Positions 1-64,000 of a stretch of 64,000 bases of DNA are shown piece after piece. The notes beneath the pieces are model-generated. The model searched no databases. It saw nothing but the letters and a program-made list of their open reading frames with translations, and was not told where the DNA came from. Position numbers and translations under genes: made by a program. Every line of letters begins with the position of its first letter. Positions within the stretch are counted from its first letter, which is position 1. Source of the stretch: Blasia pusilla (Eukaryota); contig CM114271.1 in assembly GCA_050084515.1 (NCBI GenBank), positions 37,324,001 to 37,388,000 on the forward strand, written 5' to 3'.

Positions 1-1168
1 GTTTTGGTAGCAAAGCTGGTGGGTTGGAAAACATGGTGCAAAGGCATGCACAGGAGCAACATGGAGACACACCACTGGAATCAAACTTGTCTTACGGTGT
101 TGGTTATCCGAGAAGAGGTGCAAGCTACTACTCCCTGACGGTTGTATCACAAGCAACAACTCAGGAAGATGTTCGAGAGATGGTGGAAAAATGCTTGGCC
201 ACAACCATTGGAGTCCCATTCTGCAGTGTTCTTCTTGAACATTTGTATGTACTTTTGCAGAAGGATATGGACTCACTTCTGAACCTGAAGGCGCGGATAG
301 AGACGAACACAGAACTTCCAAAAAATGTAATGAACATTGGACAACACTTCCCTGAACCCTTTGTTGGAGGCAATTCTCAAGAGATTAAATTTGCGTCGGG
401 CAGATGGGTTGGTTTGAGCGGATGAATCAGAGAAGGAATTCACATTCCACACGTTCCACATGGAAGAATCAACCCCAAGCAACAATGAATCAGGTGGAGT
501 CCTTTCCCAGAGTGAAACGATCAAAATATCAGAACATGGAGGCGGAATTGGAAGCAGATGCATGTAATCATCTTGATTTGGACGCTATCGTGAGCCAATA
601 TGAAAGCGAGGCAACTAAGGAGAATACTCAACAGTCAGAATGGCCTCTGGTTGATACAAGGCCACATAAGAACTACAAAATCAGTACTACTACAAAGAGA
701 ACCACTGCAGATGTCATACTTGATAGTCTGTTGGATGAAGAGCGATATGTTGCGGAGGGTAGTCAATCCGATGAGTACTCAAGAAGACCGGATAATTTGT
801 ATGTAGTCAGATTCCTATTCATGATTCATGAAGCATTTCCAAATTTCACATATTAGCACAGAACACAAGAAATGTGGTGTTCAACAAAAAAAATGTATTT
901 TTTATGTATCGGATGTTTACGCACGAGAAATGTGTTCCCTTCTCATGTTCATGTCCACCATGTCCCATTTTCATGTACGGCGAGCAATCATGTTCTGTTT
1001 TTACCCTAGCATCCAAACGATAGTAACCATCGTGTAGGCCATATTGTGAACCATAGTAACCTGTCTTCACGGTTTTGTATAGTAATAGTTCGAACCCAAT
1101 TCAATTAATATTCAAGCATCCAAACTATGGTTACCACAGTCGGTTTTCTATGGATGTAGTAAACGTAT

Positions 1169-1300
1169 GAGGTATGTTTGAACCCGAACCATGTCCGCAA
1201 CGAGGTATGTATGAACCCGAACCACGTCCGCAACGAGGTATGTTTGAACCCGAACCACGTCCGCAACGAGGTATGTTTGAACCCGAACCACGTCCGCAAC
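1169..1300. repeat. 33-bp minisatellite, 4 copies
   Basis: Unit GAGGTATGTTTGAACCCGAACCACGTCCGCAAC at 1169, 1202, 1235 and 1268, with 0-1 mismatch each and no spacers. Confidence 0.95.
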
Positions 1301-2203
1301 ACCGTGCGGCATACTTTAGGGGCATGTCCGCACCGCCACGCGCTTGTGTCAATTTTAGAGAACTTATGTAATATAGTTCTGACTACTTCTATAGTCATAA
1401 CTAAAAAAAAACACCTCAGAAGGCCCACGAACCCTACCCCTGAGGGTCGTGCCTCTTCGTAAACATTTAGCGGTGTGAGGTGACCTTCCCCTAATTAGGG
1501 CTTGATTAAAATCGTATCTAACCGAGATTGTCACAGTGGATTGACGACTGGGGGATACCCAACAAGAAGGCTAGAATTGATTGTCCGATGTATGAAGCAA
1601 ATGCCCTTGAAACACAGCCTTTGAGGTGTTCATGAATGAACACCTACATTTCGTTGTTCATACATTTTTCGTGTCATTGCATTTCTGATCACTAAACTTG
1701 TATTTGCTCTGAGTGTTTTGACCATTTGTATTTTATTTTTGAACAGGGTGTCATGGACTCTATCTATTCATGAGGTGATTACACATGAGTGCTTTACTTT
1801 CTTGGAAATTCAGGAATCGATAAGCGTGGGACAAAACATTGATCCTCACAGGATTACAAAGTTTACCACCAATTACAGGTGGAGGCACATGTGATCATTC
1901 ATAACATGTAAGACACATCGGAATAAGGTAAGGAGGAATTTGTTAAGGTATCATTCAAGAGTACAAACTTAGGGACAAAGATCAAGAATAGCTTTGCAAG
2001 TTGTATGATTAATTTGATTGACAATGGTATCCTTTTGGTCCATACCATTTCATCCACAATAGTTCAGCAGACCATGACCTATAGCCCAACTAAGGTAACC
2101 TAACCTTCTTGGATAGACCTTCATAACACAAAAAATGGTAAGGGAAAATGTGCCCCAGAAGCGATACACCAAACGGCCTGCATTGCACCTGCACAAAATA
2201 GAA

Positions 2204-2443
2204 GAACCATAAGGCCATACATTAAGAACAGAAATCTGCCCGTTTCTGGTTTGTCCCGGAATCGCAGAAAGACAGAACTTCAGAGCCTACGTGCCAGGTA
2301 GGTACTCTCCTATTCCTACTCAGATTCATGAACCATAAGGCCATACATTAAGAACAGAAATCTGCCCGTTTCTGGTTTGTCCAAAGCAGAAAGACAGAAC
2401 TTCAGAGCCTACGTGCCAGGTAGGTACTCTCCTATACTTACTC
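2204..2443. repeat. Tandem duplication of ~120 bp
   Basis: GAACCATAAGGCCATACATTAAGAACAG...GGTAGGTACTCTCCTAT starts at 2204 and again at 2330. Confidence 0.9.
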
Positions 2444-2659
2444 TAAGGAATCGCCCTGATCATGAACTAAGTCCTAAACATCCGCAAAATATGATGATAT
2501 GAACTCCCGCCAAAATGCTTGAAAATTTCTGCAGAAAGTCACCTACACACACATACGCTACAGAAGCATGTTCAGATAGTAGTAACCGTCATATACACAA
2601 CACATTTGTAAAGAATTGACACCATGCAAAGTAAGACCAAAGAGAGAAGCGACACATTA

Positions 2660-5600
2660 CCTGCAAGTGGTCCAAAGGTATGTCGTCATAATCGCCGAGG
2701 AAACACGCATCAAAAAGTATGACAGCAACCTCTGCAATGAAAGTTCACACAGGTCGGAGAGATTAAATGCCAATCACCGGATGAAAGGATAATCAAAACA
2801 AGAAAATCGCATGATCCCGTGAACACACTCACCAAAATGTGATCACTCGTGGTGGTCAAGGACTTGAAGACATCCCATCTAGAGGCCGCAATCGGAGTGC
2901 AGTAACTCGAGTAAAGGTGTGGCCTGAAATTGTCAAAGACTAACCCCTTCAATACCGCCCTGCGAAGGTAAGACCAAAGGGTCTTCATGGCTTGTGCCCC
3001 GGTCCTTGAGTCCCATCTGCAGGGTTCTAAACACATTACAACATATCAACACAAGCACAATTATCGGAGATGGTCCAAGACATACAATAAAACAATGTCA
3101 TCGATGTAAATGAGCGTAATGCAAGACACCTGTTGTGAAGCCATCATCATCCTCCTGTTTCGGGCTTTTTCTTCTTTAGTCATGCCCTTGGGTGCTCTTT
3201 CCATGATTTGTGGATCCGCTGCAAGACCACTTCATCGGGGTATCGCGAGTCTTCAATTGGGCCTTCATCATCACCTGGCCCATGACTATCCATGACCGGG
3301 CTAGATTCACCCACTTCCATGTCAACTTCCGGGTTCAGCCGGCGGGATTTCCGAGATCCTACCGCACCCTTACCTCTCACGCACCTTCTCACCACGACGT
3401 TACGTGTCCGAAGTGTCGCTGGTCTCCTCCACATCTGAATCAAAAGCAGTGTCCTCCTCACTCTGCTCGACATGATCTCCCGCAATACCCTCCTCACCAC
3501 CCTCGCTTGGTGCCTGCTCCTCCTGTATCACATGGCGCCCGGTACTATGCGTGGTGGGTTGGGGACTTGGGAGATGTGTACCATCCGAGTCGAGTCACTG
3601 GAATCTATGATTTCCACATCCGGCCACCCCGCACATCTACAAGTTGTTAGAGACAATGCGGAATTACAAGGGATACAATGGGAAATCATGAACTCACAAC
3701 TCTTCGACAATTCATACTTGAGAAATTTGCATGAAATGAAGCAAAGACTATACCGGACAACCGCATCAGCAAGGGAGCAGCCGACCCCATCCACATACAT
3801 GCGAGAGACTTTGTCCCTGAACTTGGCAAGAATGCTAGGTTTACTCTTCTCTTTCCAGATCTTGTAGTTAAACTTGAAGCGTGGGAGGTAGTACTCCTCA
3901 CCGATGTACCATGCATGCCTTTGTGCTCGGCGCATTTCATCTAGAACATGCAGGGAATGTTCAACCTGATCTTTGCTGGTTTCGGCTCCAACATCCCATC
4001 GATCTGGTTTCTGTCATCCATGATCCACATCTGCGGCTAGATGATGGAAAGCGGCCATGCATCTCCGAGTGAGGTGGAACGCTGACCTCTATCTCTGAGG
4101 GATAGTAGTAGGGAGAAGGCTGGCGGCCCGACTCAATCCATCCCCTCGACAGTGGTGGTAGGGCACACAAGGGCACCCTCTAGCTCCTCTCGGACCTTCT
4201 CATACTCGTGTATCCTAGCTAAACCCGCCCATGAGATATGACCGTGTTCTTCGTCCCCAGTAGCCCTCAAAAGCAATCAAAAGATCTGGCAAAATGGGCA
4301 TAGGTACAAACGGGCCCGCTGCCCGTTCGAATGCTCCTTCGCTTTCGAATGAACAGAGCAGCCTTCTTCATTTTTTGCGATGAGCGCAGCGTTGCGTTCT
4401 TTGCACGGTGCCTCGCAGACGCAAGTTGATGCTGAGATGGGGTAGTCTGGTTCCCTGCACAATTTTGGAACATAAATGAATGAAGTCTTGAGGATCATAG
4501 AGCACATACACCAAACATTGCTACCATCTCACTAACTACGTATGAAGAAGAAGAAGTCCTACACCCTTACCATCATCTTCATCCTCCACACGTCTCTCGG
4601 TCAGAATCCGCTTCCACCTTCTTCTTACCACTCGCCCTTGTGTGTTCAGGCACCGGCCTCAACCAATGTGATGCAATGTGCGAGTTAAAAGTTTCTGGCC
4701 CACTTAAAGTACTCGATGCACTTGGAGCACAGGCACACGAATTGCTTATGCTCCTTTGAGTAGCAATAATGAACCCACTCGACCGGTCCCGCCAAAGAGA
4801 GGTTTGTGCGACTGGTTTCTCTGGAGGACCTACACTCTTGCCCCTAAATGCAGCAAACATGTATGCTGGTTGGGCTTCAACCTGGAGTGTATCCACAACG
4901 AGTTCTCACTCACATGTAAACACACCAAGATACAAGCATAGCTAGAATTTAAAGTGGAATGCAAAGCTGGAATTTAAAACTTACTTCTAAAAATGAAAGC
5001 AAAAATGTAAGCTAGAATTTTGTATCTAGAATGTAGATACATAATTCCTCTCGCATCCATACCCCGAAGCTCCTACCGAAATTTGTAGGATACATATCCT
5101 CAAATTCCATCCCAGGAAAATTCTGGTTTTGGCTATAATACTTTAGCCAAACGCAGGATTTCCTGGTTGTCACCGGGTCATCTATATCTGAGAAGTTGAC
5201 AGAATGTCTACTTCATACAGACACACTAAGAATCTGTATGAACATCCCAGCAATCCGAAATATGTAAATATGTGAACGCCACAAACATAAGAAAACCTAC
5301 TTCTACCCTAAACCTAACATGGCCCACGTGGTCAAGGTCTTGAGGAGCCCCAACTACCTGCCAAACACAAGACGACAAAGACTCGAATTTGTTAGCCTTG
5401 CCAACGGGGAACAACATACATGCATGAGGAATTTAAGTGTACAATGTAAATACCGCAAATGTAATCACGCTAAACGTAAAACAAACAATTCCAGAAGGAA
5501 ACAAGGTTCCGAGGAATACCCCGGGATAACTTCAGAAGGGTCATGGAACTTAGTACTTCGGACAAATCTGAAATGTGCTCATTCCCAATCGGTGCTTTGT

Positions 5601-5862
5601 CATCCACATCAGTCTGGTCGAAAAGGTAGATATTTTTAGGAGTAACTCCGATAACCCAAGGAACAGGGTCCTTCTCCTCAGAGGTGGACACTCTCCTCTT
5701 TAACCGGATTGTACAAACAATCTTGGCAAGCATGTTCTGTTTGGATGCCCCCATGAAATGTTTGATGTCCTTAATTCGGACATCATTCATCTTACCTCCC
5801 TGGTTTTCCACCACTAGAAATTCAGTCTGGAAGTAAGAGTCTAACCATACATGGTCCCCCAC
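2660..5862 (-). pseudogene. Possible degenerate multi-exon coding region of unknown function
   Basis: Several protein-like minus-strand ORF pieces (5470-5862, 3528-3935, 3180-3500, 2710-3036), some bounded by GT/AG-like sites and broken by stops/frameshifts. No family recognised. Confidence 0.3.
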
Positions 5863-8404
5863 AAACCGGGCCTTGGGTGAGAATGCAACATTAAATCCAA
5901 CATGTATCGGTGCCTGTTCTAGACACTTATAAGTTTCAACGGAAACCTAAGACGATCCACTCATCCAAATACAATGGAGTGAGGATGCAAGCGCTTGCAC
6001 ACAATATCACGTAGAAAAAAATCTGAACTAGAATCTGCTATGTATCGATGGGTGACCCATGTCTCAAGATTGCACTGGTTCCCTGACATAAGACGATCAC
6101 GTTTTCAGGTTTGTTAACCTGAATTCCCAACAACCGCAACCCCTTGGCATGTAAAAACTTTGGTGACCCGACATGGCCCTAATATGTTGATCCTGGTGGC
6201 TTTAAACCTACCTCCCCTCGCCTCAAAAAACGAAGAATGTCGATGGCGGACTTCCAGTGTTACTAATGATCTTCAAACCTACACAATACCAAAAACAACC
6301 ACAATTCAAGAAGCTTATGAGAACCCTCGTTTGATTAATCCTTGTTCAAGATGGTCCGAATTGCTAGCAGCTTGTTTCCAGAATTCACAAAGGAGCACAA
6401 ACATTATCATGAGTAGCGATTGATGCACAAATTGATGTCAAAGAAAAGTAAACCCTATTCATAGAAGAACCGCGTAAGCCCCAACAGTCCCAATTTGATG
6501 ATGAAAAAATAAGTTCGAGATAAACGGGCTATGGGGATGCAAGCATCAGAAAGTCTAGCTTCAAGTAGAATCTGGGATACAATTTGAGAATTTTGGATAC
6601 ATATTAATAGACTCACCCTCTTGGAACCAAACTTAGGAGTGGAGAGATGTCCAACAACAAGTCCAAAAAATGACCAAAGTGTGATCGGCGGAGTCTCACG
6701 GAGCTTCTTGACAGATTTTTTGTACCTTAATAGCCGATAGCATACTTCACTTGAAAAGCTTGATCGTCCTTCTCGTGAAAAGATGTTGACTCCCCTATCG
6801 TACTCACTATTGCCAAACTACGATAAATTGTCAGATGCCCACAGACCCCAATGACCAGACTAAGGCCAAAATATCCAGCGGCAAGAGAGGGCAGCGACAA
6901 TGTGAATACCCACCAGCCAGTTCAGCTATCCCAAATCACGTAGTCGGTTTAAGCAGATCGGATTTGCGGTCATGATCCTGAATAGAGCAAGAACCCCAAG
7001 ACACCGGAATCAAGCATGACAGTATGGACACCCTAGAAAGCGCCCATGGCCGAAGAGATTCGTCTTGCAGGCCTGCCAAGGTGAATTTATCCACAACTCT
7101 AGGGCATGATGCAACGTAATTGCTTCAGAATCTCGAGGATGATGACAAACCGTTGAGAGAGGTGTGTTATTGCTTTAGGAACAATTACGAGTTCAGAAAG
7201 GGATATCTTTAGAATTTTCAGCAAGTTTCTGAAGGTGGTCGAGTGTCTGTCATACAAAACCTTCCATAGGAAAGGAAATGGTAACTGCGACGATGCAAAG
7301 CATTACGAGACTGACAGTTCATCACGGAAACCGAAAAGCCCTCGAGAACCTTTTGACAGAGAAGCTTGCCCATAGATAGCCGCGGTGAACGCAGTGAGAA
7401 CACCTGACAAAGACGGTAAAAGCCATGGAAGAGATCACGGGATACAATGGTGTGAGGGAATGATGCTTTGCTTTTGCTCGACTTATGGAGAAAAAAGGAG
7501 TCAAAGAATTAGTGTCTGTTCTGGACCCAGCAATAGGAGGGACGGTTGATAACCTCTAGTCTGTGTCTCCTAATCATTCGAATCTAACTTTCCAAAGCCA
7601 CGATCATGTCTTTGAACTAATCGATCTGAATTTGCGTTCCTTCGAGTACCAAACCCTCAAAACAGAGTATGGCGGAATTAGATGCCACCACGACACACTC
7701 GGTCCTTGAAAGCGATGGCAACCTTTGAAAATCACTCTTTCCACCTCCTACTTTTTTTTAAACGTGTATCCATTAGTTTGCAAGAAACTCGGAGCTTAGA
7801 CTATGGAACTTTCAAGTAAAACTATCGTGGAAGCATCTAGTGGCAATTACAAAGAAATCGATCTGGGACGTGAGGATTAACGAGGAATGACGACACTAAA
7901 CGGGAATAGCACCTTCATCAACCCGGTCAAACAGCATCAAACATATCCGGACGAGCGAAGACGTGTTCTTTAAAAAGGATGAAAAATTGAGGTATTTTCT
8001 ACACTCAACATTGGAAGTGTTGCATACGAGCATTGTTGACGTACCCGCCTTTTGCGACTGCATGTGCCCTATGCTATTCGCCTTTCACCGCCCGGCAAGA
8101 GATTAGAAAGCCCGCTCGAAACAAAGAAGTTAAATTGCAAGACGATCCGCCCCGGCTCTATCAATCAACCCACATCGATCGGGTTTCTCGAGAAATCTGA
8201 ATGCTTCGACTTCCGGTCTGCTGATGTCTCACTCGGCCGCTAAGAGACCATGCGCCTTTAGCCTCGCAAAACGCGTCTGCATCCCTGGCTTCATGTACGC
8301 CCCGAATCCCTTCACAGGCGAGTAAACACGACGCCCCCGCCAAGTAGCGGAAACCCGAGAAAAGAAAGTATGTGTGATCTCTGCAGATAGACGATCGAGG
8401 CCCT

Positions 8405-8826
8405 CCCGTCCTCCCGCAACAACAACAACCTCTAAGGCCGGGCGAGGGTGAGACTTGCGATTTCGCTCAAAAATGCAAATCGGTCAGAATTGAGACTAAC
8501 GCCGTCTTGCCCGGACATTCTCCATCCCCCCGTCCTCCATAACAACAAAGAACAACCTCAAGGCCGGGCCAAGAATTCGAGACTTGCGTTTTCGCCCAAA
8601 AATGTTGTCGGTCAGGAATTCGAGACTAACGCCGTCTTGCCCCGGACGTTCTCCATCCCTCCCCATCCTCCACAACAAAGAACCTCAAGGCCAGGCCAGG
8701 GGTCGAGACTTGCGATTTCGCTCAAAAGTTTGTCGGTCGAATTGAGACTAACATCCTCCATAACAACGATTCTCCATCCCTCCTGTCCTCCCAACAACAA
8801 AGAACCTCCAAGAATTCGAGACTTGC
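8405..8826. repeat. Degenerate tandem repeat, ~120-133-bp unit, ~3.4 copies
   Basis: Recurring CCCGTCCTCC..AACAACAAAGAACCTCAAGGCC..GAGACTTGCG..GAGACTAAC blocks at ~8405, 8529, 8662 and 8783. Confidence 0.8.
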
Positions 8827-10203
8827 CAGAAGTGAGCCGAACCCCTAACGTGCCCTAACGGAGGGGGAACGGCGTCCATCCTCCTCGTCCTCCCTACCCT
8901 CCCGTCCCGTCCGTTTAGCGCCATCCGTTTAGATCCGGACGGCGTCTGTTTAAATCCGTCCGTCTCCGGAAGGCGTCCGTCTCTGGACGTCCGACTCCCT
9001 GTCCTCCGTCACGACCTCTTTACCCTCCGTCGCGACCTCTCCATCCCGTGGCTCCCGAACCTGAAACATGGGCCCGGGGCAGCTCGAGGTAGGCGCTACC
9101 CTACGCGCATTGATTGAGTTTCCGGGACAAACTATGGCCTTCGATGTCACCCAACCCCTTTTCGACGTGTACGGTCAAAACAGACGGTCCTAGGATTCCT
9201 TCAGGCAAAGTAGGGAATAACATGGCGAATGGTACCACACGACTGAAGTACGTATGCTAAACTCTCGAGACTACCCCTCTCCGGTGCGACAATGGAACGA
9301 GTGCCGTTTCCGATACAGGCCTTGTAACCTAGAGTCGTTTCGGTTTCAGACTGGAAAATCACATGCCCCGATATTATGGTCTGATTCGCATGACTTGGGT
9401 GAGTTAATCCTTAGCATGCAGTTCGTATTGTATGTCCTACACGTTATGGCAAGTAGGGGCACCCTTGGGGTCTGCTAATGCGAGCTTAAGTGCATTTGCG
9501 ATGACAGCAATAGCACGATAAAAGACACGTGGGTAAGAAGGAAACCTTAGTGCATTGAAGGCGAGGTTCAGTCCACAATCATTCCGTAATGAAACAATGG
9601 AAGCCACGAAACAAGAGTGATGAGACCATGACTTCACTACCTGTCAGAAGTCCACACCAAGAGAGGCCTATATTTACCTCCTGATATTCACGTAAGACAC
9701 AAGCTGGAAAGTCATGTGATAGCACCAGATTCTCTACATTCCTTGTGGAAGATATCCCCACTGTACTGGAGGGGACAAAAAAACTACTCAGCTTGAACGC
9801 AAGAAGAGCTTTCTGGCACGTTCATGTCCTCAATGACTTCATGTCCCCAATATCTACTCTTATTACTCGAGCGCTATCCAAGTTCCTAACTACATTTTCC
9901 TGTCTGCTTCAGGCAACGTTGATATGCTAAATATGTTACTCCAAATCCATAACCTTGTCCCCGTCCTCTTCATTCATATGATATCCCAGGTACCTCCGTA
10001 TCATTTCCCATGTGCTTCAATGTTATAATGATCCCGTTCCTGCCCACAGGGAGAGATTAATTGCATATGTACCAGACGTTGACTTGATTTTTCCGGGATC
10101 TTCTACTACCTCAGGTTGGTTTGTCGTAAAATGCAGCTAGGTCCATAACTTTGGAGGTTGCAGGATACCATAAAAAACACTCATCATTGGGCTATATTTT
10201 ATA

Positions 10204-13200
10204 TCATGTGACAAACACAAAATCACGATCAAGCCCGAATGCTTGATAAGGTGATGGTCCTACAAGTTGTTTCCCTTCGAGAATAGGTAATTCATCTACC
10301 TGCGGAATTCTTTCCCTCCAAATGAATTCGTTTTCCTGTTCACATTTTCGCAAAATTTGCATTAGGGCCTCAATCTCATGCTTGTACACCACTTTCCAAG
10401 CCTCCTCACCTGCAAAACAAAAGACGCACAGAAACCAATCAGTACCTTCAACTTGACTAAAAGAGATGGCAAAAAGTCGGGAGGGACTACAACAATTTCC
10501 AGCAATGCAAAACAGCAAAAACATTCAGAGGTTATCGAACTGCTCCTCCCCAACAGTTCCTACTGACGTTGCATGGTTGAATCTGCTACAATACAAACCT
10601 ATAGGAAGTGACGAAGAGATGTAATAAGAATTGAAGTTAGGTCCTTATTCCACCAAATCTAGCTTTAAATTGTCCAAGCTAAAGAAAGCGTTCCTGTTGT
10701 GATGCTAATGGCATTCTGGTAGCTTTGAGATACCGTGTCATCTTTCCTCGGTTAAGAATGCTAAATAGCTAATGAAGCATGGGACAGGATACCTGGAGTT
10801 ACTCTACATGTCCATGAAAAGAATAGGAGTCCAATCCTCCAGCATATGCATCAAACAACTTGACATCTTGATAGGATCTTGAAAAAATACTTCCGTGGAT
10901 TCAAAGGTACCTGTACCTTTCAGGGCGGCAGGACATGGTGATAATTGAGCAGAAAGTACTAATTGGATGCCTTGACTATAAATCGATGACAATCTAACTA
11001 GGAATATGGAGCAGCGGAAAAAGACTATCAATGAGTATGTGAAAATATGGGATGAGAACACGGTCAAAACGGGGTCAGACACAAGTTAATGAGGTTGGTC
11101 TCTAGGCAATTCAGGTCAAAGAAATATTGTTATCAGGATTTCCTTCTGATATCAGGAATCTCCACACCACCACATTATGGTAAACACTCATACTATATTG
11201 CCACATGGCTACAACAAACACTCCTTAATGCATGGTCTATAGGGAGTTTAAGTTCGGGGTAAAATTCAGGCCCAGACCTATCCCCTTGAACCACAAAAAG
11301 GGCAGGATGAGAACACGGTCAAAATCCTGCCCATTGTGTGATGGGTGCTCCCAGTTGCTCTGGTGACTTGTTCAAAATTAACAGCAGAAAGAGCAATAAA
11401 CAACTCTAAAAGTTAATAGTCAAGGCATCCAATTAGTAAAAACAGATGCAACAAACAACTGTAAAATTCGTTTACATAAGCCATCATTCAATGCCTAAAG
11501 CTCCTGTACTGATAGGAAGTGGTTTTAGGAGTCATAGTTCAGGTGAGGTGTCATGACTGACACCTGGAGGCTCTGCACTAACACCCTGTATGATAAGAAA
11601 CTCTCCTTCCTCTCAAATGGTACTTGGATCACTTTGTCCTGTTTCTATGCCCATCACTAGCACTGTCTGATCAGGGCACTTGATCTACAACCACAAGTTT
11701 AAGATAGCTACTACCTCTGCAGTGGAGTCTCAAGGCAGCACACTAACAGTCCAATCAGTGCATAAGATCCATCCTCATGAGGATACAACAGGTTCTAGTA
11801 ACTGACAAGTCTCTAGATAGCACTGGCTTCACCTCAAGACAACTCGAACCAGCACTAAGGACAGCGTACATTTGATACAAAAGCAACCAGACAGCAAAAA
11901 TTAGCACAGAAGATAATGGTTAAGCTACATCCACTTAGATCTCTGGACACAGACGAAATTGGCTTACTTGGTGGCCTAACTGATTGTACCCGACTCCGTG
12001 CATGACGAAGGATACCAACAGCCATCCCAAGCTTTTCCTCAGCACGATAGTCCTCTGCAATGTATCGTTGACTTCGTGCTTCGTGGAGAACCTTAGAAAG
12101 GTTCAAAAACCTCTACACATAGGAAGCCACATTCACAACGGATCTTATCAAATGTTCTGTGCTCCCTAGTCAAACCTTGTGAAATAAAGAATCAATCATA
12201 AAACCTAGTTTTCTATGTAGGCGGATCAGAATGGCTTTGAGATGCCATGCAGGAGCCTCCAAAGACATCAAGTGAATCCTATCTAATTAGTCCATGACCT
12301 TGATTTCATCTTTGTAGAACACTAGCCCTCTTGTCAGCTAGCATGAATGTGTGTCCTATTGTCTAAGTTGTGAGTAGAACTTCAAGGAGTACTGAGCTCA
12401 GATTTGTTCATCAAGTGAATTCATTCAGATTGCTGGATTCTTCTTGTGATGGAGCAATGTTAGTAAATTGCCTATATAAGGTTCACGATGTATAGTTGAT
12501 CAAATGTAAGAAGCTCATCTTGTCATACCTACCCGAAATTTGTCAGACACATCATTCCAATCTCCAACTTGTTCACGCAGAGAGTCAATAGCTTCATCCA
12601 GAAACTGCACGACCCCATAATGAAGCTTTGATAGAAGACTGCCGCTGGTTCCTCTCTCTTCTGCCTTCCGAGCTGTCACTGCCTACAATGCGCATAACCA
12701 GAATCACAAAACTCATGAATCAGTGGACGTCCCTGTAGATAATTTCTCCTTTGAAGTATTAAATTCAAAACGGAAGTGTCTGGCACTGGGAACTTCTTGA
12801 TCCAAGACGAACAGCAGAACTATGCTTGCATTTCAGTGGAATTCTGTTGTTTAACAGGCATATGAGAAGCTGGTTGGCTGACCTCCTTCAGGGAGTCAAG
12901 AGAGGAAACTTTCCCAGCGGTCTAATCATCTTGACTCGGTTCATGTTGCCATAACACCATAAAACCCACGGAAATTTTTATGAGTTGAAAGGTCGGAACT
13001 CTTGCTGAGTAACGGTCTGACACTGGGAACTTCTTGATCAAAGACGAACAGCAGAACTATGTTTGCATTTCAGTGGAATTCTGTTGTTTAACAGGCATAT
13101 GAGAAGCTGGTTGGCTGATCTCCTTCAGGGAGTCAAGAGAGGAAACTTTCCCAGCGGTCTTATCATCTTGACTCAGTTCATGTTGCCATGACACCATAAA

Positions 13201-15309
13201 ACCCACCGAAATTTGTATGAGTTGAAAGGTCGAAACTCTTGCTGAGTCACTGTTCTTGTTCGCCAACCATACAAAAACTTGTCACTTAGAATGTGGAAAC
13301 TCACTATGTGTAGTCATTTGTTTCTGGGATATATGCTAAGTGTTCCAATTCCTGTGTCCAATCATTGATCGGATATCATACTCTACATGTGAAAGGTATT
13401 GGCTGAATATAGTGAAGATATTCCCATGGGAAGAGTCAGGAAAACTTGGCAGTTCACATTGACATTTTGTAGAATAGAGACGGCAAACAACGGATCCCTA
13501 TCACGGTAATATTTGATGTGTACAGCCTCTTACTCTCAGCGGGACAGGTATACCCAGCTTTGCTGAGCACTGAAGATTCCAGACATTCGGCATGCAGTAT
13601 ATTGTGAAGGGTACACTAACATCCTTTCATGGAAACCTTCCACACTCTGACAACATTTCCAAGGCTGCTCACAGCCTCTCCACTATATGAAGCTTGAATT
13701 CTGAAAATAGAGCATCCTCAAGGAACATTTATCACATAGAAGTTCAGCTGGGATAAAGGTAAGATGGGCATGAAATGGTGTCCAGCAGTATGGGAGGCCT
13801 GGCACAGACGAGATTGAGTTGTCTTAGGGGGCACAAAACCTAATTTAGAACGTCAGGAATTAAGGAAAATTGTGAAAGATTCTTTCAATAAAGACAACAG
13901 TTGATCAGTGTCAGTGACATGATCACCAAAGACCCTTGTCTAGAGTCTTGGACAACTACTGTCTATCCGTTCAAGGATTTAAGTTACACACCTTGCAATT
14001 TGGTTGATTTTCTACTTGGCAGCTACGGTGATTCTCCTACAACTGAGAAAAGACAAAATTGCAAACATTGACACCACGAGAATGTACCTGTGCTTCTGCC
14101 AGGCACACAAGGCTCATAATAGTTGCCATTGATACAGTTGCCTCAGGAGGCCTGTCAGGAGGGAGAAAAGGTTGCAAAGCTGGTAGAACTTTCTGAGCCA
14201 TGTGTTGATACACCCCTGCCGCTTGCCGGAAAAGCTGTGCTGATTTGATCAAGTCTGCCAAACAGTATAGTTAAGTCTCCAATGGATGGACTCATATTTC
14301 TCTAGAGTACATATAATTCATACTATCCCCATGCAAGGAAACTTTGATAGTAGAATCAGGTTTACATAATAACAAATCCAGTGCTGAATGTACTCCAAAC
14401 TCCTGCTCATGATGGAGTACGAAGTGAATGTAGGTCATACTTGAATTGCAGATTGAGCACTTAATCAAACTACAGGAATTATGAACAGGACAACCAACTC
14501 AAAAGAGCCCCCCCCTAAAACCCCATAACCATGTCTCATGGATAGTAACATGTCTGACAATGGTTGTCAAGTAATTTTATACCTACTGGTAGCATCTCCA
14601 ATGCTCTCTCTCTCAAGAGAGCTGCGAACAAGAAGAGGATCATTGAAAGCTCAAAGCGAAGATCATCAATTCGAAAGTACTTGGGCCCAGATAAACTGTG
14701 GCCACTTGACCCACTTAAAGGGCTGGTCCAACGAATTCGAAGATTGACAGTCCATTGTTGAACTTGAGGTATACAATTTGCTTTTGGATAAATACACTCA
14801 ATAAGATTTTCGAGAAGTGGCAGGTAGTGCTCCAATTTCAGCAGATCCTGCATGACAAAAAACAAATGCACAATTGTTATGCTCTTTGAAGATTCAAATT
14901 TGAAACACGGGTACTAGAACAATAAAACTATCATCTGCCTCACAATAAGCGTTCAAGTGTACCTGTGCAATTGGAGATTCCACTCCACCCGCCATTTCCC
15001 GGGCGATAGCTGGAGTGAGATGGCTACTTCCATTTATTGATTCTTCAATAGACCTCCGCGTGCTACTTAAGTCCCTAAGTTGTCCCAAAGTGATGGAGTC
15101 ACGAGCGTAATATGATGTTTCAAAGGTAACCTGTCCATTCACAAACCCGAAATTTTAAACAAGAATTATAACAAGAAAGCAGCTCCGAAGGGTATCATTA
15201 CTACTGATGAAACTCTGAACAATATGGCAAGGTAGAAAAAGTGTAACCAAGGAAGAAGATTTACATTTCTTGTTTTAAGCTTTGGTGGATCTTGAAAATG
15301 CAGGAGCAT
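10204..15309 (-). CDS. BRAF: Plant BRO1-domain endosomal (ESCRT-associated) protein, BRAF-like; 7 coding exons, 381 aa
   Basis: Exons 15309-15265, 15130-14963, 14847-14583, 14254-14088, 12682-12533, 12112-11968 and 10409-10204 all have GT-AG boundaries with compatible phases (1146 nt). Translation MLLHFQDPPKLKTRNVTFE..LSSTRRSIEESIN..AREMAGG..LEHYLPLLENL..LFRQAAGVY..CLAEAQ..KLHYG..ENEFIWRERIP resembles plant BRO1-like proteins of the Arabidopsis BRAF type (recognised from memory). Confidence 0.85.
12778..13247. repeat. 237-bp tandem duplication inside intron 4 of the BRO1-domain gene
   Basis: GTCTG(G/A)CACTGGGAACTTCTTGATC...CTCTTGCTGAGT starts at 12778 and 13015. Confidence 0.9.
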
Positions 15310-15442
15310 TTTCACTTCATAGAGCCAAAACCTGTCCTTAGATCAGAGAGAAAAACCTCAGATGTGACTGAGAACCGCCAAATTGTACCCTAAATTCCGA
15401 TTTTTGAGAATCAACTACCCTAACTGCACGCAAGGATATTGT

Positions 15443-16340
15443 TCAGGAATCCTGTAGAATATCTCCACTGTTCGTCCTCGACTGGGTTTCCTGTGCAAGT
15501 CTCTCCTGCTTCAACTTCGCATACTCTTCCCTCATCTTATCCTGTGCCAGCAAGAAAATTTACTCATCAGTGTCCTAAGTTCCATAAACTCCAGGCGCAC
15601 TGAGCTTCAAAAAAGTAATCACTCTTGCGGATTGACATACTCTTGTGTCAATTCCAAGGCTACTGAAGGATCTGGGATTCCGAGTCCACCATCACAGACT
15701 GCCTGAGATGCTGCCGCTAAAGACTCCGAAGTCACCAATTGGGAGTCGTTTCCTCCACCAAAGATTTCGGATAACTTGGTATCAGCCTGTGCGCAAGACG
15801 TATGAAATTGAACCTTGTGGGATAAAGATTCCCCCCTCATGTATATTCCATCTCGCTTCTAGTTCCGTTTCATCACATTGGCAAATGCATCCCACTCTTC
15901 CATAGCGGGTGGCAATTCTGACACCTGAAACCATATTAATCAGACCACATGCCAACATCGAACAGAGCACTGGGCATCCTCTCAACCATGCAGGATCTCA
16001 CAAACCAATTGTCGCTCTAATACCGCTTTCTCTCAAGCACTCCTTGGGCTCTGCCAATCCAGCTTACCTTGCCACTAACTGAACAGACTGGAAGAAAGAC
16101 GCAATCGATTTGCGTATTCTAAACCCAAAGAATCATGGAGCGTCAGATGTTATACACAGGGGAGAGAACGCTTGAACACATACATCATCCAACCATCTTC
16201 CTAGATCACTACGCGTGAAACCATAAAAAGACGCAACGAACCTTGTACGCAGCCTCGGCATGGTGCATCACATAGAATCCAAGGAGACCACCGGCAAGTG
16301 CTCCAATCGTGACACGAATGTGACCAGACCAGCCACTCAT
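15443..16340 (-). CDS. Small 65-aa protein (hydrophobic N-terminal segment plus charged tail), 2 exons
   Basis: Exon 16340-16242 (MSGWSGHIRVTIGALAGGLLGFYVMHHAEAAYK, GT donor) joins in frame to exon 15541-15443 (AG acceptor; DKMREEYAKLKQERLAQETQSRTNSGDILQDS*). It resembles a small uncharacterised plant protein type. Confidence 0.7.
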
Positions 16341-17040
16341 TTTCCGATCTGTTTCCTGGAGCCTAGCCTTCGCTCCACAGCAATCGATCGCCTCACATCT
16401 GGGGAGCACAAGTGATTCTTCACGAGGCTATGACCGATTCAATGCGTACTGTATGCGCTATCCTGCCCCCGCCTCCTCACGATCCACTTTCCTCCTCCTA
16501 CAGGATCTCCAAATTTAGCGTCTCCGACATTCTCACTCTAACTCCTCGCTCCACAGGCTCTCTATTACGTAAACAGCCTCACGAGGCTACCGCCATATCC
16601 AGAGTTAACGACATCGCCACTGCAAGGGTGCTGTCTATAATGCAAGTATCCGTTGGAGAAAGCGAGCGTTATGAGTGGACTATCCTATCTCAGCCTTCCT
16701 TTTTCTCTCTTTGCCGAACAGTCCGCCCTCCACATAGTACGCAAATAACGGGCCTGCGACCTTATCGGGCCGAGGTCAACGAAGACGTGTAGTTCAATCT
16801 TTGATTGATCTTTCTTAGTATTCCTCCAGAGTCGTGCGGTCCTGTAAAGGCACGACACTTAAACGAAGAATGCCGCCGATTGGAAAGAGTGAAACATCGT
16901 GAACCTCAAGGAAATATCCCACGCGATATTTTCGGGTCTAAGGAAACAAAGCGCGTTTTTTTTTGCCTTCGTTTTCAGAAGCGCTCGGAAAAAAACTCAT
17001 TTACTTTGATCTTATAAGGAGTTATCTTCTAAGGAGCGTA

Positions 17041-17073
17041 CTAGTGAGAAATGCCAGTGCGATGCACCGGCAT
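17041..17073 (-). mobile_element. Helitron 3' terminus (hairpin plus CTAG|T)
   Basis: Palindrome ATGCCAGTGCGATGCACCGGCAT (17051-17073) lies just before CTAG (17041-17044) followed by T on the minus strand. It closely matches the 3' end of the Helitron at 45504. Confidence 0.7.
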
Positions 17074-17243
17074 CAAATTTTTCACTGAAATAAATCTTAA
17101 CTTTATTTTTAAGTAATAACATACGTCCAATTTCACACCCAACCTGCGTGCACTCGTATTCGAGCATGCGACTTCCCAATCCTCTAGCCTTCAACCCACG
17201 AACGTTCCACACTGTCCACCATGGCCGGTAGACGATATAGTCT

Positions 17244-18500
17244 CTACTTATAAGATCCTATGTGATCCTCATAAGAAAGTTTGTAAATGAATGGCGTGTA
17301 TGGGACATTCTTGTGTTCATTCCAAAGGATTTCCATGAATACACTCTCCAACCAATGCAATGCCAAGTTCTCAAGAGCGATGGCGGCAGACTCCAGAATC
17401 ATGCTCGCCATCGGATTGCTAGCCCTGTTGTACTGCACCACCAAATCGCCCAGATTTTCCACGCACTCTTTGGTGATCATATGAGTCTCCCGCACATATG
17501 TGATAGTGAGGTTAGCGAATGCTTTGATGGCCTCCTTCTGCAAGCTTGTGTGCTTGTGCTGTGACAGCAATGTCACGAGACCTATCACCAAGCCCCCAGC
17601 ATTGGGGAACTCCGAGAACATCAATTCGTTCTCCGATAGGCATGTGAGATTAGCCAACACTCTCGCCTTTGTTCTGCGTGTTGGGGCTTACGGTTTTGGA
17701 CATCGATGAATCAAACCCCGACGGCAGCCGGGCATTCTACGATTTTCGATTGGCCTCGTGGGCGTGGGAAAGATTGGCCAACGCCCACGCTGCGTGCTCT
17801 TGCCCATCGGGGTTCGCATTGCGAGAAGAAGGTCCACAGAGCGGGTAGAGCTTTGTGGTAGTCCACGATCTTGAGGCCGTTGTTTTGGGCGCGAGGTTCC
17901 CCAAAGCCATGGCGGCATACTCCACCGAAGAGGATCTTCATCGCAGTAAAGACACGGCGCTACCTCTTCCAAGATGCAGGTAGTCGGCGATTTTAATCTG
18001 AATCTCCTCGGTGGCGGAGAGATTGGACAGAGTGAGAACGGCGGATTTCTGCAGAGCATAGTTCTTGTGGCCCTTGCTTTTGATCAGCAATCCGAGAAGA
18101 CCACGCAGAGCAGCGCTCGAATCGCCCCGAGTGTGCAATCGTCTCGCATTCTGCGGCACTGTGAGAGGCGGGACGAGTCTTGCCTGATTGTCCAAAGCAA
18201 CATCCCCTCCGCCGGTCCTTCGTAAGCATCACGCGCAGATTCCGTGATCGAACAAGTCTATCAAATTCTCCATGGCGTTGGGTTCTCCACAATCATGCGC
18301 CCGCTCGGACGACTGAGTTCAATGCCGAACCGACAATGTCTGGCTGCCGCAATGTTACGTCGGTCTCCCGGTGACTTTGCCGTCCCCCAAGCGGCCGAAA
18401 TCCTTGGGGGGCAAACATAGATGGTCCGCTCATGCACGCCGCGAGAGATTGAAGGAGCTGGTCTCCGACCTTGAGCGGATGCTAAACCGAGAGGCAAGCG
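17244..18500 (-). pseudogene. Apparently intronless armadillo (ARM)-repeat pseudogene, frameshifted
   Basis: ARM-type helices across frames: LQKSAVLTLSNLS, EYAAMALGNLA, QEHAAWALANLS, LQKEAIKAFANLT, ESAAIALENLA. The upstream boundary is approximate. Confidence 0.7.
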
Positions 18501-18559
18501 GTGGCGTGAAAGCCATCATGGGCCTGGCGTTGTCGGAGGAAAATTGAGTAAATATTTGT

Positions 18560-18860
18560 GAGAACCCTCAAGCACTCATTTGCTCTCGTGGTATTCTTTG
18601 TTCAAGGATGACAATCCGGTCTTGCAGAATCATGGAACGCTCACATTGGGCGTTCTCGCCGGGGTGCACCAAAATGCTTTGAAGATGGCACAACAGCCTT
18701 CCGCGCTGGAAGGTTTGATCAGATTGCACCATTCTTGCGACTTGTCCGTCAAAATCCAGGATATGAGACACCGGCATGAAACAAAAGATTCGGCTGCTTC
18801 TGGATCCCATAGGAGTGCGAGAGCAGCAAGAGGAGTGCGATTGGGCTGAATCGTACACTC
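18560..18860 (+). pseudogene. Second ARM-like fragment in the opposite orientation
   Basis: LFKDDNPVLQNHGTLTLGVLA..ALEGLIRL and LLLDPIGVREQQEECDW, both ARM-repeat-like, on the plus strand. Confidence 0.45.
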
Positions 18861-19696
18861 AAACTTTCCCTCCTCCTAAGCTCCAACGGATACACCTCCG
18901 ACAACACGATTTCACCCACATCGATTCATTTCATCTCCACCTCCATAGTTCCACCCACAATGATTCACCTCCACGATTCCACCCATGTCGATTCACCTCC
19001 ACCTCTACCCACACCTCCACCTCTACACGCAGATGAAAGTTCCTCGACACCAACTCTAGCTGTGAGGCTCTGAGTCTCTAACTATGGCAGTGCAGGCTCA
19101 ACTTATACTTGAGTAACGATCATAACTATCACACACTATTGTGTGGATACAATAGCCCCTGCCTCCTCACAATGACACATGTAACTAAAAGGAGCAGAAA
19201 CTAAAACGACTCCACTTTTAGGTAGCAGATTTGATTGGGAGGGGAAAATTAGCGTTGGGTCCCTTATAACAGTACTCGATGGCTTCACTTCTTCTAGAAA
19301 GACTCTTTCAGGTTTTTCTTCTCCCTTCCTCCATTTAGTAACCCCCCATGTTAAGAGTATAGATTATTTATGGAGGGCTTCACTTCTTTGGGATTTTTTT
19401 CCCCAAAAGAGGTAACCCCCCCTTCCTCGCATTATAGTATAGATTTCCAAGTTTTTTCTTCCTCTTTTCTGCCCTACGTTAAATTGAGCTCAGCCTTTTT
19501 TTATGATGATCATAGGGCCCAAGTGATATGGTAACTAGAGACATACCTCGTTAAAGCAAACTACCATGTAGATGCCAAATGTGGTTTGTGTTAGGGGAGC
19601 AGCATGTCTACCGATTTAGATTTTGATTAATTTTACAAAGCATCATGTTTGTAGTTTAGATTTATATGTTGGAAATGGTTAGGTGATCATGATAGA

Positions 19697-20134
19697 TGTT
19701 CTCCTACGTTTTACGTAGTGGAACAAAGAGTATTTGTATTGCGCTTCTCGAGAGTCTTGAAGTCGAACCCCATGGGTCGACAATGATCTGGTGCAGATTG
19801 GATAACGTGCAAGTGGAGCTTCTCCACAATTTGGGCTCATTCGTAGTCTACTTGAAGAACATATTGTTTCGGATAAGTTCCTTGTATTGAGAGAGTTTCT
19901 TTCTATTTGTAGAGAGCGACTCTTGACCCACTATTGTACGTTTAAGGTCAAGGAGGTGACCTTCATGCCCATGTCACGAGGGAGAGGATTTGGTGAGGGA
20001 GAAGGTCTACCTCAAGGAGAGAGATTTTGAGTCGGGAGCTCACTCTCTCTTCGTTGAACCTCTTTTGCATGGGGCGATGGAGTTATGTTGCTCCTTGCCT
20101 TATGAGTAACCCCAACCAATCACCGTGAGAGTCG

Positions 20135-20136
<2 letters not shown>
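19697..20136 (+). mobile_element. Diverged LTR (B-segment) remnant related to the gypsy copies at 51-64 kb
   Basis: Reverse complement aligns by eye with 63390-63780 (AAGGCAAGG, AAGAGGTTCAAC, GAGAGA.TGAGCTC, CTCTCTCCTTGAGGTA, GTCACCTCCTTG). The start is approximate. Confidence 0.6.

Positions 20137-20175
<39 letters not shown>
20137..20175. repeat. (AG)n microsatellite, ~19 units
   Basis: Direct reading. Confidence 0.95.
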
Positions 20176-20179
<4 letters not shown>

Positions 20180-21125
20180 AGGAAGTGAGATGGCGCATAT
20201 TGGCTCATTCAACCAATCACCATGGATTGGAGTTCAATTGCGTATAGGGTTAAGGACTTTGGATAAAGCCTCCTCTTCGAAAGTGATTGAAGAATTTCTT
20301 GCATCGAGGTACTGCGGGATTTTAAGATTGGAGTGGCAGAAGGAAGAGATGAGGAATGGTATCGGCCGACAACCTAGAATGCACAACTATGGGCCATAAT
20401 GTATGGAGTGTTGATTTCAAGTTGTTTGTAAAGGTCTTGCTATCAATCTTCTTGTCTAGCAGGCCACCAAGAGTACATGGAAATCATCCATTATTCTATG
20501 GTGAAGATTGGAAAAGGAAATTTAGGGCTCATCAAGCTTGAGGATAAGATTGGAAATGGAAATTTGGAGTAGGAAATTAGAGGAGAAATGCAGCAATAAA
20601 TTACAAATCTATTGGAAAAGAACGCTCAATGTAGGGGCACATCTAGTTCATCTCTGGTTATTTAAAGAGCATGGATCGAAAGTGGAATTTCAAGGTTATT
20701 GAAGGAAGAAGCAGAGATTATATCAAGAGACGTGGATGTTGCAACAAAATTTCAAGAAGAGGCTCCAAGATGAAGAGTTATAGCAGAACAAGTAGAAGAC
20801 GGTCCACTAAAGCAATACGCGAAGATGACGAGATAGAAGTGATTGAGCTTGACGATACATATGAAGTTCCTATGGCTACCTTGGTGTCATTCAGGCATGA
20901 TGTTCAAGCATAACCATCATTGAAGAAGATGAATATGGCGCTTATCAAGCTTGAGGATAAGTGGGATAGTCTGATGGTAGATGTAAGTGTTAGGGTTATA
21001 TAAGATCACAACACTATAGTTGAAAGTTATCAAATGTTGATAGATAAAGTTGAATCATTAAGAGTGGCACAAAAGAGAGTATAGCAAGGAAGGAAGGAAT
21101 GAATTGGCTTTTGACTTGGTTGTTA

Positions 21126-23755
21126 TGTTGGATTCTCAACATCCACTTCTGTGAGCACCATTAATCACATCGGCCTCCTTGTATGAGAAGAAGCCTAGAT
21201 TGATGGTTCCGACTTAGACGTCGGAGGAGTCATGGTAATATGATATAGGTGGTTTATGGAGCAGCGTTACTAGGATTATCTAACCCTCTATTTCACTAGG
21301 ATGTTGGGCACCCAGATGCGTCGCGGGGGTCCTAGGTCGTAGCCTCTGGTATGCCAAGACGATGCGATTTGTTGGGGGCTACGTCATTGGCAAAAATTTT
21401 CTATTAATAAAAACAAAGAAAAATAGGTAAAAAAACCCTAGTTTCCCGAGTAGAGAAATAGTTGGAGCCGCAGCGGTAGCGCATTCTCGTATGTCGAGTT
21501 ATCTCCATGTTCAAGTTCCATCGAAGCTCTTCTGTGAGCGCGCGGACAGACTATGTCACTTTGTATCTCTAAGTTTTGTAAAGATTTCAGTGATTTTGTC
21601 ACTTTCTATTTTCTAACATGGTATCAGAGCAGTAGGTTCTCTAGTATTTTGTATTTGGCGATCTAGTGTGTTTGAACAAAATCTTGAGAGATGGCTACTT
21701 CTTCGTTAGTTCGTGCTCGCCCTCCTCCATTGTGTGAAGGGAAGTTACATGGGTCTAACTATACATCGTGGAAGTTCAAAATGAGAATTGTCCTTGAATC
21801 ATTTGAGATCTAGGAGACGGCTACAGGGGTCCATTCGAATCCACAAACTACTTTGAGTTCTCCATATTCAACTTCATTTGGTGATATCGATCATGTTGTA
21901 TTGCTGGCATGGAAACGCATAAACGTTGATGCTCTATATGCGCTTATCACGAATGTAGCTGATTCTGTCATGACTCTCATTCAACATATGACCAGTGTTG
22001 CTGAGGCGTGGAACATTCTTAAGAATCAGTATGAAACAATGAATGAGACTCGGATTCACAATCTGGAGAATCAACTTACGTCCGAGAAATTTTCAGAAGG
22101 AGAAAGAACGGAGCAATTTTTTACAAGGATCAAGAATCTTCAAGATCAGATGGCGTCCGTAGGAATTTCAAAGTCTAGCAAAGATTTGGCACTTCGGTGC
22201 ATAAGGATTTTGCCTCCAAGGTATAACAGTTTAATCACTGCATTTAATACTCAAGTAAGACCCACATCGCTTACTTTTGAAAATTTTAGTGCAATTTTGG
22301 TAGAAGAGAAATGCGCTTCAAAGCAAGAGAGGGAAGTGATGCAGCATTTATTGCCAAGGTACAAAGAGGTAGAAATCAGCATGATAGTTCAAATGTCAAG
22401 AAGAAATTTCCAAGCAAAGCCTTCAAATACTTTTATTGTGGTAAGCTATGTCATCTTATCAAAGATTGTAGAAAGAAGAGTGATGATGAAAGAATGGTAT
22501 TTTAAGACCTAAGAAGGAGTCTTAGGTCTTAAACAACCATTCTGTAGAACTAGGAGAACATGAAGTAGATGCTTGGGTACCAATCAATGAGTTTTTCACA
22601 CAAGTAGAACATTCCACTAAGTCAAAGAGTGAACATGGATGGGTGCTCGATAGTGGAGCATCTAGGCATATGACTAATCATAAGGATTGGTATAGCTCTT
22701 ATAGTCTCTAGAGGAGCCCATCATTGTTACTATTGGGAATAATGCAAAGTACCCTATAGAAGGAAAAGGTACAATTTCTTTAGTCTCGCAAAAAGAAGAT
22801 GAAAAGAAGTTAATTGATGTATTGTACGTACCAGAGTTGAAGCGCAATTTGATTTCAGTACCAGTATCATGTGATCGTGACCTAGAAGTTTGTTTCAAGA
22901 AAATTGGAGCAGTCTTTGAAGATGCCAATGGGAAAGTGGTGGGTGAATATATACGACGTGGAAATATCTACGAGATGTATGCATTCACGATAAGTGTAGG
23001 TACAAATTTTACTATCAGTAAGTTATGGCATGAAAGATTTGGTCACCTAAGCTTTCCCTTACTAAGTTAGATGCAGAAATCTAACATAGTTGTTGATTTA
23101 TCAATAATTTCTGAGTCTCGGATACATGTGAAGCTTGTATGATGAGCAAGCAACAGCAACAACCATTTCCACAAGAGTCCAGCAATAGAGCAAAAGCTCC
23201 TCTAGAGCTGATTCATGATGATCTTTGTGGTAAAATGAGAACAGTGGCATTAGGTGGTTCTTCTTACTTCTTTTTAGTTATTGACGATTATAGTACGAAG
23301 ATGTGGATGTATTTCATTCTTGATAAGGCAAGTGCTTTTGGAAAATTTAAAGTATGGCACAAGCTGGTTGAGAACGAGACAGGAAAGAAGGTACAAAATC
23401 TTCGCACTGATCGAGGAGGAGAATTTTTATCAAGAGAATTCAACAAATATTAGGGGGAGCATGGAATCCAGCGACAATTAACCAAGGCACATACACCACA
23501 ACAAAATAGAGTTGTTGAGCGCCTTTGGAAAAAAAATTCTATTAGTAGAAACGAAGAAAAATAAGTAAAAAAGCCTAGTTTCCCAAGTAGTGAAGTAGTC
23601 GGGAGCCGCAGCGATAGCGCATTCTTGTATGTCAAGTTATCTCCATGTTCAGGTTCCATTGAAGCTCTTCTGTGCGCGCACGGACGAACTAGGCCATTTT
23701 TATCTCTAAGTTTTGTAAAGATTCATGTGATTTCATCATTTTCTATTTTCTCACA
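21126..23755 (+). mobile_element. Ty1/copia LTR retrotransposon, internally deleted (no RT/RNase H)
   Basis: 5' LTR 21126-21618 (TG..CA) is followed by PBS TGGTATCAGAGC at 21619-21630 (tRNA-iMet type). Coding remnants: gag (NYTSWKFKM, zinc knuckle), protease WVLDSGASRHM, GAG-pre-integrase LWHERFGH and integrase core LRTDRGGEF. The sequence then jumps into a partial 3' LTR (~23525-23755). 5-bp TSD TGTTA on both sides. Confidence 0.92.
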
Positions 23756-25897
23756 TGTTACAATTGCAAGAAACTCTAAACTTGAGAAGAAGTTACAAAG
23801 GTCTGTCGTAAATGCGTTAGTAGTTGGAAATCAACGATAAAAGGAGAAACGAAACAATCCTTCTTTAGCATGGTTGGCAAGAAAGTTACAAGAAATCTTA
23901 GCTAGGGAAAAAAATCAAGGCTTATGAAGAGACATGCCTCTTCATTGAGAGTTAGGATAGGAAGGGTTAAGTAGGAAGGTGAAAAGTTATTCAAGGTCTT
24001 CTTAAAAAAAAAAAAAAAAAAAGGTCCCTAAACCAAAAAAGCATGGTTAGGTAAAGCAAAATTTTTAATACAACTTCTTGAATTACATTACTTTAAAGTT
24101 CTTTCCATATGTGTTGCTAGTGTGGGTTGTTTGAATAAGAAGAAGTGGCTTGTGTTTCCAAGAGCAACAGTTGCAAAAGAAGTTTAAATTGGTGTTGCTT
24201 TCAACTTCTGCTCCATTATTTCTTGACAAGGAAGAAAATTCTTCAAACTAACTCATGGTTTGGAGAAATGACACTACTGACAAGAAATTACAAGTGGAAT
24301 CATTTATTAAAGAAGAATTTAAGTGAAGTAATACATATGTGTTTTGAAGAATAAGAGTAGCATAAGTTTTCCTTGTGTGATTGATTGATGTGTAATTTAT
24401 GAAGAAATATCCAATCAACCTTTGAGAAGACAATTACAACCCAATTTCCCCTTGAAACGAATCCAAACTGACCAAAATTGGTATTTATTTATATTCTTAA
24501 GTGTGATAGGATGATTTGTGCTCCGCTCTCCTCTTGATGATATTTGAATGAGCTTGAAGTCTAAGTTATAATCATTCCAACAGTCTCCAATATTGCAAAG
24601 GCAATGTTTGTTTGCCATCAGATTGCCCTTGCTTTGCAAATGCTCCACAAGCAAGAACACAATGGAAAATTTGGTAGGACAACTTATTCTCGAGCAATTT
24701 TATAATCATCATAACTAAAGTTGGGTCATTTCTACCTACATCTCCATGAGTAGTTGTGGTGGATCCCTTGTGGATGCATCAACCTTGTTCATGTTAGCCA
24801 TCTTCCTCTCCAATAACGACCATGAAGACGATTGTCCCTTCTACATATGTGATAGACACTACTCCTTGCTATCTACTATTTGACTGTTTCCCTATAGTTG
24901 CATGAGTTGGAGAGCGAGTCCTTGTGTGGCGTTTATTTTGTAGAGTTGACTGCTAGATGTTTACTTATAGCGGTCATACAATACGAACTCTACAAAATAA
25001 GTGTAGCAATTTCTTTCTACATGAGCAGAAAGCAATTGCTATAATTGTACACTACAATACAACATGGAAAATTTTGAAGTTTATAAAAATGAAGGGAAAT
25101 TTTGTATAAGATAGGAAGGAGGAATGGAAATCTTATTAACTAGAAATTGATATATATGGAGTGTCTCTACTAGATAAGATAGGATGGTTAAGAGATCCTC
25201 CTATATATATATTTGTTTTTGGGAAAATTTTGGTGACTGATTTCTTTGACATACATAAATTAAATTTTATTTATCGTGCATCTTTCGGGAGGGGAGATGT
25301 TCACCCTAAATGCATGAGGCTACATTCTCCTATTCTTTTTTCCGCAACTTAAAAGTCTTAGTGTGGAAATCTTTCTCTATCTAGATTGGAACGGGATGTA
25401 TCCTTTGCGTCTTTCAAGAGCATAATTATCTCCCAAAATCGAGACACCAGATCTCAAGATGTGAATTTTCTCTCAATTTGGAAAATTCCCTATGATGGGC
25501 TCATTTACACGTGCCTCATCCCCATGTGAACTCTCTTATGAATGTTTAAAGATCATTATTTATCTCAAGCTAGCAGGAATTTCCCATGACCTTTTTTTGG
25601 GCTTCTTGATCATAATTCATGAATGTTAACCATGACTTTCTTATCTTGTGGTTTAAACTTTACTTAGTAGTTGGAAAGCAAAAAACAATCAAGTTTGTGA
25701 CTATGTGAGTTTGACTTCTCAAGTATTGGCTTGTTTACTTGAATTGACTTTTGCCCAAGTTTGTAATGAAATGTACATGCTTGCACTCAAGAATAAAATT
25801 AAAAAATATTTTCAATTATTGCTAGGAATTATTGTTATATTATAATCACTGTCGGAGGAAATCTTACTATCCTTATGCATTTATCTACATATCTTCA

Positions 25898-26021
<124 letters not shown>

Positions 26022-26957
26022 CTCATCAAGCGGTAGATGAACAAGATGTTAGCTTAACTGAAATAATATCTTCTCAAAGAGGTCCCCGGTTCAACTCTCC
26101 CCTTGGACAATAGGAGCCATCCTCAACCCTAAGGCACTGACGTTTCCTACCTAGGATATGGATAGTCATTGTTTGAGAGAGAGTACGCCTTGTTCCTTTC
26201 ATGTGTGTGTGCCTTAACTATGCTCCCGAGTCAAGAATTTGGAAAACAAATCCAAACCTTCACTCCAAAACCAAATCTCCTCCGTGGAAACCCCAAACAT
26301 AAATGTTTAAAATCTAGATGTGAAGGTGCATGTCGGAAGCCAAGTCAATATCACATATCTGGAAAGGGTCCCATAAGCCACATAGACTTTTTCGAACTGC
26401 AACCTTAGCTACTAGCCGACCTTCATCATCTTTATCTTCCATTCTAGAAGTATAAATAATTTCCAAAGTGAAAGTAGTGCTTTGGTTACTCTCCTTCCCA
26501 AATTAATAAAAATTTCTATCTTTTGAGAAAAAAGAAATCGATGTGTCTCATAGGTTTTCTCTCCATGGCTATTTCAAATATATTTACATCTCTCTCAAGT
26601 TATGCGTAGAATTGATTTGGGTAAAAATACTCATTGGAGATGCATGATGGCACCAAGTGGATATGTTTGGTGTGTAACCACATGTTCTTACCCAAAAACA
26701 AAATAAAGTGCAACCAACATCTGATTAAAACCATCCAAACATGGACCAATGCTACTTAGTTCAATTGGAACATCCAAGTAGACTTCCTATGGACCCTAGA
26801 GAGGGCTTAAAAAGGCAAATTAGTGATCCCCAAAGAGGAAGATATTTTGAGGAAATCTAGTTATGCAATTAAGTGAAAGAAAAATGACAAGAAGAAATTA
26901 TATCCATTGTGCCAAATTCTTTTGAAGAGATGACAAGCAATCAAAGAAAGTCCTTGG

Positions 26958-27095
26958 TGTCGTGCGCATACATATCGCTACATAACATACATCGCTGGTC
27001 ACATCTACACTACACAACACTAATCTTCCCCAAATACGGGTCGATCCACACATGTACAAAAATCAACTCATACATATACATGGAGATCACACAAC
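26958..27095 (-). repeat. Terminal repeat segment A1 (138 bp)
   Basis: Direct repeat of 27578-27715. Confidence 0.93.
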
Positions 27096-27109
27096 AAAAA
27101 TTAAGAGTA

Positions 27110-27575
27110 GTAAAAACGGCACACCCGGCCTAAAACTCCACTCCTCAATCTACATCCGCATATCGAGCCTTGTCCACCCTAGGCTATCAAGGAATCCGGA
27201 CGCTAGCACCCTAGTCATATCTCACACACATACAAGAGAGGTGCTCCAACGGCCCAACATGAGAAAGATGGCTTAGGAAAGCCATCTTCCTCTCTTATAT
27301 AGGGTTGGGAAGAGCCAAAAGGCTCTTCCCCTAAAAATAGCTATCCCCTTGATAACCTGTGCGCACAGGTTACCAGGGGCGGGTGACATGGTCAACAAGT
27401 CATCCGGCTATAGAAGACCTCAATAGGAAAGTTGTCGAAAACAACGTTCCTGACACAATGGACCTATCCTCAACCTCATCCGACACTGTGGGATAAAGTT
27501 ACACTCAAGATAGTCCACTGGCTCCTACGCCCTATCCACGATAGATCTTGGCCTATCGGCTACTCAGATGTGACA
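27110..27575 (-). repeat. Repeat segment B1 (466 bp)
   Basis: Ungapped direct repeat of 36360-36825, about 39 mismatches by manual count (~92% identity), mostly transitions. Confidence 0.95.
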
Positions 27576-27577
27576 GT

Positions 27578-27715
27578 TGTCGTGCGTATACCTATCGCTA
27601 CACAACATTCATTGTTGGTCACATCTACACCACACAACACCGATCTTCCCCACACACGGGTTGATCCATATATGTACAAAAATCAACTCCTACATATATA
27701 TGGAGATCACACAAC
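27578..27715 (-). repeat. Repeat segment A2 (138 bp), joined to B1 through 2 nt
   Basis: On the minus strand: PPT-like tract, A2 ending CGACA, then AC, then TGTCAC starting B1. Confidence 0.93.
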
Positions 27716-27724
27716 CGCCCCCCT
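27716..27724 (-). promoter_or_regulatory. Polypurine-tract-like sequence
   Basis: AGGGGGGCG lies directly before GT-TGTGTG (start of A2), downstream of the pol stop. Confidence 0.6.
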
Positions 27725-27791
27725 AGTTGGCAGTTGGATCCCCCCAACTCCAGATAGAAAATATCACATCTCTCTAACATGACCTACTACC

Positions 27792-27935
27792 CTATACACA
27801 TCTCAAACACATCCATCGTCTCGTGGGAACTACATCAAGAGGGGGGGTTCAGACATGACATATGCCACCCTCGAGAACAACCATCACATACCAATATGGT
27901 GGTTGCATCCCTCGCAGATCCGCACAACAAACACC
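27792..27935 (-). pseudogene. PHD finger at the integrase C-terminus
   Basis: CLLC..ILVCDGCSRGWHMSCLNPP, then LDVVPTRRWMCLRCV* after correcting one frameshift in the G run at 27841-27847: a complete C4-H-C3 pattern. Confidence 0.85.
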
Positions 27936-28429
27936 TCAAGCCTGCACGTACCACTGCCAAACTCGGATCCAGTGTCCCGTCTACGTTCGAAAGATGACAT
28001 GGTGCACAATTGCGCCCATGATCCTTCCAAACCATACAATCCCGTGCCTCCAATATGAGGACTCCGGTCGGTAATACCTCGCGCACACATAGGATCGTGC
28101 GTCCTGCAGTGACATCCAACGTCATGGGTACCGCCTCTTGTAAATACACGTAATCTCCAGGATGAAACCTCCTAATCCTTGAACGATAACCTCCTCCACG
28201 AATGGTCGCGTACCTCAATGTATCTCTATGTTGAGCAATAACTAAGTTCTCAAAGGCCATAAGCATAACTCTATGAAAAATTTCCGCCCTTTGAGAACAC
28301 GCTTGTCCCCACACATCTGGATCATCAAGATCTTAGACCTCCGCCATGTCACGTTGAATAGCTACAAGTAAATCCATCTCTCTCCCAAAGAGCAAGAAGT
28401 ATGGTGAAAATAACGCAAAGGATGCATGC

Positions 28430-29060
28430 TAACTAAAGCGATAACCCATAGCCAACCATGGCAACTGTAGGTCCCACTCCCTCAATTGTCCTCGCTGCAA
28501 GCCATACTTGCGCAATCCTCTCTTCACCGTCTGTACTACTCTCTCCGCCAACCCATCCGCCTCAAGATGATCTCTAGATGTGGTGCAGTGATCTATCAGC
28601 GTCTGATCACAAAAGGCCTGAAACTCTCCCCTGAACTCGGTACCTTGGTCAATCAACACCTCCGCCGGTGCACCAAAGTGACTAAGCACACGACTAGAAA
28701 AGCATAGGTTGTTCCCTCGCTCGCCTTGTCCAATAGTGCCACCAACTCTATCCACTTGGAGAAATGCTCCACCATGACCAACACGTATCTATGATGACAC
28801 CTCGTCAATGGCAAAGATCCCGCAAAGTCTAAACTCCACTGATAACCTAAACCCATAATCGGCAAAGGATGTAACTGCGGAGTGGGAGCATTGAAGGATG
28901 CTCACACTCTGTCACATACCATACATTTGGCCACAAACTGTTGTATCCCAGTATGCATGCCGCGCCACCAATACTGAACTTGGAGTAAGCTGTAAGTACG
29001 CTTCACTCCAAAATGTCCCAACTCCTCATGGGCATGTCGCACTACACGTGCTCGCTGGGA
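28430..29060 (-). pseudogene. Gypsy-type DDE integrase (degenerate)
   Basis: WSLDFAGSLP, VMVEHFSKWIELVAL, FGAPAEVLIDQGTEF, ADGLAERVVQTVKRGL. Confidence 0.9.
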
Positions 29061-29439
29061 AGGATGAGGTACCACTCATATCCTACCATCTCCCCTTACC
29101 CGCCAAATGTGAGTCCCCTTCCACCTGAACCTCCTGGCTTGCCGTAGGATCTGATCCCGCTCCCTAGCACTCATTGTGCTCGCTATGACGCCAGTGTGCA
29201 AGAACTCCACAACCTCCACGTCATCATGGATATCACGACCACCTGTCGCCTCCTCACTGACCTCCGAATCCAAAGACTCATCATCCAACCCCACTACTGG
29301 AGTCATCACTTGTGGCTGACCTACCATTGTCAACCAACAAAGATAGGCATATGCATGCCAACCGGGCACTATCTCCTCATCACTCTCTCCGTGCCATCGA
29401 GCTCTTGTATTGTCTCTCTGGCTCAGACATGGGTTACGA

Positions 29440-30480
29440 CTCAACCCATTCACATCTTGGTTTAGCCACTCCCTCTCCTCATCATCCCTCTGAGTAAGCA
29501 CTGCTCCTAGATCCAACATGCTCCAATCCGTATGTAAATGGAATGGGTGACCCCTAACCGGTCTCTGTAAAATAGATAAGGAGGTCAACCTGTCCTTGAG
29601 TTCCTAAAATGTTGGCTCCTGATCATCTCCCCACAACCAAACCTGATCAAGTCTCAACAAGGTCAAAGACTTTGCAATCGCACTACAACCCTTCACATAC
29701 CGTCGATAGAAGTTTGCCAGTCCAAGAAACGCTCAAACTCGACTCACATTTGTAGGGCGTGGAATCTGCGCAATAGCCTCCTCCTTTGTCTGATGAGCGC
29801 CTAACCCACTCGGGTATATGGTGTGTCCCAAGTACTCAAATTTCTCCTTCAAGAATCTACACTTGCATGGATGTAACTTCAGTCCATGTAACTGCAATCG
29901 CGGAAACACCTCCTCCAGGTGTCGCTCATGCTCCTCAACCGTAGAACTGAAGATAAGAATGTCGTCTATGTAACACCGTACAAAATCAAAGCCAGCCATA
30001 ATCCTATCCATCACTTTCTGAAACTCTGCAGGCGCATTCTTCAACCCCAAATGGTAAGAATTGCCATTGATACAAGAAATCTCTCCAGAACCGATCTATC
30101 CCCCATAATGTTGTCTTCTCCTATCCTCCAACTTGATAGGAAGTTGATGATAGCAAGCACGAAGATCTAAAGTATTGAAGATCTTTGCATGCCCTACCGC
30201 ATCAAAGATCTCCTCAGGCACGGTATACCAATCTGACCTCGTCTATCGGTTAATAGGAAGGTAATCTCCACACATCCGCCTATCCGTCCAATTGCCATAC
30301 ATATCCTTCTTCGCCGGCATGATTGTGGCAGATGCATACTCCCCATGTGATAACTCCACAAGGCCTGCCTCCAACAAGTCCTGACTCCTGCTCTGAATCA
30401 AGGCTCGCTACATATCAGAATACCTGTAGGGTCGACGAAAGATTGGCGTATCACTAGCCAACTCAATCTGTATCCCGGGA
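29440..30480 (-). pseudogene. Gypsy reverse transcriptase and partly deleted RNase H
   Basis: GLKNAPAEFQKVMD, YIDD at 29961-29972, LKLHPCKC, YLGH; RNase H FHLHTDWS..LGAVLTQ. Confidence 0.92.
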
Positions 30481-30919
30481 CCCTTTAGCGTACCTAAGTC
30501 TCTCATACTGAAGACAAAACAACTTACATGCCCTCTCTGAAAACTATGAACTCACAGTCGCTCTCCTCCTATCAACTTGAGACATATCACAGGCTCTCAA
30601 GTCTCCATCATCACCTCACTCAGCGAGGACGGAACCTCTAGCTTTGGTTGCTATGTAGCAACCCTAGCCACCTCCGCAATAGTCACTCCACTATGACCTC
30701 CTACGCCATGCTCCACATCCAAAAAAACAAACATGTGCTACTCTGTCCGCCTTCGCACTCTCTGCTTGAATGACGTCCCAGGAAGTCCATGGGTGCCTAT
30801 CTCTCCTCGTCCCACCCCCAGCCAATGCCTGTATAGACCCTGTAGGAAATGGTCCAACTCGTGGACGTGACAACATGGATGACACTCGCATCCGTCTATG
30901 CTCAGCCATACCTAGGTTG

Positions 30920-31870
30920 ACTATCCATGTGAGACCGTTGAGGTCCATTGCGTGCCCCAACACCTGTCTCCCGGATGCCTCAATCATACTTGGCACCGCC
31001 GTAGTACCCGTAGCAAACCCCCTGGCGCGCTCGCGCTCATCTGTTGTAGGCTCCTCTAATGGTCATGTCACCTCATCCCAAATCATGCCTGTCCCTCCCT
31101 GACAAAAGGCATGGGATGCAGGGAAGCTCACCAACGTAGGTAAGGCTGCCCTCAACTCCCCCACCCTATTGGCCATCGCCAACGGTGGTCTATCATCCCG
31201 CGTCACCACCTGAGATTGACGCCCAAAGCTCAAAATAGCATCCACTATGAGATGTGGTGCTCTCTATACTCTATCGTATGCTCGACTAAATACCTCTGAT
31301 GGTATTAGGTTCGTCCACCATAATCATGGACAATGGGCACGTGATCCAACTCTCGCTGCATCTTGCAACACAACAGGTCCCAACCAGGACCTCACCTGAT
31401 GCACACTCGTCATCACACGTGCACGAGTGTCTCCCAACAATGGCACGTTCTCCAAAATGTACGCTGGAGAAGATGTCTGACTCTCCTGCAAGTGTTGTAC
31501 TACTCGCAACATCTCTCAAAATATCCATCACCTCGGATCTTACAATCCAAATCCTCGCACAGCTGATGAATGACCCTGACATGGCCATCCAGAAATCACC
31601 AAATGAATAGTGCCAACTCTATCCAGGTCCTACGCCCCCACCAAAGAGATGTCCGTGGGTAGTGTATGCAGATATCCCCGTATTGCAGATACCGGCAACA
31701 ACTCACGATACCTCTGGACCAATCTCGCTACGTAACGTAGTGATACTAGTCGCGTAGTCTCATGTCTCTCCACATAAAGGTACTGATGCACCCGTATGCA
31801 TGACTGCAATACTGCAGCCAATATGGTGCTAATCCCTCCGAAGAGATCTAACACCCTAACACCCTCCTTG
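30920..31870 (-). pseudogene. C5-cytosine DNA methyltransferase domain (DNMT3-like) within the retrotransposon pol region
   Basis: One reading frame broken only by in-frame stops. Motif I VRVLDLFGGI; II YLYVE; III LPTDI; IV HLVISGWPCQGHS (GWPCQ at 31576-31590); VI YILENV; VIII DAARVGSRAHCP*LWWTN; IX ERERARGF; X RQVLGHAMD. Confidence 0.9.
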
Positions 31871-32249
31871 GACATTACCACACAATGGGTGTAGTATCCA
31901 GTGGGATTAACGTCTCCACTTCAGGAGCCCGATCCCCACGTGACTCTCGCTGCTCCGGGATAAAGGCATGACTCCACACCTACCTCACGAGGTCGTCGAC
32001 ACTCCTTTGTAGCTCTTGAGTCATACCTCACAATGGTGAAGAGTTCTCGCCCATAGGGGAAGAGACATCCACCATGGCCAGTCTCTCCGTGGGACTATCC
32101 GCTATAGGGACATCCTCCGCATGTGCATTCCACTCCAACAACTCTCCTCGCCAACTAACACTACCTATGAAAGTTGCCAACGTGATCACAGACTCGTCTT
32201 GTGATTGACCACCTCGTCCCACAAACTGCACGGGTAACTGACTCATCTG

Positions 32250-32620
32250 GCCATCACCTGACCGCCATCCTAGTCGATAAGCAACGGTCTCCTTCCAGAA
32301 GTCAAGGATGAATCCTAGGGGATATAACACTGTACTCCCTACCAACACATTATACGACTCATGTGGTGTCGTAATCGCACGTGTGTGCACCATAGCACTA
32401 ACTGTTGCATGCTCTGGCTGGACTCTGACAACTATCTTCTGTTGAGTCATATACAGCATGGGTGACACGCCCCCAATCGAGATCTGTATCTAGAAGGAAT
32501 AAGTCTCAATGTCGGCCTTCTGTATCCCCAACGCTAAACACGCCGCCTTCCCTAACATCAAGGGCTGCGCTTCCGAATCAAGTAGGACGCGCTACGGGTG
32601 GTATACAATCCCCGTTGGAC
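32250..32620 (-). pseudogene. Retroviral-type aspartic protease
   Basis: RVLLDSEAQPLMLG (32551-32591) and YNVLVGSTVL; copy 2 retains LLDSGAQ. Confidence 0.75.
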
Positions 32621-33449
32621 TAACCAAGAAAAATACTCCAGCTCGGTTATCCAGTAACATTACTCCAGGTGTTACCACTGCTCGCTCTATGGCCGGTCGA
32701 GCTGGCATATCTATCAACTTCGCCGCCGCCGTATGCCATGACTCTGTTGGGGACATCCCGAGCATCGGCTCTGAGGGCAAGTCCACCACCTCCTCAACTA
32801 CCTCTGACCAAGAAGTAGTCACCTCTCCACGCTCACACAACGTGGCGGCCAGCCGGAACACCACAGCTCGTCCAACTCCCAATGTCGCCAACTCTATGGC
32901 GGAAAATAGCGGAGTCTGACTCACTCAGGTGGCCACCTCCAACACTATGGTCGACACTGAGTCCACTCGAGCTGGCATAGGAGTTTTCACTCCAACTCCT
33001 CGTGACGTCCACCTAGATGCCTGAGCTGTAGGCACCTCTGGTTGTCGAGGCACCATCAATGGTGTGTGTAGTGCCTCCGACAATGTGAATGATTGTGGAA
33101 CCCTGGCTTGCCGTCCATCGGTCCCCTCCGGTAGGTCAATCTCAACTCCACCTCTCGATGGCTCGGTGCCTCTCGTAGCATCCCGAGTCACCACTGCAGC
33201 CGCCTCAACCTGAGCTGCACTACACATAAACCCAATACTGGCAAGATCCTCACCCGGGTCAGGGTAAGAGGTAGAAGCTGGAGCCACACTAGTTGCTCGC
33301 GGCTCCGTGCCTTCCGTGAGTTGCATCATCATCATGACAGCAATCCTCTGCTCTAAATGATCGATGCGTGAGAGAAATGTTGGCTCTCGTGCTCTTGCTC
33401 CATCTCCTATGGCTGGTGGTTGTCCTCTACCACCACGTCCAGGAAGAAC

Positions 33450-34629
33450 TCCCTGATCTCCTCCAAGACGACCACCCCCAGGCCCTCGGCCTATCTCTAG
33501 ACGTGCCTCTCAACGAAGGTCAAATCATCTATCCCTAGTGGGACCATATCTGGGGCAATAGTCACACTGGTATTGTGGTGGGGCCATCCTCTAGGGCTCC
33601 TAAGCAATCAGAAGCGCTCGTGGTCCTCTCCCATGCTCTGTGTAGTCTCTCTGCCTATGGGCCCCTCCACACGTCCAGCAAGACAACATATGTAGGTACG
33701 GGTCGTTGCCTCATAGGCTCACAATATCCGCCCTGCTCTCTGGGCACACTGGCCTCCTCCTGTGGTATTGGTGCTCATTGTGGCACCTGTGCGGTCACCA
33801 TCGCTCGTGGACCCGTCGACTCTCAAGAAAATCCAGCGGTCACTACCTGCTCCTCACTCATGTTAAGCTCAATACGCTCAGAAAAATCATAGACCACCTT
33901 CAATGTGGGCTTCGTTGTGTGAATCAGCACCGCATCTCGGAATCTCCTCCGTAGTTCTCGGTCTAGATTCCCAAACCAATACTGGACGGACTGCGCCTGA
34001 GTCACTCCATACGTAGCATTGATCAGCCTCCTCATGCGCGTTAATGCCTCTCTTAGACTCTAACCTGATTGTCGCTGAAAATCATGTAGACTCTTCAGCT
34101 TGTCAATGCGTACACCCTGGTAGCTCTTCCCCAACTTTCGGAAGAACTCCATTGTGGGGCTGAAGCTGGGTGGCCCTCTACCACTAGAGGTCTCTGCCAC
34201 ATCGCCTGTCTCACTGCCCTCCTCTCCATCTAGTCTCCGGCCTAATGGTGTGGGTTTCTCTCCTCTCACAATCCCATCATATGCATCGCGACCACTAGTG
34301 GACACATACCCTAGAGCCCAATACATCCTCCAGGCATCGATCTCTATTGAATATAGTGATCAAAACTCCATGTAATCATCCATCAAATGACCCTCCAAGT
34401 GCTGGAACAACCCCTTCCATGCCATGAAAGGGTTGAATCGTGTTGGGGTCCGTATCTCTTGGTAGTCGCACCACGTATCAAACTCTTGGATAAAATCATC
34501 TAAGTCGATGGTGCCCACTGCACCCAAGAAACGACGCATGTCTCGATGGCCCATGTCATCCATCTCCTGCCAAATGATATTGCCTCCGTCTACGATCTCG
34601 TCACAAGACCCAATATCTAGTGATGACAA
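33450..34629 (-). pseudogene. gag-like region (degenerate)
   Basis: DLDDFIQEFDTWCD..FQHLEG..DDY and LHDFQRQSG, plus zinc-knuckle remnant CDYC near 33560. Homologous blocks occur in copies 2 and 3. Confidence 0.75.
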
Positions 34630-36347
34630 TCTAGCCAGAGATGGATGTCACGGTAGCTCCTCACTGGTAACCCCTCGGTATCTCACTCCACTCTATGTCA
34701 CACCTCTACTACTGCTCGCACTTCCCCGTTCTTCCGAACCCTGGAAGAACGTCGTGATGACAACCTTGTCTCACCTGCTCAAGCACTCAGACTCACCGAA
34801 AGTCTCCCACACTCTTTACTAGCTCACCTATGCTAACGTCGATCTTGTGATGAATACCAAACCTCATGCACACTCAACACTCATGCTCACCATGAGCCTC
34901 CCAACTGACTCACCTAACCTAGTGACACTCTCTCGGGTCATACACGCGACCCCTACTTGGAAAACGTCGTACATCCACCAACATGCTACACATGAAAAAA
35001 GCCTACACTCGTCACCATCACTGCACCCACCTAGCACCAACTACTACCCGATACCCAGCACTCTCAATCACACACGATAAGTGCGGGAAAAGGGACTCAA
35101 ATGGGTAACCTAATCACGCCCTCCAACCTACTGTATCGTCAACACACACTCCTCCATGTGGTTCGACAACCTCTGTAGCACAACCATCTCCTTGTACAAC
35201 ACGACAAAAACCTCATGTCAATGGATGCGGACTACCCATCAGCATCAACATACTAACACTCCGTCATCAGCTCATCGTTGTAGAGGTTCCATCTCGACCC
35301 CAACTATGTAACTCTCCTCAAACCACATCATGGCTCCTACCACGTACTCCGCCCCAATCTCTCTTGCTCATCCTAATCATCCACTTCCCATGAAGCGCGC
35401 AAGACACCGCTGATCCTTGGGGCCCATAAAGTCAAACATCACCAATCACCTGTAGGGAATTACTCGATCCAAGCTTGAGTGCCACCCTTGTCCGCCTCCC
35501 AGGCTGGACCCGACCTCCGGCTCATGCTTCTCTTATTATCCGTATTGCTGCCTGAGAGATTGAGACTCCCGCCCCGTCGATCCAAGGACCGCGATTACCC
35601 CAAACCCTGCCCAAAATCCCGCTCCACCAGTTCCGTCTCCCAACTCTCCACTTTTGGTTCCCAGCTTTGTCACTTCCGGCTCCTGGGTTCATCACTTCCG
35701 GCTCCCTTTTCCTAGTCCCGCACTGAAGTTCGGGCACGCTGCCTTATGCAACTGCCCACGTTCTTGGAGGTCCTTTCTCCCGACTCTCCCCTCTCTACCG
35801 CGGCCTTGGCCCTATGTGGCCCGTTGAGGGCACGTAACCCTATGCGGTTGCAACCCTACTTCCCTCCATCCTCAGAGCCTGTGATGCGCGTCCCTATGCA
35901 CCCGGTCCACCAAACCTCCCCCGTGTGACACTTGGCGGCCACACGATTGGCTAGCTTTACTCAGCCCGACCTGGGTACCTTCCGCGCCTTCCTCCCCACT
36001 CATAGTGCCCTATCCCTATCACCTGCGCGATCTAACCCTAGGCGACCTAGCCGCCCTTTACTTGACAGCCCCCCGGCGGTTGCAAGCCCTAACTCTCCTT
36101 CTTGGTTACTCCCAGCATTCTTGCTATTAGATGACGTTACACCTACCGTCACAACCTACGCTACACCCTACTCTTGTCCCCAATGAACCCGCACCATCAA
36201 AATCTGAAAAAAACGGACAGCGCTTCCGCGCATAGCCTTCTGAACAGAGAAATGACCAACGCCCGCAACACACGCATTTCCAAGGGCTCTTGACCGAGGC
36301 AACTCCCTTGCCTACCTGCAAACAATGAATTCCCACCAGCCCCCTAG

Positions 36348-36361
36348 CATCTTTCTCATGT
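36348..36361 (-). promoter_or_regulatory. Putative self-priming primer-binding site
   Basis: Minus-strand ACATGAGAAAGATG at the inner end of B2 is the exact complement of LTR sequence 27257-27270 (one mismatch to the B2 equivalent 36507-36520), which lies ~30 nt downstream of a TATATAA box. Confidence 0.75.
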
Positions 36362-36825
36362 AAAAATGGCACACCCGGCCTAAAACTCCACTCCTCAATC
36401 TACATCCGCATAGCGAGCCTCGTCCACCCTGCGCTATCAAGGAATTTGGACGCTAGCACCCTAGTCCTATCTCACACACATACAAAAGAGGTGCTCCAAC
36501 GGCTCAACATAAGAAAGATGGCTTAGGAAAGCCATCTTCCCCTCTTATATAGGGTTGGGAAGAGCCAAAAGGCTCTTCTCCTAAAAATAGCTATCCCCTT
36601 GGTAACCTGCACGCATAGGTTACCGGGGGCGGGTGACCTGATTAACAAGTCACCCGGATATGGAAGACCTCAATAGGAAAGTTGTCATAAATGATGTTCC
36701 TGACACAATGGACCTATCCTCAACCTCATCCGACAATATGGGACAAAGTTGCACTCAAGATAGTCCGCTTGCTCCTATGCCCGATCCACGATAGATCTTG
36801 GCCTATCGACTACTGAGATGTGACA
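36360..36825 (-). repeat. 5' terminal segment B2 containing a TATA box
   Basis: Repeat of B1; TATATAA on the minus strand at 36545-36551. Confidence 0.93.
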
Positions 36826-38872
36826 TTGGATTCCTTACTTGGGAAAGAAGCCATCCTTGTTGGCTTTAATGGGGTTTAATTTCCATGAGTACTTTCACGT
36901 GCATTATTGGGAAGACCTCTTAAATAGCAAAAATTGTGGGCATTGTCTTGGAAAAGTTCAATGACTACCAAACAAGCAATGCCATTATGGAGATAGTTGC
37001 GTTGGGTTGTTGGATACCATTGAGAGAGCTAGTAAGACTAGGTCTAAAAGATTATTGGGAGGGGTAAGCAATATTTTTTGCACCTAGACTTGGTGAAGAA
37101 ACTATGAAAGGTGGTGGAGAAGAAAGGGGTTGTGTAGTTGGACTTTTTTCCTTGTGAATCTTTTAATCCGAGAGATAAGCAAGTGAGGGAGAAAAATTCT
37201 TGGATAGCTAGAAATAAGCAAAACTTGATGGATTGGCTTGAAGGAGATCAAGGAAAAATTTTCATGGCCAAAAAAAATGTAAGGAATAGTTGGAGAAGAG
37301 GAATTTAGAGGAAGTGGAGGAGGTTTGTAAGGAAAGGGCATGTAGCTTTGTGCCCAAAGAGAAAAGAGATGAAGATCTTTGAGATGCGGTAAGAGAAGAG
37401 GAAGATAGGAGAGAGGAAACTATTGTCAATCCGAAGAGACCGTTTTTAACAAAGTTTCATGTGATTTGAAAAGAGTTTCATATGTGTTGAAGAGAGAGAG
37501 GTATTTCTTAGTTCATATTTTATGTTTATGCTCCTTCTTCATAGGCACTTCCTCCCCATACTTTTATTCTTCTTCCCTACTATGGAAATTCATCTAAATC
37601 TAACAGGTCGCACCACTCATGAAATAATATTGTATCCAATTAACACTCAATAGATAGTTCCAAAATCGAAAGAATTCATTGGGAGTATAAATGTGGAAAT
37701 ATGGCTAAAAGACGATTTGAGTGGAATTTGCAAGTTTTGCACGTGGATAAATTCCGTGTGGACAAACTTATGTCTAACAGAATAGTGTCGGGCATGCGAC
37801 AAGGTTGTACACGGACAAGGTGTGTGTTCATGGATATGTTTATGATCGTGTGGGCTCCGATTCCCCCAGCTACCACCAGGCCTTGTCCCATTTGCAAAAT
37901 AAACTCGAGCTCGGCCATCCCACACCAAATCTAGCAATTTGTCGCCAATTCTTGCCACCCGTCTTATAGCCTAGACCAAGCCTTCTCTATCGCGTCCCTA
38001 CTCTCCTTGAACGTCAATCTTTAGTGTTGCGGAAGCGTACGTTAAGTAGGTCACGATCTCATCACCGATCTGCACCCAAACATGCACTCTCGTTAGTCGG
38101 GTGTGGGCCAACCAGCGTTCCAACCCATTGAGTTCTCAACTCGCTGTCTCATCAAGCTCAACCTTCCTTAATTCCTAGTTTCCAACACATGGCAAGTCTT
38201 TCAAGACTTAAAACACACTTCCTGGTTAGTCCAGGGATCTTAAACGGCACTAGCGCGCCTAGTGATCCCAACTGTTCAATGGACCTCGTGTGAGTTTCAA
38301 AATGAGACCCAAGTAATTGAGTCGCGGGGTGAAATCCAAGAGGGATGTCTAAAATCACCTCAATAGACTTGGTGCACGTTTTCCAACCCAACCCCCAAAC
38401 TCTTGATCCGTTCCATGCCCTTGAGCCACCCCGCGGCGCCCAAAGTGGGGTTCGAGTTCCAAGCACTCTCGGAGACCTTCCCCCTTACTAATAATCAGGG
38501 TTCTCCAATAACCCCTCTTTGGAAAAGGAGGGTCGGGCCCTTCATTGTGGCCCTCAACCCGACTCTACTTATAGTCGTTTCCGAGTTGTTTCTCAGCCGC
38601 TGCTTATGCGTTTACAGAGATCTTAAGTGCGTTTGAACCTGCTTTCCATAAGCCTTCCAACGCACCCTTATTTAATCCAAACGCATCTTGGAGCTAAAAT
38701 TTATGGCCATAAATACAGTCAGAAACTCTCAAACGCTAGTGGCGTTCCAAATCCGGATTCTTCCTTTGGCAACCCACTTCCTAGACTCAACTTCTTTCAA
38801 GTCTTGTTCCGCTTTTGGTCCAGGTTTCTCAGTCGCGACCATAACATCTGAAACACGAAGCCTCGCTTGCGT

Positions 38873-39100
38873 CTCATCTCTTGTCTCTTCTTCGAGACCA
38901 CTCCAACGCACAAACCATCTTAGCGTGAGCCCACTAATGTTCCGATGTTCCGCTTTGGCACTCGTTTGGTGATGAGGGTCACGACACTCACCTCTTGTCT
39001 CTTCTTCGAGACCACTCTAATGCGCAAACCATCTTAGCGTGAGCCCGCTAATGTTCCGATGTTCCGCTTTGGCACTCGTTTGGTCATGAGAGTCGCGACA
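38873..39100. repeat. 114-bp tandem duplication, each unit ending CGACA
   Basis: Units 38873-38986 and 38987-39100. Confidence 0.9.
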
Positions 39101-41034
39101 TTCTCCCTGTACAACCTCGCACAACTCCTACGATAGGCCACTAGGGCCCACGTCAAGGTTGTAGGACCTTCACGAGCCCACCTAGGGCCCACCTTGTGCG
39201 AGCCCACGGACCTTATGTAGGCCCAATGTAAGCAAAATCAAGGCTCTTAGCATGCACATCCATTCGATCCTTGCATGCTCCCGTTCCCTCGTGTTGAGAC
39301 CATGTGGATGACCTAGCTACCAACAAAATCTAGGCAGGGGATCCATGGAGCATGTCCATCCTATGGATGGACAAGTCTTTTTTCGTACAACCTTGCCGCA
39401 CAAGCTAGGGTGCCCATGGCTGCACTCGGGGGAGTCTTGAGCCCATGCCAACTAAATAGAATGCTCTTCCTTGGCTAGCTTACACCTCTTACAAGTGACA
39501 TGTCTCCCAAATTCTAGTCCGTGTGTGGGCCATTGGATTGCGCATCAAGGATGAGTCGAGTCCGCATGCCCTTCCAAGCCGGACTATTCTTGCTGGTTGC
39601 GTCTAGCCCGCAAGAGGCCCCGAGCATTCCACGTGTAGCTTGATCTCGAGTTGGCCAAGCCCACACTCTTGGCCCGCGTCGGCCCATGTCCTATTCATTT
39701 CCTCATAGCAAATCATGCATTGCAATGTGGCAGCCCATGATTTGTCCTATTCTCCCTTCCCAACACTTTCAATAGGTTTAAAACTTAAACCCACAAGCCA
39801 ATGCTCATAATTGGAGGATAAGCCCCTAACTAACCCAATTCAACCGATTCCCTTCATAAATTTTTGTGCTTTTCTTTGAGAGTAGGATTAATCTTGGATT
39901 AGGCCTCAAATTTCCATTTGTGCCTTGATAACTTTGGACTTTCACACTTGCTAACAAATTTGTGAAAATCTGTTTTTGTGTAATAAAATGATGCAACGAA
40001 TACATTTCACTCTTCTTAGTGTTAATTTTATTTTTTAATGATTGAGTAATTAGCTTAGAAAATTAAATATCATATTTCAATTTCTTACTTAATAGTACCT
40101 CATTTTTTCGGGCCTAACTTCGGGAAAAGATATCATAAATGAGAGGTGGGAAAAATAAAAGAAAAGTAGAGGGTTGGTGTGTACCTCATTTATGCGAGCG
40201 CAACTCTAGGAAAAGGCGTCATATAGGAGACATTGGAAATATAAAAGTAAAGTAGTGGGTAAATATATGAATTATAGTAAAACTAAAGTTATCATGGCTG
40301 ATGAAGAAGTCAAGACTAGGATAGTTGGGATACTTACAAGGATATTGAGTTGTTTTATGATGATATTTTAGTAGGAGATAAAAAGGAATCTACTTGTGTC
40401 TTAGGGGGATCGGCTAGGCCTCAACAGTTATCCATATGGCACAAGATAAGAGTGGCCTTACTTTATATTCTTGTGGATCCTTGGACTTATGAATATAGAA
40501 AGAGGAGGGACCTTTAAGGGTTTATGTATTGCCTTAATAACTGCCAAATTAAGTATTTGAATCTATATAGTTTGTTCCCCAAGAAGACCATGTTTATTTC
40601 ACAAATTATCATTTCTACAATATTCCTTCAAACTTCAAACCTCTCTTATAAAATTAACATTCATTACTCTTCAACAAGTAGAGAGCGCTCTTCTTCTTAT
40701 GCGACACCCTATCAAGTGGAAATAGATATAAATCTACTTCTTTCTTAAGCTCTGATCCATGAAGAGCTAGCCATCTCATGATTAAACAATAGTAAGATAG
40801 TTCATCCTACTTTCAAAACCAAATCCTTTCTCGTAGATTAATATTTTGTCTAATAAATTTTATAGGTCATCGCTATTGCACTCAATTCTCCTCGTAAAGT
40901 TTACGGCTAGATAATAGCAATGTATTATGCAGACACAATAAAATCAAGACTACCATCTTTGCACTTCAAAATATAGGTAGTCTTGATTAATAAAAAATAT
41001 ATAGGGACATTTCAAACTACTCTATTTTCAAGAC

Positions 41035-41820
41035 TACCTATATTTTTAAGTGCAAACATGTTATTAAAAATAAAATATTTCAAACTTTTCTATTTTTAAT
41101 AACAAAAAAATAGGAATCTAAAAAGATTAAAAAGCTTAAGAAGCTACTCCTCTCTTTAGTTCGGATCATTCTAATATCATCTTGCCATACTTCAAGAATG
41201 ATGTCCTTACTATTCTAATCACTTCTTAATTAGTTAACTTCCAAGTGTGAGAAAATAGAATGTGATGAAATCACTAAACTGTATTACAACTCTTTGAGAT
41301 ACAAAGTGGCCTAGTCTATCCGTGCGCTCAAAAAAGAGCTTCGATGGAGCTTAATTAGAATAGTAAGGACATCATTCTTGAAGTATGGCAAGATGATGTT
41401 ATAATGATCTAAACTAAAGAGAGAAGTAGCTTCTTAAGCTTTGTAATCTTTTTAGATTCCTATGTTTTTTTTTTATTAAAAATAGAGTAGTTTGAAATGT
41501 TATATTTTTAATAACATGTTTGCACTTAAAAATATAGTAGTTTGAAATGTTATATAGGTAGTCTATTTTGAATAAAAAATATATAGGAATCTAAAAAGAT
41601 TACAAAGCTTAAGAAGTTACTCCTCTCTTTAGTTTGGATCATTCTAATATCATCTTGCCATACTTAAAGAATGATGTCCTTACTATTCTAATTACTTCTT
41701 AATTAGTTAACTTCCAAGTGTAAGAAAATAGAATGTGATGAAATCACTAAATTGTATTACAACTCTTTGAGATACAAAGTGGCCTAGTCTGTCCGTGCGC
41801 TCACAGAAGAGCTTTGATGG
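41035..41820. repeat. Direct-inverted-direct local triplication
   Basis: ~41111-41349 is repeated at ~41585-41820; ~41354-41540 is the reverse complement of ~41035-41220. Confidence 0.8.
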
Positions 41821-42017
41821 AACCTGAACATGGAGATAATTTGACATACGAGAATACACTATGGCTCCCAACTATTTCACTATTCCTGAAACCACCTATC
41901 TTATATTACTATGATTCCTTCGATGTCAAAGTCAGAACCATCAATCAAGGCTTCTCCTCATATAGGGACTCGATCATATAGACGGTGCTAAGAGAAGTGG
42001 ATGTTAAGAATCCAACA
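41719..42017 (-). mobile_element. Copia solo LTR, same family as 21126-21618, internally deleted
   Basis: Reverse complement starts TGTTGGATTCTTAACATCCACTTC, like 21126. 5-bp TSD CCAAG at 41714-41718 and 42018-42022. Confidence 0.88.
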
Positions 42018-42840
42018 CCAAGATCCTTTTATTAGATCTGGAATCTTATATTCTTATTGTTTCTTTTTGTCATTCTTCCTAACTATCTCATTAAGTGTCC
42101 TTATTGATTTCATATGGATCCCGCTCAATCTTCTTATTCTCTCTTGAGGTTGTATTACTTGGTAACAACTTCCTCAAACATCACATCCTTTGGTTATCTT
42201 AATTGGAACTTTTTTTTAGCTATATACTCTTTGTAAGAAGTGTCTTTGTCTTTGCTTCGATTAGTCATCATCATGGAGTCCTCATAGTCTTCATTGATGA
42301 GAGTTTTCCGTAAAAAATATTCTCTAACAAATCTTCATTACGAGATACTCATAGTCTTCACTAATAAAAGTTCTTCGTAAAAATATCTCTACTAAAGATT
42401 CTTTGTTATGAAGACAAAGTATCTTTGTCTTTACATGTATCTTCTCTTTGATATATATATATCTGTTGGAATCTAATATCTACTCTTACACTTGATCAAC
42501 CAAAATTTTCTTTGCTTCTTTACTCCTTATGATAACTAGTATACATAAAAATATTTGTATTTTTCACTTATATTTCCTAACTCAAGTCCTAGTTTTAAGG
42601 ATCTAACACTCAAATTTCCAATATTTACAAGTTTTAAAATTTTATAGGAATCACAATTCACTACCTTTAATTCCATCTTTCGTGAGCTGTCTTTATGATT
42701 TTTTAGAGAATGGTATTAGACTTGGTTGCTTCTTCAATAAGAGTGGATTATCCTTTTGGAAGAATAGCTTGGCCATGATTCATTTTTTAATTAGGAGTTT
42801 TAGAGTTTGATGAATGTGGAGACATACTTGAAAAGGATGA

Positions 42841-43540
42841 AAAATGGATTGACCGTCTTTCCTTAAAAGGTTTTAGTGTGAGAGTAAAAAAAAATACTTA
42901 TCTATCTATAGGATTATGGTCAATATTCATATTTCAATTAAAAGTTCAAGGTATCTTTGATATACTTGGATGATAAATTCACCAAAATTTCACATGAAGA
43001 TGACATATATGAACAAGATTAAAAAAATGGACACGCCCTCTTTCTCTAGAAGGTTAAATCGTATGGGTCCAAAAAGCACTTATATGTTATTGGGATTTTT
43101 GTTCACTTCTCCATTTTCATTGAAATTTTGGATATAGTTTATATACACTTTAATGATCAAGTGGTCCAAATTTTAGTTTAAGACCACATAATTAAACAAG
43201 AGGGAAAATGGATATCCTCTTTCCTTATAAGGTTTAGTGCTTGGGTCCAAAAAAAGATTTATTTTGGGGATTTTGCTCACACAACCATTCTCATTAAAAT
43301 TTTGTATGTAGTTTAAATACAGTGGGATGATCAAGTGGAGCAAATTGTAGATCAGACCACAAGCTTGACTATGATGTAAAAAGAACACCCTCTCTCCTTA
43401 AAATATTTTAGTGCGCAGATAAACAAAAAATACTTACAATTTTTTGGATTTTTCTTACAACTCCATTTTCATTGAAATTTTTAGGTAGCTTTGATACTTT
43501 TGGATGATAAGCGGCCCAAATTTCAGATCTAGACCCCATA
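42841..43540. repeat. Highly degenerate ~180-bp tandem repeat, ~4 units
   Basis: Recurring AAAATGGA..CTCTTTCC..AAGGTTTAGTG..CCATTTTCATTGAAATTTT..GATGAT(C)AAG at ~42841, 43024, 43205 and 43380. Confidence 0.6.
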
Positions 43541-45503
43541 CTTGCTAAGGTTGCACAAAAATAAACATGCCAAACTTGTCCCATGGCCAAATTTTTTTTT
43601 TGGTGCCCGGATCTCTTCTATGGGCTTGGTATATGTTAATAAGTGTGGGGCATGGATTCATGGTGTAGGATGAGGATCAAGAGGGTTCCCACGCATGATG
43701 CGAACCAGCACGTGTTTGATGTAGGCTGCACCAGGACAGTGTGGGCCAGAAACAAGTTGAGTGCGGGGAATGCATGCGTGACATGGGTTGGATGTGAGCT
43801 TGAGAATGGATAGCTAAAACCGATGGCAAGTTGATGGGCTAACGAAGCTCGAGTCTACCTTGTAGGCGGGGCGGGCTTGGGTATAGGCGGCGGGAACTCG
43901 AGGCTGCATGGATACGCCTGTCACAAGGATGGACATGAGTCCGCAAATATAAAATTTGTCCTTGACTCCATGTGCAACCTTCTTTAGTATTATGTTGGGA
44001 AAACAATTAAAAAAAGATTATAAGAGGATGGTGGAGCACAAATTTATCTTGTGATGAAAATATTTACCTTTTATTATATAATATTTATAATTTATTAGCT
44101 TGGTAGGAGGATTTTCAATGATTTTTTAAAACAAATTGGTTAAAAAACTTGATATTGTTTTATTAATTGGGAGATCAGGATTTCAAAAGAGAACCATACT
44201 ACTTCTCTTCTCAAAAGAGAATATAAAATTCATGTACTATTCAATAAATTTGCAGAAATAAATAAATAAAGCTAAAACTAAACTAAGAATGATGGGGAAA
44301 ATGGAAGATAAAATAAAATTCCGATAAAAAAATGGAAGGAAATATTGAAGAAAGGGTGAGAATCCATAAAAAGTTATGGAAACATTACTTTTCGTACCTT
44401 CTTGGCTTTGTGAGTATTTTTTAATTTGAGAATTATATATTCTCAAATTTCAAGGCAATAAAAAACTTCAGAACAAGTTACCTAGGATGATTTTTCTTTT
44501 CAAGCCCCACCTCTGGAATTTTTTGGTTGAAGATTTTTTAAAAATCACGAATATAATAGCAAATAATTAGTTAAATTTAATCTCTCCTCCTAAAAGGTCT
44601 AAAATCATTGAGAAAACAAAATACATTCCCTCCCTCATGTTTTTCTTCCCATCCCTTATCTTAGTTTCCTTGGAAGGGGATCACTATAAAAAGTAAGAAT
44701 ACACCTTTTTTTATTTTTTGAGTGTTCTTTTCCTTCATAGTCTAATCCTTTTTATTTTAGAATAGAGACAAAATTATAAGAATGAATTAGGATATCAAAT
44801 GTTATAAACCCCCTTTTTTGTCCGATAAATTTATTCTTAGAAAATTACATGCAAAAAAAAATAAAATTCATTTCATCAAATGTTTGCATTAAATCCTTGT
44901 TTCCCTTATTTGTTTCTTTTTTATTCATGGGCATTTAAAACTTCCAAATGCGCCATGAAGTGAGGTGTTACCATGCAGGAATCACTCCATTTGGCTTGAT
45001 AAATTTTAAGGTTCTTGTGAACACTCTTTGAAACTTGTCTACAAAGTTTAATGTATATATCATATATCTAGAAAAGATGAGAAATATGCAAATTTGTTTC
45101 TTTAGTAAACCTTTTCACAAAGGCGTGGAATGACCTCTTTGTTTTTTCACTTTTGGATGGAAGTTGCATTTAACTTGAAAATTTGTAATATGATTGTAAA
45201 AAATCTTATAAATAAGAAACATGGATAAGATGAAAAGTATCCAAGTCAATTGTCCTTATTAAACCTTATCACAAACAAGGGTCTGAATGACCTCTTCACT
45301 TTTACCTTTGGATGGAAGTTCCGTTTGAATTTAAACTTTGCAAGGTGGTCTAAAATAAATTTTCAACATTTCCATGAAGATGCATCTCCATATAATAGAT
45401 TCAGAAAAGATGAAAAATATACAAGTCACTTTTTCTCTGTAAGCCTTATAGCAAGGATTTAGAAGATTGGAATGACCTCATTAGTTTATACCTTTTGATG
45501 GAA

Positions 45504-48500
45504 CTAGTAAGAATGCACGTGTGATGCACCGGCAAAAAATAATAAAATATTAAATAAAATTTCAAAGAATCGTATTCCATGGCAACCATTTTTCTGAAAC
45601 AATCATATCTATTCAAAATGAAATAAAAATCATTTTATAAAAAAAACTAAAAAATATTTATAATTTGTTTTTATTAACTTCAATGTAGTACTTCATGATC
45701 TGCAACAATTTTTGGTATAAACACCAAATTTGTTGCTTGGATTTTCACTATCAACCATCATTTGAATTGAATTCTTAGCACCCACTCTAGATAAGGCAAC
45801 ATATAACTGCCCATGAGAAAACACAGGATGTGACAAGGAAATTCCAACTCTCTCTAATGTCTGACCTTATGATTTATTAATAGTCATAGCAAAAGATAAA
45901 CCATAATCAGAAGAAATCAACGGAATACGTGGAATAAAAACATGAGCTCCAATATTGTTTCCTGTTATAATTATTGCATCTATAACATGTCAACCAAATC
46001 CAACAATCACCAGTCGAGTTCCATTTTCTTGTTCCTTTGCTCTATTCATATTCCTTAATAGCATGATAGAAGCTCCAATCTTCAAAGTCAAACAATGTGA
46101 GGCAGCCCTGATGGCAAACATATGTTCAATAATTTTGTTGGGTATAGAAGCCTCGTCCCATCAATTGAAGATTGAGTTTCAGTCAAGCTCATGAGACATC
46201 TGAATTGCTACATTTGGTACTCATTGAAATAGGGAAGCTTAATCTTGGTTAGTCAGTTAAGCGCGAATATCCTAACTAGGGTTAGTTAATCACAAGTAGT
46301 CTAACTTGAGACAATGGTTAAGATTAGGGTTAGGGTTGCTTGTACAATCCCTATATAATTGAGAAGGGGATCACCCTCCACTTATTCTCTCATTGCAGAA
46401 TTCCGTTCTCTATGATGGTGTGTGAGTGTGAGAGCCGTTTCCCACGAGTTATGCTTCTTTAGCAGTTTTTTACACCATCGTCACAAACCGAATCAACACT
46501 TAAAAGAGCGTGCTCTTGGCAAAAGGGAAGAAATAGTTTATCAAAAGGATAACATACAATAACAACACTAATATTCTTCATCTCATGATAAAGATATAAG
46601 ATAAGATTGATTGAACATTACCTCTCTTGGAAATCAAGAGATGATTTCGCATTGATAATGTCCATAGTACTATTTTTGGTTGAAAGAATAGATGTATCCT
46701 TCAAAAAGTCAATATCACTCCACGTATCAACATTACCGCCATAAACAATGTTGATGAGATTATTGAGCTTTGTCGTCTTAACGATCATAGATTCAATGAA
46801 TTTGTATTAAATCATCTCCAATGTTAGAATACAATGGTATACGACCTTCGCCAACCTTTAAGAACCAATTTGCAAACGCTTCTTGCTCATGCCGTACTTG
46901 TCATGAGAAAATTCATAAGAAAAATAATTAGTATATTTTTATTAAAGAATATGTATGATAAGGGAAAAAAATAGAATGTTTAATATTAAATACCTTGTAA
47001 AGAATTCACTCTCATGTTGGTAGTGAGTTTCATTACTTTCACATGAGATCAAACAAGGGATCTCCTTAGGATTGCATGCACAATAGAAGGAAGATCACCA
47101 TGACGGACAACAGAAAGAAGTTGTCGAAAGTCACCACCAAATCTAAATATCTTACCCCCAAATGGTATATCTCGTAGTCGAACATCTATCAAACCGATAA
47201 TATCTTGGAACGTACCATTAACAACCTCAAAGGCGTAAGGTTGGGTCATAGGAGCTTCGTCCCATACATTTAACATTGCCTTTTGTATAAGGCATGCAAT
47301 ATGACTATTGAATGATAAGCTAGAAAACACACAAAAAACAATTAGTAAGAAAATATTGAGTTATAATACATACCAATAAACAAAAAATAGTAAAGACATA
47401 ATATTCAGCTTGGATGCAAGGTTCTATCAAAATCTAGAAGGGAAACTCACTTGGAAGTGGACGATTCATGAACTTGAATCACGAATGAGTCGTACGACCT
47501 CTATCTAATAATAAGGTAGCAATCCCCAAAGATGCCACAGTTAGAGCTATGTGACTCTTGCTTCATACCCTAGCAATGAAAAGAGTGTACAAAAAGGTTT
47601 TTCCCGTTCTACCAGGACCATCAATAAAAAATAAATTTCCCTACAAAAATCATAGTAAGAAAAAAAAATTTGAAAAGAAAGTAAACTAAATATGAGAATG
47701 AAGCAAGAACATAACAAAAATGAAATGCACTTACATAAGGTGGTGCATCATTTAACACCTCCTCGAAGAGAATATGGATAACATCTTCCCAAATAGCTCG
47801 TTGTCCATCATTCAACGAGGTCTCTCTTTGTTCAACATGTTCACAAAGCATATCACAATCGTAGCAAAGCTCTTCTTCCTCCAAGCGCGGTATCAATATG
47901 TCGCAACCAAAAAAATCAGGTTGAGACATGTCAGGAAAATCTGCCATACTTTTACCATGATCTTGAAGATGATAATGAATCTCTATTAATACAAGATTAA
48001 TATTTTGAGTGTCAAAGGCAATATCAAGAATTCAAATTCTTTGTAGCAATTTAGAAATGAAATAAATAAAGATGGAAGAATAAATATGAATAGAAATAAA
48101 TATACAAAAGAAAGTGCCCATTAACATCAGAATTCAACACAAGGCATGCATATTACCTCACGCCTTTCATGTAAAAGTTATTCTGTAAGTGGAACTAAAA
48201 AATGATCCCACACCATTATGGGAACTGAAGGGGTATTGTAAAGAAGAATGACAACAAAGAATACATGCAATGAGTAACCAATACAAATTATAATCGCCTC
48301 TTCAAAGCAAGAAAATACCTCCCTGTCGTATTCTATCAGTCCCATATGAATAGTTCTTTCCTTAAACGTAGGATACATTACTCCATCAAATGTTCTCAAA
48401 TCTTCATATAATTAAGCTCCTCTCACATGATGTAGAAGTCATTGTAACCAATGACGCTCCCCTTCACCTATAGTATTTTACATATAGATTAAAAAAAAAA

Positions 48501-51120
48501 ACCAACCACAAATATAAATAATTTAAATTAAGACATAATTATTTTCATAAAAATCAAATCTTAAGGAAAAATAGAAACTTCATGTGGGTTTTTCATATAC
48601 AAATGTCCGATGGGATGTCCACATCCTTTTCTTCCACGTTTACGTCGAAGCCATTTCTTCTTATTCCAAGAGTAATAAGAAAGGAATTCCAAATATAGAT
48701 ATTGTCTTGTCGTATATAAGAAATATTACTTGCAAACCATTGGCTGAAAGTAGTCTCTTTACTCCGCTCTAAAATATTACCCAATGAATCTCGGTCATGA
48801 AAATATACCATCTGGCTATTTGGCAGATGACAATCAATCTTATAGTATTTGGTTGCTCGGCATGTAAACTAAACTTGAAGATTCGCCAACATGCTTCTGA
48901 AGAAAAAACATACCTTCATTGACACAAAAAACGTATAGTGAGAGTCTAACCTTTCAATATTAAAAATCCTAACAATCAACTAAATGAAAAAGATGCAAAG
49001 TACCTTGCATCAAGGTATTAGGATGTTTTGTCAATAATATCTTCAATTGTTATACTCTTCGCCAAGGTATATGATATGGCATCAGATCCATTGTATACAT
49101 ACTTGTAAAAGTACTTCATTGCCAATATGTTATTCGTTATCTCCAAATTGATATGAAAATCAAATAGGATACAGAGCATTGAATTATACGGAAGCACCCA
49201 ACAATTATCAAAGTCGTTATTGACTTATTAATCAACCTACCATTATCACATCTACATAATCACCAAAGTACAATAATGTTAGTAATTAAGATAAAATTTT
49301 GAAAAATATATTACTATAATATTAAAAGATAAAAATACGAGTGAAAGATAAAAATGATGTCCGCTTATAAATAGGACATCCATCCTCATTCTCCATCGTC
49401 ATGGATGCAAAATGCTTTGGATAGCCCTTTAAACAATTTGTTGTCGTTTTTCTGTACACGGCGCATTTGGATGAAGTACTCCACATGGTCCATGTATCAT
49501 ACAATTTCTCACAATCGAGTAAAGTCTCGGATGAGTAGTCCGATCAGGAATCTTAGCAAATATAATATCGTCAAAATCAAAAGTTGTCCTCGGCTTATCC
49601 TTTGAAGCAAGAATAATCAAAATATGCACATGTGGTAGGCCTCTTTTTTGAAACTCCACTACATAAATACATCCCACCACTCGCCCCAAAATATGCTTAT
49701 CTAATAGAAGCCTCAAAAAATTTTATTCTTTTGTGGAAAACACGTTCAACCAGGTCTGGATGATCAGAGGTTGTTTGACCGGGAAGAAGACCTGAGATAA
49801 TCTATGGCCATTTAGGATTGCAAGTTAAAGTCAAAAAGTAGTCAGACTTCCCAAAATGTATGATGATTTCCATCGCATCATGATAGAATTGATGCATGTG
49901 TCTAGGCTCCAATAAAAGAGCAAGGTAAGATGATTCGTCTCCTTATGGCATGACCGTCATTATCATGCCTTGTCATAGCATCTCTAACATCTTGGTATAA
50001 ATCAGCTCTCAACTCCTTTTGATGTAGCCGTATCCAAGTTAATCGTTGCATCTCAATAGTTGCAAACATATCTACCATATTTTCTTGAGTAAGACAAGCA
50101 AACTTGAACAACCTATTATGATCGATAGCATTAGCTCGAATTTGGAGTCGAAATGAAGCGAATTGAAGAGATGTGATAGTCTTTGAACCTCCCTCATGAG
50201 TTATTTGTCCACCTTCAACACCTTCTTCTTCAATTCCCTATAGTATATTATTTTCTTCGTTATCATCTCTATCCTCATTGATCGCCTCGTGTCCTCTTTT
50301 CGTCTCATTTCCTCAAAGGTCACTTATCCGCATAGGTATCCCAGGATACCAATCTGCTTCACCGTAAAAAAAGAGTAATAAAAATACAATGGAATATAGA
50401 CCTCATTCAAGTCGGACATATGAAGAATCCCTCTTCCATGTAAATTGACAATTATGTTACGTCCTTCTCTTGGCTCACTTCAGTCTCCTGACAAGATCAC
50501 AGCAATCTCCGAAGCAATAGGCAAGGTGTAGCGTTTTGCATCTAGCCCTTGCTTACTCCCCTTGAGAACAATATGAAAATCAGAATAACATGGATCCATA
50601 GCCACATATTGAAAGAGAGCAACATATGGATTATGAGTATATAACATATCTTGTAATCCCCTTAAGATCTCAACCCATAGTCCATCATGACTACCTTGAT
50701 ACACAATCCTTCTCCTACATTTAGTCTGATATTAATCATCATGAATATAAATATGAGCAAATTGTGGAGATATATCTGTATCCATATTGGGAGGTTCAAG
50801 AGCATGATGAATTCCACCTTGAATCCTCAAATTTCATGTACCACCGCCATGCTATATAACGTGTGCTCTAGTTGACGCCAATTGCAAGCCACTATTATAC
50901 ACACACGCATCACGCAAAAGATGAAGAGTATTTGACATAACACTTGATATTAACTCCAATAGAAAAGGAGGTGAAGCCTCTAAACATGGTAATTGAACCT
51001 TACCATGCTCACAACACATCCCAAAAGGATAGTTTGGAGACTTGATAATTTCACTCTCTCACACTTCCAAGGTAGAGCCAGACAAGGTTGGACAAACATC
51101 ATTCATATATCCAATAAAAG
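45504..51120 (-). mobile_element. Helitron with degenerate Rep/PIF1 helicase gene
   Basis: Rep: YVVEFQKRGLPHVHILI (HUH), MIHGPCG, CLKGYPK. Helicase: GPGRTGKTFLY, WDEAPM, FGGDFRQLL, FAMTINKS*GQTL, VFSHGQLYVALSRV. The 3' end has a hairpin remnant plus CTAG|T at 45504-45507. The 5' end was not located. Confidence 0.92.
46136..46498 (+). mobile_element. LTR-like insertion in the Helitron helicase region
   Basis: TGTTG..CAACA ends and an internal CTATATAA; it interrupts helicase homology. No TSD found. Confidence 0.4.
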
Positions 51121-51253
51121 ATTAAAAGTATGTTAAGACCTATATCTTTATGATAGAAAAATATGAAATCTTTAAAGAGTTAGTCCCACTATTAATTAGT
51201 GAAGAGATGCACCTAGTTGATAGTAGTAGTGCGCCAAGTATGTAAGAGGGTGT

Positions 51254-54200
51254 TGTCGTGCGCATACACATCGCTACACAACATACATCGCTGTCATCGA
51301 ACACACACACAAACAAACAAACTCCCATGCTAACTCATGGCATCCATACACACAGGCAAGAAGTACCAAAATATGTCCCAAGCTAATCCTCACCACGACC
51401 TCCTGTCGGGTGATATACTGTATGGTACTCGCTCCACCCAAGGATGTCTGTATTCGGAATGGACAACACTCCACATCGGCTCTCGCCAAGCCCAATCCTT
51501 TGAATGACGCTTTTCCCAACATCAAGGGTTGCGCTCCTGAATCCAACAAGACGCGCTGCGGACTAAAAGCTCTACCTCCATGACTCACCAACTAGAAGAC
51601 CTCTCCTCGGTTATCCAGCAACACAACACCAGGAGAAGCCATGGCACGCTCTATCGCGGGTCTAGCGGGCATCTCCGCCATCCTAGCATCCGTAGCTTGC
51701 CATGAATCTGACGTGGTCGGCCTGAGCATCCGCTCCAAGGGAAGGTCCATCACCTCCTTTGCATTCACCTCTGAACGTGATGCAGAAACTCCAACTCCGC
51801 GCTGACATAGTGAAGCGGCCAGCCGAAAAGCCTCCGCGGGCGTACCCCCCAACGTCATAACATCAGAAGCAGAGAATAAAGGAGTGCGGTACACAACGGT
51901 GGCCGCCCCCAACAACGTGCTCGACACATGCCCCTCTTGAGCATCAACAATAGGAGTCATCCTACTCACTTCTCCCATTGCCCTCTGTGCTTGCACACCA
52001 ACAACATCACCAACTCTTCAGGAACTTTGATGAGGACCCATCAATGGGGTCCTCATTGCTTCGGACAACGTGAAAGATTGAGGAAGCCTAGTCTGTTTTG
52101 TGGCTTCCCCTCGTTGTGGATCCAACTCTGCGGCTGCTCCACGCGTCACAACTACGGCGGCCTCCATTTGGGCAACCCCGCACATCCAACGAGGATCCTC
52201 CAGATCTCTGGCTGCTCCATATGATGTCGATGCCACCAATCCGGCATCGAGTAACCTCAATGCCATAGCGGCAATCTGCTCATGTAGCTGCTGTATCTGA
52301 GCAGCCATCCTAACTTCACGTCCGGTGTCTATCTCGGTGCGTCTAGGTGGTGGTACTCTACCTCCTCCACGGGCAGCTCCACCACCCTGTCGGGAAACTC
52401 CAGCTCCTCGTCCCCCAACGGGACCACATGGTGCACGATCTCTAGGCCCACCCGAACCGGCTACTCGCTCTGGTGCCCTCTCTGGCCCTCGGTCCGGACA
52501 TAACTCAGGATGTAAATTAAAACACCTAGTGCGTGTATAACCATACCTCTGACAATAGTCATACTGATAACTTCATGGTGTAGCACCATCTCCTCCTCCA
52601 TGCTAGGGCACACCTCCATGACCCTGATGAGTGCAATCATGCTTATGATGGGCTCCGCCACATGACCAACAAGTAATACTAGGTGGATGCTGCAAAGCCG
52701 TATATGAAGGTGCAGGTCTCTGTGGCACGGCCTCTCAAGATCCTTCATGAGCTTGTGGTGCCATAGTCGACCTATCTTGGAGTCCACGTTGCTGCACAGG
52801 TGGTGCAGACAATCGTGACTGCTCTCGCCTTGAACCCATGATCACTACGCTCTCCTCCGCCATGTTGTGCTCAATGTTCTCGGCGGTCCTAAAAACATCT
52901 CTTAACATAGGGGAGGTGTTCATAAGAAGCACCCCCTCCCGCACCCGTGTCCGTAAGGTCCGGTCCAGCATCGCGTACCATGACTGGATAGCCTCAACCT
53001 CTATCACCCCTTGAGTGACGTTGATCAACAGGCGCAAGCGAGTGTAAGCCTCACGCAAACTCTGACCCAGGCGCCTCTGGAAGTCGTGGATGCTCCGCGA
53101 CTTCTCCATCCTCCTGGTAGCTCACCCTCAACTCAACAAAGAACTCAACCACAATGTTGAACTCCTGGGACGAACCCGACTAGACGGTGCAACTACTCTC
53201 GTGCGAGTGACCCCTCCTAAAAGAACACTACTGGAAGAGGAAGTAGCCTCTCCTGACTCCTCCTCCTCATCTGGGAACGGATCTGTCCATGACACATAAT
53301 GTGGGTCATAGTAGAGCCTCCACACCTCGATCTCACGTGCATATCTATGAGAGAACTCATGGTAATCGTCCATGGGCGCCCCCTCTAAATGCTGGAACAT
53401 ACCGTTCCATGTTGTAAATGGGTTGAACTCTCTAGAGTTCTTGGGCCACTGGGAGTCGCACCAACTCCTAAACTCTACTATGAAATCGTCCTCTCAATCG
53501 TGCCTACTCCACCTAAAAACCTACGCGGTTCTCTACCCCGGTCACCCATCTCGTACACCCAACTGGTAGGACCACTCACAATATGTGGCAATGTGCTCAC
53601 AAACTCCTCTACATCCTCCCCCTTGTCTGACGATGACACAGAAAGAGGTCGAGGTGGTCCCTCACGTGGAGATCCTCAGAACCTCACGCCACTCCACGTA
53701 AAACCTCTAGAGCTACTATCGGGTTCATCACCTCGCCTCTCAAAGTCTCGAAGACTCTCCGTGATGACCCTCGTTCCCCTCTCACCCAATCACTCTCAAC
53801 CTTGTGAGTAATCCCTCAATCACTCATCCCAAACATGCGGCACGCGATCTACACTCTCCCTCCCCAAGACGTGTAACATGCGACAACACGCGGCGTGGTG
53901 CGGCAAATCGACCAGGCTATCATCTCATCGACAACCTACCCTCAACTCCGGACATCCCACAGAGATCTATGTCCCCTAAACCACATACATAAATGATGCT
54001 CTCAGCATCCACACACCCAATATCCCTAAATAAACTACCCAAATCCTATAATCCCTCACACGTGCAGGGTAAACAACCAGAATGGATAACCTGAACACAT
54101 GTCGATGTCGGTCCTCAGCAACTGCAAATCTCAACCCCAACTTGGTCGTGGAGAAAACTCCTTCAATCAGCAAGTCATACTCCTCCCGTTCTGACGCTGC

Positions 54201-57061
54201 TCCAAACTCCTCGATCGACACTGCGAATCCAACAGAACGATACGGTGTTGTAGGCGGCACGAAATGACTACGAACGGCACGGCCCTCGATGGTGGGATGC
54301 GGTACTCGACGGCATACCTTCTTCAATCAACAATAAACTCACACTCTACTCCACAATGACGGTGTGGCTCCGCGATCGAGCAACTACCAATCAAAATATA
54401 ACAGCATGAAATCAAAACTCAGACACCATAACCAGAGGTCATCTGCCATTATTGGTTGATGAAAAAAACTACGATAATGGTGGCGGCCAAAACAAAGTAC
54501 GTGGTGGCGAGGGAAGTCAGAGAATCAACGAATGTCTTGGAAGATTCTCCACTTCGTAATGGCGGCAATGGCAACCAAAGGGTGGACAACGGCCGAATGC
54601 GGCTCTTAGCAGCGCTAGGCGACGACAACGGCCGACAGTGGCCGGTGGATGGTTGACCATTGATTGTTGATGGTGACTATGATGGCAACGGCCACGGCCA
54701 CCACCAACATGGCGGCTGGTTTAGGGTTTGAACAATTTAACCCTAGAAATCGCCTAGCAATGGCAATTTTGCAAGATTAACCATGATTTTTTACTCGCAA
54801 CTCTAAATGGAACATTGATTTTTGCACAATGTGTAGAGCTTTAGGATCTATGACCACGTCAACAAATATTTGGATCAGACATTCCATAAAAATTTGACGG
54901 GGACTGTCGTAAAGCCCAATGGCTCTTTCTCCTATACAAAATTCGGCAACGCTTCTACGCTGATTTTTCCCAACGAAAATGTAAAACCTATAAAAATACA
55001 AATCAGTAAGCTATATGGTGCTCGTGAGAGCATCGGTATGGGGAAATCCGCCCCCATAATCAATCCCTATCAGAAATTTTGCAGCGCTTCCGCGCGCCAT
55101 TCTTCCACAAAAAATTGGCAAATGCAACGAACAATTAAAGAAGCCCTTGCTCCGGTGTCATGTCGAGAGCCTTTCTTCGAGTAAGGGCAAGCCTTCTAGC
55201 TACGACAGACGGGGTCGATGCAAGGTGAACTCTCTAAGAAGTTCTCCTTTTTCAATACAAGATTATTATGTATACTCTCCATTCTCTCACGACATGTATC
55301 ACAAATGGAAGTGCCGAGGCGATCACTTCTTCGTAACATCGGACCCTAAAATTCCTAACTATAATATCCCTATAAACTACTTTACGCTTGTATATGAGGA
55401 AGATTGCACAACTAGTGTTAAATCCTACTTGAGCATGCCTATTGACGTTCATGGATCGCTATATAAGGACATACAAAGTACAATCCCATATCCTTCCATA
55501 TGTGACGATAGGAAAGATCACCAGAGTTGGAGATTGAATGACCTTATTCATAAATATCTCCCCAAAGTGATAAACTAAATAGCGAGTGAACTAGTGCCTA
55601 TCTACAAAGAGTATCTTGACATGGTATGGATTGAGGAAAGGAAAGTCGGGCACAACTCGTGTTCCTCTCCTATCCATGTTTGACAGACATTCTCTACTTT
55701 CTTTAAGAATGGGTTTTGGCGGAGTTATTCTCCGAAGAGGGATAATCCACTCTCATTGGGAAAGTAACAAGCCAAAACATTCATTATTTTAGTATGACTA
55801 AACTCCTCTAAGGTGACAAACCTCTCATCTCCACACACACACCACACTCTAGAAACCTCTCGAAGAATAGACCATGGTCAAGTTACTCTCCTAAGAAGGG
55901 TCATCCACTTTCATTGGAAGAGCAAGAAATCCCAAAGTCATACACTCAAGAGTGACACGAAAGACTCAAGATGTGGAATAAAAGATGATGAACTCTTGAA
56001 GGTCCCTCCTCTTTATATACTCACAAGTGATCCACATGAGTACAAAATAAAACTAATCTTATCTTATGACATGTGGCTTCCTCTCAAGGCTTAGCCAATC
56101 ACATTTTGACATAAGTAGATTTTCTTTTATCTCTTCCAAAAAATCCTCTTTTACCCACTTGATATTTTCCAAATTACCCCAATTAACCTAGCCACCAACC
56201 AAGCCTACTTTTTCTTTTCATTAAACACAAACCTCACTACTTTACTTTTATAAAATCATATTTTATTTATTATCTCTTTTCTAAAGTTGGGCCCGTATAA
56301 AAGAGGCACCATAAAGAGGTTTAAACATGAGAATTTCTTTTTTCTAAGCTAATTTACTTAATACTAATAAAACTCTATCTAACACTTAACGAGGAAGGAG
56401 TTTACACTCTGGCTGATTTTACTATACAACATCGGTGAGCACTCTCATGAGCCGCTGAACGGGGAACATGGTCCCAATCTGCAAAAACAACGAGTGACTA
56501 GCGAGCTCCCCCGTGAAGCTCTCTCACTCTCTAATTCTCTCTTTGTAAAGTAAGATCAATCTCTCTCTACACCATCTCACATCATAGCTCTCAAAGGTGT
56601 GGACTCTCTCTCATATCAAACCAAACCCACTCTCCTAATGAGAGGCTTGGGTTACACTCACAAGGCAAGGGACCATAGCTCCGCATCCTCATGCCAAGAG
56701 GTTCAAAAAAGAGAGAATGAGTTTTCAAACTCCCTCTCTTGGAGGTATACCCCCTTCCCTCTCCCAAGGCGTCTAAACGGTAACCTATGCTCGCAGGTCA
56801 CCTCCTTGGCTCTTGACCTACTGTAGCGGGTCAAGGAACACTTCCCAAAGTAGAAAATTAATTGACTATCCCTAATATGGAAACTTACTCGAAATAGTAA
56901 GTTTCTCTATACGGCTCCAAATGAGCCGAAACGAAGGGGAAACCTGCTCTCTCAGATTTCCCGGGGCCTCAACAAGTCATCTTCAACCTCCTGGGCATGT
57001 CCTCCACTACTCGTGAAGATGCTCTACTAGATCCCACCGATCTATCTTAACAATCGTGATA
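51254..57061 (-). mobile_element. Deletion derivative of the DNMT-gypsy family (copy 2): B-leader-gag-partial PR-A
   Basis: Starts TGTCGTGCGCATACACATCGCTACA, like A1, and ends GTGATA (GTGACA in copies 1 and 3). gag/PR are homologous to copy 1. Flanks GTGT/GTGC (4-bp TSD, one transition). Confidence 0.85.
55156..56431. mobile_element. Nested 1276-bp TG..CA insertion (solo-LTR-like or non-autonomous)
   Basis: Copy 3 shows the empty site GCTCCGGTGAGC; here the sequence is CCGG|TGTCA...CAACA|TCGG (4-bp TSD, one transition). Confidence 0.8.
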
Positions 57062-57249
57062 GTGCGCTTTATGTCCGCTATTTGTAGATAATGGATTAAA
57101 CAAAGGCATAAGTCGTGGTAAAAGCTTTCATAATCGTGGTGGATATAAAGTATATGGAGGAAGAGACGCTTAACATAACTTCACTTAGTCAATTATGAAC
57201 GAGTACCAAACACAATCACAAGGTGGTCGGTGATGTTGGAAATCGTTTG

Positions 57250-58565
57250 GGTTAAGGTGATTTAAAGAGTGTCCTTTGATCTTGCAATTACTATGGGATA
57301 AATGATCCTTATGCAAAATTTTGTTTCAAAAAGAAGGCATATATGAGAACAAGAGTTTTAGAAGAAAGAAACTATGTGGAACAACAACACCAACTATAGT
57401 ATCAAGAACAATAACATTCACAAACTAAGCACCTCTTGACCATGTCTTATTGTATGGGAGTAATGGTCAAGAAAGATTCGATGACATGTTGGTACATCGA
57501 CTTTGGTGAATCAAATCACATGATCTCACAAGCTAAATATTCAAAAGCAAGGATTCTGTGAAAGATCTTGCAATAGTGCTTATGGGAGATGATACATAAT
57601 ATCGTATCGTGTATACCAGTAAAGTTTCAATAGCATCATTTGATCTTTGTGTTGTTGGAAATGTTCTCTAGATTTCTACTATTGCAAGAATTTTGATCTC
57701 CGTAGGATAGATAGTAGAACATGATTATCAAATGACTTTAACATAAATGGTTGTTTCATTGAAATAGTGGATGACCACATTATGATAACCAATGGAACAA
57801 GATCTAGAAGAATGTTTAAATAATATATTTTTATGCTATAGATACAAACAACAATGTATGGTCAAACTGGCCAACAAGTCACAAATCTCAATGTGTAGCA
57901 TAAGAGAACTAGGCATATAAATCTTCAAAGATTACAAAGTCTTTCATAATCTAATCTAGTAATAAGACTTCCTAAATCATCGAGTCCTACTATGTTAGAG
58001 GTACACCATGCTTGCCAATTTTTGGAAAAAAACTAGATTTCCATTTCCAAATCAAGATACAACAACATATTGAGTTGATATTTGAGTTGATTCACAATGA
58101 TCTATGGTTAACGTCAGAACATAGCTTTATTGGTTTACCGTATTTTGTTTCATTTATTATGACTTATCTAGGTATATATGAATATATACTTTTTGAAAGC
58201 CAAGCTAGAAGTATTATTAATATTCCAAATATTTAGAATTCGGGTAGAGAAGTAGACATGACAGCACATTCTCAAATTTTATTGTGATGGAGGAGGAGAG
58301 TACCTTTCAATAGAGTATGATGACTACTTACGTCAAAATCATATCCAAAAAAAAGTCATTTTTTATTACACTATAATCGATATATTGTTGAGGCGGCACA
58401 TGCTATTCTGAATGAGATGAACATGACTAAGATATATTGGATAGAGGATGTAACGTGCATAGTCTTCTTAATCAACCGAACTATAATAGAAGGAGTTCAT
58501 CATATGAATTCATTGAAAGTCTTCACATGAAGTAAATATGATTTTTCATTCCTTTAAGTCTTTGG
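57250..58565 (+). mobile_element. Old Ty1/copia pol remnant
   Basis: WYIDFGESNHMI (protease), FELIHNDLW, CDGGGEYLS (integrase), VFG; many stops. Confidence 0.75.
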
Positions 58566-61500
58566 TTATATCCCTCGGTAGGGAACTCTGGTACCCTTGT
58601 AGTGCGGACGCAGACAATAAGTTGGGAAAACATAGCCGTAATTTCGCCACATGTCGTAGTGAGACGCGCCTCGCAACATCATCACTCTCCACATACAGGT
58701 ACTGCTGTACTCGCACTCCTGCCTGCAAAACAACAACTCTCCACATCCCTCCAAAGAGATCTAACACTCGAATACCCTCCTCTGGGATACACCACACAAT
58801 GGGTGTGGTATCCAAGGGTGTCATCGTAGCACTCCTTGCTACCTCGGGTTCCTCAAACCCATCACGCTCCGGTGCAAACGCCTCGCTCCACGCGGTGTGC
58901 ACGTGCTCATCTGCCAATCGTTGAAGCTCCTCAATCGAGCCCCACAGCGGCACCTCTCCTCCACGGAATGATGCAGCTACCATAACACTCCTCTCCATAG
59001 AAATGTCAGGAATGGGAGTATCCTCTCCATGGACATGTCCCTCAATCAAATCACTAGGCCAAGTGATGGCACTGCTAAATGCTGCTAAGGTCGCAATCTC
59101 TCATGGCCGTTGCTCGATCACTGCACCTGTGAATCGAACGGGTAATGAGCTAAGGCGCCCATCACCTTACTTCCATCCTGGTCTCAGAGGACGACTCCTC
59201 CCAAGTAATCCAGGAAAACCCCATCGGGTATAACACTACTCCACCAACCAAGACGTCGAGGATTCTCGCATCGGTCACTATCGCTTGGCGCGCACACGGA
59301 CTCATCTATAGGATGTCGGCGAATCCTCACCACAACCTCCTGCCGGGTGATATTGTGTGGTACTCGCTCCACCCAAGGATATCAGATCCGGAATGGACAA
59401 CGCTCCACATCGGCTCGTCCAAGCCCAATCCCTCGAATGACGCTTTCCCCAACATCAAGGGTTGCGCTCCGAATCAACAAGATGCGCCTGCGGACTAAAA
59501 GCGCTACCTCCATGACTCACCAATTGGAAGACCTCTCCTCGGTTATCCAAAGCAACACAACACCAGGAGAAGCCATGGCACGCTCTATCGCGGTTCTAGC
59601 GGGCATCTCCTCCATCCTAGCAACCGCAACGTGCCATGAATCTCACGTGGACGGCCCGAGCATCCGCTCCAAGAGCAGGTCCATCACCTCCTCTGCAATC
59701 ACCTCTGAACGTGATGCACGAATGCCAACTCGCTCATATAGTGAAGCGGCCAGCCGAAAAAGCCTCGGGCGTACCCCCAACGTCACAACATCGAAGCAGA
59801 AAATAAAGGAGTGCGGTACACAACGGTGGCCGCCCCAACAACGTGCTCGACACATGCCCCTCTTGAGCATCAAAATAGGAGTCGCCGCACTTTTCGCTTC
59901 TCCCATTCGCCCTCCATGCCGCACACCAACAACATTACCAACTCTCCAGGAACTTTGATGAGGACCCATCGATGGGGTCCTCATCGCTTCGGACAACGTG
60001 AAAGACTGAGGAAGCCTAGTCTGTCTTCTGGCTTCCCCTCGCTGTGGATCCAACTCTGCAGTTGCTCCACGCGTCACAAGCTGGCGGCCTCCATCGGGCA
60101 ACCCCGACATCCATCTAGGATCCTCCGGATCTCTCGCCGCTCCATATGATGTCGATGCCACGGATCCGCATCGGGTTACCTCAATGCCATAGCGGCAATC
60201 GCTCTCAGAGTCGTTGTATCCGGCGACCATCCCGGCCTCACGTCCGGCATCTCCTCGGCGCGTCTAGGTGGTGGTACTCTACCTCCTCCACGGAAGCTCC
60301 ACCAAACCCTGTCGGGCAACTCCAACTCCTCGTCCCCCAATGGGACCACCTGGTGCACGATCTCTAGGCCCACCAAACCGGCTACTCGATCTGGTGCCCT
60401 CTCGCCCTCGGTCCGACGTAACTCAGGATGTAAACTGAAATACCTGGCGCATGTATGACCATACCTCTAACAATAGTCACACTGATAACCTCTTGGTGCA
60501 GCACCATCTCCTCCTCCATGATGAGGCACACGTCCATGACCCTGACGAGTGCAATCGCGGTGATGATGGGCTCCACCACATGACCAACAAGTAATAGTAG
60601 GCGGCTGCTGCTGAGCCGCATATGAAGGCGCAGGTCTTTGTGGCACGGCCTCCCGGTATTCTCCCGAGCTCGTGGTGCCCTGATCGACCTATCTCAAGTC
60701 CACGTTCTTTGCATAGGTGGTGCAGACAATCGTGACTGCTCTCGCCCAGAACCCATGGTGGCTACGCTCTCCTCCGCCATGTTGCGCTCAATGTTCTCGG
60801 CGGTCCTAAAAACATCTCTCAACATATGGGAGGTGTTCATAAGAAGCACCCCCTCCCGCACCCGTGTCCGCAGGGTCCGGTCCAGCATCGCCTACCATGA
60901 CTGGATAGCCTGAGCCTCTGTCACCCCCTGAGTGACGTTGATAAACCGGCGCAAGCGAGTGTAAGCCTCACGCAAACTCTCACCTGGGCGCCTGTGGAAG
61001 TCGTGGATGCTCCGCAACTTCTCCGTCCGTACCCCCTGGTAGCTCGCCCTCAACTCAGCAAAGAACTCAACCACAGGGTTGAACCTGGGACGAACCCGAC
61101 TAGACGGTGCAATTGCTCCCGTGCGAGTGACTCCTCCTAAAACGTCACTAGTGGAAGAGGCAGTAGCCTCTCCTGACTCCTCCTCCTCATCTGGGAACGG
61201 CTCCGTCCATGACACATAATGTGGGTCATAGTAGAGCCTCCACGCCTCGATCTCACATGCATATCTCTGAGAGAACTCATGGTAATCGTCCATGGGCGCC
61301 CCCTCTAAATGCCTGGAACATACCGTTCCATGCTGTAAATGGGTTGAACTCTCTAGAGTTCTGGCCCCCGGGAGTCGCACCAACTCCTAAACTCGCTATA
61401 AAATCGCAACTCAATCGTGCCCTCGCACTGAAAACCTACGCGGTCCTCTACCCGGTCGCCCATCTCAGACGCCTAATCGGTAGGAGCACTCACAACGTAT

Positions 61501-63805
61501 GGCGATGTGCTCACAAAATCCTCTACACCCTCCCCTCGTCTGACAATGACACAAAAGGAGGTCGAGGTGGTCCCTCATGTGGAGACCCTCGGAACCTCGC
61601 GCCACTCCGCGTAAAACCTCTAGAGCTACTCTCGGGTTCACCACCTCGCCTCTCAAAGTCCCGAACGGACTCCTTGATGACCCTCGTGCCCCTCTCACCT
61701 GATCACTCTGAACCTCGTGAGGAATCCCTCAATCACTCATCCCAAACATGCGGCACTTTCGATCTACACTCTCTCCCCAAGGCGTGTAACGTGCGACAAC
61801 ACGCGGCGTGGTGCGGCAAATCGACCAGGCTATCATCTCATCGACAACCTACCCTCAACTCCGGACATTCCACACATGTCTATGTCCCCTAAACCACATA
61901 CATAAATGATGCTCTCAGCATCCACACACCCAATATCCCCAAATAAATCCCTGAATCCCTCACATGTGCAGGGTAGAGGACCATAATGGGTAACCTGAAC
62001 ACATGTCGATGTCGCTCCTCAGCAACTGCAAATCTCGATCCCAACTCGATCGTGGAGACAACTCCTCCAATCAGCAAGTCATACTCCTCTCGTACTAAGG
62101 CTGCTCAAAACTCCTCGATAGACAGTGCGGTCCCAGCGGAACAGTGCGGCGTTGCAGGCAGCATGGAACGGCTACGAACGGCACGGCCCTCGATGGTGGG
62201 ATGCGGCACTCGGCGGCATACCCTCCTCAATCAATAATAATCCCACACTCTTCTCCACAATGACGGTGCGGCTCCGCGATCGAGACGGTGCGGTGCGGCC
62301 ACGAGCGGCACAGCACGGCAATCGGCGGCGCGTTGCGGCTACGGGCGTCACGGCACGATACTCGATCGTCGTCGGGGCGGCTACCAATCACAACATAGCA
62401 GCATGAAATCAAAACTCAAACACCATAACCGGAGGTCATCTGCCATCACTTGTTGATGAAGAAATTGCGATGACGGTGGCGGCCGAAACAAAGTACGTGG
62501 TGGCGACGCAAGTCAAGGAATCAACGAACGTCGTGGAAGACCCTCCACTCCGTAATGGCGGCAATGGCACCCAAAGGGTGGACAATGGATGGTGGACCGT
62601 TGACAATGACGGTTGACCGTTGATTGTGATGGTTGACCATCGACGACAAAGGTTGACCGTCGATGGTGATGGTTGACCGTCAACTGTTGAAGGTGACTAT
62701 GATGGCGACGGCCGCCGCCGGTGTGGCGGCTGATTTAGGGTTTGCACAATTTAACCCTAAAAATCGCCTAGCAATGGTAGCTTTACAAGATTGACCATAA
62801 CTTTTTGGTCGCAACTCCAAATTGCGTATTGTTTGTTTTACAGTGTGCACAGCTTCAGGATCTACGCGAGTATCAAAAAATATTTAGAATCGGATATTTC
62901 AGTAAAAACTGACAGGGAATGTCGTAAAGCCCAATGTCTCTTTCTCCTACACAAAATTCGGTAGCGCTCCCGCACTGATTTCTCCCAACGAAAATGTAAC
63001 ATCTGTAAAAATACAAATCAGCAAGCTACATGGTGCTCCCGAGAGCACCAGCATGGGGCAACCTGCCCCCATACTCAATCCCTATCAAAAATTGGGCAAT
63101 GCTTCCGCGCGCCACTCTTCCACACAAAAAATCGGCAAATGCAAAGAATAATGAAAGCAGCCCTTGCTCCGGTGAGCACTCCCATGAGCCGCTGAATGGG
63201 GAACACGGTCCCCAACCTGCAAAAACAGCGAGTGACCATCAAGCTCCCCCATGAAGCTCTCTCACTCTCTCATTCTCTCATTCTCTCTTTGTAAAGTAAG
63301 ATCCAATCTCTCTCTCCACCATCTCACACCATAGCTCTCAAAGGTGTGCACTCTCTCTCATGTCAAACCAAACCCACTCTCCTAATGAAAGGCTTGGGTT
63401 ACACTCACAAGGCAAGGTACCATAGCTCCGCCACCTCATGCCAAGAGGTTCAACAAAGAGAGAATGAGCTCTCAAGCTCTCTCTCCTTGAGGTATACCCC
63501 TCCCCTCTCCCAAGCTCTCTCCATGGTAACCTATTCTCCCAAGTCACCTCCTTGGATCTTGACCTGATGTAGGAGGTCAAGGGCCACTTACCAGAAATAG
63601 TAATTTGATCATATACTCAAAATGGTACTTACCTAAAAGAGTAAGTTCCTCAATATGGCTCCAAATGAGCCGAAACGAAGGGGAAACCTGCTATCTCAGG
63701 TTTCCAAGGGCCTGAACAGGTCACCCTCGACCTACTGGGCGTGTCCTCCACTACTCATGAAGGCGCTCTATTAGATTCCACCGATCTATCCTAAAAGACG
63801 TGACA
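58566..63805 (-). mobile_element. Truncated DNMT-gypsy family member (copy 3): B-leader-gag-PR-DNMT N-terminus
   Basis: Colinear with copy 2. DNMT motifs I-III EEGIRVLDLFGG..YLYVE..LPRDI lie at ~58570-58785. The B terminus GTGACA ends at 63805. Confidence 0.88.
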
Positions 63806-63808
63806 GCA

Positions 63809-63935
63809 TTGGAGATATTTTGGTACTTCTTGTCTCGTTGTTTGGATGCCATGAGTTAGCATGGGATCATGCGTGTTTGTGTGTGTGTTCGGTGACAGCG
63901 ATGTATGTTGTGTAGCGATGTGTATGGGCAGGACA
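63809..63935 (+). repeat. Inverted copy of terminal segment A abutting the B terminus of copy 3
   Basis: Reverse complement of ~51254-51381; ends GGACA. Confidence 0.88.
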
Positions 63936-64000
63936 TTGGAAAGCAAAATTATAAGTTTGGCTTGAAAGAAGCAACCTAAAATTACTTTATCTTCAATAGA

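Follow-up and report, generated by a model that had tools for sequence, protein, structure and literature searches.

The locus described here raises the question of how a retrotransposon that encodes a DDE integrase comes to be joined to host DNA in the middle of its long terminal repeat (LTR). It lies on the minus strand of what we call the window, the whole 64,000-nucleotide stretch of Blasia pusilla DNA that was analysed (GCA_050084515.1, CM114271.1:37324001-37388000), and represents, in decayed form, a very abundant Ty3/gypsy-type retrotransposon belonging to the Gypsy-DNMT3 group. Our best explanation, which we consider probable though far from secure, is that this element primes its own reverse transcription, has an LTR that is permuted relative to its integrated ends, and is inserted by its integrase from an att site within the LTR of a cDNA carrying a head-to-tail joint. 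As part of this explanation, the split-repeat layout would be the normal, inherited architecture of the element's lineage.

Structure of the integrated copy

Read on its own strand and between two copies of the target site duplication (TSD) TTGG, the element consists of the half-repeat B2, a primer-binding site (PBS), a coding region running from gag through a methyltransferase (DNMT), reverse transcriptase (RT), RNase H (RH) and integrase (IN) to a PHD finger, a polypurine tract (PPT), and then A2, the dinucleotide AC, B1 and A1. When comparing copies we write X for B and Y for A, so that B2, A2, B1 and A1 become X1, Y1, X2 and Y2 and the layout becomes X1-int-Y1-NN-X2-Y2. The two TSDs, both read directly and located by pattern, are identical and occupy 26954-26957 on the 3' side and 36826-36829 on the 5' side. 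The 3'-terminal half-repeat A1 (26958-27095), with which the element ends in ...GCGCACGACA-3', is 88.4% identical over 138 nt to the internal half-repeat A2 (27578-27715), which begins with GTTGTGTG right after the PPT; the outer ~40 nt of A1 are common to a second family as well. B1, delimited by its identity to B2 and by read context, is a full 480-nt copy (27096-27575), of which 27110-27575 aligns with 36360-36825 at 91.6% identity over 466 nt. The latter interval corresponds to the 5'-terminal half-repeat B2, which starts 5'-TGTCAC and is otherwise placed at 36362-36825.

Where A2 meets B1 lies an att-like internal junction, CGACA-AC-TGTCA (27571-27582), made of the end of A2, a 2-nt spacer ("gt" at 27576-27577, AC on the element strand) and the start of B1. 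The PPT, GGGGGGCG on the element strand (27716-27723), abuts A2, and the PBS, ACATGAGAAAGATG (36348-36361), directly follows B2. Since the PBS comes after X1 and the PPT before Y1, the LTR resulting from reverse transcription would be Y-NN-X. Relative to the ends at which the element is integrated, this replication LTR, here A-AC-B, is permuted. The termini are those of a Ty3/gypsy element, TG...CA beside a short TSD (TGTCAC...CGACA within TTGG), but a complete and identical LTR at each end, with PBS and PPT at the inner edges, is not found in this copy: the 5' end has B only, and the 3' end has A-AC-B-A. An internal copy of the junction together with split direct repeats, as present here, or with inverted repeats is, on the other hand, a trait of the DIRS order. 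A renewed comparison of A1 with A2, of B1 with B2 and of the two TTGG words bears out the split and permuted layout, with its coordinates, that a first-pass annotation of this DNA had described, along with its delimitation of the LTR as A-AC-B by PPT and PBS and its placing of the genomic ends, with TG..CA termini and a 4-bp TSD, at the mid-LTR site.

Coding domains and affiliation

Pfam matches on the minus strand follow the Ty3/gypsy order RVT_1, RT_RNaseH_2, Integrase_H2C2. The RT-RH region (29472-30209) comprises RT at ~29817-30209 (E 6e-21) and RNase H at ~29472-29633 (E 5e-10), and the DDE integrase (28429-29063) comprises Integrase_H2C2 at ~28905-29063 (E 9e-16) and an rve core spread over two frames at 28429-28901, whose fragments (E 0.001-0.002) fall under the Pfam cut-off. 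The C-terminal region of the integrase (27835-28332) contains a PHD finger (E 4.4e-07), and the chromodomain typical of chromoviruses is absent from that position. Upstream of RT, a single frame with 7 stops (30880-31920) scores 20.8 bits with PF00145, DNA_methylase (cut-off 22), and represents a Dnmt3-like cytosine methyltransferase; its translation includes the stretches DLFGGIS, GWPCQGHS and ILENV, which we take to be methyltransferase motifs. The rve and DNA_methylase scores are low because the copy, the only one of its family in the window, is old and decayed. It is also dead, with 7 stops in the 347 codons of the DNMT stretch and 5 in the 331 codons of the RT-RH stretch.

The DNMT region has 33 homologues with PF00145, the best at 66% identity and none of them from Klebsormidium; liverwort proteins head the protein matches, at 55-66% identity. 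Among solved structures, DNMT3A and DNMT3B come closest to the best homologue, P0001. The DNMT lies upstream of RT in the window copy and in Marchantia P0007, and between RH and IN in P0024 and P0031, two intact relatives with rve, H2C2 and PHD in which all of these domains score above cut-off. P0024 itself is closest, among solved structures, to the Ty3 Gag-Pol polyprotein 7q5b (RT-RH, E 6e-81) and, in its IN region, to PFV integrase (E 1.7e-18). The RT-RH-IN order is likewise that of yeast Ty3, which has ordinary LTRs and a tRNA primer and lacks both the DNMT and the PHD finger found here. Neither the Dnmt3-like region nor the apparent self-priming character of the PBS had been noted in the first-pass annotation.

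A Dnmt3-type C5 methyltransferase domain inside pol, together with a DIRS-like A-coding-B-A-B repeat structure, places the window element in the Gypsy-DNMT3 group. A figure legend in de Mendoza et al. (2018, PMC5890265) attributes Gypsy domains with a DIRS-like repeat structure to KnitGypsy-Dnmt3 of Klebsormidium nitens, so that the split layout of a Gypsy-DNMT3 element is already in print for an alga and ours is not the first report. The integration mode had been put forward as unfamiliar from gypsy elements; the element is indeed a gypsy with split repeats, while the combination itself had been published (PMC5890265). The two elements, likened by domains and layout, share Ty3/gypsy pol domains and the Dnmt3-type methyltransferase inside pol, and differ in that one has an algal host and the other has its best protein matches in liverworts. 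The accessible text of that paper contains, for KnitGypsy-Dnmt3, no treatment of termini, TSDs, an att junction, PBS and PPT, or mechanism.

Given this layout, could an overlooked tyrosine recombinase, or some other recombinase, insert a circle site-specifically, as in PAT, Ngaro and TOC1? Descriptions of DIRS-order elements in the accessible text of PMC5890265 and PMC7192593 give this very arrangement, A-coding-B-A-B, and some such elements also carry a DNA methyltransferase. The A1-coding-B1-A2-B2 order of PAT-like elements, Ngaro and Chlamydomonas TOC1, the last termed a non-autonomous DIRS element (PMC9940879), is identical to that of the window element, being a tandem-repeat form opened in mid-repeat. 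In DIRS-order elements, however, a tyrosine recombinase takes the place of a DDE integrase, whereas the window element has rve and H2C2. As the first-pass annotation had also concluded, a DDE integrase is present and a tyrosine recombinase is not found: a search of the element in six read-through frames gives no PF00589 match with an E value of 0.1 or less, nor does a Pfam scan of the polyproteins of six relatives give any (P0024, P0031, P0023, P0002, P0007 and P0022), and other recombinases were likewise not found in these sequences. The TG..CA termini and the 4-bp TSDs of varied sequence also speak against this route, tyrosine recombinases not being known to make TSDs. We regard it as very improbable.

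Conservation of the layout in raw reads and relatives

With a single, old and decayed copy in the window, the layout might be an accident of this one locus, through rearrangement or misassembly of an otherwise conventional element. Two raw-read runs of the same organism, X16 (for which figures are given) and X17 (with the same picture), show the family at a read depth ~10^3-fold above that of the flank. In X16, flank bins at 26841-26934 have a depth of 0-0.8, B ~2150, A1 plus A2 ~2110 and the internal region ~1110, a B : A : internal ratio of roughly 2:2:1. The B start is covered by 622 reads with diverse loose ends (agreement 0.33), and 2552 reads have loose ends, with a mixed consensus (agreement 0.43), before 26958, the outer end of A1. 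No indel at the B/A joint reaches a 10% share of reads, and Logan contigs from two other runs span the A1/B1 joint. Thus the layout is confirmed as common to the whole family and not a local rearrangement, with the proviso that these short reads cannot separate the split layout from a mirrored one.

The reads also settle the nature of the 14 nt at 27096-27109, which had been called a spacer between B and A. They have no counterpart in B2 of the window copy, whose PBS-side end has lost 14 nt through a deletion between two AAAAA runs. Because the raw reads place the constant PBS-side context of the B end directly before the 14-mer (570 reads in X16 and 589 in X17, with consensus agreement of 0.84 and 0.86), it is the end of B and not an end-joining filler. 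A constant spacer had been proposed as the sign of a fixed structure, and it is to this that the constancy points.

Among 49 metagenome contigs of at least 8 kb, all short-read assemblies, 11 have the same X-int-Y-X-Y layout and represent nine independent loci. All nine have TGTCA...CGACA termini, a G-run at the PPT position directly before Y1, an exact abutment of X on Y, and the internal junction CGACA-NN-TGTCA, with point mutations in some copies. Their TSDs, read by eye, are perfect 4-bp repeats in four loci, agree at three of four bases in three and are absent in two; contig L042 has a perfect 4-bp TSD too. The words TTGG, TGAC, AATG, TCTA, TTTA and TGCA show that the target is not a fixed word. 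Of 28 contigs that match X or Y, none has a mirrored layout (X-Y-X-int-Y), nor does any of the nine loci. Contigs with X-int-Y and no X2-Y2 (L042, L059, L065/L066 and L074) could have arisen by direct integration, by Y1/Y2 recombination or by collapse during assembly; contig L069 is demonstrably chimeric. A local accident at the window is therefore refuted by the raw reads, in which identical classes of junction recur at about 10^3-fold depth along with diverse flanks at the B start, by the spanning contigs, and by a layout that nine independent relatives share and that is in print for Klebsormidium (figure legend in PMC5890265); we consider it the least probable reading of all. The earlier suggestion that insertions generally begin with TGTCA and end with CGACA is upheld by the same reads and relatives, and that of ordinary LTRs in other copies is not.

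Priming of reverse transcription

The PBS is the exact reverse complement of 27257-27270 in B1, and a TATA box (27294-27301 in B1) precedes these 14 nt by ~31 nt. The chance expectation for this 14-mer in the window is 0.07 matches, and it has 3. Among the nine relatives, PBS/primer complementarity extends over 15 nt in three, 11 nt in two and 8-9 nt in three, and one has none of at least 8 nt. The primer motif is present at both places in 13/13 loci, and its sequence is wholly different between two lineages in both of which complementarity is kept. A G-run is also found at the PPT position in all 12 contigs of a further set. The complementarity suggests, as a new observation, that the PBS is a Tf1-like self-primer, the transcription start being predicted from TATA spacing. 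Replication has a retrovirus-like appearance: the TATA box in X would drive a transcript whose first ~14 nt would pair with the PBS right after X1, and the poly-G directly before Y1 would act as the PPT. Tf1/sushi elements and plant Tcn1 have ordinary LTRs and usually a chromodomain. The window element, with its permuted LTR and its PHD finger after the integrase, differs from them in both respects and is likened to them by the proposed priming feature, a PBS directly after U5 that is complementary to the (here predicted) transcript start and not to a tRNA. The accessible text of PMC6317226 describes self-priming in Tf1/sushi elements and gives it as a prediction for the Tcn1 elements of mosses and club-mosses.

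Proposed integration from a site within the LTR

We propose that integration bypasses the LTR ends and uses the mid-LTR, junction-like site ...CGACA-NN-TGTCA... instead. If each strand is cut behind its CA, with 2 bp between the cuts, two canonical recessed CA-3'OH ends would result, which the DDE integrase would insert with a 4-bp target duplication. At the X2/Y2 joint the cDNA termini meet exactly head to tail, the last base before the PBS being followed by the first after the PPT, so that the substrate would be a joint-carrying cDNA opened at the upstream-LTR att only. Such a cDNA could be circular, with LTRs in tandem, or linear, with its outer ends becoming joined at about the time of integration. 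The layout suggests that the integrase must act at an LTR-internal, junction-like att site of such a cDNA. The use of a site within the LTR had been proposed before and agrees with the mid-LTR ends and the layout; the cutting of a 2-LTR circle, proposed with it, stays conjectural. The two att sites of a symmetric 2-LTR circle are identical, so random use should give about half mirrored insertions, and their absence from all nine loci argues against random cutting of such a circle. The model thus lacks some directional step.

Could the direction come from the substrate? The integrase may double-cut only the upstream (left) LTR att of ordinary linear cDNA, holding both CA ends in one intasome, an alternative that we rate as possible yet rather unlikely. 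Host end-joining would then seal the blunt outer ends, linking the end of X to the start of Y, whether strand transfer has already taken place or not and with no free circle, a step we entertain just as tentatively. The product and the exact X/Y joint would be the same, and a one-sided layout would be natural, since the two LTRs of a fresh linear cDNA differ in their distance from an end and in plus-strand completion, which fits the lack of mirrored loci. Joint variants 2 nt apart (CAAT/ATACATG and CAAT/ACATG) recur in separate parts of the tree of copies, which would be expected if the joint were made anew in each cycle, but the variant lies in an ATAT context where slippage after insertion could produce it. 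In the window's family no joint indel reaches 10% of reads, which is also cleaner than is usual for end-joining.

A plus-strand template jump by RT from X end to Y start, giving a linear X-int-Y-X-Y or longer product that the integrase trims to the first CA sites, would explain both the exact, constant joint and, being strand-specific and so inherently directional, the absence of mirrored copies. It is nevertheless purely conjectural; it does not spare the integrase a cut at an internal CA, 140-180 nt in from the left end, and the joints of the relatives, read by eye, contain no guiding homology. We think it improbable.

Our preferred reading, in which the integrase opens the mid-LTR site of a joint-carrying cDNA, has a counterpart in retroviruses. 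In the accessible text of the respective reports, 2-LTR circles are cut by PFV integrase at their palindromic LTR-LTR junction to give 3'-processed ends (PMC1180852), and the same junction cleavage is reported for HIV-1 integrase (PMC1905944); internal cutting of a CA...TG junction by a DDE integrase is what we propose for the window element. In retroviruses, however, the junction lies between two LTRs, such cleavage is an accessory route at best and proviruses have ordinary LTRs, whereas in the window element the junction-like site lies inside the LTR with a 2-bp spacer, its use appears obligatory, and the integrated copy is permuted.

Anatomy and coding capacity of the element

The element lies on the minus strand and reads, in its own orientation, TTGG, B2, internal region, GGGGGGCG, A2, AC, B1, A1, TTGG, where A and B are the two halves of a split repeat. 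The repeat positions proposed in the first-pass annotation are borne out: on the minus strand, A1 (26958-27095) is 88.4% identical to A2 (27578-27715) over 138 nt, B1 (27110-27575) is 91.6% identical to B2 (36360-36825) over 466 nt, and TTGG stands on both flanks (26954-26957 and 36826-36829). The termini are TGTCAC (5') and CGACA (3'), and the internal A2/B1 junction (27571-27582, minus strand) reads CGACA-AC-TGTCA.

A Pfam scan of single ORFs and read-through frames, with stops entered as X, gives the minus-strand order DNA_methylase region, RVT_1, RT_RNaseH_2, Integrase_H2C2, two rve fragments, and PHD finger; the DNA_methylase region scores 20.8 bits, slightly below the cut-off of 22. The first-pass annotation had recognized no recombinase, and the six-frame Pfam scan agrees, with no tyrosine recombinase or other recombinase family at E values up to 0.1. 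Judged by its predicted enzymes, the element is a Ty3/gypsy element, and it lacks the two complete LTRs by which Ty3/gypsy is recognized. This copy is dead, with 7 stops in the 347 codons of the DNMT stretch and 5 in the 331 codons of the RT-RH stretch.

The DNMT stretch matched 33 longer proteins, the best of which are liverwort proteins from Calypogeia and Marchantia (55-66% identity), with a Sphagnum protein and metagenome polyproteins among the weaker matches. For the best match (P0001), DNMT3A/3B are the closest solved structures (E 8e-11). Two of the polyproteins, P0024 and P0031, carry RVT_1, RNase H, DNA_methylase, Integrase_H2C2, rve, and PHD domains in Pfam; the closest solved structure to P0024 is the Ty3 Gag-Pol polyprotein (E 6e-81), and its integrase region leads to PFV integrase. 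The DNMT lies upstream of RT in the window (30880-31920) and in the Marchantia protein P0007, and between RNase H and integrase in the metagenome proteins P0024, P0031, and P0023. Since split repeats are found in elements of both arrangements, the DNMT has moved or been captured twice within the lineage.

Next to the integrase, on its C-terminal side, lies a PHD finger (27835-28332; residues 1623-1667 of P0024), at the position where chromoviruses have a chromodomain. Its best solved matches are the PHD fingers of KDM5 demethylases, CHD4, ATXR5, and UHRF1, which suggests chromatin-guided targeting.

The split layout in reads of the same organism

We mapped public reads of the same organism to 26700-28100; the figures given come from a sample of about 1 in 100 reads of one raw WGS run (X16), and a second run (X17) gave nearly equal numbers. 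The unique flank bins (26841-26934) have a depth of 0-0.8, against about 2150 across B, about 1110 in the internal part adjoining the PPT, and 1086 and 1026 in those parts of A1 and A2, respectively, that are specific to the family, so that B, A, and internal sequence stand at about 2:2:1. The family is repeated roughly 10^3-fold, the flank depth being too low for a precise ratio.

The read ends locate the termini. At the B start (27575), 622 reads continue into unrelated and mutually different sequence (agreement 0.33), which marks the B start as a real end of the element in the genome for many copies. The A end (26958) shows mixed loose ends in 2552 reads (agreement 0.43); their consensus tail, GTGACAGT, matches the B/A2 context, the remaining loose ends being flanks and a second family. 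Past the B end, 570 reads run into one constant sequence (agreement 0.84), which is the PBS-side context that adjoins B2 in the window; among the best-supported classes of loose ends, beyond which lie 1938 further ones over the whole stretch mapped, none with diverse flanks was seen at the B end. The reads with PBS context align through the 14-mer at 27096-27109, which had been taken for an end-joining spacer between B1 and A1. That reading was wrong, because in most copies B ends with this 14-mer; the window copy's B2 is without it, the loss lying between two AAAAA runs. No indel reaches at least 10% of reads at the B|A joint among the best-supported ones, and Logan contigs of another run (X1 records 1 and 2) also cross the A1|B1 joint.

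Diverse flanks at the B start are not expected of a conventional element, and the split layout is therefore the normal state of the family, with the limit that short reads fit its mirror image equally well. With the 10^3-fold depth, these flanks rule out a local accident as the source of the layout.

A rare opposite-strand joint connects the B end (27096) with an inverted B beginning in the self-primer sequence (27257; 8 reads in X16, 7 in X17) and extending up to 77 nt toward the promoter side; it looks like the product of fold-back copying via PBS/primer complementarity. Small shares of the window stretch were also seen in air-metagenome runs.

Metagenome relatives with the same layout

Using a profile of five polyproteins, we retrieved 80 metagenome loci of unknown hosts. 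Among the 49 loci of 8 kb or more, self-BLAST found the order X1-int-Y1-X2-Y2 in 11 contigs, X and Y being the counterparts of B and A; three of these (L061, L062, L063) are one locus, which leaves 9 independent split loci. X is about 300 nt and Y about 180 nt long, and the details match B and A closely, with otherwise no evident similarity. X begins TGTCATGCC and Y finishes ...CACGACA, the Y1/X2 spacer is two bases in all nine (AC in 4, GC in 4, GT in 1), a G-run stands directly 5' of Y1 in 9/9, and X2 adjoins Y2 exactly. By eye, 4-bp TSDs are perfect in 4/9 (TGAC, TTTA, AATG, TCTA), agree at 3 of 4 bases in 3/9, and are absent in 2/9. When X and Y were searched by BLAST in the full set of 80 loci, 28 contigs matched, none of which has the mirrored order X-Y-X-int-Y.

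The split layout was seen within the group L039-L080. In 26 more distant loci a relaxed repeat search found no flanking repeats and only contig-end overlaps in L007, L014, and L015; these are 122-169 nt long, 84-100% identical, and spaced about 13.4-13.6 kb apart, a pattern that assembly breaks within a terminal repeat of these distant relatives would produce.

Five contigs (4 loci) show X-int-Y with kilobases of contig past Y, and among the X-int-Y contigs L042 is flanked by a perfect TSD, TGCA. TSDs of 4 bp, perfect or nearly so, were observed around X-int-Y without X2-Y2 in L042, L059/L060, L064-L066, L074, and L069. Such contigs may be Y1/Y2 recombinants, assembly collapses, or direct integrations of an att-to-att long arc, att denoting the junction-like CGACA-NN-TGTCA site. 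We rejected them as evidence for direct long-arc integration because L069 is a chimera of two copies (its internal part is 91% identical to L051, its Y and flank 98% to the Y2 side of L051) and because Y1/Y2 recombination yields the identical product.

Predicted self-priming and the limits of the reverse-transcription LTR

The 14 nt directly after B2 (36348-36361), ACATGAGAAAGATG, have their exact reverse complement within B1, at 27257-27270, and the B2 copy of the primer sequence has one mismatch; the window holds 3 matches to the primer/PBS sequence against 0.07 expected by chance. The complement starts 31 nt downstream of a TATATAAG box. In the relatives the arrangement is kept and the sequence is different: all nine split loci have a TATAAAAGG box at X position 127-135, with the motif (T)AGTTTTTCTAGAATT some 30 nt beyond it and the complement of this motif, AATTCTAGAAAAACT, at the X1 end. 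The complementarity is 15 nt and perfect in 3/9 loci, 11 nt in 2/9, 8-9 nt in 3/9, and below 8 nt in 1/9, and the primer motif is recognizable at both places in 13/13 loci. Within the metagenome group, L061 has a matched double PBS/primer change and L065 and L080 have unmatched changes; covariation within the group is not usable as evidence, and only the sequence difference across lineages is.

By eye, no tRNA-type PBS starting with TGG follows B2 or X1, and a self-primer would explain the PBS site. The same design is known from Tf1-type elements: Tf1/sushi elements are described as self-priming, and plant Tcn1 is predicted to be so (PMC6317226). The predicted self-primer, with the G-run before A2 or Y1, places the limits of the reverse-transcription LTR at A-AC-B (Y-NN-X in the relatives). 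We also considered that the true LTR is B-A (TG..CA) with a damaged 5' LTR, and rejected it because every copy examined has the PPT at the A start and the PBS at the B end; A never follows the 5' B in any copy. The 5' end, B alone, can still be transcribed because the predicted promoter and R-U5 lie entirely within B.

A possible route of integration

In mid-LTR lies a junction-like site whose two halves form the integrated ends. If both strands of CGACA-AC-TGTCA were cut after CA, the nicks would lie 2 bp apart. Both products would then have a recessed CA-3'OH and a 5' overhang of 2 nt, as a DDE integrase substrate normally does after processing. TSDs of 4 bp that vary in sequence suit a DDE integrase and not a tyrosine recombinase.

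The B1|A1 (X2|Y2) joint consists of exactly the last base before the PBS and the first base after the PPT, and is thus the head-to-tail joint of the cDNA termini. The substrate would therefore have to be a cDNA form that holds it and is opened at the att of the upstream LTR. The joint may be made by host end-joining on a circle, by end-joining around the integration of a linear cDNA cut at the left att, or by a template jump of the reverse transcriptase. Were a symmetric circle cut at either att at random, mirrored copies would be expected half the time, and finding 0/9 has a probability of about 0.002. The X|Y joint is 2 nt shorter in three copies that form no single clade and are scattered on the tree of nine; the joint could be re-made in each cycle, or the 2-nt variant could come from AT slippage.

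There are precedents from retroviruses: PFV integrase cleaves 2-LTR circles at their palindromic LTR-LTR junction, giving 3'-processed ends (PMC1180852), and the same junction cleavage is reported for HIV-1 integrase (PMC1905944).

Our tentative proposal, to which we give slightly less than an even chance, is that the DDE-integrase LTR elements of a whole lineage, with streptophyte algae, liverworts, and others as hosts, integrate by an obligatory route via a circle-junction-like att inside the LTR, from a precursor joined head to tail. The integrated copy would then be a permuted tandem-LTR form of a cDNA already joined head to tail, a natural and obligate version of the old model in which the LTR-LTR junction is the att site, abandoned for retroviruses. 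Elements with an integrase would have converged on the architecture of tyrosine-recombinase elements, with a step that chooses only the upstream att. The hypothesis is directly testable from the anatomy assembled here: a permuted LTR bounded by the PPT and a putative self-primer, an internal att that is conserved and has a spacer of 2 bp, a head-to-tail joint that is exact, TSDs of 4 bp, and a layout that is strictly one-sided.

Relation to known elements

Split direct repeats of the DIRS order are a repeat layout that the window element shares, as far as the available parts of two papers describe it (PMC5890265, PMC7192593), and TOC1 is now classed as a non-autonomous DIRS element (PMC9940879). 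The window element has TSDs and lacks the recombinase that defines the order, and is therefore not a DIRS member. A closer precedent is KnitGypsy-Dnmt3 of Klebsormidium nitens, from a different host group, for which the legend to Fig. 4c gives a DIRS repeat structure with Gypsy domains (de Mendoza et al. 2018, PMC5890265). Going by that legend, the exact combination has been in print since 2018 and is less surprising for it. A 2026 preprint names “streptophytes (Gypsy-DNMT3)”, its available part leaving the repeats undiscussed. In open-access full text and bioRxiv, a scope outside which subscription journals and Repbase reports fall, no treatment of termini, TSDs, att site, priming, one-sidedness, or mechanism came to light. 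The first-pass interpretation of an integrase-bearing gypsy element with split LTRs was thus largely right, its spacer argument failed, and its novelty is overtaken by KnitGypsy-Dnmt3: the window copy is a decayed member of an already printed, little-studied type.

LTR-finding software and textbook models take reverse-transcription ends and integration ends to be the same. In the split-repeat lineage of Gypsy-DNMT3 they differ, and conventional annotation would be likely to record these elements wrongly, as LTRs made of B only plus a stray A, even though they are a large repeat family in the Blasia pusilla genome. They offer a natural system for asking whether integrase normally uses an internal junction site, and they bear on cDNA end joining and on the choice between two identical att sites; the link of a Dnmt3 domain with a PHD finger adds a chromatin angle.

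Other repeats in the window

A second, rearranged retroelement complex occupies 51254-63935 on the minus strand. Its 131-nt A-like ends are inverted (51254-51384, plus strand; 63935-63805, minus strand) and 88% complementary, and a B-start-like TGTCAC... follows the inverted end at about 63804. Its 5' part of 4.5-5.7 kb is duplicated (51382-57062 and 59319-63806), with a DNMT-like piece between (58546-59100). Similarity between its A-like end and A of the element studied here is confined to the outer ~40 nt, at about 90%. This second family is about as abundant in the reads, 1963 of which diverge at 26997 into its sequence. The window also holds a 33-nt tandem array (1136-1300), tandem pairs of 237 nt (12778-13251) and 114 nt (38873-39100), and a cluster of direct and inverted repeats (41038-41866) with related copies at 21464-21581 and 23602-23700.

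Follow-up and report, generated by a model that had tools for sequence, protein, structure and literature searches.

The 64-kb window, that is, the whole stretch of DNA analysed, contains at 26958-36825 on the minus strand a dead copy of a Ty3/Gypsy-type retrotransposon (9.87 kb) that carries a DNMT3-like C5 cytosine methyltransferase (DNMT) domain between its protease and reverse transcriptase (RT). The element encodes, in this order, gag, protease, the methyltransferase, RT, RNase H, integrase, and a PHD finger. Very probably, it is a member of a streptophyte lineage whose first described representative was KnitGypsy-Dnmt3 of Klebsormidium nitens. The first-pass annotation had proposed a retrotransposon-encoded, DNMT3-like enzyme at this position, and Pfam, profile, fold, and tblastn analyses agreed with it. 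It had also proposed an extension of such a system to land plants. This extension holds for liverworts and Sphagnum, but the lineage is that of the charophyte family already published, hence it is not a new system. Cytosine methylation is the main weapon of the host against transposons, and a transposon that carries this weapon is therefore a paradox. To date, descriptions of DNMT-carrying transposons have been limited to dinoflagellates and a single charophyte alga. With the lineage common in liverworts and Sphagnum, the question moves into Marchantia polymorpha, a plant for which knock-outs, methylome maps, and transposition assays are standard procedures.

The element has TG..CA termini and a 4-bp target-site duplication, with the identical bases TTGG located just outside both ends at 36826-36829 (upstream in element orientation) and 26954-26957 (downstream). 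Perfect 4-bp target duplications also flank the relatives L034, L040, and L075. At position 26958, 389 DNA reads departed from the sequence with low mutual agreement, as expected for an element boundary. The repeats are arranged as A-coding-B-A-B, so that the 3' end is B-A-B and not a single LTR. The 5' long repeat A1 (466 bp, 36360-36825, minus strand), which begins with TGTCAC in element orientation, is identical to repeat A2 (27110-27575, minus strand) at 427 of 466 positions without gaps; the two differ by 29 transitions and by 10 transversions, which corresponds to a K2P distance of 0.090. Repeat B1 (138 bp, 27578-27715, minus strand) lies directly upstream of A2 and is 88% identical to repeat B2 (26958-27095, minus strand), which forms the 3' end of the element and ends with ...CGACA in element orientation. 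The same layout was found in 5 of 16 long loci. No primer-binding site was recognised by eye after A1.

All coding parts are on the minus strand. The N-terminal part of gag (33778-34647, 3 stops) was identified by tblastn with residues 1-258 of the Marchantia protein P0090 (54% identity), and no Pfam family matched it. The C-terminal part of gag and the protease (31878-33683, 9 stops) aligned with residues 301-874 of P0090 (42% identity) and are in a frame other than that of the N-terminal part. The active-site stretch of the protease reads LLDSEA here (copy 1 of the window), compared with LLDSGA in copy 3 and in P0090. Downstream of the methyltransferase, RT (29604-30596; Pfam RVT_1, 1.2e-22; tblastn with P0097), RNase H (29076-29603; Pfam RT_RNaseH_2, 4e-8), and integrase (28429-29237) follow in the Ty3/Gypsy order. 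The integrase consists of an H2C2 zinc-binding domain and a DDE core, and its reading frame changes internally; it matched Pfam Integrase_H2C2 (1.3e-16) and, weakly, rve, and was also aligned with P0109 and P0199 by tblastn. Its C-terminal extension (27835-28332) ends with a PHD finger that is interrupted by a stop (Pfam PHD, 4.4e-7, ORF residues 134-164). A DIRS-, Ngaro-, or PAT-like element was considered and rejected: Pfam detected Integrase_H2C2 and rve and no tyrosine recombinase, and the likeness is confined to the repeat layout. Chromoviruses, a group of Gypsy elements, carry a chromodomain downstream of the integrase and thus, like the window element, have a chromatin-reader module at the integrase C-terminus. 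Assignment to the chromoviruses was nevertheless rejected, as the window element has a PHD finger at this place and no Pfam chromodomain match. Across the element, no fewer than 29 in-frame stops and no fewer than 4 frame changes were counted; therefore, this copy is dead and encodes nothing functional. The earlier suggestion that the element at this locus writes its own methylation thus fails, because a copy so thoroughly broken writes none.

The methyltransferase domain (30763-31872, minus strand) has 7 internal stops and is 63% identical to P0090 over 370 residues. It lies in a single reading frame, minus-strand frame 1 of 31920-30691, which is interrupted by stops at 31632, 31542, 31530, 31518, 31326, 31266, and 31065 and closed by 1 terminal stop. 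In translation, this frame contains motif I (LDLFGGIS, 31851-31828), motif II (YLYVE, 31782-31768), motif IV with the catalytic Cys (GWPCQG, 31590-31573), motif VI (ILENVP, 31458-31441), motif VIII (GSRAHCP*LWWTN, 31347-31309, with * denoting a stop), motif IX (DERERARGF, 31041-31015), and motif X (VLGHAMDLN, 30963-30937), all on the minus strand. This linear order is DNMT3-like, without the DRM-type rearrangement. The ordered, stop-interrupted set of motifs described in the first-pass annotation was thus recovered except for motif III, which was not separately located. Although broken, the window copy scored 24.5 bits against the Pfam DNA_methylase profile (PF00145), which had been named as a check and has a curated cut-off of 22; intact relatives scored 24.7-46.1 bits. 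The catalytic motifs of DNA C5 methyltransferases (FxGxG, the PCQ Cys, the ENV Glu, and RxR) are found in the window copy, and they are nearly invariant across 21 aligned relatives (GWPCQ, ENV, and the AHRxRxWWTN stretch).

The class of the domain is DNMT3-like, as judged from the family profile and a fold model, both of which are closest to DNMT3A/B/C. Against PDB chains, the family profile matched DNMT3A with 5.5e-24, DRM with 7.6e-13, DNMT2 with ~5e-10, and M.HhaI with 2.5e-8, and none of the 58 PDB chains listed was named DNMT1. The AlphaFold model of the relative P0003 (mean pLDDT 76.1) retrieved solely DNMT3A/B/C among the Foldseek matches listed to rank 50 (E 2.6e-17, target TM-score ~0.8). 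Host DNMT3A/B/C, the best match to the window domain in both sequence and fold, likewise have motifs I-X in linear order and share with it the AHRxRxWW(T/G)NL and ERxxGF stretches. However, the identity in structural alignments is only ~20-22%, motif IV reads GWPCQ in the element and GSPCN in the aligned DNMT3A chain, and, unlike the host enzymes, the window domain has no PWWP or ADD domain and is embedded in a retrotransposon polyprotein.

Homologues were detected with E values down to 1.9e-142, and 558 cluster representatives matched the family profile at E <= 1e-30. The named relatives are from Marchantia polymorpha, M. paleacea, Riccia sorocarpa, Calypogeia fissa, three Sphagnum species, Closterium, and Klebsormidium nitens, which bears out the presence of the family in land plants. 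M. polymorpha alone has at least 14 gene models of such elements, and models such as Mp_4g09160 and Mp_8g17980 are leads to natural intact copies. The first-pass annotation regarded the methyltransferase as a feature of the family rather than as captured locally, and this was supported: both DNMT and RT are held by 60 of 80 metagenome loci, with DNMT upstream of RT in all 60, and DNMT also precedes RT-RNase H in the Marchantia gene models P0097 and P0103. Of 18 long relatives that were scanned, 13 carry a PHD finger at the place it has in the window element. No report of DNMT-carrying retrotransposons in bryophytes was found in the main texts of the open-access literature searched, and six Marchantia gene identifiers were mentioned nowhere in it.

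A tree of the methyltransferase domain was built with FastTree from element domains only, and it is therefore compatible with separate captures of the domain. The window domain falls in a 21-tip clade (support 0.998), in which Marchantia and Calypogeia provide the named members. Its nearest named relative is C. fissa P0021, which makes a bryophyte, and probably a liverwort, the most likely host of the window. Its identity is 56-63% to liverwort proteins, compared with 34% over 325 residues to the K. nitens protein. The 7 tips in which the DNMT is known to precede RT were all located in one 64-tip clade that is free of RT-before-DNMT tips. This clade also includes K. nitens GAQ93235.1 and three Closterium proteins. 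Support was weak for the clade as a whole (0.62) and reached 0.91 for the node that joins K. nitens with the bryophytes.

Two DNMT-carrying retrotransposons, KnitGypsy-Dnmt3 from Klebsormidium nitens and SymbioDIRS-Dnmt3 from Symbiodinium, are described in the text of de Mendoza et al. 2018 (PMC5890265). According to that text, KnitGypsy-Dnmt3 resembles the window element in its Gypsy-type Pol, in a non-rearranged DNMT3-like domain within the coding region, and in the A-coding-B-A-B layout, which is given there for SymbioDIRS and said to be matched by KnitGypsy-Dnmt3. The K. nitens copies are reported to group with host DNMT3 in a tree of DNMT classes. Purifying selection on the K. nitens domain (Ka/Ks < 0.2) parallels that between the intact relatives analysed here, and GAQ93235.1 is in the same DNMT clade. 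Unlike KnitGypsy-Dnmt3, the window element has its closest relatives in liverworts and Sphagnum, with the domain identity to K. nitens as low as stated above. In the main text of PMC5890265, the place of the domain in the polyprotein, the stop that follows it, and the PHD finger are unmentioned ("PHD" occurs 0 times). SymbioDIRS-Dnmt3 shares the DNMT3-type domain and the repeat layout but, as described there, has a tyrosine recombinase, whereas the window element has an H2C2/DDE integrase and a 4-bp target duplication. A further group, the green-algal RT-RNase H-DNMT-integrase-PHD elements (e.g., "pol" KAF8056149.1 of Scenedesmus sp. PABB004), belongs to the same DNMT family (~31%-37% identity to the window domain) and also has an integrase with a C-terminal PHD finger. 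In these elements the methyltransferase is located after RNase H, in contrast to its location before RT in the window element. This RT-before-DNMT order was found in 81 proteins and 24 fragments, versus 13 with the order of the window element, and no paper on these green-algal elements was found in the literature searched.

In the bryophyte-type clade, a conserved in-frame stop puts the methyltransferase in the gag-protease reading frame. In L037, a 1369-aa ORF, a TAG, and a 1047-aa ORF follow each other in one frame, and the Marchantia gene models of the ORF1 type end 14-99 residues past the domain. The stop contexts are TAG CAG TTA and TAG CAA TCA, both among L036-L038, and TAG/TAA CAA CCC, which occurs in 26 of 35 close loci. 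In the window, the homologue of this stop (30651-30653, minus strand; TAG followed by CAA CC, with the frame assigned by hand) shares the frame of RT but not that of the DNMT. In a sister clade (L040), DNMT and RT are not separated by a stop. Stop-codon readthrough is known from murine leukaemia virus gag-pol, and the tobamovirus readthrough context is UAG CAR YYA. The element resembles these viruses in having one in-frame UAG between long ORFs, followed by CAG UUA or CAA UCA in L036-L038; it differs in that both protease and methyltransferase are upstream of the stop. CAA CCC, the context seen most often, is a partial fit to this rule (5 of 6 places), and readthrough here is a prediction from sequence. 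Position and context together make it reasonably likely that the layout is a readthrough one, with ORF1 (gag-protease-DNMT), the stop, and then RT-RNase H-integrase-PHD. The conserved stop after the methyltransferase leads to a testable prediction on the amount and destination of the enzyme.

Selection on the methyltransferase domain was estimated as dN/dS by the Nei-Gojobori method, a check that had been proposed for this family. Between intact relatives, the ratios were low (0.13 for L036/L037, 0.10 for L036/L038, and 0.11 for L037/L038), which indicates purifying selection on the domain. In contrast, 588 pairs from the close clade, most of whose copies are dead, had a median of 0.60, and the young intact pair L004/L010 gave 0.89. 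Copies 1 and 2 of the window gave 0.27 over 72 codons. The domain was free of stops in only 8 of 80 loci; in the other 72, either the domain was interrupted by a stop or its coverage was too small for listing. Among DNA reads labelled as the same species, depth was ~230-255 in repeat A, 130 in RT, 42 in the 5' part of the DNMT, and about 0.7-0.9 in the lowest bins, so that the repeats were covered far more deeply than unique sequence, and 4105 of 4268 aligned reads were 95%-99% alike. RNA of the family was low and sense-strand: 68-74 reads aligned per run, and in coding bins the first mate was nearly always on the plus strand. The family as a whole is not dead, given the high repeat depth, the low sense RNA, and the dN/dS of 0.10-0.13 in intact relatives. 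CpG depletion was considered as a sign of self-methylation and rejected, since the observed/expected ratio in the element (0.69) is the same as that of the whole window.

We consider the following explanation as a whole to be probable, with the identity of the element weighing most in this judgement. In intact bryophyte-type members, the methyltransferase would be the last domain of ORF1 (gag-protease-DNMT), and ORF1 would be followed by one conserved in-frame stop of CAR-YY-type context. Occasional readthrough would then be the sole source of RT-RNase H-integrase-PHD, and the methyltransferase would be produced in Gag-like amounts and packaged with the particle. The packaged enzyme may act on new cDNA or on a fresh insertion, and the PHD finger linked to the integrase may read the state of the histone H3 tail at the target. 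That intact members methylate the DNA of the element itself is a tentative proposal, somewhat less probable than its opposite. More doubtful is the fuller proposal that liverworts and peat mosses, including M. polymorpha, harbour live elements whose Gag-like output of a DNMT3-type enzyme, set by a readthrough stop, methylates their own new DNA or their landing sites. If so, transposons, rather than the host, would be the source of part of the de novo methylation in the bryophytes concerned. The domain could instead be active in intact copies but directed to host chromatin rather than to its own cDNA, guided by the PHD finger on the integrase. In that case, it could leave a mark on the target region or maintain the methylation of heterochromatin in which the element is able to persist. 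The PHD finger after the integrase in the window and in the long relatives is compatible with this, as are the RT-before-DNMT architecture, where the DNMT is directly beside integrase-PHD, and the repeat-rich window with its three copies of such elements. However, in the bryophyte-type clade a stop and RT-RNase H are located between the DNMT and integrase-PHD, and a chromatin target depends on the same predicted enzyme activity as self-methylation does; we regard it as rather unlikely.

A role other than DNA methylation, e.g., methylation of element RNA or nucleic-acid binding inside the particle, appears improbable. A packaging role in the particle would suit the placement in the gag-side ORF. 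As reported in the text of PMC5890265, no DNA methylation arose in yeast from the K. nitens domain, a result that its authors judged inconclusive and that weighs against self-methylation as well, and RNA methylation is raised there for LINE-type elements. The SymbioDIRS-Dnmt3 domain, according to the same text, performed de novo CG methylation in yeast. The near invariance of the DNA C5 methyltransferase motifs in the 21 aligned relatives argues against such a role, as do a sequence and fold far closer to DNMT3A/B/C than to the tRNA enzyme DNMT2. It is very improbable that the element is simply the KnitGypsy-Dnmt3 family already described, in a charophyte host: lineage and repeat layout are the same, but the window domain is far more similar to liverwort proteins than to the K. 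nitens protein and groups with Marchantia and Calypogeia in the well-supported 21-tip clade. The chance landing of a host DNMT3 gene fragment in one element, or a chance match of motifs, is practically negligible and is refuted by the 558 representatives and by the recurrence of the domain at the same in-frame position in copy 2 of the window, in the 60 metagenome loci, and in the Marchantia gene models.

Copy 2 (58560-63935, minus strand) belongs to a related family and comprises the 5' region, gag, protease, and the start of the DNMT. The diverged second copy reported in the first-pass annotation is therefore real, but its methyltransferase (58788-58564, minus strand; tblastn, residues 16-92, 51% identity) holds motifs I and II only, where motifs I-III had been ascribed to it, and is then truncated. 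Copy 3 (51254-57062, minus strand), found like copy 2 by sequence comparison and from the same related family, comprises the 5' region, gag, and the first 30 protease residues, and is 79%-88% identical to copy 2 over three matched blocks. Rfam and tRNA scans of the window gave no match. The sole host-like coding traces in the window were a weak BRO1 exon and an Armadillo-repeat stretch, the latter also broken by stops.

The layout of the retrotransposon at 26958-36825 (element 1) was determined by tblastn with Marchantia and metagenome polyproteins, together with Pfam. All coding pieces lie on the minus strand: gag at 34563-33778 and the gag C-terminus with the protease at 33683-31878 (both by tblastn), then the methyltransferase at 31872-30763, RT with RNase H at 30596-29100, the integrase at 29237-28698, and the integrase tail with a terminal PHD finger at 28716-27841 (all four by tblastn and Pfam). 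Together these pieces contain at least 29 in-frame stops, and the frame changes at least four times, so this copy is dead. Plus-strand GC skew was -0.18 to -0.34 across 28000-36000, and the coding strand thus has G over C.

Translation of minus-strand 31920-30691 in frame 1 yielded a single C5 cytosine methyltransferase with seven internal stops and a terminal stop. Motifs I (LDLFGGIS), II (YLYVE), IV (GWPCQG, which holds the catalytic Cys), VI (ILENVP), VIII (GSRAHCP*LWWTN), IX (DERERARGF), and X (VLGHAMDLN) follow in linear order on the minus strand, which bears out the first-pass annotation of ordered motifs in one frame interrupted by point stops only. The Pfam DNA_methylase profile, suggested there as a check, matched the broken stretch with 24.5 bits, above the cut-off of 22. 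The best solved relatives of this stretch are DNMT3A chains. When the PDB was searched with a profile built from 21 relatives, the E-values were 5.5e-24 for DNMT3A, about 1e-22 for DNMT3B and DNMT3C, 7.6e-13 for DRM, about 5e-10 for DNMT2, and 2.5e-8 for M.HhaI; no DNMT1-named chain was among the 58 matches listed. The catalytic motifs were invariant or nearly so across the 21 aligned relatives. For one relative (P0003), the AlphaFold model had a mean pLDDT of 76.1 (90 or higher at 224 residues), and in Foldseek against the PDB every match listed down to rank 50 was DNMT3A, DNMT3B, or DNMT3C (best E 2.6e-17, target TM-score about 0.8). The profile comparison and the predicted fold support the assignment of the window-family domain as DNMT3-like.

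The diverged second copy with a methyltransferase, previously noted at 58570-58785, was confirmed: copy 2 (58560-63935, minus strand) carries motifs I and II at 58788-58564 (51% identical over 77 residues), after which it is truncated. The reading of the domain as a genuine family trait is upheld. Copy 3 (57062-51254, minus strand) is partial and ends where the protease begins. On its truncated 3' side, a 131-bp stretch (51254-51384) recurs inverted at 63805-63935, just upstream of copy 2, with 88% identity; the first ~45 bases of this stretch are similar to the beginning of element 1's repeat B.

Element 1 carries two types of minus-strand repeat. The 466-bp repeat A lies at 36825-36360 and 27575-27110 (427/466 positions identical), and copies of the 138-bp repeat B (27715-27578 and 27095-26958; 88% identical) lie to either side of the second A, giving the order A-coding-B-A-B in element orientation. 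The outer ends are TGTCAC... and ...CGACA, with the same four bases, TTGG, outside both. The inner B-A junction reads GACA, two bases, and TGTC, and looks like a joint of both element ends across two intervening bases. Among 16 long related loci from metagenomes, the full order was found in five (L034, L040, L044, L050, and L075); L010 has both A repeats in a cut locus, L047 has B-A-B only, and the A/B pattern is absent in the other nine. To read target duplications, the BLAST boundaries were adjusted by a few bases to coincide with the TGTC...GACA ends. A perfect 4-bp duplication flanks the window element, L034, L040, and L075, three of four bases match in L050, and none was found at these ends in L044. 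The 4-bp duplication combined with A-coding-B-A-B means that the element integrates in the fashion of a DDE integrase, yet carries a repeat layout known from DIRS-like elements. According to the searched text of PMC5890265, KnitGypsy-Dnmt3 of Klebsormidium nitens has the A-coding-B-A-B layout; the window element shares it and is a dead member of an already known kind of element.

A single-sequence search retrieved 88 proteins of similar length and 27 longer ones, and a profile search retrieved 192, of which 120 were listed. Among the matches listed, named ones with at least 50% identity came only from liverworts or Sphagnum: Marchantia polymorpha (at least 14 gene models among the longer matches), M. 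paleacea, Riccia sorocarpa, Calypogeia fissa, S. troendelagicum, and S. tenellum. An S. fallax match showed 43% identity, and vascular plants, hornworts, and mosses other than Sphagnum were absent from the named matches listed in either search. In an exhaustive HMMER search, 558 cluster representatives scored E <= 1e-30, and at E <= 1e-10 the number rose to 3455; the 20 for which names were obtained include K. nitens GAQ93235.1, three Closterium strains, and Scenedesmus sp. PABB004. The window domain is 34% identical to the K. nitens protein over 325 residues.

Two domain orders were found among 269 domain-matching proteins. The methyltransferase precedes RT, as in the window, in 13, and the order is RT-RNase H-DNMT-integrase-PHD in 81; 24 are fragments with the methyltransferase just before the integrase, and 151 are too short for the order to be read. 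The second order is that of a much larger sister group (P0108-P0271), which includes the 'pol' of Scenedesmus sp. PABB004 and a protein with an extra G-patch between methyltransferase and integrase (P0155). A FastTree phylogeny was built solely from 189 of these domains (at least 280 profile positions covered, duplicates removed). All seven tips known to have the methyltransferase before RT fell inside one 64-tip clade, which has zero tips of the other order and also contains K. nitens, Closterium, and bryophyte sequences. The whole clade had a support of 0.62, the part uniting K. nitens with the bryophytes 0.91, and the 21-tip bryophyte group 0.998. In a second tree (104 sequences), the window domain joined a Calypogeia fissa protein (P0021) and unnamed sequences. 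This nearest named relative suggests a bryophyte host, probably a liverwort.

For dN/dS estimates (Nei-Gojobori), codons of 80 metagenome loci were set on guide protein P0003 by tblastn, with stop and gap codons excluded. The domain is stop-free in only eight loci (L004, L010, L036, L037, L038, L040, L060, and L079). The first-pass annotation had raised neutral evolution across copies as a point against the domain. Constraint is seen in L036/L037 (0.13), L036/L038 (0.10), and L037/L038 (0.11), and the median over 588 of 595 pairs of the close, mostly dead clade was 0.60. Values were 0.44 for L040/L060, 0.89 for the very close pair L004/L010, and 0.27 for window copy 1 against copy 2 (72 codons); between the window and more distant loci, synonymous sites were saturated. 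The pattern is that of a transposon family, with constraint in the lineages that went on transposing and near-neutral decay once a copy had inserted. For the K. nitens element domains, the searched text of PMC5890265 gives Ka/Ks < 0.2, in agreement with this pattern.

RT and methyltransferase share a frame in most loci. In L037, a 1369-aa ORF (gag-protease-DNMT) is separated by one TAG (5083-5085) from a 1047-aa ORF (RT onward) in the same frame. The stop is common to L036, L037, and L038, in the contexts TAG CAG TTA and TAG CAA TCA. In the P0003 clade (L001-L035), 26 of 35 loci fit a pattern with TAG (20 loci) or TAA (6 loci) ahead of CAA CCC or a close variant. Marchantia gag-protease-DNMT gene models stop 14-99 residues past the domain. 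The window homologue, TAG CAA CC at 30653-30651, lies in the RT frame and out of the methyltransferase frame (frames assigned by hand), and a sister clade (L040) has no stop between methyltransferase and RT. Plant viruses classically use UAG CAR YYA as a readthrough context. By analogy with this rule, the TAG-CAR-type contexts suggest that the conserved stop is a programmed readthrough signal: Pol would be made by readthrough of the stop, and the methyltransferase would be part of the abundant upstream, gag-side product.

Raw DNA and RNA reads from runs labelled with the same organism were mapped to 26901-36900. DNA depth was about 230-255 in repeat A, 130 in RT, 136 in the integrase, and 42 in the 5' part of the methyltransferase. 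The majority of mapped DNA reads (4105/4268) were only 95-99% alike and thus originate from many related copies. Among 293 listed places with near-fixed differences, the window has T against C in the reads at 101 and A against G at 63, an excess that fits a loss of cytosines from this copy through deamination. Each of three RNA runs gave 68-74 mapped reads. In coding bins, the first mate mapped to the plus strand in almost all of them, which in usual stranded libraries corresponds to sense-strand RNA of a minus-strand element. The RNA reads, too, were mostly 95-99% alike, and show that the element family is transcribed at a low level, not this locus. About 1,966 million DNA letters gave a depth of about 0.7-0.9 in the lowest bins, which would fit, very roughly, a genome of ~2-3 Gb.

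Intact family members would most likely use the domain to methylate their own newly made DNA or their landing sites. The searched text of PMC5890265 proposes that retrotransposon DNMTs methylate reverse-transcribed DNA, and reports yeast tests in which dinoflagellate DIRS domains methylated CG and the K. nitens domain gave no methylation, a result its authors call 'inconclusive'. The main rival to methylation of the element's own DNA or landing site is that the domain acts on host chromatin, steered by the PHD finger; a non-DNA role is a minor alternative. The CpG observed/expected ratio, 0.69 in both the element and the window, points to none of these roles. Beyond the published texts searched, the lineage is present and abundant in liverworts and Sphagnum, and two architectures occur across green plants and algae. 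The link of the PHD finger to the integrase and the conserved stop, which places the methyltransferase in frame with gag and protease, likewise go beyond these texts. The supplements of PMC5890265 and PMC12344493 may contain some of the sequences.

Elsewhere in the window, a decayed Copia-type element at 21814-23450 (plus strand) has gag, a protease-like barrel, and an integrase core in separate ORFs, and Helitron remains at 47052-50237 (minus strand) comprise Helitron_like_N and PIF1 helicase pieces in an AT-rich stretch. An Armadillo-repeat coding remnant, broken by in-frame stops and frame changes, lies at 17247-18292 (minus strand; weak match to a plant U-box ARM region), and a weak BRO1 exon at 10207-10524 (minus strand). 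Short tandem duplications (237 bp x2, 114 bp x2, and 260 bp x2, spaced 473 apart) and a long CT/AG microsatellite were found at 12778-13251, 38873-39100, 41089-41821, and 25826-26110.
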